NCBI GenBank assembly: GCA_047967505.1 | Contig: CM106538.1 | Direction: 5' to 3' (one strand) | From: Dipteris shenzhenensis | Lineage: Eukaryota | DNA: 64,000 nucleotides | The notes under the pieces: generated by a model | The model's input: the letters and a program-made list of their open reading frames with translations, nothing else | Database searches by the model: none | Told to the model about the DNA's origin: nothing | Shown: positions 1 to 64,000 of the stretch, one piece after another | Layout of the letters: each line of letters starts with the position of its first letter | How positions within the stretch are numbered: position 1 is the first letter of the stretch | Translations under genes and position numbers: made by a program

Positions 1-2146
1 GGATAGTATGGAATGGACATGCTATGATTTATCTTTAGCTCATGCACCACATCTTCAATTAATTCAATTCTAAAAGAGGTTCCTCCATCAGTGAGAATTT
101 CCAAAGGACAACTAAAGCATGAATAAATTTGATCAAAGAGAAATTTTGCAACTGTGCTTGCCTTGCTATTGACTATGGCCTTGGCCTCTGCCCACTGAGT
201 CATGTAATCTATGGCCACCAATAAATAATGCTTGGGAGTGGTCCCACAAAGTCCCACCCCCACCTCTCAAATGGTCCATATGCTAGAATATGCTTCAAGG
301 GCCCAGGAATCAATTGTCACCTTCCAAACTTTTGGCATACTTTACAACTTCGACACCATTCATATACATCCTTATGGAGGTATGGCTAAAAGTAACTTGC
401 ATTAAGAATTCTCCTAGCTATGCTTGCTGAAGCAATATGACCAGAGCATTCATGACACATTTCTAGGATTCTCCTAGTCTCCATGGGTTGGACCACCCCA
501 TGGAGCACCTTGTCTTTTCCCAATTTATAAAGAATGTCACACACATTTTAGGGACAAGCCTTCCTTACCAATCTCTGCTTCTATTGTGGAGTTAACCCTC
601 GAGGAAACATGCCTTCTTCCACATATTGATGAACATCTTGCAGTTCTGGCCATCCAGTGTCTACCAAAGAAACCACCCCCTGGTCTTGTACTACAATGTC
701 TTGAGTAGCTAACTCATTTGTCCTTTGATTTTCCTTTCTGTTTATATGAACAAACTTGCAAAAATCAAATTGACTACATAGTGCCATAGCCTTTTGATTA
801 AGCTCCTTCAAATGGGGACTTCTTATCTTGTAATGCCCTTGCATTTGCTTTATAATAAGTTGAGAATCTCCTCTTATTTCCAATTCTTTAACTTGACTTT
901 GAAGACAACCCTCCAAACCAAGAATCAAAGCATTATACTTAGCTGCATTGTTAGTTGTGATACTTGGAAGCTCTTGTCCTCTTGCCCACACCTCTTGACC
1001 TTCAAAATCCATCAAGACTATCCCCCCGGATCCTTGTTGGCCTGAAGGACTAAAAGCCCCATCAAAATACAAGACAAAAGCTGTTGGTGGTGTCTCCATT
1101 TCATCATTAATGTCCTCCTTATATTTATTTTCTTCTCTTAGATCCTGCCATCCTATGAGCAAATCTGCCATAGTGGACCTAGTGGTATTTTCAGTGATAA
1201 AAGAGAAAGAGAACTCTTGAAGCTCTAACAACCATTTTGCAAATCTACCCCCAGGATTCGGCTTGCGAACTAGATATGGTAATACATACTGAGAGGTAAG
1301 GAAGAGGAATGGTCGAGCTAATAAATAGGAGCGAAACTTTCTGACTAAAAACACCAAAGAGAGGGCTTATTGCTCCATTTCTTCATACCTTGTTTTCACC
1401 TCTGTAAGCTGTTAGTTGGCATAATAGATGGGTTTGCATTCTACCTGGCTCTCCTTTTTATAGTAATATAGCACCAACTGAATGCAAAGATACACTTGGA
1501 TTTACATAAAAGTCTTGAGACCAATCATAAGGCTTCAATATTGGGCCTTACTCATGGCCTCCTTAAGTTGCTAAAAAGACTCTTGTTGCTCCACATCCCA
1601 TTGGAAAGAAACTCCTTTTCTTGTCAACAAGTTCATGGGATGCAATATCTCTATGAAATTATCACAAAAGCATTGATAATACTTGCTTTTTCCTAGAATT
1701 CTGTGAACACCAGTGACACTCTCAAGACTTGGCAACGCCATGATAGCTTGAACCTTGTCAGGATCCATTTATAGCCCTTCTTTAGACCCAATATGCCCCA
1801 AAAAGACTACTTTTGTTTGAGCCAAATGGCACTTGCTAGGATTTAGACATGCTTTTGCTTCATCAAAGGACATCTTTAACTTCTCCATGTGATCTATGCA
1901 TCGAGAATAAATGCAAAAATCATCCAAAAACACCCTTATGAACTTTCCCAAGTAAGGCTCAAGCACTTGACTCATGAACCTTTGAAATGTAGCTGGTGCA
2001 TTGGTCAACCCAAAAGGCATCACTCTGTAAGAAAAAACTCCCCAGGGTGTGACAAATGATGTTTTCTTTTGATCTTCCTCCACAATACAAATTTAAAAGT
2101 ACCCAAAATACCCATCACATAGAGAATACATCTCATGCCCTGCTAC
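1..2146 (-). pseudogene. pol: Ty3/gypsy (Tat-like) pol, 3' part: RT, RNase H, additional archaeal-type RNase H, integrase; degraded
   Basis: ORFs 1769-2083 (YRVMPFGLTNAPATFQR, VFLDDF), 1571-1768 and 581-1357 (KWLLELQEF, then YFDGA...TNNAAKY...IRGDSQLII...HINRKEN = second RNase H). Integrase-like sequence on the minus strand at 1-480. Frameshifts and stops present. Confidence 0.88.
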
Positions 2147-2499
2147 TGTGAAGATAGTGGGAGAGAAGGAAAGAGTCTCACTTGCGGCTTTCTCACATAT
2201 ACCAATGGGGGAGTACACATAAAGGTGGAGGCTGAAAACAGTTTTCCTCTTCTTAGTTGTGAAAGTAAAAACAACTCTAGTACAAAGAAATAGAAGAACC
2301 CTATATGTGGGTCTCAAACCAAACTCAGCTAACTAAGGTGGCATACTAACTAAGCCACGAACTTGAGTACATAAGGATAGCTATCATCGAGCTATTATTC
2401 ATGGGCAGTGTACCAACTGCATCTGCAGCTAACAAGTCGGTGACATAAATGCACAACGGTCACCCTGGCATATCACGAGTGGAGCTCGATATCTCAACG
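2147..2499 (-). repeat. copia 3' LTR
   Basis: Near-identical to 9506-9858 and 12498-12849; purine tract on the minus strand at 2500-2510. Confidence 0.93.
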
Positions 2500-2897
2500 C
2501 TCCTCCTCGAGATCAATCCCAATACTTGCACACCAAGTAGGTCTCTGAACTTGCGTAGCTTCTCTATGCCTAATGCCTTCGTAAATATGTCAGCTACCTG
2601 ATCCTCTGTGCTAGATCAATAAGACCTAGTAAATCCTTCTCCTGCACATAGTGATAATGCACCTCGATGTGCTTTGTTCTAGCATGATAGACTGGGTTCT
2701 TTGCCAAGTGTATACTGCTCATCTTGTCACAATAAATGACAATTGGCCCATTTGTAGACTGATGCATATCATAAAGTAGCTTATGCAACCAAGCTACCTC
2801 ACATGCAGCCATTGTTGCACCCCTGTACTCAGCCTCTCTGCTCGACAAAGGCTGTTTCTTGGTGCTCCAAGTGACTACAGCACTCCCAAAAGAGAAC

Positions 2898-4018
2898 TGT
2901 TGATTCTGTGCCAACATGAACTTATGAAGAAAGAGAAGGTGATACAACTTTGTGTTACGACTTTGTGACACAACTTTGTGTTACGACTTTGTGACACAAC
3001 TTTGTGTAACAACTTTGTGTTACAACTTTGTGTTACAACTTCTACATGTAGAGAGAGAATGTGTTACAACTTTGTGTTACAACTTTGTGATACAACTTTG
3101 TGTTACAACTTTGTGATACGACTTTGTGTTACATGCAGAGAGAGAAGCTCTCCAACTTGTATAAATACCCCATAATGGAAGGAAGCCCGCACTCTTTGGG
3201 GCATTGTGTTGAGTCTACTTTGGTATTCCAAGCATTTGTCTCAAGTGTCCATGCTTCCTTGCACTGCACATCCAAAAGCATGTCCTAACCTTGCAACCCT
3301 TCTCCCCTCTCCTCCAACCCTGCAACCCACCCTCTCCCTCTCCTCCTCCCTCCTCCTCCTTCCTCCTTCTCCTCCTCCTCCCTCCTCCTCCTCCTCCTCC
3401 TCCTCCCCCCTCCTCCTCCTCCTCTCTCCTCCCCCTCCCTCCTCTTCTTCCCTCCTCCTCCTCCCTCCTCTCTCTTCTTTCACCCATGCTCTTACACCTT
3501 CTTCCTCTCCCACTCCTATGCTTTCCTAAACCCTTAAACTCCATGATCTATGAGGGAGACGAGTTCTCCACCATGTACTCTACTCTGAACCTTGGATCCT
3601 TCTTCTAACCCTGGACTCCTTCTAAACCCTGGAACCTCCTTCTGAACCCTGGAACTCTTTCTGAACCTTGGAACCTCCTTCTGAACCCTGGAACTACTCC
3701 TAAACCCTGGAACTCTTTCTAAACCGTGGAACCTCCTTCTGAACCCTTAAACTCCTCCTAAACCCTACAACCCCCAATGAAGGCGAAAGCCTTCATTACC
3801 TCAACAAGGATGGTATACGTTTCTTTTACACATGCTTGCACTTTGTTTGCTTACCACACTTAAGCCTACGTCTCTCACTAGAACATGACTCGAGGTCCTA
3901 AGCTATACATATACTACAACCGACAATCCCAATATATCTGTAGGTGACAAAAAGCCTCGGAACCCTGCAACATAGAATACCTAGCTCTTCCTACGAAAGC
4001 AGTAGGAAAGAGCCAACA
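2898..4018 (+). mobile_element. Solo LTR of the Athila-like family found at 28368-43761
   Basis: TG...CA ends, TSD AGAAC at 2893-2897 and 4019-4023; reverse complement of LTRs 28368-29531 and 42645-43761. Confidence 0.93.
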
Positions 4019-4624
4019 AGAACACATATACTGGTAGATCGTCTATCAGAAATACTACCAGCCCAATCAGCATCAATGTATCCATGCAACTGTATCTGAA
4101 CCCCAGTCTCATAAAATAGTTCATATTGCAATGTGGACTTCACATACCTGAGTATGTGTCTAGCCGCATCCAAATGTGATTTCCTTGGAGGTTGCATAAA
4201 CTGACTTACCAATCCAAGGCTCAAAAGAAGTGGGTTCTGGTTCCTGTATCACTTTGACCATATAGGCATAGTAAATGGCTATAAATCCATCATATTTCAG
4301 CCTATCCACAGGATACCTAGATCTGGTAGATGTGCACAAAATAGGCTCACTTCCAGGTGCTCTCAAAACATCCCTGGTCTTCCTTACTCTAGGTGTAACA
4401 ATAGAAGGAATACCCAACTCATCATCAATGCTCTGTTCTGAGCCACTAGATTCACCATCCACAAAAGGGTGACCTGCATTCACATCAAACGTGGGCTGAT
4501 CTACCTTCTCTTTTCCTTTTCGGGATACCTGCATACAACTATCTGCATTGCTTTGAGGAGATTCTCTTGATCTCAATCTACCTGTCCATGGCGAAGTATG
4601 TGAACCATTGCTAGAGGACACTGT

Positions 4625-7270
4625 TGTTGGAATACTGAAAAGAAAGAGTAGAGTGGACACAAACTCAGAATACTTGCTTATAGAATGAAGAAGAAAGAGG
4701 TCCTTAAGTAGGCACCTCATACAAGGTCACTGACATCACTGATGACCTCAGAGCTCCACAATCATCTCCTCAATCTGCTCCTAGATTCACTCAATCATCC
4801 TATGTGGCTTTTCCACCACCTAACTGTGCTTGTGGGCACCTAACTGTGCCTCTAGCACTCACACATAGAAACATAAGGTGTGCCTGAGGCATACACCTTG
4901 AGATATCCCAACAAACCCCCCCTCAAGGAAATGCCTCAGGCTATGTCAAGGATACATCTAGTCTCATAGTTTCTCATGCCATCTCATGGTGGTCAAGGAT
5001 AAATCTATGGCTAGGTTCTCATGCTAGCAAGGGTTCCCTTGGGTGTAAGGTAAACAAAAAGGGATACAAACAGACCTTCCAATGGTTATCTCCCCTACAT
5101 GTACATGCACACAATGTCTGTAGGAGGTACCATGGAACAAACATACACATGGCCTACATCATAAGGTGACCAGAGGTGTTTACAAAACACACAAAACACA
5201 ACACACAATAATTTATTTTCATTCATTTTGGAGGACTATCCGGGCTGAGTACCTTGACATAAAAAGAGAGATCTGGAGCATACATAGAGATGATTTAAAA
5301 TGCATAATCTTCATGGGATGCCTCATCTGGTGGAGGCAAATTCACTGTAAGTAGATTTGCATTTTCTGTCTTTGCTTTGTCTCTGCAAAACTTCTCACTA
5401 TGGTTGTTTTTGCCACAATGCTTGCATGGATTAACTTTGAAGCAGTCCTTTGAAAGGTGATTTGTCTTTCCACAGTGATTGCAAGGAAAATACTTGCCCT
5501 TCTGGAATTTCATAACATAAGCAGTGTCATTGCCTTTCCTTAACTCCATATGTCTTTCTTCTTCTTGGAGAGCTGAGATAATGCCTTCAAGGTTTGGATT
5601 GGGAAGATTCTTCAAAGTGCTTACAATGTGATCAAAGCTTTCAGGCATACTCTTAAGTAGTACTGCCATAGCATCATCAGGGGTGATAGGAGAGTTGATA
5701 GAAGCTAACTGAGTCATAAGACTCCGCATATAGTTGACATGGGCAGCTAAAGTAGTATCACTTGCCATCTTTAATTCAAAGAAAGAGATTTTAAGTGATA
5801 GTTTAGAAATATGAGAGCTTGCACCAAAAATCAAATCTAGCTTCTGCCATGCTTCCGATGGAGACTCCAAGTCAGATATATGATGTATGTAATCATCACC
5901 CAAAGCTAAAGCAATTATACCATATGCTTTTTCTTCTCTTGTTGGATCCCTTGCCGGTCGTGTCGGAGCTGAAGATTCCCAAGCATTTGAGGCCGTAGAA
6001 GAAGCGGTAGGAGTAGATTTGACAAGTCCCCATAAGTTCTCCCGCATTAATGCAAATTTTACCTTCATTTGCCATGTATGGAACCCCTTTCCATTGAACT
6101 TCTCAAGATTATATATGGTAGCCATGAGAGGGTCTCACCCAGATATTGGGCAGTGTCTATCTCTCTTACAAGGCAAAAATAACTGAAAGACTTCCAAAAT
6201 ATGAGCACTTAATGTAGCAAATAGTAGTGACTAGATTTCAAACAATGATGCTTCTTCTTACATGCTTCATAGAAGTGGATGAAATAAACATTTTCCAATC
6301 AAAACCAGGTCTAGCAAGTCAAAACAAAACTGAATCCACACTTGTACTGAAGTTATTGAAAGCTTCAAAAAACCAGAAATGCTAGAGTAGCATTTTATGT
6401 AGCATCATCTTCAAAAACTTGTCCAAAACTGTCAAAACTGAAAAGCTGAACTTGGAGGGCTTGTAGCTCACTCTTCAAAGCAAGGAAAAGAGGGCTTTCT
6501 GAAGCAAAAGAAAGCTCATATACCAGAGAAGGTCCAGCACAGAGGTTGGACAAAATGGTGCGCACTTTTGCCCGGGAGAGTTGCTACAGGCTGAAACTGA
6601 GTTTTGACGATTTCTCCCTCGTTACTGAACCAAATGACCTGAAAATGGCTCAAAATCTTTGTCTTGAGGTCGCCCATCTACTCCTAAGAGTGCTCAGGCA
6701 ATGGCAGAGTATGCAGGGAGTATTGAGCAACAGAAGAAATTCGCTGTTTGGAGAATGGCAGCCACCACAGACGTTTTTTCTTCAATTGCTTGCAGGTGGA
6801 AGTTTGCCCATACTAGAGGAGTTTCCAGCTCAGAGGGTTTGGGCAATGGCTGTTTGTAGATGGAGAACCAAGCTCTCAAAGATTTTGGGAAGAAAGAGGA
6901 AAATGGAGAAGAAGAAGATGAAGAAGAAGATGATGATGTGGCAGAAATGGGCTCAAGGGGGATCAAAGGGCTCTGATACCATGTTGGAATACTGAAAAGA
7001 AAGAGTAGAGTGGACACAAACTCAGAATACTTGCTTATAGAATGAAGAAGAAAGAGGTCCTTAAGTAGGCACCTCATACAAGGTCACTGACATCACTGAT
7101 GACCTCAGAGCTCCACAATCATCTCCTCAATCTGCTCCTAGATTCACTCAATCATCCTATGTGGCTTTTCCACCACCTAACTGTGCTTGTGGGCACCTAA
7201 CTGTGCCTCTAGCACTCACACATAGAAACATAAGGTGTGCCTGAGGCATACACCTTGAGATATCCCAACA
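4625..7270 (-). mobile_element. Gag-only non-autonomous LTR retrotransposon (TR-GAG-like), intact (element C)
   Basis: 289-bp LTRs 4625-4913 and 6982-7270, identical by eye; TSD ACTGT at 4620-4624 and 7271-7275; PBS 6970-6981; PPT 4914-4928; one gag ORF and no pol. Confidence 0.93.
5295..6125 (-). CDS. gag: Copia-type Gag, 276 aa, two CCHC zinc knuckles
   Basis: EKFNGKGFHTWQMKV N-terminus, UBN2-like core (LLKSMPESF), CNHCGKTNHLSKDC and CKHCGKNNHSEKFC; uninterrupted. Confidence 0.88.
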   Translation of the reverse strand: MATIYNLEKFNGKGFHTWQMKVKFALMRENLWGLVKSTPTASSTASNAWESSAPTRPARDPTREEKAYGIIALALGDDYIHHISDLESPSEAWQKLDLIFGASSHISKLSLKISFFELKMASDTTLAAHVNYMRSLMTQLASINSPITPDDAMAVLLKSMPESFDHIVSTLKNLPNPNLEGIISALQEEERHMELRKGNDTAYVMKFQKGKYFPCNHCGKTNHLSKDCFKVNPCKHCGKNNHSEKFCRDKAKTENANLLTVNLPPPDEASHEDYAF

Positions 7271-7275
7271 ACTGT

Positions 7276-8960
7276 AGGTCCACTAATATTTTGTGATTGC
7301 TGCTGTGAATTCTGTGCAACATTACCATTTTGTGCATCTACATCATCAATCACATTTATTGGTTTATACCAGATGCTCATCTCATCAAAAACAACATCTC
7401 TGCTCACTGTAAACTTACGAGTAGAAGGGTTATAGCATCTATACCCTTTCTACTGTAGAGAATAACCAATAAAGATGCACTTCTTAGCTTTTGGATCCAA
7501 CTTGGACCTCAACTCATCTGGCACATGAACATAGGCAATGCAACCAAAAATTTTCAAATGAGAAATATATGGTTTCCTACCAGTATACATCTCCTCTAGC
7601 GTCATGCCATGTATTGCTACAGTGGGAGTCCTATTCATTATGTAAACTGCTGGAGCAACTGCTTCAGCCCAATAATAATCTAGTAGGTCTTTTTTATTTA
7701 GCATGGCCCGAGATACCTCTCCAATATGCCTGTTTTTCCTTTCTATAAGTCCATTTTGCTATGGGGTATGAATGCATGAATATTGCTGCTTTATGCCATG
7801 CTCCTGCAGGAACCTTGCAAACTCATTTGAGAGGTACTCTCCCCCTCCATCTGACCTTAGGCATTTTATTTGCATGCCTATTTCTTTTTCAACCATAGCT
7901 TTAAAAGCTTTGAAATGCCCAAACACATCACTTTTCTTTTTCATAAAGTACACCCAAACTTTTCTGCTATAGTCATCAATAAAAGTGACAAAATAATGAC
8001 AGCCTCCAATAGATGCATCTTTAGTAGTCCACACATCGGAGTGGATTAATTCCAATGGCTTCTTACTTTCTTGAACATGTCTAGGAAATAGTTTCCTTGC
8101 CTGTTTTCCAAATTGATATGCTTCACATATCTTATGCATTTCTACAACCTTGAATTTAGGCAATCCTGCAACAATATTTTGGGCTTGCATTGATTTAAGT
8201 CACTGTATAAGTCGCTGTACATTAACATGACCAATGAATTTATGCCAGATATCAATATCTGAAACTACACCAGTCCCAGGTGCAAACATTGCTGCACTCA
8301 ATTCAGTCATGTCCACATCCAACGTAAACATCCTGCCCTTCTTCTTTCCTTTTGCTATCAAGCGACCATTATTTTTCATATCCTCAACACAGCATCCATG
8401 AGGATTAAATCTGACCTGCAAGCCTTGCTCAACCATTTGACCAACAGAAACCAGGTTCTTGGTGATATTTGGGACATGAAATACATCAAACAGGTATTTC
8501 TTTTTCCCATCGTGCATAGACCCAATGGAAGCAAGTGCACTGCAATTTTCTTCACCTTCATGTGGTAGTCATTGATACTCATATTTTCTCTCTGCACATT
8601 GTGCAACTCCTGCTTGAGCTGCATTTTCCTGGCTTGCATATTTGTGCTGTACATCTTTGCCAAAGTATCCCATGCCTCCTTTGGCATACTTGCATCTTGA
8701 ATATGCACAATCATAGAATCTGAAATACTGATAGACAGCCAGTACATAACTTTTCTGGCTCTCTCATGCCATTCTTTAAATGCATGCATTTCCTGTTGAT
8801 TGGGAACATTAGGAAGAACTGGTTCTTCTTCATTTCCTGTAATGAACTCCCAATAGCCTTTTCCCATAAGGAAATTTGTCATTCTAAACTTCCATGCTTA
8901 GAAGTTATTCTTGTCAAGCTTTTCGGTGACAATCTGTGAAAGAGAATCAGACGCCATTAT
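7276..8960 (-). pseudogene. copia element B gag / GAG-pre-integrase / integrase, degraded
   Basis: ORFs 8376-8882 (UBN2-like gag), 8200-8517, 7759-8190 (LIHSDVW, FIDDYSR, LRSDGGGEY), 7450-7704. Confidence 0.88.
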
Positions 8961-9505
8961 AGAACACTACAGAAATATTCTGTGACTGCAAAAAACACAG
9001 CTTCTGCCTCACAAGGGAAAATCTGCAAAACTAATAAAAGTGGTATTTGACCACGCAGTCACTTCCTAGTGATGATTTTGCATCAACAGGCAATAAGGAT
9101 GATTCTGTAACTCCCAATATCTCTGCGCACAGGCATATGATGCAATTTCTGTGGCAACTTTTCACCGACCTACAGAGCAGTGGTCGCATAGCAAAAACAG
9201 GGCCTTTTTCTCAGTGCTTGCGGAGAACTTCTGCCTCCAAAACGGTGGGCCCTAAAATGGCCTCAAATCAAAATAATAAAGTCCCCGAGGGCTTTTCCCT
9301 CGCCCACAACATATATTGCCCTCTCGCCACACCGCGAAGGGTGTCTCAATCTGAGACAATGCACTCTTGCACTTTTCGGCTGTGCTACCAGTAGAGATTT
9401 GCTCCCAAACTCGAAAAAGGAAAGCAACACTGGTCCTCTTACCAAGACCCCACGAACTTGGTTTGTTTTCTTGAGCTCCTTACCATGAACTAGGCTCTGA
9501 TACCA

Positions 9506-9858
9506 TGTGAAGATAGTGGGAGAGAAGGAAGGAGTCTTGCTTGCAGCTTTCTCACATACACAATGGGGGAATACACACAAAGGTGGAGGCTGAAAAATAG
9601 TTTTTCTCTTCTTAGTGTGAAAGCCAAAAGAACTCTAGTACAAAGAAATAGAAGAACCCTATATGTGGGTCTCAAACCAAACTCAGCTAACTAAGGTGGC
9701 ATACTAACTAAGCCACAAACTAGAGTACATAAGGATAGCTTTCATTCAGCTATTATTCATGGGCGGTGTACCAACCGCATCTGCAGCTAACAAGTCGGTG
9801 ACATAAATGCACAACGTTCACCCTGGCATATCACGAGTGGGAGCTCAATATCTCAACA
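9506..9858 (-). repeat. copia internal 5'-type LTR (inner element B)
   Basis: TG...CA ends; PBS at 9494-9505; interrupts the integrase of element A at CLRSDGG. Confidence 0.93.
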
Positions 9859-11960
9859 ATCTCGCCCTCCATCTGACCTTAGGCATTTTATTTGCAGGCC
9901 TGTTTCTTTTTCAAACATAGCTTTAAAAGCTTTGAAATGCCCAAACACTTCACTTTTCTTTTTCATAAAGTACACCCAAACTTTTCTGTTATAGTCATCA
10001 ATAAAAGTGACAAAATAATGACAGCCTCCAATAGATGCAGCTTTAGTAGTCCACACATCAGAGTGGATTAATTCCAATGGCTTCTTACTTTCTTGAACAT
10101 GTCTAGGAAATAGTTTCCTTGCCTATTTTCCAAATTGATAGGCTTCACATATCTTATGCATTTCTGCAACCTTGAATTTAGGCAATCCTGCAACAATATT
10201 TTGGGCGTGCATTGATTTAAGTCACTATATAAGTCATTGTACATTAACATGACCAATGCATTTATGCCAGATATCAATATCTGCAACTACACCAGTCCCA
10301 TGTGCAAACATTGTTGCACTCAATTCAGGCATGTCCACATCCAACGTAAACATCCTGCCCTTCTTCTTTCCTTTTGCTATCAAGCGACCGTTATTTTTCA
10401 TATCCTCAACAAAGCATCCATGAGGATTAAATATGACCTGCAAGCCCTGCTAAACCATTTGACCAACAGAAACTAGGTTCTTGGTGATATTCGGGACATG
10501 AAATACATCAGACAGGTATTTCTTTTTTCCATCCTCATAGACAAAGGAATTTTACCAATCTGCACAATAGGATGTGCAGTATCATCACCAGTCTCGACAA
10601 ACCCTGGTCTTTCCATTTTCCTTGCATCCTGCATCCATTCTGCATGACCTGTCATGTGATTTGATGCACCTCAGTCAACATACCGCACATCATTGCTTTC
10701 TTCTACTCTTGTCATAGAAATGGTCATGTGCTGCACCATAAATAGATGCTCATTTCTGTCATCACCCTATCTACTAGAAGATGCATAATTCCCTTGCTGC
10801 AATTTTTCATTCATGATGTCATTTTGCTTTTTGTAGCAGTCTTTAGCCATATGACCCATTTTACCACAGTAGTAGCATTCAACATTGTTGTTTGCATTTT
10901 GGCCTCTCTGCTTTCCACCACGACCTCTTTGGCTCCCCTTGCCTCTAGAGTTACCACGTCCTCCTCCATAGGACTGGTTTTCTTGAGTTTGCTGCATATT
11001 CTGATTTCTACCATAGACTCTAGTAGATCCCGATCTTGCTCTACCTCTGCCTCTACCTCTTCCAGCATTTGATAGTTTCTTTTGAAGTTCCTCCTGAAGA
11101 AGATGCACCACCATTTCTCTGGTCTTTAGAAATTAGAAGAGCAAACAACTCCTCAAAATCAAAAAAATTTTCATGGACGGCAATGGATGTCCGGAACTAT
11201 GCATAATCCTTTCCTAGACCATTCAAGGTCATAGAAACTAAATCATCATCTTCCACTGGCGACCCAATGGAAGCAAGTGCATCTGCAATTTTCTTCACCT
11301 TCATGTGGTAGTCATTGATGCTCATATTTTCTCTTTGCACATTGTGCAACTTCTACTTGAGCTGCATTTTCCTGGCTTGCGTATTTGTGCTGTACATTTT
11401 TGCCAAAGTATCCCATGCCTCCTTTGGCATACTTGCATCTTGAATATGCACAATCATAGAATCTGAAATACTGATAGACAGCTAGTACATAACTTTTCTG
11501 GCTCTCTCATGCCATCCTTTAAATGCCTACATTTCTTGTTGATTGGGAACATTAGGAAGAACTGTTTCTTCTTCATTTCCTGTAATGAACTCCCAGTAGC
11601 CTTTTCCCATAAGGAAATTCATCATTCTAAACTTCCATGCCTGGAAGTTGTTCTTGTCAAGCTTTTCAATGACAATCTGTGAAAGAGAATCCTTGGGGGG
11701 GTCACTATGTATAAATCATCTCTATCACATGCGTTCAAGGCCTATTTCTAAAATCCCTTATCTGTAAATGTTTCATAAATAAAATGTACCCCTTCTCTAT
11801 ACAAATTTGTAAAAAATTTCCAAAACTATTTTAAATAGTCCGTTATGTATATTTACTTTTATAAATTTTAGAAATAAAAAATATCCTTCTGTTGAACTCA
11901 CGTGATAGGGTTACATATGATGAGTGACCCCCCCCGAGAGAGAATCAAACGCCATTACAG
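9859..11960 (-). pseudogene. copia element A gag / protease / integrase N-part, degraded
   Basis: 10767-11114 (CYYCGKMGHMAKDC), protease remnant near 10650-10690, integrase start 9853-10077; gag interrupted by a MITE. Confidence 0.88.
11692..11938. mobile_element. MITE, 247 bp, 8-bp TSD
   Basis: TSD AGAGAATC at 11684-11691 and 11939-11946; termini CTT(G7)TCACT and CTC(G8)TCACT; absent from the paralogous site in element B (near 8941). Confidence 0.9.
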
Positions 11961-12497
11961 AACACTACAAAATATTCTGCCACTGCAAAAACATAGCTTT
12001 TGCCTCACAAGGGCAAATCTGCAAAACTGAGAAAGTGGTATTTGACCACACTGTCACTTCCTAGTGACGATTTTGCAAGAACAGCAATAAGGATGATTCT
12101 ATAACTCCTAATATCTCTGTGCATAAGCATACGATGCAATTTCAGCAGCAACTTTTCACCGACCTATAGAGTAGTGGTTGCATAGCAAAAACAGGGCCTT
12201 TTTCTCAGTGCTTGCGGAGAACTTCTGCCTCCAAAATGGGCCTCGAAATGGCCTCGAATCAGAAAAATAAAGTCACCGAGGGCTTCCCCCCCCTCCCGTA
12301 GCATATATTGCCCTCTCGCCACATCGCAAAGGGCATCTCAATCTGAGACAATGCACTCTTGCACTTTCCGACTGTGCTACCAGTAGAGATTTGCTCCCAA
12401 ACTCGTAAAAGGAAAGCAACACTGGTCCTCTTACTAGGACACCGTGAACTTGGTTTGCTTTCTTGAGCTCCTTACCACGAACCAAGCTCTGATACCA

Positions 12498-12849
12498 TGT
12501 GAAGATAGTGGGAGAGAAGGAAAGAGTCTCACTTGCGCCTTTCTCACATACACAATGGGGGAGTACACACAAAGGTGGAGGCTGAAGATAATTTTCCTCT
12601 TCTTAGTTGTGAAAGCCAAAAGAACTCTAGTACAGAGAAATAGGAGAACCCTATATGTGGGTTTCAAACCAAACTCAGCTAACTAAGGTGGCATACTAAC
12701 TGAGCCACGAACTAGAGTACATAAGGATAGCTATCATCCAGCTATTATTCATGGGTGGTGTACCAACTGCATGTGTAGCTAACAAGTCGGTGACATAAAT
12801 GCACAACGGTCACCCTAGCATATCACAAGTGGAGCTCGATATCTCAATA
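12498..12849 (-). repeat. copia 5' LTR (outer element A)
   Basis: PBS TGGTATCAGAGCTTGG at 12482-12497 (minus); flanked by TSD GCTAC. Confidence 0.93.
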
Positions 12850-14616
12850 GCTACTTGGTCTAGTATTTCATCTTGTAATGGCAAAGGAAAATGATACCTC
12901 TTAGTGCATGCATTCAAAGGACGAAAGTCCACACAAACCCGCAACTTATTTCCTTTCTTTAGTGTGACAACTACAGGAGATATCCATTCTGAATCATCAA
13001 TAGGAAAGATGAATCCCATTTCAAGTAGTTGTGTTACCTCTTTCTTTAGTGCCTCAGCTTGGATCACCCCCAATCACCTTAAGCGTTGCACAATTGGCTT
13101 GCTTTCTAGCTTCAAGTCAATCTTGTGCTCCACAAGAGAGACTGGTCAAACCTGTGAATCGCTTGTTAGCAAAGAGACATGGAAAATCATCTAACATATC
13201 CAGGTACTGGAGCTTTTCACTACTTGATAGAGAATCACCAAGAAGCTCTTCATTGCCTTTGGCGTCGTTTATTGTGCTCCACATCCTCCACATGAAGTGT
13301 CTCTATAGGATCTTCTTGTACCACCACCTTGTTCCCTCCTGACTCATCCCGATCAGCACCAAGATAAAGACCAAAAGCCACTCCTTCCACCTCACCCTCT
13401 GAGCTGGACTCCTTGGATCTACACCTTGTCTCTTCTTCTTCATCGGTTAACTCAAGGCTCAAACTCTCTGATGTTGAAGACTCCTCCTTGCCAACATCCT
13501 TTTTGCAACTTCTGATGTTGTAGTGCACCTTCTTATCATTTCCCTGCAAAATCAATCCTCTAGTATCCCACTTTTGAATAGCCTTCACCTTGCATAGCCA
13601 AGGCCTTCCCAAAATCAATGGATAGGCACATGCATCTAGCTTGATAGGGATCGCCTGAAAAGTAGTCGGCATAGAAATTCCACATACATCCACTTCTAGA
13701 TTCTTCACAACTCCCAAGGTCTTTACCCTAGTATTGTCAACCAATTTGATGCCATAAGGAGAGGTAGTACTAGAGTATTTTAAATAAGCATCTATCATGG
13801 TTGTCTCACTCATGACATTAATTGATGCACTTAAATCAATGTAAACATTAGAAATCACTTGACCATCAATGATCACATCAACCACAGATACATCATCACC
13901 AACATCTATATCTACCTTTTGAACAACAGGAATGGCACTTTTCTTCTTTTTCTTCTTTGACACTCTTGTGCTTGCTAGCTTTCCCCATTCTTTCCATAGT
14001 TTTGGAGACAAAGCAAGTAATTTACCAAAGGTGATATGAGCTTCCTTTTCTTTAAGGTCGACAACAAGTCATAACTTCCAATGCCTTGTCCTAAAAGAAA
14101 GTCTGACTGGCTAATTCTCCTTCTAGATGCCCTTTTTTTCTTAATACGGTGTTCCTCTTCCTAATGTTCCTTATACACTTCTTCCTTGCTTTCTTCTTCT
14201 TCTTTTGCTTTACCATGCCCCCGTTTAGCCATCATTACCTCTCTTTCCTCATCCCCTGAAGAAGCTTTGAATAAGGATACTTGTTTTTTGTCTTTCTTTC
14301 TCAATCTAGGACACTCGAATCAATAGTGACCTTTTTCATTACATTCATAGCAAGTGACCCCACTCTTATCTCGAGGCCTATCTTCACTCTTTGGTGCTCT
14401 ACATTGTCGTGCATTAACTAAATTCAATTTCAAATCAGCAAACTCTGCCATCAATTGGGAGATATTATGATCTAACTCAGAGGACTTTGGTACCTGAGGA
14501 GTGCCCATTACCTCCACCTTAGAAGTTGAAGCTGTTGAAAACACAAAAGAGGATTCAATCTTTAGAGAAGCTTCTTTCTTGGTAGCAATGCGAAGTGCCT
14601 CCACGTATGTTGTTGA
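12850..14616 (-). pseudogene. 5' part of the same Tat-like element: gag C-terminus with zinc knuckle, protease, RT N-terminus
   Basis: 14320-14604 ends CYECNEKGHY; 13250-14011 is protease-like (VYIDLSASINVM, LILGRPWL); 12810-13073 has WISPVVV...LRVCVDFRPLN. RT reads QDEILDQVA|GHEMYSL across the copia insertion, joined by TSD GCTAC. Confidence 0.85.
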
Positions 14617-15557
14617 TGTTGGGATATCTCAAGGTGTATGCCCCAGGTACACCTTGGTTTCTATGTGTGTGTGCTAGAGGCACAGTTAGGTGCCCATAAG
14701 CACTGTTAGGTGGTAGATGCCACATAGGATGATTGAGAGATTCTAGGAGCTGATTGAGGATATGATTGTGGAGCTCAGAGGTCATGTAAGAGGTGCCTAC
14801 ATATGGACCTCACCTTTCTTCATTCCATAATCAAGCATTCTCATTTTGTGTTCACGTCATGCTTTCCCTTTAGTTCCTCAACATGATATCAGAGCACTAT
14901 GATCCTCGTTGAGCCCATTTGTGCCACATCATCTTCTTCTTCTCCATCTTCTTCTTCTTCATCATCTTCACCATTTCTTCCCAAAACTTACTAGAGCTTG
15001 TTCTCCCTCGTTTTTCTACCATTTTGCAAATCCTTTGAGCTGGAGATACCCTTCATATGGGCAAACTTTCATGTGCAAGGAATTGAAGAAACATCATCAC
15101 TGCTGGTCGCCATTCCTCAAAGATCGTCAAAACTCCCTTCTACATATTCTCTATTTCTGCTCCACTTTTCTCTAATTCCTTTTAGGGGAAGCTTCTCCAT
15201 ACCTTGGACTATCTTGTGTTGATTTGAGCAGCAATGGTTGCATATTCGAGGAGAAAACGTGGAAAAACCAGTCGATCTTCAAGTTGCTAGCTATGGCGAT
15301 GTGACATGACATTTCACCCTTCCTCCTTAATGGCTCTTCTCTGGTATATGAGCTTTGTTTCTACTTAGAAAGCCCTATTTTCTTTGCTCTGAAGAAGGAG
15401 ATACAAGCCCTCCAAGTTCAAGCCTTTGTTTTGGACAGTTTTGACAAGGTTGTGAGTTTAATGCTACATTAGATGCTACTTTAGCATTTTTGATGTATTA
15501 AAGTGATGAATAGCTTCAGTACAACTATGGCTACAGATTTGCTTTAAGTTGCTACAC
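14617..15557 (+). mobile_element. Gag-only element E, 5' part (LTR 14617-14883, PBS, leader)
   Basis: LTR homologous to the reverse complement of the element C LTR; mutated PBS TGATATCAGAGC at 14884; leader homologous to C and F. Confidence 0.82.
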
Positions 15558-16756
15558 CTATGGTGCATGTGTGCATCTAGGGGAGTCACATGTGTGTTTG
15601 TGTGTGTTGTAAAGGCACATCAAGTGCTATGATGTGTCTAGTGTGTGACCTAAGTGATGATGTAAGACAAAGGAAATCCCACTAATGTAGGTATTGATTC
15701 CCACTGATGTTACTAGGGGCTGATTGCCACTATGTAGGGAAGGTATTACCTTCTCCCCCTTTCTATAAAAGAGAGTCTTCTCTCTCACAATCATAATAGA
15801 GATCTACCATATTGCTTTCATTGTGCTCTCACACCTCCTGCAAGATGCATCTATTCTATCCTACAGGATCCTACAAATGGTATCAAAGCTTTAGGTTCTA
15901 GATCTAGCCTAGCCTAGCATTAGATGCTATCCCTAGCATAAACTACAAGTTTCTTCATCTTCTCCATTTTCCTCCTTCTTCCCAAAATCTTTGAGAGCTC
16001 TGTTCTCTGCCTACAAACAACCATTGCCCAAACCCTCTGAGCTGCAAACTCCTCTTGTATGGGAAAACTTCCAGCTGCAAGCTTTTGGTGAAATTTCGAC
16101 TGTATGTGAAATGCCAACACTCACACTCCCTGATGCCTTTTCTTGCAATGCGACTTGCTAGAGCAGCCATTCCAAAATTCCTATGAGCCAAGCTTGCAAA
16201 ACAATATGAGCTAGCTCCTATCTAGATTTGAAGGGAAATGGTCCACCAGGAAGGGAGAAATGGCAAAAAAACCAGTCAACTTTCAAGCTGCTGGATATGG
16301 CGACTTGTTGTGGCATTTTGCCTCTCCTTGATGGTAGACCTTCTTTGGTATAAGGCCCTTCTTCTTGCATAAAAATCCCCTTAAATAGAGCTATGAGCTG
16401 TGAGAATTGCACCCTCTAAGTTCTGGTCTTTGTTTTGGACAGTTTTGACAATGTTGTGAGTTTGATGCTACATTAGATGCTACTTTAGCATTTCTGATGT
16501 TTTAAAGTGTTGAATAGCTTTAGTACAACTATGGCTAGAGCTTTGCTTTAAGTTGCTACACCTCAATTTGCTTGGAATGCTTTCATTTAGCCACCTCTAT
16601 GAAGCATGCAAGTGAAAGCATCATTTCCATTATGTTTTATAGTATGGAATTTGGTTACAAGCCTTTGCTACTCTAAATGCTTCTATTTTGAAGCTCTTCA
16701 ACTCTTTCTAGCCTTGTAAGAGAGTAGACACTGCCCATTTTGGGTTAGACCCTCTC

Positions 16757-17611
16757 ATCGCTACCATCTTGAATATGGATAAGTTCAATAGTAAAGGCTT
16801 TCACACATGGCAGATGAAGATTAAGTTTGCATTGATGAGGGAAAACCTTTGGGGGCTTGTCAAACCTGCTTCAACTACTTCTTCAACAGCCTCTAATGCT
16901 AGAGAATCCTCAGCTCTGACACATCCGGCAAGAGATCTTACTAGAGAGGAGAAAGCCTATGGCATGATTGCTCTTGGCTTAGGAGATGACTATATTAATC
17001 ACATTTCTAATTTAGAGTCTCCTTCTGAAGCTTGGCACAAGCTTGACATTATTTTTGGTGCTAGCTCTCACATCTCAAAATTTTCACTTAAGATTGCTTT
17101 CTTTGAATTGAAGATGGCTAGTGGCACTCCTTTGGCTGCCCATGTCAATTATATGCAGAGTTTCATGACTCAACTTGCTTCTATCAACTCTCCAATCACT
17201 ACAGATGATGCAATGGCAGTATTGCTCAAAAGTATGCCTGAAGATTATGATCATGTTGTTACCACTCTGAAAAATCTTCCTTATCCTACTCTTAAAGGTC
17301 TTATTACTGCTCTTTAAGAAGAAGAAAGGCACATGGAACTCCAGAGAGGCAATGACACAGCCTATCAGAGAGGCAATGACATAGCCTATGCCATAAAAAT
17401 TCAAAGGGGCAAGTTTTCACCTTGCAAACATTGTGGGAAGACTAATCACCTCTCAAAAAATTGCTTCAAGATCAATCCATGCAGACATTGTGGCAAAAAC
17501 AATCACCATGAAAAGTATTGTAGAGCCAAAAAGGAAGAAGCTACAAAGTCAGAAACTGCCAATCTACTTTCATTTGATGAGTCTCCACGTGATGAAGACT
17601 ATGCTTTTTAG
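16757..17611 (+). pseudogene. gag: gag of element F
   Basis: Closely similar to 5295-6125; start codon reads ATC; in-frame TAA at 17315-17317. Confidence 0.87.
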
Positions 17612-18719
17612 GCACTTTGTTCTTTTTGCTTATCATCACTTGGTCAAAATTTTGAGGTTCTTTGCCTGGAGTGGTACTCTAAAAAGAATATGACATGTAA
17701 ATCACCTCTAGTCACCATATGATGTAGATCATGTGATATGTGTTTTGACTATCCCATTTTTGTAAAAATCGCATCCTTGGGAACCCTTGCTAGCATGAGA
17801 TCCTAGCCATAGATTAATCCTTGACCACCATGAGATGGCATGAGAAACTATGAGACTAGATGAATCCTTGACACTACAAGAGGCAATCCCTTGAGGGGGG
17901 TTTGTTGGGGTAAGTATGATCAAGGGCTTGCTCTATGGTGCATGTGTGCATCTAGGAGAGTCACATGTGTGTTTGTGTGTGTTGTAAAGGCACATCAAGT
18001 GGTATGATGTGTCTAGTGTGTGACCTAAGTGATGATGTAAGATAAAGGCAATCCCACTGATGTAGGGATTGATTCCCACTAATGTAGGGGCTGATTGCCA
18101 CTATGTAGGGAAGGTATTACCTTCTCCCCCTTTCTATAAAAGAGAGTCTTCTGTCTCACAATCATAATAAACACACTATTCAAAAATTTTGGACTTTCTC
18201 TCTTGGTTTGGACTTTTTTTTGGAGCATATCTTCTCCACTCAACTTCACTTAGTGAGCTCAAAAATTGGGTTTTTTAGAGCACTAAATGTGTCACTTATA
18301 TACAAATATGGCCTTACTAAGCTAAAAAGTCAAGTGGTGACCTCTAATTTTTAAAAAAATGGCTTAGTGAAGCTATAATTCCCAAACTCGTGCATGGTGC
18401 CCCCATCCAATAACGAGAATAATAATAATAGTAGTCTCCTAACTCTAGTTCAATTTTAACACTATGAAGTGAAAATATGACACCATATGAAAAGAGTTTG
18501 TTGAATTCAACATATAAGTGGTGTATAGATACACCATTTTTTTGAAAAAAAAGAGTTTGTTGAATTCAATATATAAGTGGTGTATAGATATACCCTTTTT
18601 TTGAAAAACAAACCATACAATAAATTATCTTATTGGTGGTGTATAGATACACCATTTGTATGGAAAAAAGCATACAAAACATTATCTTATGCATCTGAAT
18701 CTCGTTCAGAGTCATCAAA

Positions 18720-21700
18720 TTCATGTAATGTATTTGCGCTTGATGGGTCGTCTTGCCAAATGATGCTTAATATGGACATGACTTGGATCAGGGATTGTGA
18801 TACATTTTTCAACATTGTATCCATGCTTCTTTTTAAAACTTCATGTCCTCGATTTCTAGTAATGAATAATGCTACTGACTTCCACCTCTATTAATCCCTC
18901 ATTATTTGGAACCCATTCACGTTTCTTTTGCAAGCATCCCTCATAGAGTTGTTTTATTGTATATCTTCTCGGGAGATTTTTCAATGGCTTTGGTTCATAC
19001 CATAAAGCTGTAAATGTTATAGGAGTTCCCTTGTCATGCCTTTCTATCTTAGAAACCTTTGCAACCCAAATTGGGCCACCTTGGTCATCCAACTCTGGAC
19101 CTGGATCAGATGCCCAAACTGCAACAAATAGTCCCTCTTCAATCTCATTAGATGGTATAAACTCTGGTAAGGGTTTGTCTCCCAACCTGCCACAATATTT
19201 TCGAGGTAGAAGGCATTCCTCTGCTTCCTCCATATCTACTAACATATTTATATCCAAAGGAAAACTTGGTGACCTAGCTTGTTCCGGCCAAAAGGATTCA
19301 TAGTATTCAATGCTCATTAAGTTTTCTTGTCTTTCTAAAGATTGGATAAGTGCTTCAGTTGATTTAATTGTCTCCAAATTCTTAGTTGATTGCTCTGGAT
19401 ATTTATGCATCATACTTTGAAGATGTTTAATGAAGGCTTTCAAGCCTTTCATTTCATCTATGTCAAGTGATTTGTTTTTTGCAAGAAAAAATCTAGTTTC
19501 CTCCAATGGAATTATTCGTTGTAATAAAGCATATGACTCACTTCATAAATGATCTCCATCTACTGAGTAGTGCTTCCATTGCATCACTGGAATATTGTTG
19601 TGCATGTGAAACCGAAAGTAGTGTGGATTTGTGTGTCCTATTAGGGCATCATCTCCTGTTTGTAAATGTGGCTCTATGAATGCTCTCCAATCTACCATCC
19701 TCTCTAAGATAGCCACTTCTGATTCTTCCCTGTGAGAACCTCCAATTTTTTTCCCAATTCGAAATAGCATATCCTCCATTGTCAAAACATCCATTGCCTT
19801 CAACTCACCAGAGATAACACTGAAGATTTGATCTATGTCTTCATGTGTATGGCCGACAAGAAGAAAGCCAACTTCCACTTCTTCAAATATTTTCAAACCA
19901 ACCTTTCTTATTACTTTCATGATTGATGTAACAACCTGGTTACTATCATGGTCATGCAAACTATCAATCCATACATCACAAAAGATTCGGTATCCATGTA
20001 CTAATACTCCACACAAGTGTGTTTTTAGTCCACGTTTGCCCTCCAATGCCGGTGGGATATGTCTATATCATGGCAAAGTGGTTGTATTCTGGTCCATGCC
20101 ATCAATGGTGATGCACATGGACTTATCGACATGCGAAATAGCTTCCTCTCTCCAAGAAGCATACAACTTTTGAGCATCCTGCACATGATGTTAATGGATT
20201 GATCACCATTTAATATATCTTCCTCACTGCTGCTCACATTTACTATGTTCAATGGCATTTTTTAATTCATCACATGTCTTACATTTTGACATCCTTTGCT
20301 TTGATGGTGTCTTAACATGGCAAAAATCTCTATGCCAAATTTTGTACAAGGTTGATCATGAAATCATGCTCTCGTCTCTGTCTTGTAAAGTTTTATTGAC
20401 AATTTCTAGGACGACCTTCTTTGTCATTCCCAAAGGAAGATGTTGTTGGCATTTGACATGTCCATCTAGCATTGTTTGTTGAAGATGCGGCTGTGGTAAT
20501 GCATGGTATTAAAGAACTTGCTTTAATGTTGTGGTTGCATTTATAGTGCTTCCATGGCATTTAACCTTGTAGGTATTTCCATAAATTGTATGAACCACTT
20601 TTTCTTTCACCTCTACCCAGATGGTCCAGTATGTGCCATGTGATAGTCTAGTTAACCATTGATATCCTTGATTGCAAATGGGTCTCCCATTAACCATGGG
20701 TTTCAATCTAGGTTTACAGTGTCTTGTGCTCAAATCTTGATTAGTGCCTTGATGAAGAAAGCATGAAAACTCTTGAAGAAGATAGTTATGTCTATTAGGT
20801 GTTGTCTTACTCCAAATTTTAAGACGTATGGCTGCACAATCATCTTTCCCAACTTTTCTAATGCAAAGTCTCTTGCAACAAACTTGCATAAGCATCCTTT
20901 CCATATTCTCCTCGGATAGCATTACATGTCTCTTTTGTTCTGGAATCGATGCCATGATTCTTCGCCTCTTCACACTCACATATTTTCTTTTTGTAAATAG
21001 TGTCTTGCATTTTCTAGTTGTAAGACCATCAAACCTCAAATCCATTTCCCTTGAATCTTCATCTTTATAATCAAATGCTGTGTGGGCTTGAGAATTATTT
21101 GATACCTTATAATATGTTGGAAATGGCAATCTGGTAGACATGTTCATTGATGTCAATTTGTTGCCAATGCCTCTTGAACTTTGTGGTTGAACTATTTCTC
21201 CTTCGTAACTCAAGATTCTCCCATCTATATTCTCTAGCATGCTATCAACAATATTACAAACAACATGACAAGTCTCAGATTCTCTGCCCCTTTTGCCTTG
21301 TGTTTGAGTGGTAACATCATGATCATTGTCACTAATATCATCAATTCTTGTTATTGCATCACTTATCCCATCGATCTTTGCATGTATTTTTTGTTGTGGT
21401 CCCATCTTATTATTCTCAACACAAGAGTTGTGGTCCCATCTTATTATTCTCAACACAAGACAAGTCTTCTATATCAGTAAGCATGTTTGAGTCACTTGCA
21501 ACACAAGACAAGTCTTCTATACCAGTAAGCATGTTTGAGTCACTTGCAACACAAGACAAGTCTTCTATACCAGTGAGCCTGTTCGAGTCACTTGCAACAC
21601 ATGACAAGTCTTCTATACCAGTGAGCCTGTTCGAGTCACTTGCAACACATGACAAGTCTTCTATACCAGTGAGCCTATTCGAGTCACTTGCAACACAAGA

Positions 21701-22387
21701 CAAGTCTTCTATACCAGTGAGTATATTTGAGTCACTTGCAACACAAGAAACCTTTTCTACATCAACATCTGTTACTATAATGTCCTCAATATCTGTGAGC
21801 GTGCCACTATGATACTCTTGATTACTACTATAGCTTCTTATCAATTTGGATCCCATTTGTGTTATAGTCTTTTTCTTCTGATAATATTTTGTTGTGTCTT
21901 CCATGACATTGAAGGAAACTGTCTTGGGCAAACTTGATTTCAAGAAAGCTAACCCCCATTTACAAGTACTATGAACTTGTAGTTGAGACGTAGTATTATG
22001 GACATCTAAATGTGAAGTACTATCCATTGCATTTTGAATGACACCTGCACTAATCAACTTAATTATCTCCACTATACAGAGAAAACTCTGAGCATAGCCC
22101 TTAAAGTTGCCAATTGCTAAAACTTCTCCAGAGCAAGATAACATCTCTACTTTTTCCCCCTCAAAATAAGTTTTCTTGATATCTTGAAAGTATGTCTTTG
22201 GAATAATTTTGTCTTGGTCCCAGAGTGTTTTGTGTGCTTGCATATCAAATATGTCACATTGTAAGATATCTCCCAATGTTTCAAAGTCTCCATGTGGATA
22301 TTTTAAATGTACTTCAGGATTTACAACATTGGTGATTATCACTACACATCTTCTCTCACCACAACATTGGAAATGACACACATTCAT
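18720..22387 (-). pseudogene. DDD-type transposase (Sola1/DUF7869-like), ~1200 codons when reconstructed
   Basis: One frame from 21456 to ~18720 with internal stops: STLYKIWHRDFCHV..RMSKCKTC, ITIDGMDQNTTTLP, THLCGVLVHG, GFLLVGHTHEDIDQIFS, HTNPHYFRF. The 5' part (21416-22387) is shifted by a 34-bp duplication. Confidence 0.8.
21451..21748. repeat. 48-bp coding tandem repeat, ~6 copies
   Basis: Encodes IEDLSCVASDSN(R/M/I)LTG repeats in ORF 21416-22387. Confidence 0.92.
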
Positions 22388-22584
22388 AGGATCAAGACTA
22401 TGAATTCATCCAAAAGCCACCACTTAATTCTTCTTATATAACACCACATCCATACCCTTTGTTAGGGTGAATACATGTTTTATGTAAAAAAATAGATTAG
22501 CAACTCAAAATGAACATAATAAATAATCATTGAGCTTATTATTACTTAATAACTTCTATATCAAAACTAGCAGAGAAGGCATTA

Positions 22585-22792
22585 AACCTAAACCCTACAT
22601 CCTAAACTTTAAATAATTAATACCAAACATCTTAACCGCCGTAAATCCTAAACTTTAAACATTTAATTCCTAAACCCTAAACCCTAAATCCTAAACTCCT
22701 AAACAATAAATCCTAAACCTTAAACCCTAAACTCTAAATCCTAAATCCTAAATCTTAAATCCTAAACCCTAAACCCTAAACCCTATCCCTAA
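22585..22792. repeat. Degenerate plant telomere-like (CCCTAAA)n tract
   Basis: AAACCCT and AAATCCT units. Confidence 0.9.
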
Positions 22793-23433
22793 AATGCAAC
22801 CAAAATTTAATGAATTTTTTAAATTTGTGCAACAGGTTGGATATATCCCCCAACCTGTTGCTTGAGCAATAGGTTGGGGGATATATCCAACCTGTTGCAC
22901 AAATCAAGAATTTTTCTTATTTGTGCAACAATTTGATATACAGTTGGGGAATATATCCAACCTATTGCACAACTCAAGTATTTTCTTGATTTGTGCAAGG
23001 TTGGATATACCCCCCAACCTGTTGCTCGAGCAATAGGTTGGGGGGTATATCCAACCTTTTCTTGACTTGTGCAACAGGTTGGATATACCCCTCAACTTGT
23101 TGCTCGAGCAATAGGTTGGGGTCACCCCAACCGAGGCCTGTTGTTGGATATATCCTCCAACCTATTGCTTGAGCAACAGGTTGGGGGGTATATCGAATCT
23201 ATTGCACAAATCAAGAAAATTCTCGATTTGTGCAACATGTTGGATATACCCCCCAACCTGTTGCTTGAGCAATAGGTTTGGGGGGTATATCCAACCTGTT
23301 GCACAAATCAAGAAAATTCCTTGATTTTTGCAATAGGTTGAGTGCACCATTAACCTATTTAACTTGCAATAGTTTGGGGGATATATCAAACCTATTGCAC
23401 AAATTGAAAAAAATCATTAAATTTTGATTGTAT
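22793..23433. repeat. Fold-back array of palindromic units (CCAACCTGTTGC-N4-GCAACAGGTTGG)
   Basis: Alternating inverted units; the two ends of the array are reverse complements of each other. Confidence 0.88.
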
Positions 23434-23710
23434 TTTAGGGTTAGGGTTAGTATTTAGGGTTAAGGATTTAAGGCTTAGGATTTAAGATTTAGTGTTTAGG
23501 GTTTTGGGTTTATGATTATGTTTTTAGGGTTTAGGGTTTAGGATTTAGGGTTTAGGGTTTAGCGTTTAGAATCTAGGGTTTAGGGTTTAGGATTTAGCAT
23601 TTAGGGTTTATGATTATTGTTTTAGGGTCTAGGATTTAGGATTTAGGTTTTAGGTTTTAGGGTTTAGTATATAAGATCATGAGCTTAGAGTCTAGAATCT
23701 AGGGTTTAGA
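23434..23710. repeat. Degenerate plant telomere-like (TTTAGGG)n tract; resumes at 24190-24320
   Basis: TTTAGGG and TTTAGGA units, opposite orientation to 22585-22792. Confidence 0.9.
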
Positions 23711-23734
23711 ATTGAAAATAAGGTTTCAAAATTT

Positions 23735-24181
23735 CCCGGGGGATTCACAGGGGGAAACTTATGATATCACGTGAGTGTACAGTAGGGGTTTTTTTTGAAA
23801 TGAGGCATAAGCTTATACATTAGGGGTGGGGGCCCTTTTTTTTTCCCCAATATTGAATTTAAGCTAGGGGGACCATGTCATATTTAAGAAGGGGGGACAT
23901 AATATAGGTTACCTTGGGTAACTAGTCCAAACAAGTTTGATTTTGTGTATGGTTTTAAATAGTCATAGGGAAAGTAACCTAAATTTGCTTATTGTGTAAT
24001 CTAAATGCTTGAGAGAGAATGTAGATTTAAGGAAAGGGGGGGACATAATGGAATTTTGGTGGTATCTTATAAGCTTAAATAGGGGTGTTTTATCATCCTA
24101 CGTGGATCTTAAATAGGGGGTTTTCTTGAAGTTCATGCACGCAGGTGACGTCCCCCTTTAATGAAGAGTGAATACCCCGGG
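23735..24181. mobile_element. MITE, 447 bp, 8-bp TSD
   Basis: TSD CAAAATTT at 23727-23734 and 24182-24189; TIRs CCCGGGGGATTCAC and CCCGGGGTATTCAC (13/14). Confidence 0.85.
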
Positions 24182-24412
24182 CAAAATTTAAGTTATAGGG
24201 GTTAGGGTTTAAGGTTTAGGGTTTAGGATTATAATTGTTATGTAAGTTTAAGAGCTTAGATTGTATAACCTAATATTTTAGGGAACTTTAAGATTTAAGA
24301 TTTAGGGTGTAAGATTTAAGGTATATAGACTATATAAAATATGCATTCCAAAGTATTTAGTTTAGATATATATAGACTATATGTTATATGCTTTCCAAAG
24401 TGTTTTGTTTAT

Positions 24413-24697
24413 AGGTACGATCCTTTGCAAAGGCTTTACTTTAAGTAAGTATAAGTCTACCTAGTCAAAGTATCCTACTGATTAGGGACAAGCACATAGG
24501 CTAAAAGCACACCGATTCATATTTTCTTACATTCATGCTGCATGGTGTATCAGAAGGTACGATCCTTTGCAAAGGCTTTACTTTAAGTAATTATAAGTCT
24601 ACCTAGTCAAAGTATCCTACTGATTAGGGACAAGTACATAGGCTAAAAGCACACCGATTCATATTTTCTTACATTCATGCTGCATGGTGTATCAGAA
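24413..24697. repeat. 142-bp tandem duplication
   Basis: Near-identical copies starting at 24413 and 24555. Confidence 0.92.
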
Positions 24698-25467
24698 GAA
24701 ATGAAAAAGTATGTGATAAGAAATATTCAAAAGAAATATGTATTCCATATCATGGATACCATGGATATCTGGTGGTTGCTAAAGTAAAAAAATGATATGG
24801 ATGCAATGATATTGTAGTTTTGTGCAAAGCAAAGTATTACACATAGTAACAAAGATAAGTAAGTATGCTAAACCTCTTCTAGATTCTATGGTTTTAAATA
24901 CCTACCTTACAAATACATTATCTAATTTTTCATTCTTCGACTAACTAACAAGTACTATACACATGGAAGAAAAGCATACATGCTAAAAGTAAGTGTGTAA
25001 ATTTTAATATTTTCTTATTTTTTAAATTAATTCAATTTTTTGATTGACTACTTTTTAAAATTGAAAGGTTATTAGTATATAATCTACATAATTTTTAATG
25101 TTATTAATGTATAATATTAATAATTTATATATTTATTTAAATTTATATAATAATTAATTTATATTTATATAAGTTTTTAAGTTAATAATGTATAGAATAG
25201 CAATATATTCACTAATTCTTCATTGTTTTAAGAATAAGTATTATATAAAGCACATATGCTAGAAGACTTTCCTTTCAAGTTATATTTTTTAATTAATGTA
25301 TTTATATATTTATTTATATAATAATTATATAATATTTATATTAATTTATAGATTAATAATATATATTTTTAGCAAAATTATATTTTAACATTAGTTAATA
25401 AAAATTTATTATATTATGGAGTAAAAATATTATAAATGGATTTCTTATATTAATAAAGTATCGTTAG

Positions 25468-25865
25468 AAGAGTTTTTTGGAGAGATTTATGATTAAATTT
25501 TGTTTTGAAGTTGTTGCGTATGCAATAGGTAGGGAGGTTGGAGTGGTTTTGGGGTTGAGAGAGAAATTTGTAATAGATTGTTTTTTTTTATTGAGGAGTT
25601 TTTTGGAGAGATTTATGATTAAATTTTGTTGAAGTTGTTGCGTATGCAATAGGTAGGGTTTGAGTGGTTTTGAGGTTGAGAGAGAAATTTGTAATAGATT
25701 GTTTTTTTTTTGTTGAGGAGTTTTTTGGAGAGATTTATGATTAAATTTTGTTTTGAAGTTGTTGCGTATGCAACAGGTAGCGAGGTTCGAGTGGTTTTGA
25801 GGTTGAGAGAGAAATTTGTAATACCTTTTTTTTTTTTGGGAAAAATTGTTGCGTGCCCAATAGGC
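25468..25865. repeat. ~120-bp tandem repeat, ~3 copies
   Basis: GAGTTTTTTGGAGAGATTTATGATTAAATTTTG...TTGCGTATGCAA repeated. Confidence 0.85.
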
Positions 25866-26329
25866 TAGGAGAGAAATTTCTGAAAATAGGTTGTGAGAGA
25901 TTGAGGTAAAGAGGAAAATTTGTGGGAAAAAAGATTTAATGCAAAAATGGTTTTTTGAAGTTGTTGCGTTCACACAAGTTTTGAGAAAAGAATCGGATTT
26001 GAAAAAAAATTCAAATTTACAAAAACTTGATTCTTAGAAGTTCTTGCGTATGCAATAGGTTAGAAATGAACTCACCTCTTGCAACATTTTGAAAATTTTT
26101 GAGAATCCTGCAACAGGTTGATGAGAGGAGAGAAGCGTGGAGTGTAAAAGAATGATCTTTGAATGAAAGAGAGAATGAAGAATGTTCTACTTATAGTGAG
26201 CCTAAAAGAACTAAAAAAAACTTAAAAACTAAAAAAGCTGAATTGACCTAAAAGCTACCCATTTCCTATAAAACTCTACTTCTCCTCATTCTCTCTCACA
26301 ACTTTCCTGGAGCTCCACCACCTCTCCAC

Positions 26330-27800
26330 CCAGGTACTCCCTCCCTCCCTCTCGTCCCTCCCCTCCTGCTTCCCATCCCCTCTCCTCCCGCTTCCTCTCT
26401 CCCCTCCCTTCCCCTCTCCTCCCTCCTATCCCTTGCCCTCCCCTCCCCCTCCCTTCCCCTCTCCTCCCCCTTCTTCTCCCGCTTCCTCTCTCCCCCTCCC
26501 TTCCCCTCTCCTCCTGCTTCTCCCCTCCCTCCTCGTGCTTCCTCTCCTCCCCTCCCCCTCCCTTCCCCTCTCCTCCCCCTTCCCCTTCCCGTCTCCTCCC
26601 TGCTCTCCCTTCCCCTCCCCTTCCCCGCCTCCCCTTCCCCCGCTCCGCCGTCGGCCCCTCCCTTCCCCTCCTCTCCCTCCCCGTCGGCCGCTCCCTCTCC
26701 CTTCCCCTCCTCTCCCTCCCCCTCCTTGCCGGCCCCTCCCTCCCCATCGTCCCTCCCTTCCCTTCCCTATCGTCCCTCCCTGCCAGCCCCTCCCTCCCTG
26801 CCATCCCTCCCTTCCCTTCCCCGTCGTCCCTCCCTTCCCCTCCCCCTCCCCCTCCACCTCCCCCTCCCTGCCGGCCCCTCCCTTCCCCGCCTCCCCTCCC
26901 CGTCATAGGCGGGAGGGAGGGGGGCTGACATGAGGGGGAGGCAGGGAAGGGGAAAGGGGGGGGCCGATGGGAGGGCGGGGAAGGGGGAGGGGGGGCAAGG
27001 AGGGCACGGGGAAGGGGGAGGGGGAGGGGAGGCAGGGAAGGGGGAGGGGAGGCGTGGGGAAGGGGGAGGGGAGGCGTGGGGAAGGGGGAGGGGAGGCGGG
27101 AGGGCATGGGGAGAGGGGGGGGTTAACCTCCCCACCTGCTGCGCACACAACAGGTGGGGTGGGGGGGCTAATAATACCACAAGTGGGGTGGGGGGGGTTA
27201 ATAATACCCCCCCACCCACACCTATTGCATGCGCAGCAGGTGGGGGGGAAATTTTGTGGGGTGGGGGGGGGCGAGGTGGGGAAGGGGGAGGGGAGGCGGG
27301 AGGGCGAGGGGACGAGAGGAGGGAGGGGGAGGGGTAAACCCCCTGTTGCACATGCAACAGGTGGGGTGGGGGTAATAATACCCCCCACCCCACCTGTTGC
27401 GCATGCAACAGGTGGGGGTAAACCCCCCCTCCCTCCTCTCCTCCTGCCCTCTCACCCCCTCCCTGCCCTCCCTTCCCTGCCTCCCCTCTCCCTTCCCTGA
27501 CCGTTAACCCCCCCTCCCTCCTCTCCTCCCGCCCTCCCGTTGCCCCCTCCCTCTTCCTTGCCTCCCCTCCCGTTGGGCCCCTTCCTTCCTCCCTCCGCTC
27601 CCTTCCCCTTTCCTCCTGCTTCCCCCCCTCTTCTCCCTATTTTTTAAGGCGGGGAGCGGTGAGGAGGATGGGAGGGGAGGGAGGAGGGAGAGGAGAGGGC
27701 AGTGGAGAGGGAGGAGGCAGGCGGGGAGGTGAGAGGGAGGATGAGAGGAGGTAGGCGGGGAGGCGAGAGGGAGGAGGGAGAGGAGGCAGACAAGGAGGCG
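26330..27800. repeat. Alternating C-rich and G-rich low-complexity tracts around a palindrome cluster (27130-27430)
   Basis: Strong strand-skew switches; CCACCTGTTGCGCATGCAACAGGTGG-type palindromes. Confidence 0.85.
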
Positions 27801-28367
27801 AGAGGGTTCTACAGCTATTCCCAGAAAGAGAGCAAAAATAACTCCTACTCCACGTGTAGATCGTTCAAGTGCAGGTTATTTAAAACCAGGCAAAAAATTG
27901 GATAGCAATGAATGAGAGCATCTGCAAGAAGAAGATACAAGTCTCGAAGATTTTTCTATAAGTGTGGCAGACTTACATCCTCTAGAGGATGACGGGTACA
28001 TTTGGGGATTTTCACAATTTAGTGTGGCCAAAATGCTTATTGATCGAGCTTCGTTGTTCACAAATCAAAGAAAGCTAGAGAGAAGCTAGATAAGACATTT
28101 GCACGCAAATTATATGAAGATACGAGGAAAACAAGAACTCCAGTTGCTACTAATATCACTCTTCATCCTATGGCATTTAAGAGACTTCAAGAAGATGATC
28201 CTACATTGCCTGATGTCACATTTCAAAAGCGCATGGACTTTCTTGATGCCTTTGAGAACTTTAGGAGTGACTTTGTTCATGGAGAGGCTTTGTAACAAAG
28301 CCGATATGGGACTGACATCGAGAAGAGACACATGCTGGCAAAGAATAGATTCTTGGAAAGATGCAGG

Positions 28368-29531
28368 TGTTGGCTCTTTCCTACTGCTTCCGTAGGAAGA
28401 GCTGGGTATTCTATGTTGCAGGGTTCCGAGGCTTTTTGTCACCTACAGATATATTGGGTTTGTCGTTGTAGTATATGTGTAGCTTAGGACCTCGAGTCGT
28501 GTTCCGGTGAGAGACGTAGGCTTAAGTGTGGTGAGTAAACAAAATGCAAGCATGTGTAAAAGGCACGTAAACCATTGTTGTTGGGGTAATGAAGGCTTTC
28601 GCCTTCATTGGGGGTTGTAGGGTTTAGGAGGAGTTTAAGGGTTCAGAAGGAGGATCCAGGGTTTAGAAAGAGTTCAAGGTTAGAAAGAATTCCAGGGTTT
28701 AGAAGGGGGTTCCAAGGTTTAGAAGGAGTCCAGGGTTAGAAGGAGGGTCCAAGGTTCAGAGTAGAGTACATGGTGGAGAACTCGTCTCCCTCGTAGATCA
28801 TTGAGTTTAAGGGTTTAGGAAAGCATAGGAGTGGGAGAGGAAGAAGGTGTAAGAGCATGGGTGAAGTAAGAGAGAGAGGATGAAGGAGGAGGAGGGAAGA
28901 GGAGGAGGGAGAGGGAGGAGAGAGGAGGAGGAGGAGGAGGGAGGAGGAGGAGGAGGAGGAGGAGGGAGGAGGAGGAGGAGGAGGAGGGAGAAGGAGGGAG
29001 GAGGAGAGGGAGAGGGTGGGTTGCAGGGTTGGAGGAGAGGGGAGAAGGGTTGCAAGGTTAGGACATGCTTTTGGACGTGCAGTGCAAGGAAGCATGGACA
29101 CTTGAGACAAATGCTTGGAATACCAATGTAGACTCAACACAATGCCCCAAGAGTGTGGGCTTCATTCCATTATGGGGTATTTATACAAGTTGGAGAGCTT
29201 CCCTATCTGCATGTAACACAAAGTCGTATCACAAAGTTGTAACACAAAGTTGTATCACAAAGTTGTAACACAAAGTTGTGTCACAAAGTTGTAACACATT
29301 CTCTCTCTTCATGTAGAAGATGTAACACAAAGTTGTTACACAAAGTTGTTACACAAAGTCGTAACATAAACTTGTAACACAAACTTGCAACACAAAGTTG
29401 TTACACAAAGTCGTAACATAAAGTTGTGTCTAGAAGTTGTAACACAAAGTTGTAACACCTTCTCTTTCTTCATAAGTTCATGTTGGCACAGAGTCAATTC
29501 TTCATAAGTTCATGTTGGCACAGAGTCAACA
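28368..29531 (-). repeat. 3' LTR of the Athila-like element
   Basis: Direct repeat of 42645-43761. Confidence 0.95.
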
Positions 29532-32500
29532 TACCCCCGGATCCATTTTATTACCGGTCCTCGGCTTATTGCGATCACGTACCTGGGTTGCCATGTTTTT
29601 AGTCCAGTGGCTGTGGAACTTGTGTCGTGCCAGTCGATCCTGCTGTAGAGCCTTAGCACCATACAATTTTTGGGCAGTTTCCAGGTAGCCTGTATCCACC
29701 ATTTGCTCAAACAGAGATATGTGGCGTGCCTCCAAGAAGATCACTCTTTGGTATAGTGGGCTTGTAATCTGAGCATCAATCCGTTCATTGGGATTAAAGC
29801 TGAGTGGAGGCAAATGGGAATCAAGGTAACATGGGACCTCCAAAATTAATGCTAATGTTTTGCAGAATATGGCACTTTGGCGAAGGAAGCGATCAATGTT
29901 GCCGCGCATTGTTTGTTCATGCTGCTGAAGTGCTCGGATCATGGCGCCTTGGATAGTCCATTCTACACCAGAGTAGGGTTCGATCATTGGCCAATTAATG
30001 ACTCGATCTTTAGCCAAAGTGTGTATGTTGGCTTCCCATCTTTTACGTCGTGAAACTGCATAGAACTTGGGATGGGTTCTGAGACATGGAGGTGCCTGTA
30101 AGTACTCCTTTAAGAAGCTTACATCAAAGAGCTTGGGACGGCGCCAATCAGGTTGTGGATCCAATTTGCTAATCCAACCTTCACTTATTTGGTGCTGACG
30201 AAGGTTGGTAGGAAAGTTACCCAGGGTCCATCCACCGCGAGTTTTCATATCAGGATATTTGCTCCAAAATTCCTTGATGGGGTTACTGGGAAGTGGTATC
30301 TCATCAAAATCATACCCATCATTGGAACTTGGCATGGGTGTACGAATTGGATTATCCGGATCCTGATATTCAAGATCAAATACTGCATCATTTTCTGCTG
30401 ATGGCAGCACCAGAAGTGTCGGAGGTGATGACGGGGCCGGGAGAGGAAGCAGGGGACATGGGGGAGAAATATGGCTGAGTGATAGTGGCGGAAGGGGGAG
30501 CAGAGGGGAGGGGGGGAAGAAATGGGCAAATGGTTTGAGCAGCTTGGTAATCCTCAAGGGTAGGATTAGCAAGGGAGGGGAAAAAGCTAGGTGTGAGGGG
30601 CTCGTAAGTTTGTGACTGTTGGGTAAGTTGAAAATGGTGAGAGGCATGAGCAAAGAGACGATGGAGGGAATAGATGTTAGGATGGAGCTCGGGGAAGGTT
30701 AAGAGGGTGACAGCAGCAAGGGGAAGTGAGGTTATGATGTTGGTAGAAAGAGTGGTTAGATATGGGAAGTTGGATGTGAGATAGGCCTTGTCATCGTCCG
30801 ACACTTCTTTTTGCTGGTGCGATGGAATGATCAGCTGCATGGGTTGGATGTCGGTTATGTCATGCCGTGCAAATAATAGGGATGGCCTTTGTAGCAATGG
30901 CAACAAACCTGCAATAACCCTGAGGGGAGGACTACCCATGAGGCAGACATATGCAAGGAAAGCATCCGTCCTGAGAGAGATAAACCCGGCATGTGTAGAC
31001 AGGCAGAAGATATTCTTCTCATCTTCAGACAAGTCTTGGCAAATTATGCGCAGGGTTTTAATCCCGATGGATCGTTTCCAGTCGATTGTTGGATGAGCAG
31101 ATATGATCTTGAGTTGGAGTTGCTTCCATTGGATAAGCACGCGTGCATGGAGGTGATCTTCCATTTGGAGAGCAGCCACAAGCTCTTCACACACCACGGT
31201 TGTGCATTGTAGTGGGCCGTCATTGGTGTTGTCTTCCAATGCCTCATTGTTGTGCACTAGCAATTGGAGTTCAAGCTTGGAGATGGCTATTTTTTGGGAG
31301 TGCATCTCATTCATCTTTTCTTTGTACTGATGGTAGATGCTTGTGTATGCCTCTTTAAGCTTTTTCATTTGCAAGGTGACCTTTGCCTATTGAGGAATGT
31401 CTTCAGTGGTATTAGACCATTGGTCCAAGAACTGGGCTTGTAAAGTGCTGGCCTCTTGAACAGTAGCAAGTTGGTCTTTTAAGAGTCGGCATTCCCTTGT
31501 AAGCTCATCAATGCTAAAGGCACGTACTACCAAAGATTGTTGCATGTCTTCAAGCTTGTCCTTGCAATCCTGGAGCTCTTCTTCTTTGTGAATGAGAGTG
31601 AGTCGAGCTTGTGCCACTTCCTCTGTTTGTTGCGCATGTGCAGTTGTCAGGGAGTTATAGGAGGTCTGTAGGATTGCCATTGCTTCTACTGCCGCAGTCA
31701 GCTGTGTTTGACTTTGGTGGAGGTTGGAGGTCACATCCCTTACGGCCTTCTCTTGAGCTTGGAGAGCCTGGTTCATGCGCACTTCTTCTACCTCCTTCTC
31801 ATCTATCTGTGCCCGAAGTGCCTTGACCTCTATGGCGATTGCCTGGAATTGGTCTTCGATTTCTGATGCCATGCGTCTGCCTTTCCAATTCTCTTGCATA
31901 TGCTTCCTTAGCCAAGCTAGTGAAGAGTTCTGACATTTGGATCATTTGGCTAGCTTGATGCTGGAGAATGACAGATGATGATGAGATCTGGCGATATTGC
32001 TGATACAAGTGGTGCCCATGTAGCCATCCCGAGGGTTTTGTAGTACTTGGGGGAGGTTGTTCCAATGGCATTTCACTCCCTTGTGGACAATAGTCATACT
32101 GCTGATCTGGCACGAGCTCTCCTTGGGGCTCATCGACTGGCATGACATCGATGGGCGGTTCGAGTGCTGATGTGGTCTCAAGCTCTGGTGCTGATCGTTC
32201 CTCAGGTTCGGGTGCCAACCTTGTCTCGAGCTCGGGTTGGTGCTATTGGGGGAGACTTAGTGGTTGCAGTTGTGCACCGAGTTGAAGCATTTCCTGGGGC
32301 AATTCTGCAATTCTGCTTTCCAGAATAGGTACTTCTGTTAAGGCATCTGTACTTATCAATGTGATAGCTGGAGCAGTTGATGATGGCTCCCATACTGGTG
32401 AGAAGGGTATGTCCAACTCCTCAATTGGCTTTGGAGACTGTGGGGTAGAGTCATTTCTCTTTCTTGTAGTTCTTTTTTAATGATGATAGCCAATAAGTGC

Positions 32501-33330
32501 GGGATTTTACATTTCTGGCCTAAAGAACCATCGAGTTTTTTGGTAAAGAAAATGACGAAGTGTTGTTTGAGCTTCCTACTCAGCAAAACAAATGTGCGGA
32601 GTGGAAGGGAGCGTTCCTTGCCGTTCTTTATTCCCAGGATGGTGGATAGAAATTGTGCTGCTTCCTTGAGGCGAGGGTCAAGGATTGTGCGAAGCAAGAT
32701 GCCATCTCTATGGATCAGGGTACCCTTGGTGAGGAGAGACTGTATTTCGATAAACTTTGCATCCACAGACCTTTTAGGGTATTCACCACCTTGCTTTGGC
32801 AGAGAGAAAGCCCTTTGAATGACTGTACTGTTGAGGATAATGTTCAGTGGGCTCTGCTGTACAGTGATTGTACCGTACTTGCCATCCGTTGCATTGCTGG
32901 CGTAGTAAGAGTGGAGAAAGTCCTTGATGTAGGTGGTCATGATAGGATTGTCCTCCAAGGATTTGAGGCTCTCATGCAAATGGCCTAGACCCCGTTGCTC
33001 TAAGTAAGATGATGCTTCCTGGGAAAGAGCATAAGTCGAGGTGGGTGGCCAGACAAGTTCCAATGATTGGGCCTTGTTAACGGTTGTGTATGCCGGTTGT
33101 GACTGGGGTTGCATTTGCTTGGACATGCACTGAATCTTCTTCGGAGCTATCGCTTTGGACCATGAACGCCTGTGGTCTCCGTGGTTGAGAGGATGTAGAT
33201 GGCTGCGAACTTTGGAGGGGGTCCCGTGGTTGAGGCGGTGGGCTCTTTCTGTGCATCCTCTTGAGTGGCGGCATCTTTTCTGAACCTGCATCCATGTACA
33301 TGTAGTGTACCATTGTTCATTACATTGATT
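29526..33330 (-). pseudogene. Extra 3' ORF(s) of the Athila-like element, frameshifted, including a coiled-coil segment
   Basis: Sense-strand ORFs tile the interval between pol and the 3' LTR: 33077-33313, 32356-33291, 31799-32218, 31387-31899, 30388-31374, 29526-30653. Confidence 0.7.
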
Positions 33331-33670
33331 GGCATGCTTGTATGACCTTTCTGTGTGTGTGTGGGAGAGAGATCCCTTTTTAAAAAAAAATAAAAAATAA
33401 AAATACAGCTTTTGAGAGTGTGGAATGAAAGTGTGTGGTACAATTATTCATGCAATCATCTATGTGTCTAAGCGAAAGCGTGTGAGTGCACGTGACCTAG
33501 TAGCTAAGTAGGGACTAACTATATGCTTTTTTTGCTGGGATTTTCATAGGGCAGCTAGAACTCATTCACCAATCCTGAGCTCTAGGTAAAATCGATTGAG
33601 GCTACCTATATGTGCGAAGACGTACATATGCAAGTGAGTGCTCGTGATACAATCTAATCCTAATCTAATC

Positions 33671-36349
33671 CTAACTAAGGAAGACTTGGTTTCCCAAATC
33701 TTCGTTTTTATCGGGGATGGCTCGCGTGTTGACGTAGTAGCGCTTCAATCGGCTCCCGTTTATTGTTGTGTTGAATTGGACTCCATCTAGTGTTTCAAGT
33801 AGCAGAGCTCCAATGGGATTCATCTTTCGTACTCGGTAGGGTCCTTGACCTAGATACTTCAGTTTTCCCTTGTGTACTTTGGCATTGTATAACAGGACTA
33901 AGTCGCCTTCCTTGATGTCTTTAGCTTTCAGATTCCTGTCAAACCATGCCTTTCTTCGACGTTTTTCTGTTGTCATGGCATGATAAGCGACTAGTCTTGT
34001 CTCTGTATGCTTTTCCAACTGACAGAGGCTTTCTTTCAAGGACTCATGATCACCCATGCGTTCCTGTATTGCGATGCGCAGACTTGGTATTACAAATTCA
34101 AGTGGGACCACGGCTTCAAGGCCGTACACCAATTGAAAATGTGTGTTCCCTGTACTGACCTTGAATGTGGTTCTGTATGCCCATAAGGCTGCATTCAGTT
34201 TCTCTGCCCAATCAGAACGCTGTGGTTCTACTACCTTGGTGAGGATATTGCATATGATTTTATTTGTGGATTCTGCTAGTCCATTCCCTTGGGGGTAGTA
34301 GGGTGTGCTTTTTCTATGAATGACCATGAAGCCAGACAAGAGTTCTTGGATTACCTCATTGACAAAATGTGTGCCTCTATCCGACACAATTTCAAGGGGG
34401 CATCCGAATCGGGTGATCACATGTTCGTACAAGAATCTTGCTGTGCTTTTGGCATCTGCCTTTCTGACTACTTTAGCTTCAGCCCATTTTGTAAAGTAAT
34501 CAGTGGCCACAATGATGTAGCGTGCCTGTGTTCCTTTTGCTGCTGGATGTATGGGACCTACATAATCAATCCCCCATTTTTCAAATGGCTGTTGTGCAAC
34601 AACTGTTGTTAGGGGATTGAAGTCTTTGTGTTGTGGTTTAATAGTTCGTTGGCATACATCACAGCCTTTTACATATTCATAGGCATCTGCCCACAGTGTT
34701 GGCCACCAGTAGCCTGCGAGGAGAACTTTTCTTGCTGTGGCTTCTCCTTGGAAGTGTCCTCCTGCAATGCCTTCATGGACTTCACTCAGGATTGGCAGGA
34801 TCTCATGAGGCATTACACATCTTCTTAATATCTGGTCCTTGCCCATCTTGTATAGTTGTCCTGCAATGAGTTGATATGGTGCAGCCTTTAGAATCAATTT
34901 TCTGGCATCTACTGCTTTCATGTCAGGGGGTGGTCTTCCTGCCATCAAGTACCCAATGATATCTCCACACCATTCTGGAACAGCATCTATTTGAAATAGT
35001 GTGGCATCTGGTAAGTCATCTTCTATTCCAGTGGCTTCTTCTCCAGTCTTGACTTGAGACATGTGATCGGCAATGTAGTGTTGGGCACCTTTGCGGACCA
35101 CAATTTTGAAGTTGAATTCTTGCAGCAAGAGGAGCCATCTGGTTATTCTTCCTGTGGTACACGGACGGTTCACAAGATAAAGCAATGCTTGATGGTCGGT
35201 GTAGAAGACAAAATCATTTGCAAGGAGATAGTGCCAAAATTTCTTTACACTATATACCATTGCTAGGGCTTCTCTTTCTGTGGTTGTATAGTTGATCTCT
35301 GCATCATTGAGTTGTCGACTGGCGAAGTAGACGGGGTAGTCTTTCTTATGTTCACCAGGTTGACAAAGCACACTCCCAATTGCATACTTGGATCCATCAG
35401 TATGAACATGAAAATCAATATCCCAATTGGGAGATAGAAGGATGGGTGCTGTGATTAGGCGCCACTTTAAAAGCTCAAAGGCTTGGTCGCACTCTTCGGT
35501 CCATAAGAACTCCACTAATAATTTGTAAAGTGGTCGAGCTATCATGGCATACCGCAATATAAATCTTCTATAATAGCCGGCATGTCCCATAAAGACCTGT
35601 ACACCTTTGGAATTTGTAGGAGGCAATTCCATGATGATTTTGATTTTGTCCATGTCAGTTGCAATCCCATGTTGAGAGACGATGTGTCCCAAAACAACTC
35701 CGTGGGTGACCATGAACTGGCATTTTGTTGGATTTAGGGAGATGCCATACTCCCTGCATTTGATTAATACTTCTTCCAGACATTTGAAGTGGTCCTGTTT
35801 GGTTGAATGGATGCACAAATCATCCAAGAACACCTGTAAAAACTTATTCAAGAATGACTTGAAAGCTGTGAACATGACTCGCTGGAATGTGGCTGGGGCA
35901 TTACAAAGGCCGAATGGCATGACTCTATATGCAAAAATACCCCATTTTGCAGCAAATGCTGTTTTTGATTGGTCTTGAGGAGCAATTTGTACTTGGTTAT
36001 AGCCACTGAAGCCATCCAAGAAGCTATAAATTTCGGATCCTGCCACCTTTTCCAACACTGTTTCTGTTAAGGGTAGGGGGTAGTGATCCCTAATTGTGGC
36101 GGCATTCACATTTTTCAAGTTTACGCATATTCTGAGCTTCTTGTTGCGTTTAGGCACAATGACAATGGGTGAAACCCAATCAGTGTGCTCTATCTCATAG
36201 ATGAATCCGGCATCTAGGAGTTTTTCCAGCTCGTCATAAGCCATGGTGCCATATTTAGGATTTGTGCGATAAGGGCCACATACCTTAGGGCGAGCACCTT
36301 CCCTTATAGGGATCGTATGAACTGCCACTTCTGGTGAAATTCCTTTCAT
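33671..36349 (-). CDS. pol: Pol: reverse transcriptase, RNase H, integrase (892-aa open segment)
   Basis: FLDGFSGYNQV, MPFGLCNAPATFQR, VFLDD; HTDGSKYAIG, TEREALA, YTDHQAL; H..H/CDVC, WGIDYVGP, VSDRGTHF, GLAESTNK, GPY. Confidence 0.95.
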   Translation of the reverse strand: MKGISPEVAVHTIPIREGARPKVCGPYRTNPKYGTMAYDELEKLLDAGFIYEIEHTDWVSPIVIVPKRNKKLRICVNLKNVNAATIRDHYPLPLTETVLEKVAGSEIYSFLDGFSGYNQVQIAPQDQSKTAFAAKWGIFAYRVMPFGLCNAPATFQRVMFTAFKSFLNKFLQVFLDDLCIHSTKQDHFKCLEEVLIKCREYGISLNPTKCQFMVTHGVVLGHIVSQHGIATDMDKIKIIMELPPTNSKGVQVFMGHAGYYRRFILRYAMIARPLYKLLVEFLWTEECDQAFELLKWRLITAPILLSPNWDIDFHVHTDGSKYAIGSVLCQPGEHKKDYPVYFASRQLNDAEINYTTTEREALAMVYSVKKFWHYLLANDFVFYTDHQALLYLVNRPCTTGRITRWLLLLQEFNFKIVVRKGAQHYIADHMSQVKTGEEATGIEDDLPDATLFQIDAVPEWCGDIIGYLMAGRPPPDMKAVDARKLILKAAPYQLIAGQLYKMGKDQILRRCVMPHEILPILSEVHEGIAGGHFQGEATARKVLLAGYWWPTLWADAYEYVKGCDVCQRTIKPQHKDFNPLTTVVAQQPFEKWGIDYVGPIHPAAKGTQARYIIVATDYFTKWAEAKVVRKADAKSTARFLYEHVITRFGCPLEIVSDRGTHFVNEVIQELLSGFMVIHRKSTPYYPQGNGLAESTNKIICNILTKVVEPQRSDWAEKLNAALWAYRTTFKVSTGNTHFQLVYGLEAVVPLEFVIPSLRIAIQERMGDHESLKESLCQLEKHTETRLVAYHAMTTEKRRRKAWFDRNLKAKDIKEGDLVLLYNAKVHKGKLKYLGQGPYRVRKMNPIGALLLETLDGVQFNTTINGSRLKRYYVNTRAIPDKNEDLGNQVFLS

Positions 36350-36370
36350 CTCTTTGTATGACCATGCTAG

Positions 36371-38279
36371 CTAGTCACGGTATTCCATTAGGAGGTCTTT
36401 GAGTTTGATTTCATCTTCTTGACAGAGCTGTTTCCCAATGAACACCAACTTTTCTTCCTCCCCTTCAAGGGCGAGGTTTATTGTGCGTGTTTTTGCCGGT
36501 CCCTCATAGATTGGAGGTTCTCCAATGCTATCGGTTTCTTGAACTTCAGATTCTCTGATTGGTCTTGGCATTGCTATTGGTGCACTGCCACTTGTATAAT
36601 TCTTAAAGTATTCCGGCACTGTCGGTCTCTGATGGGGTTGAACTAGCCTGAGATGTGTCATGAGTACTGGGTGGCATAGTTGCATTTAGTAATTTGTTAG
36701 GCTCTTCTTTTCTTTCTTTTTCTGAAGTCGTTTGATCGAGCTTCATCCGCACATGTGGCTTATATTTCCGAAACTTCTTACGTTGGGAACTATGGGGTAA
36801 CTTTTCCACTGGTAAGGTGTTTCCAAGTAAGGGTTCATGTGCTACACATACTCCTTCCAATCCTTCAGGGGACCATTCAAGAGGTGGTGGTTTTGACTTT
36901 GAGGGGACTGCCTTTGCAAGATACAATTCCACAATCCGTGTTTGGACTCGTTCGAATTCATTGAAGTGCTCGGCCTTGGCTCTTCTGCGATTTCCTCCTG
37001 CAGCTTTCTTGCGGGATCGTCTGCTATTATGCAACTGTGGAGGTTCAACTTTTGGGAGCTCAACTGCCATTAGGGCATGCAGAATGGCTAGGTCATTATC
37101 AAAGATTTCATCTTCAATTTCAGCATTCGCAGCCTCTGTTTCAAGGTCCCAAGGAAAATCTGAGTCATCATTGGTATGGGTACCTTCTTCAGGTTCATTA
37201 TCCCATTCGAGGTCAGCCATAAAGAAAGGCATCTCTAGATCAATTGGTTCTTCATGTGTCGGTGGAGGATCGACCTGTAGTGTGTTAACATCTATCTGTG
37301 AGAAGATGGGGTCTAATGAATGGCAGTTGTCGATGGTTGCCAATGTTTGTATCCAGTTATTGACATTGCTTTGTAAGTCACCTGCTATGGCATGCTGTTG
37401 CAAGGGATCTGATTTGCTCGAGATTGTCGTGGAAGATGTGTCATCCAATGCTCTAGGAACAATGGGTTTAATAGCTCTTGTCCCCACATTCACCCTAACT
37501 GCATTGTCTCGATTCTGGATTGTCAATCTATCAGTGCCCCAGTCATGGAGGACTGATGCTTCCCGTAACCAAGGACGTCCCAGTAAGATTTGATAGGATT
37601 TTTTGGGGAGATCCAAGATTGTGAATTGAAGGGAAAAGCGGACTCCTGCGATCTTTGTGGACACGCCATTCACTATTCCCAAGGGTTTAGCCCGTGAATC
37701 ATCGGCAAGGCGTATGTTGAAATTAGCCTTTTGCATTGGTGGGAGACCCCATTCTTCGTAAAGCTCCTTTGATAGGACATTGACACCTGCTCCACCATCC
37801 ACTATGGCTTGGATTTCATTATATGCCTTGTGGATCAAAGGCACAGTGATGTTGCGTATGTCATCTTTCTCACCCATCCGCACAGGGATATCATCAATGT
37901 CGTTCATAGGTGGAGGGGGATTTGTGAGTTCAATCCATCCTTTGAAACTCTCCCAGAGATTGGGACAATTTCGTAAGAGGATTCCAATGGGAATGGACAC
38001 AGGGCAACTCAGTATGCTAGAGAGTGCAGCTCCTTCAAGTTGACGTGGCGGAACATTCTGTTGTGGAGTCTGTTGTTGGAACAAAGGCTCGAGTACAGTA
38101 TCAATACTTTGTGGGGCCAAGTCATGGAGTGGGGCTTGAGCTTGTTTCTGAGTCTCAAATTGAGCTTGTTCATTTTGGACCCATTGCTGAAGTGCCTGAA
38201 AATGAGCCTTCTCCACCTCTGCATTCCGGAATGGAGCTTCTTTTATTCGAGGCTCGGGAGTTGATGTGGATGAACTCGG
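36371..38279 (-). pseudogene. Aspartic protease and spacer; in frame with gag after a TAG, frameshift near 36650
   Basis: AIVDGGAGVNVL and ILLGRPWL in ORF 36603-38216; ORF 36371-36685 is in frame with pol apart from one TAG. Confidence 0.82.
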
Positions 38280-39911
38280 CTACTCATTGCTTGGCGGAGG
38301 TGGAGGCACTTGTGCTTTCTTTCTCAGAAGTCGCTTCGGTTGGATTGGAATGATAGGGTCCTTCGTGGCCGCTTTCTGTTGGCGTGTAATTACATTGATA
38401 GGTTGTGACTTAGACTTGCCAGATCCAAGACTTTGATGGTCCACCCCAATGATGCCGATGGGGACGTCAGGCTTAACCTCTGTTTGTTCTGGAACCTTAT
38501 TTTTCATGGGACAATCCATACAGGCATGTCCTATGCCACAATCTCTGCAGAGTGGTTGGAAAGTGGCTGGGCTACCGCGATGAGGGCACTCTGCGATTCT
38601 ATGATTTTCTCCACAACCGTAACACTTGATTGGTGCTCGAAATGTGTTGGGTCGCACTTGATTTGCATACACTGGTATTAGACCCTCTGCACCTTCTACA
38701 TAGTACACTGGGTACTCTGCTTCATACTCAAATAGCGAGTCTACTTCCTCGGCTTGTAATTGATGTATGGGAACTGCCTGAGGAGCTGGATTTGGTGCTC
38801 TTGGATACGGTCGTGGATTCGGATTCCTGAGTAGTTGTGGGACTTGTGTCCGAACGGGAACAGGATTTAGTCTCGCAGCTGGGGGCGCTTGTGCAAGTGC
38901 CGATTGCCTGTATACTGGCATGGGTGCCGCTTGGTATTGTGGTGGTTGAGGCGGATTGTTGCGCATGTTGAAGATGCAACTGGTCTCATCATGGCCGCCG
39001 ATGACACAGATATGGCACCACAACCGTGGCGGTGGATTTGCTTGTGCAGTGATTCTTGCTCTTAGGACTGGGCATTCATTTGCTGTATGATTGGCCAAGC
39101 AGTGTGGGCACCAGACATTTTCTCGCCGTGGATATGTTTGAGTTGGCGGCTGAGACAAGTGAAGTTTTTGATCCATGGCCTGCATCATATCTTCTTTCAG
39201 CTTCAAGGTCATGGCCTCGAGGCGATCTTCATTGGATGTTTCGACAGAGTCCTTTGATTTACCTTTTTTCGAGCGCTTATCTCGTGTATTTGATCTGGCA
39301 TCATCACTGCTAGTGTCTGAATCTGTCATGCCATCTTCGATGTCAATGGCTGCCGCATGAGCAGCACTGAATGTTTCATAGCTACTTATCTTTTTCATAT
39401 CCTTGCGGATTTTCTTTCTTAGACCTGCTATGAACCATGCCGTGAGGTACTTTGCATCTGGGCATGGGTCACATTTGGCGATCAATCTCTTCATCTTTCC
39501 CAGGTATGTGCGTACATCTTCCCTCCGGCCTTGTTCGATCTTGCTGAGTTGGAGAGCGGGATCATCTTGTAGCCTCTCTGTTTGAAAGCGACGTTTGAAT
39601 TCGGTTTGAAGTAGGTCCCATGTAGCACGTTCTTCCACAAGAAGGTCGAGGTACCATTCTGACGCCTCATCAGTTAAGGCCATTGGAAACCAAGCCACCT
39701 TAGTTTCATGGGATTGATCACCACCTGCTCGACATGCGGCATCAAAATGTTGGAGGAAGCGAGCAGGGTCTCCCCTACCATTATATTTGGGAAGTTCCAG
39801 TTTTCCCAAGGGGCGTCGGCCGTGATTGTTGTGATTTCGTCGATTGAAGAAGTTGTCAGCCTCGGCATCGAGCTCGATGTCCCCATCATGCTCAGGACGG
39901 CGTCCAGCCAT
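38280..39911 (-). CDS. gag: Ty3/gypsy Gag, 543 aa
   Basis: LPKYNGRGDPARFL, ASEWY, IEQGRREDVRTY, WFIAGL; several Cys/His knuckles. Confidence 0.88.
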   Translation of the reverse strand: MAGRRPEHDGDIELDAEADNFFNRRNHNNHGRRPLGKLELPKYNGRGDPARFLQHFDAACRAGGDQSHETKVAWFPMALTDEASEWYLDLLVEERATWDLLQTEFKRRFQTERLQDDPALQLSKIEQGRREDVRTYLGKMKRLIAKCDPCPDAKYLTAWFIAGLRKKIRKDMKKISSYETFSAAHAAAIDIEDGMTDSDTSSDDARSNTRDKRSKKGKSKDSVETSNEDRLEAMTLKLKEDMMQAMDQKLHLSQPPTQTYPRRENVWCPHCLANHTANECPVLRARITAQANPPPRLWCHICVIGGHDETSCIFNMRNNPPQPPQYQAAPMPVYRQSALAQAPPAARLNPVPVRTQVPQLLRNPNPRPYPRAPNPAPQAVPIHQLQAEEVDSLFEYEAEYPVYYVEGAEGLIPVYANQVRPNTFRAPIKCYGCGENHRIAECPHRGSPATFQPLCRDCGIGHACMDCPMKNKVPEQTEVKPDVPIGIIGVDHQSLGSGKSKSQPINVITRQQKAATKDPIIPIQPKRLLRKKAQVPPPPPSNE

Positions 39912-40499
39912 GTTGGGGCGAGGAGGAGTTCAAGGAAGTTGTTGAATCTCAGGGGGGAATTCGGGGTAGAGGATTGGCGGGGGCGGTTGTTGCAGTGGAG
40001 TTAGTTGCGGATTGGGCGAGTGTTGGAGTCGAAGTCGTTGGCCGGAACGTAACTGCATGCAGAGGGTGCGTGATTTGCCAAGGGTATCGCTACCCCAAGG
40101 GCGGGTGTGGAGGTGGTGTCGTTAGGAGAGTTAGAGTGATGTTAGTTGGTGTAGGGACCGTCGTGTTAATAAGGTGCCTAGGATTTTCCTACGTGTGTAG
40201 GAAAATGTGCCAGTGCAGACGGATCGTTAATCGGAGGTCGCGGCGTGAAAATACGAGTGAATTAATGCAAAATGAGGCCCACACGGGGGCGCGAATGAAC
40301 GTGTGCTAGGGATGCCGAAATGGTGTGCAATGGGCTGGAAAAATACCCCGTAACGTGGTGTTTCCGTGTGTGAAATCTGGGTTCAAACGGGGTTCAATTT
40401 GGGTCCCAAACGGATGAGTTTCGAGGGGTTAAAGGAGGGGTAAATTTGGCGTTTGGGGGGCTCCTAATGGTGGTGTGAATGGACTTTAAGTCCAACCGA

Positions 40500-40865
40500 G
40501 GGGTTGAAACCAAGTGACTCTAGTTAGACTAACTAACCTAGATCCTCCCAGTTACTGTAACTGGGAGGTTTAACTAACTGTAGTTAGATACTAACTGAAG
40601 AGTTAGTCTAACCTAACTGAGGGTAACTAAACTAACCTAACCTCAGTTACTACTAACCAAACCTACGTAGCTAATCTAACTGAGGGCAACTTGACGAACC
40701 TAGTTGGCCTAACCTAACTAACCTAACCTAACTGTGGTTAATACTAACTAGTCTAGGGTTAACCGACCTAACCTAACCTAACCTAACCTAGGTTAACCAC
40801 TAACCTAACTACAGTTAGCACTAACCTAACTATGGTAAATCTAACCTAGAGTTAATTTTAGGTTA

Positions 40866-40896
<31 letters not shown>

Positions 40897-42120
40897 GGGT
40901 GGTTCTGAGGGGGGGCTGCCCGACGGCGGCGCCCTGGGGGGCTGCCCGAGGTGGCGCAGGGGCGGGACGGGGGTGCGCGGGGGGCGGGGTGGGTGCGGGG
41001 GGTGGGAGGGGGTGCGAACGCGGGCGCAGGGCGGGGGAGGGCGGGGGGTGCGTGAGGAGAGGGGGTGGGGCGGGGGGGCGGCGCTGTGTGCGCCGCCGCG
41101 GGGGCGGGGGGTGCGTGAGGAGAGGGGACGAGGTGGGTGCGGGGGGTGGGAGAGGAGAGGGGGCGGGTTGAGTGCGGGGCGCAGGGCGGGGCGGGGGGTG
41201 AGAGAGGAGAGGGGGCGGGTTGAGTGCGGGGCGCGGGGGGGAACGTGCGAGGGGGAGGGCGGGGGCACCATCGCAGGGCGACGGTGGCTGCGGCGGGGGT
41301 GGCGAGCGGCGGGGCGGGGATGTGCGAGGGGGAGGGTAGGGGCGCCGCAAGGCGGCGGTGGCTGCGGCGGGGGTGGCGAGCGGCGGGGCGGGGGTGGCGC
41401 GCGGGCGGGGTGGCGTAGGAGGGCGCGGGCGGGGGCGCCGCCGCAGGGGGGCGCTGCGCGGGGCGGGGGTGGCGCAGGAGGGCGCTGCGCGGGGCGGCGG
41501 CGCGGTCGCCACGGGCAGACGGGCGGGCGCCGCGGGCGGGCCGGGGGGGGCGCTGGGCGGGCGGCGCTGCATGCGCCGCCGCGGGGGGGTGGGGGGTCGA
41601 GAGGGGGTTTACAGAGAGGGGAGAGGGGGGTAAGGGGGAGGGGGTAAGCGGGAGAGAGAGGAGAGGGGGCGGGGTGAGAACGAGGGGGAGAGAGGAGAGA
41701 GGGAGTGAGAGAGGGGGTGGGAGAGGGGGAGGGGGAGAGGGGGAGGGGGGAGGTGGTAGTGGAGGGGGAGAGGGGAGGTGGTAGTGGAGGGGGAGGGGGA
41801 GAGGGGGAGGTGGTGATGAAGGGAGAGGGGGAGGGGGGAGGTGGTAGTGGAGGGGGAGAGGGGAGGTGGTAGTGGAGGGGGAGGGGGAGAGGGGGAGGTG
41901 GTGATGAAGGGGGAGGGGGAAGAGGGGAGGTGGTAGTGGAGGGGGAGGGGGAGAGGGGGAGGTGGAGATGAAGGGGGAGGGGGAGAGGGGGAGGTGAGGG
42001 GGAGGTGGAGATGAAGGGGGAGGGGGAAGAGGGGAGGTGGTAGTGGAGGGGGAGGGGGAGAGGGGGAGGTGGAGATGAAGGGGGAGGGGGAGAGGGGGAG
42101 ATGGTGGTGGAGGGGGAGGG
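40500..42120. repeat. Low-complexity 5' leader: (TAACC)n-like tract, T run, CpG-rich block, G-rich minisatellite
   Basis: AACCT repeats 40500-40870; ~24 T at 40873-40896; GC-rich 40900-41600; GGGGGAGGTGGTAGTGGA units 41740-42120. Confidence 0.88.
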
Positions 42121-42624
42121 GTAAAAGAGCAACAAAAAAAAACTGAAAGACGGAAATTGAAAAGCAAGGCGAAGTGGTTACCTGACGCTCTCCAAGTCTT
42201 TCTCGATGGAACGGGATTGTCACGGAACAATGGACGGTGGGTGGAAGGCTAGGTCATCGCTGCGAGAAGGGCTCGATGTCACTTACATGGCGAGGATAGG
42301 AGTAAGGGGGCAGTCGATGGAGAGGGAGGAGTGTCTTGCGTGGGGCTCGGAAGGAGGAAGAGAATGGAGGCAAAAAGTGAAAGATGAAGAATGAGGGGGG
42401 GTGGAGTAGGTTTTTATAGGTTTGGATTTTAGGTTTAGGGTTTAACCCTAAACTCTTCTCGAGCCATAACTCTTTATGGAGAGCTCGGTTTGCCTTTCTG
42501 TAAAAAGATAAAATGATCGTAATTGAAAGCTCTACGCAACCGTGTCCACTACCTAGCCTAATTGTACATCATGTGGCTTTTATACCTACCTATGCATGTT
42601 TACTCGCTACTTGAGACGCTAGTC

Positions 42625-42642
42625 TCCCCGGCAACGGCACCA
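42625..42642 (-). promoter_or_regulatory. Primer-binding site, tRNA-Asp type
   Basis: TGGTGCCGTTGCCGGGGA, 2 nt from the 5' LTR; one mismatch to the Athila-type TGGCGCCGTTGCCGGGGA. Confidence 0.85.
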
Positions 42643-42644
42643 AA

Positions 42645-43761
42645 TGTTGGCTCTTTCCTACTGCTTCCGTAGGAAGAGCTGGGTATTCTATGTTGTAGGG
42701 TTCCGAGGCTTTTTGTCACCTACAGATATATTGGGTTTGTCGTTGTAGTATATGTGTAGCTTAGGACCTCGAGTCGTGTTCCGGTGAGAGACGTAGGCTT
42801 AAGTGTGGTGAGTAAACAAAATGCAAGCATGTGTAAAAGGCACGTAAACCATTGTTGTTGGGGTAATGAAGGCTTTCGCCTTCATTGGGGGTTGTAGGGT
42901 TTAGGAGGAGTTTAAGGGAGGATCCAGGGTTTAGAAAGAGTTCAGGGTTAGAAAGAGTTCTAGGGTTTAGAAGGGGGTTCCAAGGTTTAGAAGGAGTCCA
43001 GGGTTAGAAGGAGGGTCCAAGGTTCAGAGTAGAGTACATGGTGGAGAACTCGTCTCCCTCGTAGATCATTGAGTTTAAGGGTTTAGGAAAGCATAGGAGT
43101 GGGAGAGGAAGAAGGTGTAAGAGCATGGGTGAAGTAAGAGAGAGAGGATGAAGGAGGAGGAGGGAAGAGGAGGAGGGAGAGGGAGGAGAGAGGAGGAGGA
43201 GGAGGAGGGAGGAGGAGGAGGAGGAGGAGGGAGAAGGAGGGAGGAGGAGAGGGAGAGGGTGGGTTGCAGGGTTGGAGGAGAGGGGAGAAGGGTTGCAAGG
43301 TTAGGACATGCTTTTGGACGTACAGTGCAAGGAAGCATGGACACTTGAGACAAATGCTTGGAATACCAATGTAGACTCAACACAATGCCCCAAGAGTGTG
43401 GGCTTCATTCCATTATGGGGTATTTATACAAGTTGGAGAGCTTCCCTCTCTGCATGTAACACAAAGTCGTATCACAAAGTTGTAACACAAAGTTGTATCA
43501 CAAAGTCGTAACACAAAGTTGTGTCACAAAGTCGTAACACATTCTCTCTCTTCATGTAGAAGATGTAACACAAAGTTGTTAAACAAAGTCGTAACATAAA
43601 CTTGTAACACAAACTTGCAACACAAAGTTGTTACACAAAGTCGTAACATAAAGTTGTGTCTAGAAGTTGTAACACAAAGTTGTAACACCTTCTCTTTCTT
43701 CATAAGTTCATGTTGGCACAGAGTCAATTTTTCATAAGTTCATGTTGGCACAGAGTCAACA
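42645..43761 (-). repeat. 5' LTR of the Athila-like element
   Basis: Direct repeat of 28368-29531; adjacent to the PBS. Confidence 0.95.
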
Positions 43762-46700
43762 GCAGGTTTGAGCCCATTGATGGGCAACCCTTTTATGAAG
43801 CTTGCAGGATTGCCCTTGATGAGGGAAGAAAAGGAAACTTGCCACAAATTGAGTGGATGGAAAAGTTTCAATGGGTCATTTGTCATATATGCATATTTAA
43901 CAATGACTCAAAGTACATTCTAGAATCAGAAAGGCTGCATTCTGCTCCATTTAGGTTGAAAAAAGCCTCTTCTCTTTCTAAGATCTTGATAAAGGCAAGG
44001 GAGTTATGGATGGGCTGTGGAAAGCCACAAACAGTGAAGGGTAGGAGACCTACATCTGAGTACATGGCAAAGAGGACTCGGCTCTATAGATGCTTGAAAG
44101 TTGTTGTAAGCAATACGCAAGGCATCAAGTAATAAGGTTGAGGCAAAGGATTTCAACACCGCCATTGCAAGATACAGGGATGTTACTTGCATTGTCTTCC
44201 ATGAGGACTCAGTGTTTCAGAGCATGGTGGATGTTTGCCAAGCATATGAAACAGGGAAAATATCCTTCGAGGCACCAGAGCACACTACAACTCAAAGGAA
44301 AGAAATAAAGAAACCGATGTCTATTGTTTGGTGGAGAGCATTAAGGTTTGTTCCAGATGCAATAATAGCAGAAGTATGCAAGAAGATCCTAAGTGGTGAC
44401 TACTTCTTTGGAAAGAAGAGCAAGCATAGCAACTTGGATGAAGTGGTCACCCGAATGATTCAAAGTGAGGCTACTCTCTCGGCACTATTATTTTTATTGA
44501 AATTTGATGATGAGTTAGCTGGCAAGAATTGATGTGGATAAGAAGAATTAGCCTAGGTCAACTCCTTGATAAGACATGGGCTAGAAAGTGGTTGGCTTCA
44601 ATGGATGCAGATGCCACACCAACAAAGGATCTAAGAGCTAAAATGCCAAAGGTTGTTGAGATATAATATATGGACATCAAGAAAAAGGCCTTGGCACAGT
44701 CCACTGCCCAAGGTAGAGCAATTGGTGGTTTAGATGATGGTTCTCCATTCAGCTTCTCCTATGATATCCTGCTATCAGATAATGATACAAAATTTGCACA
44801 AATGGCATTGATACAGAGCATTTCATAACAATGAGTGGTCATGCTTGGGAGAAGCCATGCGTATTTTTCATAGATGAATTGCAAGACCTTGCAGTGTCAC
44901 GGATAGTTGAACTTATGCGGTTTATCGTAGAAGGTCCTATGGCAGATAAGAAAAGATCAATGTTGGTCCTGTTCATGATAGAATCACAAAGGGATGCCTT
45001 GTATGCGAGTTTGACATCTGCATTTGGGTATTTACTTTCACAAGTATACCATGGTATAGTCCTACGCAATCATATAACTATCTTGGAAGGCACTGCCATT
45101 CAAGTCTTGCAGCCTTTCTTGATGTGCTTCTTATCCACCAGGGGTGGTGGCAATCTAATCAAAATTCCTTTAAGGACTCTTGAGCTTCATTACTTTGAGG
45201 ACAATAAGATTAAGCTTGATGCAACAATGGTGGATTACAGAAAGCTGATGGATCTTGATGTGATACTAGAGATGACAAAGAATTTATTGAATGATGGGTG
45301 GGAAGTAGCATTATATCGAATGGGTTTTGCTACTAAGAAATTGCTATGCCAAGGTAGAAATGTAAATGTCATTGATACCCCCCATCAAATTGAGTTCTTT
45401 GACACATATTACAGTTGCACTACCTTCTTTGAAGAGGAAAATGTCAAAGAAGAGGGTAGTGAGAAAAATGTCGAAGATGAGGGTAGTGAGTTTGAGGGTG
45501 ATGATTTTAGCTCAGGTGATGATGAGGATGAAAGCTCTGCATCCGATGACTTATGCCAAGAAGAAATCCACACAAAGAATAAGGGTGATCAATTGTCAAC
45601 TAGAGTTAAGGAGGTTCCACTCATCATACAGGAAGGCTCGGGGTAGCAAGAAGTAGTAGTTCAGCACGTCACAGGAAAAGGTAAGGCTAAAGAGGTGGAA
45701 GCACTTCCCTTGAAATTAAAAGTGAGGAAGGCACCCTTAATCTTGGGTGAAGGACATGCAAGTGGATCAAGAAAGGAAGCCTTACTCAAAGAAGGTATGG
45801 ACGAGGCAAAGCATGACCAGGAGGAGTTACCAAGAGGCATAGATGGTTCTTCAACCATGATCTTACAGACTCCAGAGTAGCCTACTAGTCAGGAACCTAG
45901 TAGCCAGGTCCCTACTCACCAAGAACTTGGTCATGAGACTCTAGAACAGCCTACTAGTTAGGTGCTTAGAACTGAAGAGCAAACTACTAAGGACCTTGCT
46001 ACTAAGACTCCAGTCTTAGAGCAGCCTATTAGTCAAGACCTTGGTAGTCAAGGGCCTAGCATTGAGGACATTGGTACTAAGTAACATGATGGCTGACGGC
46101 CTTGTAATCACAAGTTTTGAACTTCTATGTAAAGCGAATATCTAATAAAAAGTTTACTACTTTTTTGATTTCTTTACTCTCATTATTGTGTATAAAGATT
46201 GTTTATGAGGTCCATTTTATATTTAATGGTGTATTTCAAACTTTATGTCAAATGTATTTTTATAGTTAAGGGTGTTTTTTAATACCAAGTGAGGTGTATA
46301 TGTACACCACTTACACATAAAAGGATTTATCTACACTACCTTTATAAGGGGTTTATGTACACCACCTTTCTAAAAGAAATGGTCATAAAGGTGTGTGCAC
46401 ACCACTTATACATAAAGGTGTTTATTTACACCACCTTTCTAAGAGAATTGGTCATCTATTATTGGTCATCTATTTGATGTTCTTAGGTGATAGTAGCTCA
46501 ATTCACAAGAAGTTATGAAGATGTTTATGTAGAACACCTTTGTAAGAGATTTTTGTGAAGTTATGAAGATGTTTATGTAGACCACCTTTGTAAGAGATTT
46601 GGTTATGCATTGATGTTCATAGTACTTAATCATCAAATCTTTTGTTTTGAGTTGTCAAATCTAGTTCAAAAAACAACATTACTAGTATATTCAAAATTTT

Positions 46701-46849
46701 TGGACTCTTTTTTAGTCCATTTCTCAAATTGGACTTTACACAAGTCCAAAAATTTTGAATCGTGTGTTAATAGAGATCTACCATATTGCTTTCATTGTGC
46801 TCTCACACCTCTTGCAAGATGCATCTATTCTATCCTACAGGTTCCTACA

Positions 46850-47400
46850 GCAATGGCAGTATTGCTCAAAATTATGCCTGAAGATTATGATCATGTTGTT
46901 ACCACATTGAAAAATCTTCCTAATCCTACTCTTGAAGGTCTTATTACTGCTCTTCAAGAAGAAGAAAGGCACAAGGAACTCCGGAGAGGCAATGACATAG
47001 CCTATGCCATCAAAACTCAAATGGGCAAGCTTTCACCTTGCAAACATTGTGGGAAGACTAATCACCTCTCAAAAGATTACTTCAAGATCAATCCTTGCAA
47101 ATATTGTGGCAAAAACAATCACCATGAAAAGTTTTGTAAGGCCAAAAAAGAAGCAATTACAAAACCAGAAACTGCCAATTTACTTTCAGTTGATGTCCCT
47201 CCACAAGATGAGGCCTCTTATGAAAATTATGCTTTTTGAACCATCTCCATATATGCTCCAGATCTTTCTTTTATGTTGAGTCAAGGTACTGGATAGTCCT
47301 CCAAAATGAATGGAATAAACTATTGTGTTCTTTGTAAACATCTCCATATATGCTCCAGATCTTTCTTTTATGTTGAGTCAAGGTACTGGATAGTCCTCCC
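46850..47400 (+). pseudogene. gag: Gag-only element E, probable 3' part: gag C-terminus (to 47239) and truncated 3' UTR
   Basis: AMAVLLKIMPEDY...double zinc knuckle...YAF* starts right after the end of the F LTR; downstream sequence matches the element C 3' UTR; no 3' LTR found. Confidence 0.78.
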
Positions 47401-47830
47401 TCCCCCTCACTCACTCCCCCTCCTCACTCCCTCCTCCCCCTCCCTCCTCCTCCCCCTCCCTCCCTCCCTTCTCCCCCTCCCCTCTCCTCCCCTCCCCCTC
47501 CTCACTCCCTCCTCCCCCTTCCTCCTCCTCCCCCTCCCTCCCTCCCTCCTCCACACCTGCTCCTTCTACCCTCCCCCTCCCTCCCTCCCTCCCCCACACC
47601 TGCTCCTCCTGCCCTCCCCCTCCCTCCTCCTCCACTACTATTCCTCCTCCCCCCTCCCTCCTGCTCCTCCCTCCTCCCTCCTTCCTCCTCCATGCCTACT
47701 CCTCCTCACCCTCCACACCTGCTAGTTTGCCCCCTTTTCCTCCTCTTCAATTACTCGTCCTCCCTCCCCCATCCCTCCTCCTCCTTGCCCTCCCTCTTCC
47801 TGCATGATGCTCCTTTAAGCCTGCATCTCC
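47400..47830. repeat. CT-rich low-complexity tract
   Basis: CCT and CCCT repeats. Confidence 0.85.
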
Positions 47831-47859
47831 ACACCTTCTCCTTCTCTACACTCCTTTAG

Positions 47860-49188
47860 TCATGGCACCATTCGAGGACCAACAAGTATCAGGTTCACTT
47901 AGAGTTGGAGGCTGAATATGCAAGCACACGTAGTCTAGGATTGAGGGGAGCTTCCAAAATCCAGTTTTTGTTTGCAAGGAAAGAAGCATCTCGACCTTTG
48001 GGTAGAAGGATCCTTGTATCCTTTAGATCCTACCAACCAAAAGAGCCCTCCTTTCCAGACAATGCATGAGCTAGTTCAGTTTGTTGGAAATGGACATACG
48101 GGGTTGCTTGGTTATTGCAATTGGTTAAACAATGCTCAGTCAATGGCTATGCAAGAAAGCGAGATGCATAGAGCCCAAGCAGAGATCCTAGCACATTTAG
48201 GAAATAGCACCATTGTTGCAATGCATAACTCTATGCAAGATCTTGAGAGGGAGAACCAGGATCTTTATGATAAATCCAAAGCATTGGACTCGGAGCAAAA
48301 TGCATTGGACTTGGAGCGACATAAATTAGAAGAGTCACTTTGTAAGCTAGCTGAGTCCAAAAAAGGCTTGAAAAGATCTATATACAATCAAGTACGATGA
48401 GCTGTAGAGAAGGAATGAGAGAAGGTAGAAGAATGAGTGCAAAAGATGAAAGAAACACCTTTGGGATTGAAGGAGAGGAAAAGAAGGTACTTACATACCA
48501 TGGATGCATTGGCACCCACTAGTGGTGCTAGAAAGAGGAGAGTCTGGGCTACAAGGTTGGTTATCAAATGTTCCAATGAGATTACAGTCTTTTGTGCTAC
48601 ACTATTTTTGACTAAGTTTTTATTGTGTTCTTCTTTAGGAACTTCATGGAAGATGTGATGGGAAGAACAGATGGGGACGATATTGACTGTTCATATGCTC
48701 TAGCTAGTTTACTGAAGTCAAGCGATGTCATTGGGATACTAAGGAACCCAAGACACAAGTGCCTACATGTGCAAGTTGTTGAGGAGGTGATGAAGGACTT
48801 CAAGGATATTGTGGATGCAAAGGAGATGCTTGCAGCTTGTGATACTACCAGTGTAAGTCGTGAAGCTTACATATCTATTTTCAAAATTTTCAAGTCTACT
48901 ATTTTGGGAAAGTATAAGAAGTCTATAGTGCCCGTATCCACACCTTGGTCTGTGAGATGTGCACGGTGAGAAACAAACCAATGTGCAAGAGAAATGCTTG
49001 GAGGGTACCATTGTGTAAGGGGCACAATGACTTGGAAGAGTAAAAAGAAATCTGGCTTGCAAACCTTTGAGATGAATGCTTTCAAAAATGTCTACTTAGA
49101 TGTTGAGAAACTACAACAAGCAATGGTCAAATTCTATGGCATGAGAGAAGATGGTAAGAGAAAATCCATTATAGCTCTTACCCCTTAA
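47860..49188 (+). pseudogene. Degraded ORF of unknown family, probably transposon-derived
   Basis: Collinear ORFs 47972-48400 (coiled coil), 48437-48658, 48625-48969, 48994-49188 with protein-like composition. Confidence 0.4.
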
Positions 49189-49368
49189 TATATATCAAAA
49201 CCCTAAAAATTAAAATTAATCATAAAATCCCCAAATTTTTTGAAAAGCATTTACACCATGAACTGAAAGGAGAAAACATTAAAAGAAATAACATTTTAAT
49301 TTAATTGTCCATCATCTTTTGAAGCAATAACTAGGATTTGACAGACAAAAAATTAAATATTGCACTAG

Positions 49369-49857
49369 TCAAAACACATTGTTAGCAATCTTCAAAGTTG
49401 CAGGAGGAATGAAATTGGCACTATGCATGCACTTCTCCACACGGCGATTGACCTTACCACAATTTAAGGTAAAGTAGAAGGACTCTGACATGCCATCCTC
49501 CATGACCAATAGGTGTTCTCGCACATCCCTTAGAGTCCATTGTGATGTGACATTCACATTCTTGACATCTCCCTCTTCAACATCAATAGACAAACTTACC
49601 CCCGTATTGTCTTCATCATTAGAGTGTAGGGGAAGCCACCGGCCATTTGTTTTCCTCCAGCGCCTGTACTGAAAAGCTAAATACAACATTTGGCATGACA
49701 AATGGTATCTAATAACCACATTGTCTTTACATGCATGACATTGAAACACATCACCCTTTTGGTCACCTGACCTGGTTTCCCAATTCATCCCAAATAAATC
49801 TTCAAGAGCATTTTCATATACATGCTTGCAGGACCACATAGTTTTTGTTCTATGCAT
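49369..49857 (-). CDS. Hypothetical ORF or terminal exon (162 aa); upstream part cut off by the copia at 49888
   Basis: Open frame with CHAC and WTLRDVREHL; no family recognised. Confidence 0.35.
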   Translation of the reverse strand: MHRTKTMWSCKHVYENALEDLFGMNWETRSGDQKGDVFQCHACKDNVVIRYHLSCQMLYLAFQYRRWRKTNGRWLPLHSNDEDNTGVSLSIDVEEGDVKNVNVTSQWTLRDVREHLLVMEDGMSESFYFTLNCGKVNRRVEKCMHSANFIPPATLKIANNVF

Positions 49858-49887
49858 ATGTATATTCTGAAAAAAAGAAGCAAAAAT

Positions 49888-52860
49888 TATTAGATATCAA
49901 CGCTCCACTCTCGTGTAACTATGCGGGAACCAGCTAACTCTACTTGTAAGCCCCCCATATGAGGAGAAGGCATTTGAGTAGCTAGGTTATCCGGTAGGTC
50001 TTGGTTTGGACACCAAATTGGGGCCATGTATGGCCTGATGGTTGGACGGCTTCAGATAGAGTTGGCACATTGCCAACTAGGCTATATGCAAGTGCAGGAA
50101 GGCATCCCACATGTGACTGACTACATTGAGGGTAGACGGAGCATTTCTCGGGGCAGCCCACTCTTGGGCTGCGGGGTCTGTTTGGAGCCCTAGATGATCC
50201 CAGATGCGAACGGCAACCGTAGGTCAATTGCTCTATTCTACACCACGGTTTTAATGTGTGGTCGATGGCCTATTTCAGGACTGACCTCTAGTCGGTTGTT
50301 TTGGGCCGAGGGTCGGCAATCTCCCAATCAGGTCTAACTGACTACGACTGGTGGCTATATAAGAGCAAGCCCGTGAAGCCCATCATCATCACTGGCTACA
50401 ACAACCCTGATTCCTTAGCATCCCCAACTACTGTTTCCACACCATCAAAGCTTCTCACACAGGAGCACATGGCTAGGAGGCAGCGCCATCTATTGTATCA
50501 ATTTTACAGTAATCAAATTTTTGATTCTCCATGCTATCTGCTTTTCCCTCTTACATATTAGATCTTGTTATTTGTTGAGTACAGACGTTGTATTGTTTTC
50601 TTACATGGTATTAGAGCCTGGGCTCTAGCAAGAAGATTTAGTAGTGTGTTTCTGTTTGTGAGCAGATTGTGAGAGATAACCGAGCCCACAAGATTGCGAA
50701 TCCCAGTGTTCGACGAAAGCGGAAAGTTGGATGGCACTAACTGTCCACTCTGGAATTCAAGATGAAGACCATCCTAAGTGCATACGAGCTTTGGGATACT
50801 ACTACTGGGGTGGATGTGAAGCCGGTTGCGAGACTGAATCCAGCCAATGCAGGACAACAGATAGTACCAACTATGGATGAGATTCTCGCGTGGACAATAA
50901 GAAATGCAGATGCACTCTGTTCTATTTTCTGCAGTGTAAGTGATTTTGTCATGGAGTTAATTCAACATGTCACCACAGTGAAGGAGGCATAGATGGGGTC
51001 TTGAAAAGTCAGTACGAGACCACGAATCAGACATGGATTCAAAATCTAGAGACTAAACTCACGAACAAGAAACTGTCTGAGTCTGAAACGGCAGAGAAGT
51101 TCATCACCAGGGTGAAGAATCTGCGCGATCAGATGATTGCAATTGGCATCACCATCACCTGCGAGAATCTAGCACGAAGGTGCATACGGATTCTCCCACC
51201 AAAGTACGATGGTCTTGTTACGGTGCTGAATACATAGAACAGAAATCCACCCCTCAACTTTGAGGATTTCATCACGATGCTTCTAGAGGAGGAGATGCAT
51301 CAAAAGATGAGGACTGGAGAAGATTCAGCTTTCTCGGCTGGGATCAAAGAAAGGTAAGGGTAAGGACTCTAGTAACCCATCTTCTTTCGATGATAAAAAG
51401 AGAAAGAAGAAGTCAAGTGCTTCTATTGCAACAAGGTAGGGCACAAGCAGAATGAGTGCCCAAAGAAGATTGCAGATGAAAAGAACGGAGTAAAGAAAGA
51501 GTCCAACAATAGCACGCAGGCAGTACCAATAGAGTTGTTCATAGCAATTGAGGAGATTTGCACGGAGGTAGTTCATATACCTATGGATGAACCTTGGATT
51601 ATTGACAATGGTGCATCGTGCCACATGACCAGTCAGAAGGATTGGTATCCTCTCTACATCCGGTAGGGAATGACATCCTAGTAGCAGTCAGCAATGATGC
51701 AAAATGTCCAGCAAAAGGAAAAGGTACGATTGCTCTCAAGTCAGATGGAGTTGTAAAATAGTTGTCTGATGTTCTTTATGTGCCAGATATCAAGAGGAAC
51801 TTGTTGTCTATTTATGTGATCACAGATCGGGACCTCAAAGTTCACTTCAATAAGAATGGCATACAAATTTTGGATCTTCAAGAGAAGGTCATTGGTAAAG
51901 GTACACGGCGCAACAACATCTATGAACTCTCAATGATTGCAAACTTGCTAGAAATTATAGATCTGCCCGATGTATGTGAAGCTTGCATGATGGGCAAGCA
52001 GCATCGGTAGACCTTTCCTAAAGAGGCCAGCAGAGCAAAGGCTCCTCTAGTCATTCACACAGACCTCTGTGAAAAGATGGAGATGGAAGCTTTGGGTGGT
52101 TTCTACTACTTCATGATGCTGATCGATGACTACAATAGAAGGATATGGATACACTTCCTGAAGACTAAAGATGAGGCTTTTAGTAAGTTCAAAGAATGGC
52201 ATGTAATGGCTGAGAAAGAAACGGGGAGGAAGGTGAAGAAGTTGAGATTAGATAGAGGTGGAGAGTTCACATCAAGTGAATTCAAAAGTTACTGCAAAAG
52301 TCATGTGATCAAGAGGTAGAAACCCCTGCCACATACACCACAGCAAAATGGAGTAGCAGAGTGCAAGATGTGCGTCATTTGCAAAATGGGCAGGAGTATG
52401 ATGAAAGGGAAAGATTTGCCAAAGACTTTCTGGGCTGAAGCATGTAACACGGCAGTTTACATTGTGAATCATAGCTACACGAAGATTGTGAATGGGATGA
52501 CTCCATTGTAGGCCTTTTCTAGTAAGAAACCCTCAGTTGCACATTTCAGAGTTTTTGGATGTGACTGTTTTGTACATTACGGGCTGAAATAGGCCCCACG
52601 AGCATGGTACTAGTGGATTGATGCCTACTTTCTACAAAACCGGTCCAGGAGGAGCCCATCTGATGAAAATTTGTATACGTACAGAGAAGGAGGCAGGTGT
52701 TTGATCATGGTCCTTTATGTGGACGACCTTGTCATAACAGGGAACCATGAAGAAAAGATCTCGCAAACAAAGCAGTTGCTAGGAAGAGAGTTTGAAATGA
52801 CAGACCTCAGGCTAATGCATTTTTTTTTGGGGATAGTTTGGCAAGAGCCAAAATAGGGTA
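49888..52860 (+). mobile_element. 3'-truncated, internally deleted Ty1/copia (5' LTR ~49888-50605)
   Basis: PBS TGGTATTAGAGC at 50606; gag 50700-51500; WIIDNGASCHMT; integrase 52077-52319; jump to RT near 52577 (YGLK*APRAW, LYVDDL). Left LTR edge approximate. Confidence 0.87.
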
Positions 52861-52889
52861 TGATATTCCCACCATTGTGGTATGATATC

Positions 52890-54860
52890 CCACCATTGTG
52901 GGTCTAATATATGGGTAGCATAGTGCAAAGAGTTGTATGGTTGATTCCTTTTTTTGCACCATCTTTTGCAACATAGTTCGACGAGCCATACTGTATCCAC
53001 CTTTGCCTGGCCTTGCATATTCCTTCAAAACATCCCTCTAAATAGTCCACCAAGCCATAAAAGCACTTCCCATGCTTGGACCTTTCACATCCAACCTACA
53101 GATTGCAAATCAAATTGGCTTCATGTCTTCCACTTCATTAGACACCCTCTTCCAAAACACTAGATTATTAACCAATGCCTAAGTCGATAAATTCGTTACA
53201 GGAGCCGCTCAAGCATGGTTCGGCTATCCACTCTATGGCCTCTATGCTGAATAATATCTCAGCTACAGGGGCCTACTGCTTTAACAACCGCTCCATCATT
53301 ATGTGCCAAAACATGTCTCACCTCGCTTTAGAAGCTCCATTGGGTGATTTGCAGATTGGTGATTCTTGAATATATATAGTAATTGATCATGGTTTAAGAA
53401 AGTATAACACAACTTTTCTAGCCTCATCCACAACTTTGAAGAAGTTTGTCTCAGGTGTTTGGTACCAATCCTCCAAGACTAGGTCTACACATTGACATGA
53501 GCATTGCGATGCCCAAATACATCGATATCTTTGACATCTAACATCTACCATGAAGAGTACATGGGTTTAGGTACTCGGATGGACAAACATTTCCTAGGAG
53601 ACCCTCAAAGATAGATTAGAAAGTGCAAGGGTCTAGGAGTGGTAAGGGTGGTATCCATTTTGGTTGGTCAAACATCAGCAACTGCAAACACAATTGTGGA
53701 TGACATAGTCACACACCGCCAGTCTCAACTTGTAATTGAAGAAAGAACCATGGGTCTTGGATCCGCGGGTGAGAAATCGATGACTCTTAAAAGTTGCTCG
53801 CAAAGTGCAATTGCACACAGTAGTGGCATAGAATCCCTTCTCAAAGGCTTCACCTCATAAGATTTTAGTGTACCATGTGCATTCAAAAGGAGGGGTATTT
53901 TAATTTGTGGAAGTTACGCGCATAACATAATCACACACTTTTGTAGGGTCACAGGCTTGTTAGGCTCTAGAGCCATGTTCATGTTTGTATGCACATACTA
54001 ATGGATCAATAATGTGCAAAATTTTCTACCTTGACACGTATCAAAATATTGGTCATGTCTTGATCAAATTTATTCGACAATACATCTTGCATGGAACAAT
54101 CATTTCACTTAGTGTTATTTTGCCATTACTCATAATTGTGCTAGACCTCGAGATGGAGCCACCATCCAATCTGCCTATGGACCTAGGCGTGGGATGGCCA
54201 ATCACCTTTTCCCACATCCTACTCTTTCTCGAGTAAGAATGTATCTACACTATGATCTTTTGCAACATCATGCTCTATACATGAAAGTTGGTATTTCACA
54301 CATGCTAGTGTAGTAGCTAGCACTGCTTACATGCAAATGGTAGTTCTTTCTCTCACACCATCTACTTTCCAATCCCAACCATATGACATAGCTATTTGAA
54401 AGATTTAAAAGCATTTGTTCACGCTACAAGCAATCTTAAACATTTAAACTCAAACAAAATACATAAGGAACTAGCAATTGATTGATTTTCAATACCCATG
54501 GTCCAAATCGATGTTCAAATTCCATTGGAATAGTTCCACATATTAAATGTTCACTCATTTACATCTTCAGCTTGTACATGGGTTACTCTACTCTTTGCAT
54601 GGTTAATGCCTTGTAGAAGGCTAGCAACGGATTCGACCCTTGGTCCCTCACATCTCTTTATTAGTTTTTCTTCATCACCAATCAAAAGTTTTCTTATCCT
54701 CAAAGCAGATCCTATGAAGACTTGGTTGCAAAAGTTGCACATCCACTTCTGATGATGAACTAACATTGTAACAAAATCCCATGGTATCACCACACTTTGC
54801 CCTCATCCAAAAGCCTCATTTGGTGGTTGATGTTGGCCTACCCTATCTTCTCTGTCGTCC
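52890..54860 (-). pseudogene. hAT-like transposase remnant (BED finger and DUF659-like pieces)
   Basis: 54551-54793 PW...WMCNFCNQVFIGSALRIRKLLIG; near 53400-53530 WASQCSCQCVDLVLED; near 53050-53170 FWKRV...RLDVKGPSMG. Confidence 0.55.
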
Positions 54861-57099
54861 ATGATTGCCATCCATGTAAAAGAGATAAACCATCTCAGAT
54901 CATTAATATGTTTTCAGCAATTCAAGACAATATCACTAACATGTTATAGGAAAAAAATGTACGTTTGCTAGACCTCAAGAGAGAGAAACTATCCAATCAT
55001 CTTGCCCCCTCCATGCATGATTGGATGGTTTTAGATGTGGTAACCTGCCTATGGAAATAGGTGTAGGATGGCAAGTTGCCTTTTCTCACATCTCGCTCTT
55101 TCTTGAGTAAGCATCTATCTGTACTATGATCATTCGTGATATCGTACTCTGTACACGAATGTCGGTATTTCACAACCACTATTGCAGTAGCTAGCAATAC
55201 CTACATGTGCACTTATCAAGACTCTTTATTTGAATCTATGAAGTAAAGGACACCTACCTAGGCTAGACATACCTAACATGAGTTTAGATGTACATATCAT
55301 ACCTATATAAGTTCAACTAATTGTTAAGAAAGTATTACAATCTACACATAAATGCATGGTATAGTTTGCCACAAATTTCATCTTACAAGTAAGAAGACAA
55401 TTATAGTCCATAACATTCTCTAACATGTAGTCTGCGGGTTGATACAAGCTAGTAATTGCAAGCTACACAACTGGGTAGAATTTCAATGGTATCGACGACT
55501 GGCGAATGAGAGCCACAACCAGTGAAAGCCAAGTATTATTATTTTTCTCAATAAGTACATATAAACTGTAATATATCATTTACTATTTCACATCCATGTG
55601 CGAGTAGTTATCGGTTGGAATATCTTGACCACACACACACATGCACATGGTTCAAAGATATAATGTATCCATATGCGAGTAGTTACAAGTTAGCATACAC
55701 AGATGTTCCACTAGCATGTAGATACTTGCTTTCAAAATCTTCTATATTTTTACTATTTTTTTGTAATAGATATAGCTAATGACTATTAAACATGTAATTT
55801 ATTTACAAGTTTATAAATACCAAAAACTATAAGGTTTCACTAAATTTAAAAGCTAATTCGCTATGCCTGTAAAAATAACTTTCTTTTTTATTTTTTTTGT
55901 GAAAATAACTTCAAATATATTTTAAAAAAATATTGTTCTTTCCTTTCAAATCACAAACCATAAACCATAAACTAAGAGCTTTGCATTCATCCATTTTGCA
56001 TCCTAATGTGGGTAGATATCAACTGGCTTGAGCAAGAGCCCACCACCGACACTGGATACTTTTTAAAAGGATACAAAAACTTACAAATTTGTTTGGAAGC
56101 TTTCTTTATCCCTTTTTTCTTGTCCTTTTATGTTTTTTTTGAGACTCCAAGTAGAGCTAGATTCTCAGGAATGCAAATAGTAGAAGGTGGGCGCACAATA
56201 TATATAAGAAATTATACTACATGGTATGTGCAACAAACCCGCACAGTAGTTGAAATGTACCATGCAATATATCTATCACCGCATGGTATAGATAAATACC
56301 GAGTGGTATATTTATCTTCTTACTGCATGGCATGTAGTTTTACCACATGGTAATCTCGATAAAAAAAAGTGGCAAGGCTGGTTTAAACCGCTCCAGGGGG
56401 GTCCAAAAAATGTTTAAAATGTTTCAATTTTCCAGTTTAAAATGCCCGTTTTCATTCCCTCCCAAATCCATGTCTACCTCATGTGTAGATCCTTTTACCT
56501 TAGGTCTCTGTACGATGGCACTTTGGAAGTATTCAAGCATTATCTTTGATTACATTCTCTTTGCTTCCATAATGGGGAATTTCTCCCATACAAGTTTGAA
56601 GATCTCCAATGAAGGCGTCAATTCAAGAAATTGGTTTGTTTTTGGAGGCGACATCACAAAGTGCTTTGCGTCTCTCTTGGACATCTATTGCCAGTTGGGT
56701 GTGATTTTTTGGTGAGCTTTTTGTCACGAGATTTTTTTCAATTTTCATGAATATTGTGAGCTTTTCATTCACCCATCTCCCCAGCGTCTCTATTCCATCC
56801 AGGAGCTGAGAGGGGGTTTTAGAGGCCGACATCTCCTGATGTCACCTAGAGAGAGAGGGCCTTGCTTATGGATATGAATGAACCTGACATGACAACTTCG
56901 TAAAGTAAGGCTTATGAAGTAATGGAAGGATCCTCATGCAATACTATGTGTGTACAATAATGTGTGCATGGAATTTGGAAAAACCTTTCTTTGAAATCAA
57001 AATGAAGGTATCATGGCTTAGATTGGGAGGAGATGAGGAGAAATCAAAAACCAACATGAAGAGAAGTCCCATCCACACAGTGCACTATCAACAAATAAA

Positions 57100-58860
57100 G
57101 AGATCAAGAGACTTTTTTTCACCTGCATTCCACTGAACAGTTGCAGGGCTGCCTTGCCTGCCCATTCTGAGCACAACCAACACTTATGTCACTCCAAGAG
57201 ACCACATTCCACTGTGACATCTCTGTGAACACTGCCCTTGCATCACTTAGGTTCATGCACTTGCAATACATATGGACGAGGGCATTCCCCACAATAACAT
57301 CTAACTCCCATCCATTGCCAACAATAGTAGCATGGGTCACACGACCCTCTTCTAGGGATGTCATACAAGCACAAGCATCCACAATTCAAATGAAGGTGAT
57401 CTTGTCTGGCATGAGACCTTCAACTTGCATTTGGCCAAATAATTGTAGAGATTCTTTGCCATGCCCTTTATGGGCACACGCAGCAATCATGGCACTCCAG
57501 GAGATCACATCTTGCTGTAGCAACTCTACAACAAACACCACCCTCGCATCCTCTATGCTCCTACATTTGCCAAACCTATTGATGCCAACAATAGTGCATG
57601 GATTACTCTACCCTCTTCTAAGGCTCCGAGACTAATGCATACATCCACGGCATGCATCCACGATGCAGATGAAGGTGATCATGTCTAGTGCAATACCTTC
57701 AGCCTGCATTTGACCAAATAGTTGTATCTTTGCCATGCCCTTTCTGGATGCATTCAGCTATCATCGCACAATAGGGGATACAATTCTGTTGTAGCATTTC
57801 AGCAAGAACTAGCCTTGCATCATCTAAGCTCCCACAGTTCCCATACATATTGATGAGGGATGTACCAAGGACAAAATCCAATCGTTTTTGGACAACATCC
57901 AAGGTAATTAAGGGCTTGTAGTCTGGTCCCCACACCTCTGTCAAAGCATATTCAGGGTATATCTCCCTCTTGCAAAACTTAATCGAACTATCATGCCCTA
58001 ACAACGTCTCGAAACTTCATGACCCTATTTGGCCTACTCCTTATCTTTCACAAAATTCGTGCTATAGGTCCTGTACTATCTCCCTCAAGTCTTGAATTCA
58101 CTCCACCCTCTCCTTAAGGCAGTTTCTAGCCAACCTGATATCGCCATACATAGCATGTCCAGAGATCATTGCACCCCATGCCCTTGCATCATCAAGGCTT
58201 TCACACTTGCCATACATGTTGATGACAACATTTTTTATAACATCTGACTCCCCTCCGTTGCAGCAACAGTAACATGGATCACTCAATCCTCTGCTAGGGC
58301 AATCACGATGGCTCACAAATCCATAAGGTAAAGAGTAGCAATGCCTCCTTGCCAATCAAGGCACTCCAAAAGATCACATCTCACTGTAGCAACTCTGTAA
58401 CAAACACCACCATCACATCCTCTCTACTGTTGCATTTGCCATACATATTGATAAGAGCATTCCCCACAACAAAATCCAACTCCCATCTATTGCTAACAAC
58501 AGTAGCATGGATTACTCTACCCTCTTCTAAGGCTCCCATGCATTGGAATATGAGTTTATCTGGCTTCATGCCACTATGTTGCATTTTCCCAAAAAGCTCG
58601 AGCAAGAACAGCATGCACATGTTCAGTGCATCCTACAATCAAAGCACCCCATGACACTACATCCCAATAGGTCAGTTCATAAAATTCTTTGTGCACCTGA
58701 ACAATTGCAGGGCTGTCTTGCCATGCCCATTCTGAGCACAACCAGCAATCATCGCACTCTAGGAGACCACAACCCATTGTGGCATTGCTGCAAACACTGC
58801 CCTTGCATCATCTAGGTTCACGGAATTGGCATACATATTGACAAGGGCATTCCCCACACA
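57100..58860 (-). pseudogene. PLS-class PPR gene fragments
   Basis: Repeated VGNALVHMYCKC, GTSLINMYGNCGSLDDAR and VVSW motifs in shifting frames. Confidence 0.88.
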
Positions 58861-59037
58861 GTAACCTCTGACTATGGAACCAAAAAAGAGCAGAAAGCAT
58901 AGAGCAATAAAGACACTCTTGTGCCACACAACCACCATGACCAAGGACATAGTATCTGTTACATGACAACCTCAACAAGAACATCAAAAGTGATGATCAC
59001 AAGTATTACTGTCAATACTACATAGTTTATGGAAATG

Positions 59038-61828
59038 CTATTCTATACTGATTGATCGCAGACACATGTCAGCAACAACATTGTCATTCTCTATGGAAAG
59101 ACAATGGCGACCTAAGTCTTCGCAAAGCCTTGCCATCCCAAAGCAACCTGCAAAGACATTGATGATGCAATCACCAGGGTTTGTGAATGTTCTGAGTATC
59201 CACCTACAAGAAGCACTAAAAGGGATCAGAGGATGTTTGACAATCCATATTTGTTTTCCTTGAAAGAACTTCAATTATACCCCATAAATTCAATCTGTGC
59301 TTGTATAGGGTCTTACTCGTGCAAGTAATCTGATCTTTCTACCCCTCCTCGTAAGTAAGTTGATGCAACTTGTGTCTGTTTTGTGACATGTTTATGGTCA
59401 CACTCGTGTAGCACTGATGTCTTTGCTGGAAAAAGCTTATTAGAGACATTTGCACCTGTCTATCGATCCATGTGTGGGAGGTCCGATTTTCCACGCCAGA
59501 AGATACCCATTTGTAGATTGCGAACCTAATGGATGATGACACCTCAAGTTAGATACATCCAAATCATGCTTATTAGACCAATATAAACAAACATTTAGAT
59601 GATTTAATGTACCTCCTCTCCATCATCATGTAAATAACCAAAGTCAAGAAGCACCATATATGATCGATGGAGCTTGAACTCGGCCTTTTTCGCATGTGCA
59701 AATATATAGCCCCAATGTTTTGGGAGAGAGCAAGTCATGTACCACCCCTGGTCTACTACAAAGTCATTGGCAAACTCCACCACCCTTGCAGAGAGCTTGA
59801 GGGAGAATCTATTCCACTCTGGGCATGTAGTACTACTTATGAGTTCCACTACCAAACTTGTGGGAAAATCTGCCCATACCAAGCGAACCACCTTGACACA
59901 AGAATTACCATTGTGTGACAAACCTGGTGCTTTCACTTTTCTTAAAAATTCATCAACCCTACAATGAACAATTTAATCTCCCTAGATCAATGACCTATAT
60001 TCCAAAATAGATTCTTAAATGTACGCATTTCTTTAAAAAAGAAACACTTACAGCTTTGGTGCATTCGACAACTGAATGATATCCTCTGTAATTATATCCA
60101 TATATGGAAACAACTTTACATCTGCATCAAATCCTAGCTTGAAAGCTTTAGTTTGGCTGCAAAATCAAAAAATCATAACCAAGAAAGAGAGGAGTGATAC
60201 TCACTAGATAAACTCAGTTGTTGAGTAATGGAATTGGTTCTTGAAGCATGAAAATTGAGTCGTTGCTTTGTTCTCAGCTCTTGAGTCTTAGAGGACTCTA
60301 CATTCTCCGATAGAACCTACTTGTAAGAATTACAAAGGACAAGACTCTAGGTTATACTATATTGTTTCTTTAGTGTTAGTTGTTAACTATTACATAAGTA
60401 TGAGGAGTAGAGGTCTCACAGGTCTTTTCTTAATAGCTGACTCTCCATCCGTTGATCTAGGTCATAATGTGATATCCACATAAGGGTTCTCTGCATCCAA
60501 TTCATCCTCATCCATATTGTCTTCCATGTTGTTCTCGAAGACTGAGCAGCAAATGTTGCAAACTTAAGTATATGGTAGATACCCGCATATATAGACATTG
60601 GTCTAGATGCCTATGGAATAGGGAACTTTGGAGTATTACCTTCATGTCTATTTTTCTCAATGGGATGTACTTTTCCCAGTGGGTAATCCAACCACCAAGG
60701 ACACACATTAATCTCCCAAATCGTTATGCCCTTATCTTTCCAAGATAAGGGATACATGCTTCCCCCTTTCTCCATGTTTGTCCATGCCATGACCTCATAT
60801 GGCATCCTTGAAGATGAATTGGTATCATGCCAAGACCATATCCACCTATTATGTATGAAAGAATGTAGACATATGAGTGAAACAATTTATTAATCCTAAG
60901 AGAAAGGAGAGGGTTGCTATTGTACCACTTATACACCAAGTGTAAAGATGACTCCTGCATTTTTGGCTGCTTATTTGCTTCAAGAGTAGACTTCATATCC
61001 TTCCAAAGCATAGGGAAGGCTTCTTGGAGGTGAAGTCATCTTTGCTCTTGAGCAAATGTCTCAAACCCATCGGGCAGTTCCAAATCATGGCTTTGCAAAT
61101 TGTTGATGATGGAAATCCCTCGCTCAAACAAGTATTGCCAATATGTTTCCTTTTTCACATGTAGTCGAAACTTTTGGGCATCCCCATACTTAGCAGATGC
61201 AACTGTATCATTTCCACGTACCATCATCAATTGTTGTAGAAGCTCTTTTTTCCTATTAATATCATGGCAAAGGAAAAAAATATTAGCATCACTATGGAGT
61301 GATTGTGCAAAAACATTAATCGACATTACCTATTAGGGTTGAGACGTGATGAGGCTAATATATGGACTTTGTCCTTAGTCGTGGCACCCTTTTGATTCCA
61401 ATCATAACTAAATAGAAGCTCAAATAAGCCATCACCATTTGCAAGATTGGCAACAGGTACCATCTTGTATGCTCGATCACGAAAGATGACTTCCACATTC
61501 TTAATAGCCTTACTAAAGTTATTAGTATACTCCTCCAGACTCATCTTCGATTGATCAAGATTTTGAGTAGCTTTCTTGATTGCATGTGAAAAATCATCCT
61601 TCCATGAAAACAAGAAATCAAAACATTGTATGCTTGATCATGAAAGATGACTTCCAAAAGAAGTTCACAAATAGAACCTATCAACTTGAGGATGTTGATG
61701 GCATCGTGATACCCAGATGCACCAATGAGTATCGCCTTAAATTCTTCTATGCTCGACCACCTTGAGGGCCAACAGACCCTTTTTGTTAGTAGAGAAGACC
61801 TGCTGGGAGGGGAAGGATGTGACGCCAA
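59038..61828 (-). pseudogene. Multi-exon gene relic with C-terminal N4/N6 DNA methyltransferase-like domain (beta-type motif order)
   Basis: 59604-59936 VRLVWADFP...PEWN (motif IV-like); 59038-59210 ILRTFTNPGDCIINVFAGCFGMARLCEDLGRHCLSIEND (motif I-like); GT-AG-like gaps between blocks; upstream same-strand ORFs 60724-61828 of unknown family, linkage inferred. Confidence 0.6.
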
Positions 61829-61973
61829 AATTGATATTTTTCATTTGGCATTGGTATTGTTTTCTTCTATGTTTGATAAGAGTTTGAGTATCAAGTGATA
61901 GCCTAGCGGCTCTCACTTATTTCTATTTTCAAAGATATTGTATGGGATTGAGAGGATGAGTGGAATGGATCAT

Positions 61974-62930
61974 TGTAAATACCATAGGTATGAATTACAA
62001 ATACCTTGGTATGGGGTGAGAGTTATTTGTGTATGGGATATTCTGGGGTTTTTAGAAAATAGGACTTAGAGAGTCATATAAAGAGGTGGACTCATGTCCA
62101 TGTGTTTCAATAATATTAGAGAGGCCACATGCCAAGCGTGTGGAAGGCATGTGGAGGAGTGTGAAGTCGAGAGGAATCCTTCTAGAATTCCCATGTGGAA
62201 TAAGGAGGATGTGGACATTAGGAAAATAGAGGGTCCCTGTGGGCTCCATCTGGGGAGACTCTTGACTTTCTCAATATTTTAAGAGTCAAGCATCTTTTAA
62301 TGGGACACATGGCAAGAGTAGCCAAAAAGGACATGGATGGTGACATACGGGCTTATGTGATTGATGGGGAAAAGAATCTACGGGCAACAATTGTAAATGG
62401 GTGAATGAGGGTGATAAAATCTCTTAAAAAGGAGCCCTCCTCTCCCTTGTTCACCATATCTCTTCCACCATTAGGCCTCATGTTGTTGTAGCTCTAGTCT
62501 CCTCAAGCCTCTTCCATGAGCCTTCTCTCCCTCTTGTAGATATTCTCTTATGTAGACTCTTGAGTCCATCTCTCTCTAGTTTATTCTCTCTCTATGAGTA
62601 GTCTTGGAGCTTCTGCGCCCTGTTGTATGTATGAAACCTCTTCTTCTCCCTTGTGTTTGTAGTATTTTGAGTGTATTTGAGTGGAGTCTTACTCTCATGG
62701 CAATGAAAGTCACTTCTTATAATTTTCCTTGAGTCTCCATTCCTTTTTCTCCATTCCTATGTTCTTTTCTGTCTCTATTCAAGTCTCTAAAGTAGTTCTT
62801 GTTCGGCCGCTCACTATGCACACATGGTCCATCCATTTCTCGAGCCACCATGCAAGGTTCTTCCTCTCTTTTAGGCGAATTCTAGGGGTATTCGATTGTT
62901 GATAATTGTGGAGCCTTAAGGGAGTAGTTT
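61974..62930 (+). repeat. Possible LTR fragment
   Basis: Starts TGTAAAT, TATA-like element near 62424, CT-rich downstream; no partner or TSD found. Confidence 0.3.
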
Positions 62931-62934
62931 GCTT

Positions 62935-63683
62935 ATTTGTTTGCAGGTTGAAGAAAGCCTTGTATGGCTTGAAGCAAGCACCTAGAGAATGGTCTGACAA
63001 GATAGGACAGTATCTTGTCACTATTGTCTTTCAAATTTCCAAGGGAGATTTCTCACTTTATGTGAGAAAAACAAAGGTATTATGCCGCTTGTCATTTATG
63101 TTAATGATTTGATTATCACAGGCGATAGTGATGAAGATATCCTTCATGTGAAAAGGCTATTGAAGCAGAAGTTTTAGATGAAGGATTTGGGAGGGCTGTG
63201 TTATTTCTTGGGCATTGAGGTGATTAGATCACCAAGTGGGATACGGCTCTTGTAGAGGCAGTATGGATTGGACATGCTGTCCAAAGATGGGATGACAGGC
63301 TGTAAGCCTATTTCAGTTCCTTTGGAGCAGAATGTGAAGCTCAACACAGATGCAGGTGAGCTTCAGGAAGACCCTACTATGTACAGACACATAGTAGGAA
63401 TTTTGATTTATATGACTATTACCAAGCTAGATTTGAGCTATGCTGTTGGATTGGTAAGTCAGTTTATGCAGGCTCCAAGGAAACTGCATTTGGATGCGGC
63501 TAGATGCATACTCAGGTATGTGAAGTTGACATTGTAGTATGGAATATTTCATGAGACTGGGGTTCAGATATAGTTGCATGGATACACTAATGCTGATTGG
63601 GCTAGTAGTATTTCTTATAGACAATCTACTAGTGGATATGTGTGAGAGATGTGTTCTCTTTTGGGAGTGCTGCAGTCACTTGG
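62935..63683 (+). pseudogene. Ty1/copia RT / RNase H fragment, same family as 2147-12849
   Basis: [37 protein letters not shown], closely matching ORF 3991-4224. Confidence 0.9.
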
Positions 63684-63705
63684 AGCACTCCCAAAAGAGA
63701 ACACA

Positions 63706-64000
63706 CATGGGACAAGTGGTTGCCATTGTTGGAGTTTGCCTACAATGATAGAAAACATTCATCTACCGGGTTCAGTCCGTTTGAGCTGAACTATGGTTAT
63801 AGTTGGAGTACCTCAGAAAGTGCCTAGTGCCGCGAACTTTGTAGTTCAGATGTGGGAGATGCGAGCACTTGCGAGAGCTAATATCTGTCAGGCTATGGAT
63901 AGAGCCAAGGTGTATGCGGATGAAAATCGGTCTATAAGAGTATTTGAAGAAGGAGAAAAAGTTTTTCTCAGAATTCCTTCGCACTCGAAGTCGTTGACTT
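63706..64000 (+). pseudogene. Ty3/gypsy integrase C-terminal fragment
   Basis: WDKWLPLLEFAYNDRKHSSTGFSPFELNYG, then ADENR..FEEGEKVFL. Confidence 0.85.

Follow-up and report, generated by a model that had tools for sequence, protein, structure and literature searches.

A second gene with a predicted degenerate methyltransferase-like domain in a decayed DNA transposon of Dipteris shenzhenensis

We describe ORF2, the second gene of a cut-and-paste DNA transposon of about 13.2 kb. With roughly even confidence, we propose that its C-terminal part has a degenerate, permuted amino-methyltransferase fold and that its product is a relative of the ParB-like plus methyltransferase (MTase) accessory proteins of algal transposons. 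The gene lies in a window of 64,000 nucleotides, the whole stretch of contig CM106538.1 that was analysed, where insertion of a Ty3/gypsy retrotransposon has split ORF2; the DUF7869-type DDE transposase of the element is encoded on the other strand.

The transposon and its borders

The preliminary description of this DNA had placed the gene in a transposon, and this setting is borne out by terminal inverted repeats (TIRs), a target site duplication (TSD) and subterminal palindromes, and by the pseudogene of a DUF7869 transposase that faces ORF2 from the opposite strand. The element has the following parts.

18170-46768, no strand: whole DNA transposon, from the TIR match, the flanking 4-bp repeat and palindromes near both ends
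18166-18169, no strand: left TSD copy, AATA, 4 bp, read from the flanks (right copy at 46769-46772)
18170-18196, plus strand: left TIR, 27 bp, pairwise match to 46768-46742
18490-18690, no strand: left subterminal 59-bp tandem units with the 16-bp palindrome GGTGTATAGATACACC at 18520 and 18638
18859-21468, minus strand: pseudogene of the transposase, a single frame interrupted by 7 stops, DUF7869 core at 19543-20064
46293-46432, no strand: right subterminal GGTGT-N6-ACACC palindromes, two at 46293 and 46417 and a shorter form at 46390
46742-46768, minus strand: right TIR, 27 bp, from the same TIR match

The element spans 28,599 bp here, or about 13.2 kb once the nested LTR retrotransposon is subtracted, and its termini read 5'-AA...TT-3'. 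The TIRs agree at 25 of 27 positions (92.6%; E 6.8e-6 when 1.5 kb was compared with 1.4 kb), and a perfect 4-bp AATA stands on both sides of the TIR-bounded element. GGTGT-N6-ACACC occurs four times in the window, each time within about 480 bp of either element end, against a chance expectation of 0.06. An inverted-repeat tandem array lies at about 22800-23400, between the transposase and ORF2. The transposase core matches DUF7869 (PF25273) at E 9.1e-32, its translation carries ...ITIDGMDQ... and ...LVGHTHEDIDQ... motifs, and in the Atlas it matches DUF7869 clusters with scores of 0.94-0.95. No mention of the name DUF7869 was found in the literature searched.

A nested retrotransposon and a decayed reading frame

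ORF2 and the element that interrupts it are arranged as follows.

27916-28367, plus strand: ORF2 N-terminal part, a frame-1 piece (27916-28086) and a frame-0 piece (28044-28367) that overlap at an 11-base direct repeat
28368-43761, minus strand: Ty3/gypsy LTR retrotransposon nested in ORF2, which it splits and to which it is foreign; it has gag, protease and RT-RNaseH-integrase, and further ORFs at its 3' side
43767-44798, plus strand: ORF2 middle part in three frames (43767-44123, 44128-44526, 44550-44798), holding IDGQPFYEA
44849-45463, plus strand: C-terminal domain of ORF2 (205 aa), predicted to fold like a permuted amino-methyltransferase, with conserved family motifs
45464-45880, plus strand: acidic tail and C-terminal extension, with a TAG at 45644

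The LTRs of the retrotransposon (28368-29531 and 42645-43761) are 95.1% identical over 1164 columns, both start with TG and end with CA, and the insertion is flanked by the 5-bp TSD GCAGG at 28363-28367 and 43762-43766. When the retrotransposon and one TSD copy were excised in silico, codon 28365-28367 met 43767 with the frame kept, so the earlier claim that removal of the insertion restores the frame stands. The junction reads ...FLERCR then FEPIDGQPFYEA and, more widely, ...NRFLERCR followed by FEPIDGQPFYEACRIAL. Every string quoted in the preliminary description (DKTFARKLYED, PVATNITLHP, RFEPIDGQPFYEA, YRKLMDLDVILEMTKNLLNDGWEV and GFATKKLLCQGRNVNVID) was recovered, as was the acidic tail. 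The single frame that it read through them holds across the insertion junction but not throughout: there is an in-frame TAA at 28293-28295 in the N-terminal part, and the downstream strings fall in three frames. NQRK(L), given as the lead-in to DKTFARKLYED, lies in a different frame (27916-28086 versus 28044-28292), and the two can be joined only if the 11-base direct repeat at about 28072-28093 is a duplication. The ATG at 27908 sits in yet another frame and meets a stop after 17 codons.

Downstream of the insertion, open frames run from 43764-44129, 44110-44532, 44535-44825 and 44786-45646 in three different frames. The frame is broken near 44125, 44526/44547 and 44800, and 44664 is a stop. 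Contigs from all four other runs have 2, 2+5 and 4 extra bases, respectively, at these breaks and a different base at 44664. The ORF2 of the window is thus a pseudogene with frameshifts, whose counterparts elsewhere run unbroken over these points. Several diverged contigs occur in each of the four runs, and in run X1 the window has A or T where the other copy has G or C at 54 of 80 differences. One relative, P0011, spans two frames of the window ORF2. Another, P0006, aligns through the TAG at 45644 to 45748, and this codon is therefore probably a nonsense change. The read-through comes to about 850 codons. In total, ORF2 has three frame breaks, at least three stops and the retrotransposon split, the transposase has its seven stops, and this copy of the transposon is dead.

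A conserved family with a predicted methyltransferase-like fold

Twelve database proteins match the last 286 ORF2 codons (E 1e-144 to 3e-4, 32-87% identity, at a cut-off of E <= 1e-3), which puts the frame beyond chance. The C-terminal part of the family is conserved, with the motifs FF(F/I)DELQDL, HG-VL, LQP, KPKHP, GW-VALY-MG and IID in this order. One could argue that ORF2 is not a gene but a set of chance open frames in decayed repeat DNA, given its lack of a Pfam family or named homologue and the stops and frameshifts throughout the window copy. However, the matches are 12 independent ORF fragments from other assemblies with block-wise conservation, and other copies lack the ORF2 frame breaks, and we consider chance frames hardly credible. 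Pfam, NCBIfam and PADLOC gave nothing relevant on six ORF2 pieces or 15 family members, and a profile search of PDB sequences returned a single, irrelevant match (E 0.49).

A predicted structure suggests a circularly permuted amino-methyltransferase fold as the likeliest one for the ~200 residues that precede the acidic tail. Permuted amino-methyltransferases make up 16 of the 20 closest structural neighbours of one low-confidence AlphaFold model of the C-terminal domain (pLDDT 51.5), which was compared with 48,161 PDB representatives. The best neighbours belong to the beta-class N6_N4 enzymes (M.RsrI, M.MboIIA, CcrM, M.PvuII, M1.HpyAVI), with which the model shares the order of a catalytic strand, a hairpin, a variable region, a cofactor-binding strand-helix-strand and an acidic end residue. 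The domain would begin with the catalytic strand and end with the one that binds the cofactor, an order known from MT-A70 and the beta-class N6/N4 DNA methyltransferases.

In beta-class amino-methyltransferases, the catalytic motif IV is (D/N/S)PP(Y/F/W) and the cofactor-binding motif I is FxGxG. Model residue 1 pairs with residue 57 of M.RsrI and residue 22 of M.MboIIA, whose DPPY stands at 65-68 and 30-33 of the respective chains. Provided that no gap interrupts the first nine residues, model residue 9, the D of DELQ, comes to lie on that of DPPY; this register was derived from the ends of the alignment ranges and not residue by residue. PP[YFW] is missing from all 11 family sequences that cover motif IV; eight have DELQ and one each NELQ, DELE and NQIK. 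FxGxG is likewise absent from all five sequences covering motif I, which read (A/Q)L(Y/N)x(M/T)G. In this family, D/N-E-L-Q would then replace (D/N/S)PP(Y/F/W) and Y-x-M-G would replace FxGxG, and the protein probably no longer methylates.

Profile methods do not recover this relationship. The ORF2 domain has no profile match to N6_N4_Mtase (Pfam PF01555; probability 0.1-0.25%), and when the family was compared by hhalign with two alignments of N6_N4 methyltransferases it reached 0.1-0.2%, equal to the negative control, with the positive control at 100%. An unfiltered methyltransferase HMM placed the window domain at rank 1140 of 2089 reported sequences, with a score within the range of 3000 shuffles. 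The structural neighbours of a weak model point towards the methyltransferase half of the preliminary description, which finds no support at the level of sequence. The neighbours could be an artefact of that model, the domain being some other three-layer alpha/beta fold (Rossmann-like or P-loop-derived), such as what is left of an SF1 helicase. We regard this as unlikely: the neighbours of the better model come mainly from one specific permuted family and span some 150 of the 205 residues, hhalign probability for SF1 is no more than 1.5-1.9%, Walker A (GxxxxGK[ST]) is absent from the whole ORF2 read-through and Pfam finds no helicase. Of the SF1 (UvrD-like) helicase signatures Walker A, motif II (DExQD) and motif III, the alignment reaches a stretch resembling motif II and no other, over 20-42 columns (P 0.026-0.033).

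Is there a ParB domain?

Accessory proteins that join ParB-like and methyltransferase domains are described in algal transposons. That of Ectocarpus Sola1-1_Ec32 has 1104 aa with ParB-like DNA-binding and N4/N6 DNA methyltransferase domains, and similar proteins are encoded opposite the transposase strand in transposons of green and red algae (PMC12477816). In Bostrychia moritziana Plavaka elements, according to a preprint, PAG2 combines an N6-adenine DNA methylase with SET and PAG3 a ParB N-terminal domain with a 2OG oxygenase, and inverted-repeat arrays adjoin the ParB gene (10.1101/2025.02.11.637652). These reports raise the prior for a ParB domain in ORF2.

ORF2 could then be a ParB(DGQHR-like)-methyltransferase fusion as in phages, plasmids and algal transposons, its N-terminal ~250 residues being of ParB/Srx type and loading on the palindromes of the element. 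Such an architecture and strand arrangement have been published for Sola1-1_Ec32, and the array between the two genes of the window element recalls the Bostrychia arrays next to ParB-domain genes. The best hhalign match of the read-through to ParB_N is not significant (19 columns, P 0.2), but its register is the expected one and places ...IDGQPFYEACRIAL over the GERRxRA region; bacterial ParB-N6_N4 fusions were recovered for comparison. The candidate domain is interrupted by the retrotransposon and by a change of frame. It nevertheless finds no support in Pfam, NCBIfam, PADLOC or purpose-built DGQHR and ParB_N profiles, and sequence does not support the ParB/DGQHR identity proposed in the preliminary description. 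No ORF2 piece matched ParB_N (PF02195) at E <= 1 or E <= 10, or the NCBIfam DGQHR (TIGR03187) and DndB models or PADLOC. A DGQHR HMM of 32 sequences scored the read-through at -0.9 bits, rank 180 of 1085 reported among 2002 searched, shuffles included. By hhalign, the read-through reached 0.3-1.1% against DGQHR and 0.06-0.3% against 30 chromosomal ParB_N and eight ParB-MTase fusions, in a set-up that is blind to remote members: it also failed to connect DGQHR with ParB_N (0.35%), and a remote ParB relative would thus lie outside its reach. The motif in the window copy is I-D-G-Q-P-F-Y-E-A, that is DGQP-F and not DGQHR, with no arginine or histidine; a GxxRxxA-type arginine motif past the central strand is absent from the window ORF2, and 'QRK' is reachable solely by a frame change. 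The distance from DGQ to DELQ is about 370 residues, against about 100 in bacterial fusions. Taken together, a genuine ParB-methyltransferase fusion seems to us possible but doubtful.

Discussion

Since 2025 papers describe ParB-like plus DNA-methyltransferase genes in algal transposons, ORF2 is, in our analysis, most likely a divergent and probably catalytically dead form of an already reported type of accessory gene. It would be a degenerate relative of the proteins in algal Sola1 and Plavaka, and more likely a DNA- or partner-binding module for the element's own subterminal palindromes or internal inverted-repeat array than an enzyme.

One of the closest counterparts is Sola1-1_Ec32, likewise a giant DNA transposon with a gene opposite the transposase and a C-terminal methyltransferase-type domain. 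Compared with it as described, ORF2 has no ParB or methyltransferase family detectable by sequence, and its catalytic and cofactor motifs are replaced. Sola1 also has a 4-bp A/T-rich TSD, with an AWWT preference as its reported hallmark (PMC3845634); AATA fits this at three of four positions in a single insertion, and the transposase here is known just as DUF7869. The Bostrychia Plavaka elements, as described, have a comparable array but belong to another superfamily (Plavaka/CACTA-like) and distribute the domains over two proteins with other partner domains. Kolobok elements are reported to have a TTAA TSD, 5'-RR...YY-3' termini and accessory genes such as KolX, nucleases and a RecQ on the complementary strand (PMC9587614). 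They resemble this element in the length of the TSD (4 bp), in the termini and in having a second gene, which in some of them lies opposite the first. ORF2 has no match to P2X7-ballast, RecQ or nuclease, however, and although the AA...TT termini fit, AATA is not TTAA, which speaks against membership in Kolobok.

Methyltransferase folds that have lost activity have been described elsewhere. The domain of DIRS1, also transposon-borne, is reported as inactive, with catalytic and substrate-binding residues substituted, and active-site motifs are often disrupted in non-catalytic MT-A70 subunits, METTL14 being an example (PMC4738411). The DIRS1 domain is unpermuted, PCIF1-derived, part of a retrotransposon polyprotein and thought to deal with RNA. 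METTL14 shares with the predicted ORF2 domain a permuted fold and a degenerate active site and is retained as a binding partner. METTL14 is cellular, conserved, single-copy and engaged in RNA methylation, and ORF2 is without a known partner enzyme. From the beta-class N6_N4 enzymes and the bacterial ParB_N-N6_N4 fusions, ORF2 differs in lacking profile similarity, in DELQ for DPPY and YxMG for FxGSG, and in having about 500 residues upstream of the domain, against about 200.

It is also conceivable, if quite improbable, that ORF2 founds an unannotated family of dead ParB-methyltransferase descendants on DUF7869 (possibly Sola1) transposons, which have given up methylation but still load sequence-specifically on the element's own palindromes and array as a pseudoenzyme for self-recognition or anti-silencing. 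Such a protein would mark 'self' DNA for the transposase or shield it from the host.

As this copy is dead, the locus itself has small practical meaning. The ORF2 family was invisible to all sequence libraries used, and such genes are therefore probably under-counted. Accessory genes by which a transposon might bind its own DNA and mark it chemically were noticed only recently in giant algal transposons. If a lineage has lost the catalytic and cofactor motifs of the methyltransferase-like module and yet keeps it conserved across species, binding would outweigh methylation for the element, and the ORF2 lineage would provide another, independent family for testing this idea.

A pseudogene in a cut-and-paste DNA transposon

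The setting of ORF2, the second gene of a cut-and-paste DNA transposon at 18170-46768, was correctly recognized in the preliminary description. Without the nested retrotransposon the element measures ~13.2 kb. Its terminal inverted repeats (18170-18196 against 46768-46742) match over 27 bp with 25 of 27 positions identical (E 6.8e-6), and AATA stands on both flanks of the pair, at 18166-18169 and 46769-46772. Four copies of the 16-bp palindrome GGTGT-N6-ACACC are present in the 64-kb window (18520, 18638, 46293 and 46417), each within ~480 bp of a transposon end, against a chance expectation of 0.06. ORF2 is read from the plus strand and the DUF7869 gene from the minus strand, a divergent arrangement. 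In the Atlas the transposase falls among DUF7869 clusters of mollusc, arthropod and rotifer origin.

Features of the DNA transposon and of the retrotransposon nested in it
21468 to 18859, minus strand: DDE-type protein frame inside the element, with 7 stops; its core is Pfam DUF7869 (E 9.1e-32)
22587-23667: foldback, with arms of (CCCTAAA)n at 22587-22793 and inverted (TTTAGGG)n at 23434-23667
28368-43761, minus strand: Ty3/gypsy LTR retrotransposon
28368-29531 and 42645-43761: its LTRs, 95.1% identical over 1164 columns, starting TG and ending CA
28363-28367 and 43762-43766: its 5-bp target duplication, GCAGG

Between the transposase and ORF2 lie the ~1.1-kb foldback and GC-rich microsatellite blocks. 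The foldback centre consists of ~6 tandem units of ~96 bp made of nested palindromes (GGTTGG-ATATAT-CCCCCAACC with its complement, and TTGCACAAATCAAGAA...TTCTTGATTTGTGCAA), and the whole may either have inserted as a foldback in its own right or serve the element as a binding array. A 48-bp tandem repeat (21451-21748, 6.2 copies, 96% matches), located within the open frame on the upstream side of the transposase core, encodes repeated ...SCVASDSN(R/M)LTGIEDL... units. Further along, an AT-rich mid-element stretch (GC 0.28) carries two tandem repeats of long unit, 142 bp x 2 (98% matches) at 24413-24698 and 124 bp x 3 (92%) at 25470-25838.

Nested eukaryotic transposable elements make up the window: gag/pol fragments of copia and gypsy type, together with solo LTRs and microsatellites. 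The retrotransposon that splits ORF2 encodes gag, protease and RT-RNaseH-integrase, with further ORFs 3' of the integrase. Adjoining the inner edge of its 5' LTR (minus-strand sense), at 42620-42644, it reads TGGTGCCGTTGCCGGGGAG, which is similar to a tRNA-Asp primer-binding site of the kind that Athila-type elements use. At 2900-4018 the gypsy family of this retrotransposon is represented once more by a solo LTR, inverted and 85-87% identical to the two LTRs of the nested copy. A copia-type gag fragment (16712-17611) is enclosed by two 241-bp direct repeats (15558-15798 and 17933-18169, 95% identity), of which the right-hand one ends at the target duplication of the DNA transposon; immediately beyond the opposite transposon end the gag stretch is found again (46850-47211, 85% identity). 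Long GC-rich CCCTC/GGGAG-type microsatellite blocks (26339-27806, 40841-42250 and 47394-47800) recur within the DNA transposon, within the LTR retrotransposon and outside both, and on either strand they give rise to spurious open frames of great length, rich in proline or glycine.

When the retrotransposon and one copy of its target duplication are excised, the codon ending at 28367 stands in frame with 43767 and the protein reads ...AKNRFLERCR|FEPIDGQPFYEACRIAL. The central observation made earlier, that removing the insertion restores the frame, is thereby confirmed at this junction, but ORF2 is broken at many further places. The segments NQRK and DKTFARKLYED, previously read as continuous, lie in different frames (27916-28086 and 28044-28292) and become continuous only if an 11-base direct repeat is bridged, and an in-frame TAA follows at 28293. 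On the 3' side of the insertion the coding sense is spread over three frames (43764-44129, 44110-44532, 44535-44825 and 44786-45646), with a stop at 44664 in the third piece. ORF2 probably continues beyond the TAG at 45644, because one relative, P0006, aligns to 45748.

Contigs from four public sequencing runs, aligned to 43767-46100, served as comparison copies. In all four, extra bases are present at the three frame breaks, 2 at 44125, 2+5 at 44526/44547 and 4 at 44800, and the base at the 44664 stop differs from that of the window. Elsewhere the gene thus runs on through these breaks, and the copy in the window is a pseudogene, a fossil of the gene. Against one run, X1, 54 of 80 differences over 43767-46100 have A or T in the window and G or C in the other copy (A against G at 31 places, T against C at 23), which suggests C-to-T decay of the window copy, as deamination of a silenced copy would produce. 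Eight sequencing-run entries contained part of the stretch, none of them as much as half of its words, and no RNA entry was listed.

A thinly sampled protein family

The family to which ORF2 belongs is real, although sampled very thinly. A phmmer search of 1.84 billion representatives with the last 286 codons returned 12 proteins (E 1e-144 to 3e-4; 32-87% identity; 59-269 aa). Ten of these hits were looked up; each belongs to a Logan or ENA assembly, and not one has a name. Conserved blocks follow in the order FF(F/I)DELQDL, EGPMA, QRDAL, HG-VL, LQP, KPKHP, GW-VALY-MG and IID-P-RI-FFD; the HP of KPKHP is gone from the window copy. Among proteins of near length, a further profile search recovered four, all already known, and the DGQ-bearing piece (122 aa) found no homologue. 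Scans of JGI metagenome contigs (two), prokaryote genome contigs and viral contigs gave pattern matches, none confirmed as a relative, and the C-terminal 286 aa met only unnamed clusters in the ESM Atlas (best score 0.82).

The N-terminal half had been likened to a ParB/DGQHR domain. Six ORF2 pieces gave no relevant match in Pfam, in NCBIfam, which includes DGQHR and DndB models, or in PADLOC, nor did two N-terminal pieces in PDB sequences. The candidate domain lies in three pieces, so a read-through was made with X at each break. Against an HMM built from 32 DGQHR proteins of bacterial genomes it scored -0.9 bits, rank 180 of 1085 reported (2002 searched, shuffles included); hhalign gave 0.3-1.1% against DGQHR and 0.06-0.3% against 30 chromosomal ParB_N domains together with 8 ParB-methyltransferase fusions from bacteria. 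The best ParB_N alignment places IDGQPFYEACRIAL opposite the GERRxRA region, but with P 0.2. The same set-up also failed to link DGQHR to ParB_N (0.35%) and so tests membership of the family, not of the superfamily. The window motif is DGQPF. At the family level that they reach, these tests lend the ParB part no support; it is a motif-level guess, which the literature makes reasonable. Separately, 20 Bacteroidota loci considered as possible ParB-methyltransferase fusions lacked ParB and were N-terminal SPPY methyltransferases.

A predicted methyltransferase-like C-terminal domain

For the C-terminal domain (44849-45463, 205 aa), sequence methods were negative throughout. Pfam found no methyltransferase match in any of 15 family members, and PDB sequences searched with the family profile gave nothing relevant. 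By hhalign the domain reached 0.25% against YhdJ alone and 0.1-0.2% against two alignments of N6_N4 enzymes, one of 15 YhdJ-like and one of 15 Bacteroidota sequences, the same as the negative control gave (positive control 100%), and in an unfiltered HMM search it ranked 1140 of 2089 reported, among the shuffles.

One other reading takes the DELQD stretch for motif II of a UvrD-type helicase, which FFFDELQDL resembles; hhalign selects exactly this stretch (P 0.026, probability 1.9%). No Walker A is present in the read-through, so this reading ranks lower, and the helicase identity was dropped as unsupported.

The methyltransferase-like fold draws instead on structure prediction, limited here because the family alignment is shallow. 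An AlphaFold model of the 205 aa without the acidic tail (model 2) has pLDDT 51.5 and pTM 0.51. Its top Foldseek match is M1.HpyAVI (E 1.1e-3, TM 0.39, 203 columns); lower in the list come Mod of Mbo45V, M.BceJIV and MTA1. VIA-align, which is independent of Foldseek and compared all 48,161 representatives, placed M.BceJIV, M.RsrI, M.MboIIA, MTA1, CcrM, M1.HpyAVI, MTA1c, a Mod subunit and M.PvuII at ranks 1-9. The Foldseek viral library gave a mixed list for this model (best E 2.2e-3), and a poorer model (model 1) found only generic alpha/beta neighbours with either program.

The predicted elements run strand-DELQ, helix, strand, helix, hairpin, variable part, helix, strand, helix, strand-ID, which is the order of beta class methyltransferases. 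Alignment of model 2 begins at residue 57 of M.RsrI and 22 of M.MboIIA, chains in which DPPY occupies 65-68 and 30-33; if the first nine residues align gap-free, the D of DELQ would fall on the D of DPPY. The catalytic PP[YFW] is found in none of 11 family sequences and the cofactor-binding FxGxG in none of five. The fold is plausible, on one weak model, and we read these observations as moderate evidence that the domain has the permuted methyltransferase fold but no longer catalyses.

Relation to known accessory genes

The AATA duplication of the element fits AWWT, given as the target-duplication hallmark of Sola1 (PMC3845634), at three of four positions, and mismatches the TTAA given for Kolobok (PMC9587614). 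The Kolobok-type accessory genes KolX (P2X7 ballast) and RecQ were rejected for ORF2, as neither has a Pfam match. In the literature searched, we found no mention of DUF7869.

Genes of the kind of ORF2 have already been described, and the earlier observation was largely right. As far as the accessible portions of these sources go, accessory genes of Bostrychia Plavaka elements encode an N6-adenine methylase and a ParB N-terminal domain and adjoin tandem arrays of inverted repeats (10.1101/2025.02.11.637652), and in the 21.5-kb Sola1-1_Ec32 of Ectocarpus a 1104-aa accessory protein with a ParB-like and an N4/N6 DNA methyltransferase domain is encoded on the other strand from the transposase (PMC12477816). 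Likewise, Iyer et al. describe ParB-linked methyltransferases in algae, inactive methyltransferase domains in DIRS1 and a degenerate METTL14 (PMC4738411), and Rodriguez et al. a bdelloid N6_N4 enzyme without eukaryotic homologues (PMC8885841). What may be new here is a lineage of divergent sequence, without the catalytic motifs, carried on a DUF7869 element.

Follow-up and report, generated by a model that had tools for sequence, protein, structure and literature searches.

The question raised by this locus was whether the window, the whole stretch of 64,000 nucleotides analysed here, holds the remains of a spliced gene descended from a prokaryote-type amino-methyltransferase and, if so, what the catalytic motif of the encoded protein looked like. 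A preliminary description had paired two peptide blocks, LVWADFP and TNPGDCIINVFAGC...LGRHCLSIEND, across splice-like gaps and placed them in a dead, intron-containing gene at 59038..61828. The reading we favour, with a probability of about 0.72, is that the locus is a 5'-truncated pseudogene of a multi-exon plant gene, with a C-terminal domain derived from a beta-class methyltransferase and belonging to a DFPT-type family of pseudo-enzymes or of enzymes with another substrate.

Gene structure and decay of the relic

Both peptide blocks lay on one strand, as had been claimed: the LVWADFPT block inside the minus-strand ORF 59604-59972, with ADFPT at 59859-59873, and the TNPGDCIINVFAGC...LGRHCLSIEND block inside the minus-strand ORF 59038-59274. 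A tblastn search with P0031, a hypothetical protein of 837 aa from Adiantum nelumboides, matched residues 156-837 from position 61604 down to 59059. The minus-strand interval 59038-61627 is an eight-exon gene relic collinear with these residues. The originally proposed span held for this interval, while its remainder, 61628-61828, was dropped, as recognisable homology ends at about 61627. The gene model comprises eight exons whose phases agree, separated by seven introns of 77–113 nt, all GT..AG.

Read along the minus strand, the first recognisable exon (61330..61627) is partial, matches P0031 residues 156-249 in tblastn and ends at a GTAATG donor at 61329. It is followed by a predicted GT..AG intron of 77 nt (61253..61329), at which a contig of the public run X1 has a loose end (61254) with no joint reported. 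The next exon (60926..61252), located by tblastn and the ORF list, contains an in-frame TGA at 61036-61038, and the predicted GT..AG intron behind it (80 nt, 60846..60925) was placed by homology and reading phase only. The exon at 60640..60845 matches P0031 residues 356-425 in tblastn and carries the motif CPWWL(D/E)YPLG, conserved in the family alignment. The gene model predicts a further GT..AG intron of 98 nt at 60542..60639, where the sole X1 contig listed (60418-60798) is unspliced. An acidic linker exon (60420..60541; ORF list and gene model) with an in-frame TGA at 60462-60464 is separated by an intron of 103 nt (60317..60419, GTGAGA..AGTAG; X1 joint 60314>60418) from a second linker exon (60052..60316), which precedes the methyltransferase-like domain.

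This domain begins after an intron of 93 nt (59959..60051, GTAAGT..TTGTAG) with the catalytic-half exon (59613..59958), identified by homologue search and carrying the motif IV-like ADFPT. An intron of 87 nt (59526..59612, GTACAT..CATTAG) leads to an exon at 59317..59525 that had been overlooked between the two peptide blocks; it was found by tblastn with P0031, and its reading frame is interrupted by a TAG at 59460-59462, a position occupied by K in relatives (comparison with P0004). After an intron of 113 nt (59204..59316, GTAAGA..TTGTAG), the last exon (59038..59203) encodes the motif X/I/II region with TNPGD, FAGCFG (59137-59154) and LSIEND, and ends with the stop codon TAG at 59038-59040. 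Motif I of this copy is thus not a strict FxGxG.

Four of the seven introns were removed in contigs of X1, a run classed as RNA by an automated guess, at approximately 96% identity to the window. The three splice-like sites initially noticed near 60051, 59612 and 59205 proved to be true intron ends, each of them removed in an X1 contig; the corresponding joints (59957>60051, 59523>59611 and 59201>59315) all read CT..AC on the plus strand. No RNA data set was listed as holding this stretch. The raw RNA runs X17 and X18, with about 19% and 24% of each read, yielded 15 and 44 reads that matched only a piece of about 44 nt (60675-60718). Because their flanks were unlike the window, these reads come from other loci.

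Searched against 1.84 billion representatives, the motif-IV exon had 30 protein matches at E≤1e-3 (best 8.5e-30), and a search with the family profile returned 34, of which 15 belonged to A. nelumboides and three to A. capillus-veneris. All relatives with a species name came from the fern genus Adiantum and were annotated as hypothetical proteins; no paper on this protein family was found among open-access texts and preprints. In the ancestral protein, a helical middle region and an acidic/basic linker precede a C-terminal domain of about 260 aa. Spliced transcripts and joined paralogues had been sought as a check of the proposal, and the blocks were joined both in X1 contigs and in the full-length Adiantum proteins P0015 and P0031, where they lie within one chain. 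Given these chains and the 30 homologues of the motif-IV exon, the pairing of the blocks is beyond chance. Judged by homology, what remains here is a copy of a genuine plant gene with multiple exons.

The copy itself is dead, as the preliminary description had suspected. It cannot make protein since it carries three nonsense codons (61036-61038, 60462-60464 and 59460-59462) and one frameshift, inside exon 60052-60316, and has lost its 5' part by truncation or rearrangement at 61627. The frameshift is indicated by a switch of frame between ORFs 60173-60316 and 60048-60164; a 48-nt micro-intron that would mend it was rejected, as the phases do not fit. The X1 contig over 60051-60316 differed by seven substitutions and no gap and has the same frame change; either the copy in the relative may have lost its coding capacity too, or the linker may be read differently. 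At the rearranged 5' edge, the X1 contig diverges past 61627 (a loose end), and a minus-strand ORF without family homology (61628..61840) holds a 31-nt duplicate (61626-61656) of 61465-61495. The missing N-terminal part, sought in 61600-64000, gave no match below E 0.46.

Both X1 and the DNA run X3 had contigs with G at plus-strand position 61038, giving CGA (Arg) where the window has TGA. The first X1 record differed from the window by 33 letters in 859 nt. Among 78 differences between the window and X1, 46 were transitions with A/T in the window and G/C in X1, and 15 were the reverse (p = 9e-5); 11 of the 20 listed transitions of the former type were located in CpG. By this pattern the window copy has accumulated C-to-T type changes, as is typical of methylated, unconstrained DNA, and the bias suggests heavy 5mC methylation of the relic. 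In its own right the copy is an ordinary pseudogene, of interest solely as a dated example of its family in decay.

Kinship with beta-class amino-methyltransferases

The C-terminal domain was compared by profile–profile alignment (hhalign) with eight phage enzymes, each of which matched PF01555 at E 1e-17 to 1e-43. The family profile aligned with 96.6% probability (E 5.7e-10), and the C-terminal domain alone with 95.2% (E 2.8e-8); the latter alignment spanned 180 columns, among them motif IV, with ADFPT placed on DPPY. Reversed profiles gave E 0.15–0.26, and the best of ten column-shuffled profiles gave E 0.11. The phage references had been picked by their match to the window's last exon, which favours a C-terminal match; this bias was addressed by a run with the nine Adiantum rows only, which still gave 91.3% (E 9.7e-7). 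With an HMM made from the eight phage enzymes, the joined window translation (X at stop codons) scored 33.5 bits and reversed sequences at most −0.2 bits.

The last exon matched phrog_3008 in PHROGs (E 1.4e-5), PRK11524 in NCBIfam (E 8.8e-6) and, by tblastn, 665 phage records, the rows listed being mostly under methyltransferase features; in all eight phage matches that were fetched, the aligned part was the C-terminal end of a gene annotated as a methyltransferase. The search against PF01555, suggested earlier as a check, had a divided outcome: the last exon did score (20 bits, E 7.4e-4), as did P0015, P0031 and P0032 (14.5–16.8 bits), but only four of the 28 family rows matched at E≤1 and none reached the gathering cut-off of 26.7 bits. 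A profile search of PDB sequences gave best values of E 0.1–0.14, including E 0.12 to a DpnA-like enzyme.

AlphaFold produced poor models for both the whole P0015 (mean pLDDT 49) and the C-terminal part of P0031 (mean pLDDT 50). Neither of these low-pLDDT models gave a Foldseek match at E≤1e-3, and the P0015 model gave no VIA match at Z≥5. The top Foldseek match of the P0015 model (pLDDT 49) was CcrM, at E 1.2, and its VIA matches to Trm11, Trm14 and TrmM (Z 4.7–4.9) were tied with unrelated folds, so that all of these lie within noise. For the second model (pLDDT 50), unrelated alpha/beta folds filled the top rows.

The catalytic half alone aligned at 8% probability (E 0.004) and had no match in Pfam, PHROGs or NCBIfam. 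These results would fit a narrower origin, in which only the last approximately 60 residues (motifs X-I-II) are methyltransferase-derived and the likeness of the unrelated ADFPT block to motif IV is coincidental. The language-model features of the motif-IV exon also fell into kinase-like clusters (0.89–0.92), with a low count of shared features (119–134) that makes this search uninformative. We nevertheless consider the narrower origin quite improbable. The match of the catalytic half, over template columns 26-112, had the register to be expected: DPPY fell on DFPT, LKPGG on ADEGW and GF on GF, and the same register recurred in three separate runs. The spacing from ADFPT to ADEG was about 40 residues, compared with about 35 in the phage enzymes. 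In both models the better-modelled part has a predicted strand-helix-strand-helix-strand arrangement, as expected after motif IV. Moreover, a stable Rossmann-type domain would not be expected from the SAM-binding half by itself, which we count against a methyltransferase-derived tail without its catalytic half.

The profile comparisons thus make the C-terminal domain a relative of the beta-class (permuted) N6/N4 amino-methyltransferases. The beta-class order of motifs claimed for the locus, in which a motif IV-like block precedes motif I, was borne out by the 95–97% hhalign probabilities against phage enzymes. The same applies to the wider proposal of a spliced gene resembling a prokaryotic amino-methyltransferase, which agrees with the removal of GT..AG introns in X1 and with the profile–profile kinship.

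Motif IV, the SAM pocket and a possible mobile origin

None of the 18 rows covering the motif IV site contained the canonical (D/N/S)PP(Y/F/W). ADFPT was present in ten rows, including the window, ANFPT and ADFPS in two each, and ADFPA, VDFPT, AHFPT and ADFTT in one each; each of the eight non-ADFPT rows was one position away from ADFPT. The catalytic motif had been described as non-canonical, which is correct; as no canonical motif occurs in the 18 rows, this is a conserved trait of the whole family and ADFPT is not a product of decay in the window copy. Of the six rows reaching the C-terminus, P0015, P0031, P0032 and P0040 have FxGxG, P0033 has FADCG and the window its FAGCFG. The acidic E of motif II is kept in five of these rows (K in P0032), and a TNPGD-like turn is retained. 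The HPTxKP element, invariant in the eight phage enzymes (H299, P300, T301, K303 and P304), has no counterpart in the family, which has GGAERT or GGVERS instead.

The family might still consist of active 4mC or 6mA writers similar to MpDN4MT1 and rotifer N4CMT, with the window holding a dead copy. The beta-class order is kept, as are the SAM-pocket motifs in most rows reaching the C-terminus, motif IV has D in 15 of 18 rows and the second P in 17, and intron-bearing eukaryotic writers of the PF01555 type exist according to the excerpted literature. The absence of the PP-aromatic core from all 18 rows and the missing counterpart of H-P-T-x-K-P make activity of this kind improbable. The excerpted sources also give TSPPY as the motif of MpDN4MT1 and state that in rotifer N4CMT the change of SPPY to APPA, that is, the loss of the motif's Ser and Tyr, abolishes activity (PMC8885841).

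In the pseudo-enzyme or other-substrate reading that we prefer, the elements of the SAM pocket (motif I, the TNPGD-like turn and the motif II acidic residue) are kept in most members, and the catalytic tetrapeptide has been swapped family-wide for D-F-P-T/S. Such proteins would bind SAM or nucleic acid without canonical base-amino methylation, which, judged from the motifs, is most likely the case for this family. They might act as pseudo-enzymes, as METTL14-like partners or on another substrate.

It had also been proposed that the gene family spread with transposable elements. At this locus the proposal found no support: no second copy was present in the 64 kb, no terminal inverted or direct repeats flanked the relic within 55000-64000, and in the DNA run X3 single contigs were listed over the gene body (summed word depth 7–19 versus 1065 over the repeat 61896-62002, which is not a copy number). 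We regard as unlikely the more general idea that a mobile element carried the gene, as cargo or as part of its machinery, and multiplied it, and that the window holds a decayed insertion. The relic is surrounded by copia/gypsy debris, and A. nelumboides has at least 15 gene models, many of them fragmentary, including two chimeric ones (P0041 carries PF00078, and P0036 begins with a retrotransposon-like stretch). Chimeric models, however, often arise as annotation artefacts where genomes are rich in TEs, and the gene is interrupted by seven spliceosomal introns whose phases are conserved. For Adiantum itself, the many gene models mean that spread with transposable elements may have occurred.

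A further argument for a mobile origin came from the Adiantum N-terminal region, absent from the window, which in a language-model comparison resembled DUF3723, an accessory family of fungal Starships (score 0.96, 194/256 shared features; P0034 residues 78-240). Against this, the Pfam model of DUF3723 (PF12520) matched none of the 28 family rows at E≤1. We also considered a ParB-like N-terminus, as in fusions of PF02195 with methyltransferases. It was unsupported by hhalign against nine phage ParB_N segments (3%, E 0.014); Atlas structure rows gave ParB_N/GmrSD_N at TM 0.35–0.48, under the tool's bar, and the region had no Pfam match, ParB_N (PF02195) included. A highly speculative extension is that the ferns, and the lineage of the window, contain an undescribed eukaryotic clade with a SAM pocket, a fixed D-F-P-T and a DUF3723-like N-terminus, whose expansion in Adiantum represents an unrecognised large mobile or defence-related plant element. 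If a DFPT clade of this kind existed, its members could be pseudo-enzymes sensing methyl marks or SAM, or enzymes with a new substrate.

Comparison with known methyltransferase systems

Like the phage and bacterial PF01555 enzymes (CcrM and the DpnA-like M.HpyAVI among them), the family has a motif IV-like block upstream of motifs X-I-II at the extreme C-terminus. The TNPGD turn is shared as well and, in most rows reaching the C-terminus, so are the glycine-rich SAM loop and the motif II acidic residue, behind which comes a helix with R. It differs from these enzymes in being eukaryotic, in its seven introns and its long unrelated N-terminal and middle regions, in having DFPT(S) and no HPTxKP, and in scoring below the Pfam threshold. 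The likeness to DUF3723, described in excerpted sources as conserved accessory cargo of fungal Starship giant transposons with unknown function, is limited to language-model features of the Adiantum N-terminal region and is not accompanied by a Pfam HMM match.

Among eukaryotic systems, Marchantia MpDN4MT1a/b and bdelloid rotifer N4CMT share with the family a permuted amino-methyltransferase domain in spliced genes, as far as the excerpted descriptions go. These proteins have (T)SPPY and shown activity, unlike the ADFPT family, the comparison being one of motif descriptions only; no link to Marchantia DN4MT1 emerged from it. According to the excerpted text of PMC4738411, DNA methyltransferases of the adenine or amino type are few in land plants, and the sole plant 4mC writer found in the literature searched (open-access texts and preprints) is that of Marchantia. 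A second, structurally divergent family of descendants of bacterial-type permuted methyltransferases in vascular plants, with spliced genes and an expansion in Adiantum, would add an independent eukaryotic capture.

A methyltransferase domain with substituted active-site motifs would also liken the family to METTL14/Kar4 and to the MT domain of the DIRS1 retrotransposon, for which the same excerpt (PMC4738411) describes a retained methyltransferase fold and proposed non-catalytic roles. Those proteins belong to MT-A70 and PCIF1-like clades, whereas the present family is PF01555-like, and the biochemical question that it poses is the role of a SAM pocket combined with DFPT.

Gene structure and protein relatives

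Both peptide blocks quoted in the preliminary description were present on the minus strand, in separate open reading frames (LVWADFPT in 59604-59972 and TNPGDCIINVFAGC...LGRHCLSIEND in 59038-59274), with more open pieces upstream of both, to about 61640. A search of 1.84 billion representative proteins with the motif-IV exon (59613-59957) returned 30 proteins at E<=1e-3 and 12 at E<=1e-10, the top match having an E-value of 8.5e-30 and 46% identity. The closest matches were fragments (P0001-P0013); three were long (P0015, 529 aa; P0016; P0018). Fifteen proteins were found with P0015 as the query and 34 with the family alignment A1, of which 15/34 were assigned to Adiantum nelumboides and 3/34 to A. 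capillus-veneris. The two motif blocks were joined in a single chain in P0015 and in P0031 (A. nelumboides), an ADFPT-type motif being followed by a C-terminal ...LDLFAGCG.... In the P0031 gene model, about 50 residues surrounding the CPWWLKYPLG motif are duplicated exactly in tandem, perhaps through a recent exon duplication or as an artefact of annotation or assembly. No publications on this methyltransferase-like family were found in the open-access texts and preprints searched.

Residues 156-837 of P0031 were collinear with the window from 61604 to 59059 (tblastn). Homology and splice signals led to a model of eight minus-strand exons: the first recognisable exon (61330-61627), 60926-61252, the CPWWLDYPLG-bearing exon (60640-60845), 60420-60541, 60052-60316, the motif-IV exon (59613-59958), an exon between both motif blocks (59317-59525) and the last exon (59038-59203). 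The seven introns (77, 80, 98, 103, 93, 87 and 113 nt) were each bounded by GT..AG, with matching phases. Public sequencing runs were compared with positions 58900-62100. Contigs of run X1, a run only guessed to be RNA ('RNA?'), precisely skipped the last four introns (joints 60314>60418, 59957>60051, 59523>59611 and 59201>59315), all four joints reading CT..AC on the plus strand. Three splice-like sites named earlier are therefore true intron ends, although the exon at 59317-59525 had been missed in that layout. A 969-nt X1 contig spanned three exons and differed from the window at 33 of 859 nt, and a separate contig broke at 61254, the site of a placed acceptor; the three upstream introns are predicted. 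Some X1 contigs are unspliced (over 59959-60051 and 60418-60798, among others), and the spliced ones may stem from a processed DNA copy. The DNA-type run X3 yielded unspliced contigs at approximately 97% identity. A piece of about 44 nt within the CPWWLDYPLG exon (60675-60718) is common to abundant sequences elsewhere (summed depth 156 in X3). Reads of the RNA runs X17 (15/15) and X18 (44/44) touched this piece only, their flanks being unlike the window on both sides.

Kinship with amino-methyltransferases

Library HMMs detected the last exon only. PF01555 matched it (E 7.4e-4), but at 20 bits, below the cut-off of 26.7; among the A1 rows, 4/28 matched at E<=1 and 0/28 at the cut-off. Other matches to this exon were phrog_3008 'DNA methyltransferase' (E 1.4e-5), five further methyltransferase PHROGs, and the NCBIfam models PRK11524 (E 8.8e-6) and CcrM (E 0.003). 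It also matched 665 phage records (tblastn, best E 2e-3), among those listed mostly under methyltransferase features, and in 8/8 hits followed up it coincided with the C-terminus of a gene annotated as a methyltransferase.

These eight phage enzymes all match PF01555 (E 1e-17 to 1e-43), and one of them carries ParB_N as well; they were aligned as a reference set. In profile-profile comparison A1 matched this set with 96.6% probability (E 5.7e-10, 146 columns), and ADFPT aligned on DPPY under a lax alignment threshold. The domain alone gave 95.2% (E 2.8e-8, 180 columns, motif IV through motif II) and its last 60 or so residues gave 97.3%; taken by itself, the catalytic half matched weakly (8%, E 0.004), in an unchanged register. 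Because similarity to the last exon of the window had been the criterion for choosing the reference enzymes, which favours a C-terminal match, the comparison was repeated with nine Adiantum rows only, which gave 91.3% (E 9.7e-7, 183 columns). Control profiles (reversed, and ten column-shuffled) gave E-values of 0.11-0.93. Built from the phage enzymes, a local HMM scored 33.5 bits on the joined window translation (X at stop) and at most -0.2 bits on reversed sequences. Two AlphaFold models had mean pLDDT of 49 and 50, and fold searches with these low-pLDDT models (three lists) gave no match above noise; amino-methyltransferases headed two of the three lists with insignificant scores (CcrM, E 1.2; Trm11, Trm14 and TrmM, Z 4.7-4.9). 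The earlier observation was confirmed and its reading borne out in part: methyltransferase kinship is supported by profile comparison; the PF01555 cut-off was not reached.

Decay and surroundings of the window copy

The relic represents a divergent, spliced plant gene that resembles beta-class amino-methyltransferases. As first supposed, this copy is dead: three in-frame stops (TGA 61036-61038, TGA 60462-60464, TAG 59460-59462), a frame change inside exon 60052-60316 and a lost 5' part mark its decay. The first TGA is CGA in X1 and X3. Of 78 differences from X1, 46 were transitions with A/T in the window and G/C in X1, and 15 were the reverse (p 9e-5); 11/20 of the listed transitions of the former kind lay at CpG sites, and 14/16 listed differences placeable in a codon altered a residue or stop. 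This substitution pattern is that of methylated, unconstrained sequence. Over 60051-60316 the X1 contig aligns without a gap, so the frame change is shared and the relative's copy may not be intact either.

Family homology stopped at 61627, adjoining a 31-nt direct duplicate (61626-61656) that copies 61465-61495, part of the first recognisable exon, at 94% identity. The duplicate sits exactly where likeness to both the family and the X1 contig ceases. The N-terminal part of the gene was not found upstream, up to 64000, and the N-terminal region of the Adiantum members is absent from the window. In P0034 (residues 78-240), P0033 and P0031 this region resembles fungal DUF3723 clusters in language-model features (score 0.96, 194/256 features shared); DUF3723 is described in the Starship preprint as an accessory gene of fungal Starship elements. 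The Pfam DUF3723 model had no match in the family members searched. Atlas structure rows pointed to ParB_N/GmrSD_N (TM 0.35-0.48), and neither Pfam nor hhalign confirmed either likeness. A ParB-like N-terminus, an impression by eye, was without support (hhalign 3%).

The window has the character of plant-like nuclear DNA with many retroelements, including a nearly whole minus-strand Ty3/gypsy element (33674-39929) whose frames for gag (549 aa), protease (558 aa) and RT-RNaseH-integrase (899 aa) are long and open, a copia gag (5298-6134) and a copia RT fragment (62906-63112). The gene may have multiplied with mobile elements in Adiantum, where there are many gene models of the family, including two chimeras with parts of retroelements. 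For the relic, however, the proposed spread with transposable elements was not upheld: the 64-kb window held no second copy, no terminal repeats flanked the relic, and its gene body was covered by single X3 contigs only, contig depth not being equal to copy number. A high-copy repeat (61789-62100) lies just upstream of the broken 5' edge; summed word depth at 61896-62002 reached 1065 (X3) and 151 (X1), with many contigs stopping there. G+C-rich low-complexity tracts, open in several frames, occur at 26001-28000 (GC 0.61) and 40001-42000 (GC 0.64, GC skew 0.51). A decayed minus-strand PPR-repeat array with many stops (57119-58971; hits including PF01535/PF13041) follows the relic downstream, about 70 nt beyond its stop. 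The coordinates put the array's first ORF (58759-58971) in frame with the last exon, with stops between, and the 969-nt X1 contig extends at least 110 nt past 58900, toward the array.

Catalytic motif and known systems

None of the 18 rows covering the site carried (D/N/S)PP(Y/F/W). The motif read ADFPT in ten rows (including the window), ANFPT in two, ADFPS in two, and ADFPA, VDFPT, AHFPT and ADFTT in one each. The catalytic motif is non-canonical, as had been noted, but because 0/18 rows are canonical this is a conserved family property and not damage to the window copy. The family largely retains its SAM loop, where the window reads FAGCFG, and the acidic residue of motif II. Judged by its motifs, the family is unlikely to carry out canonical methylation of base amino groups.

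In contrast to the eight phage enzymes, the family lacks the invariant H-P-T-x-K-P residues. Iyer et al. mention fusions of permuted methyltransferase clades with PPR domains in microbial eukaryotes, whereas the Adiantum relatives of the relic end without PPR. For the rotifer N4CMT, changing SPPY to APPA is reported to abolish 4mC formation (PMC8885841), and the enzymes in the Marchantia preprint carry TSPPY; unlike both, the family has motifs of the ADFPT type.
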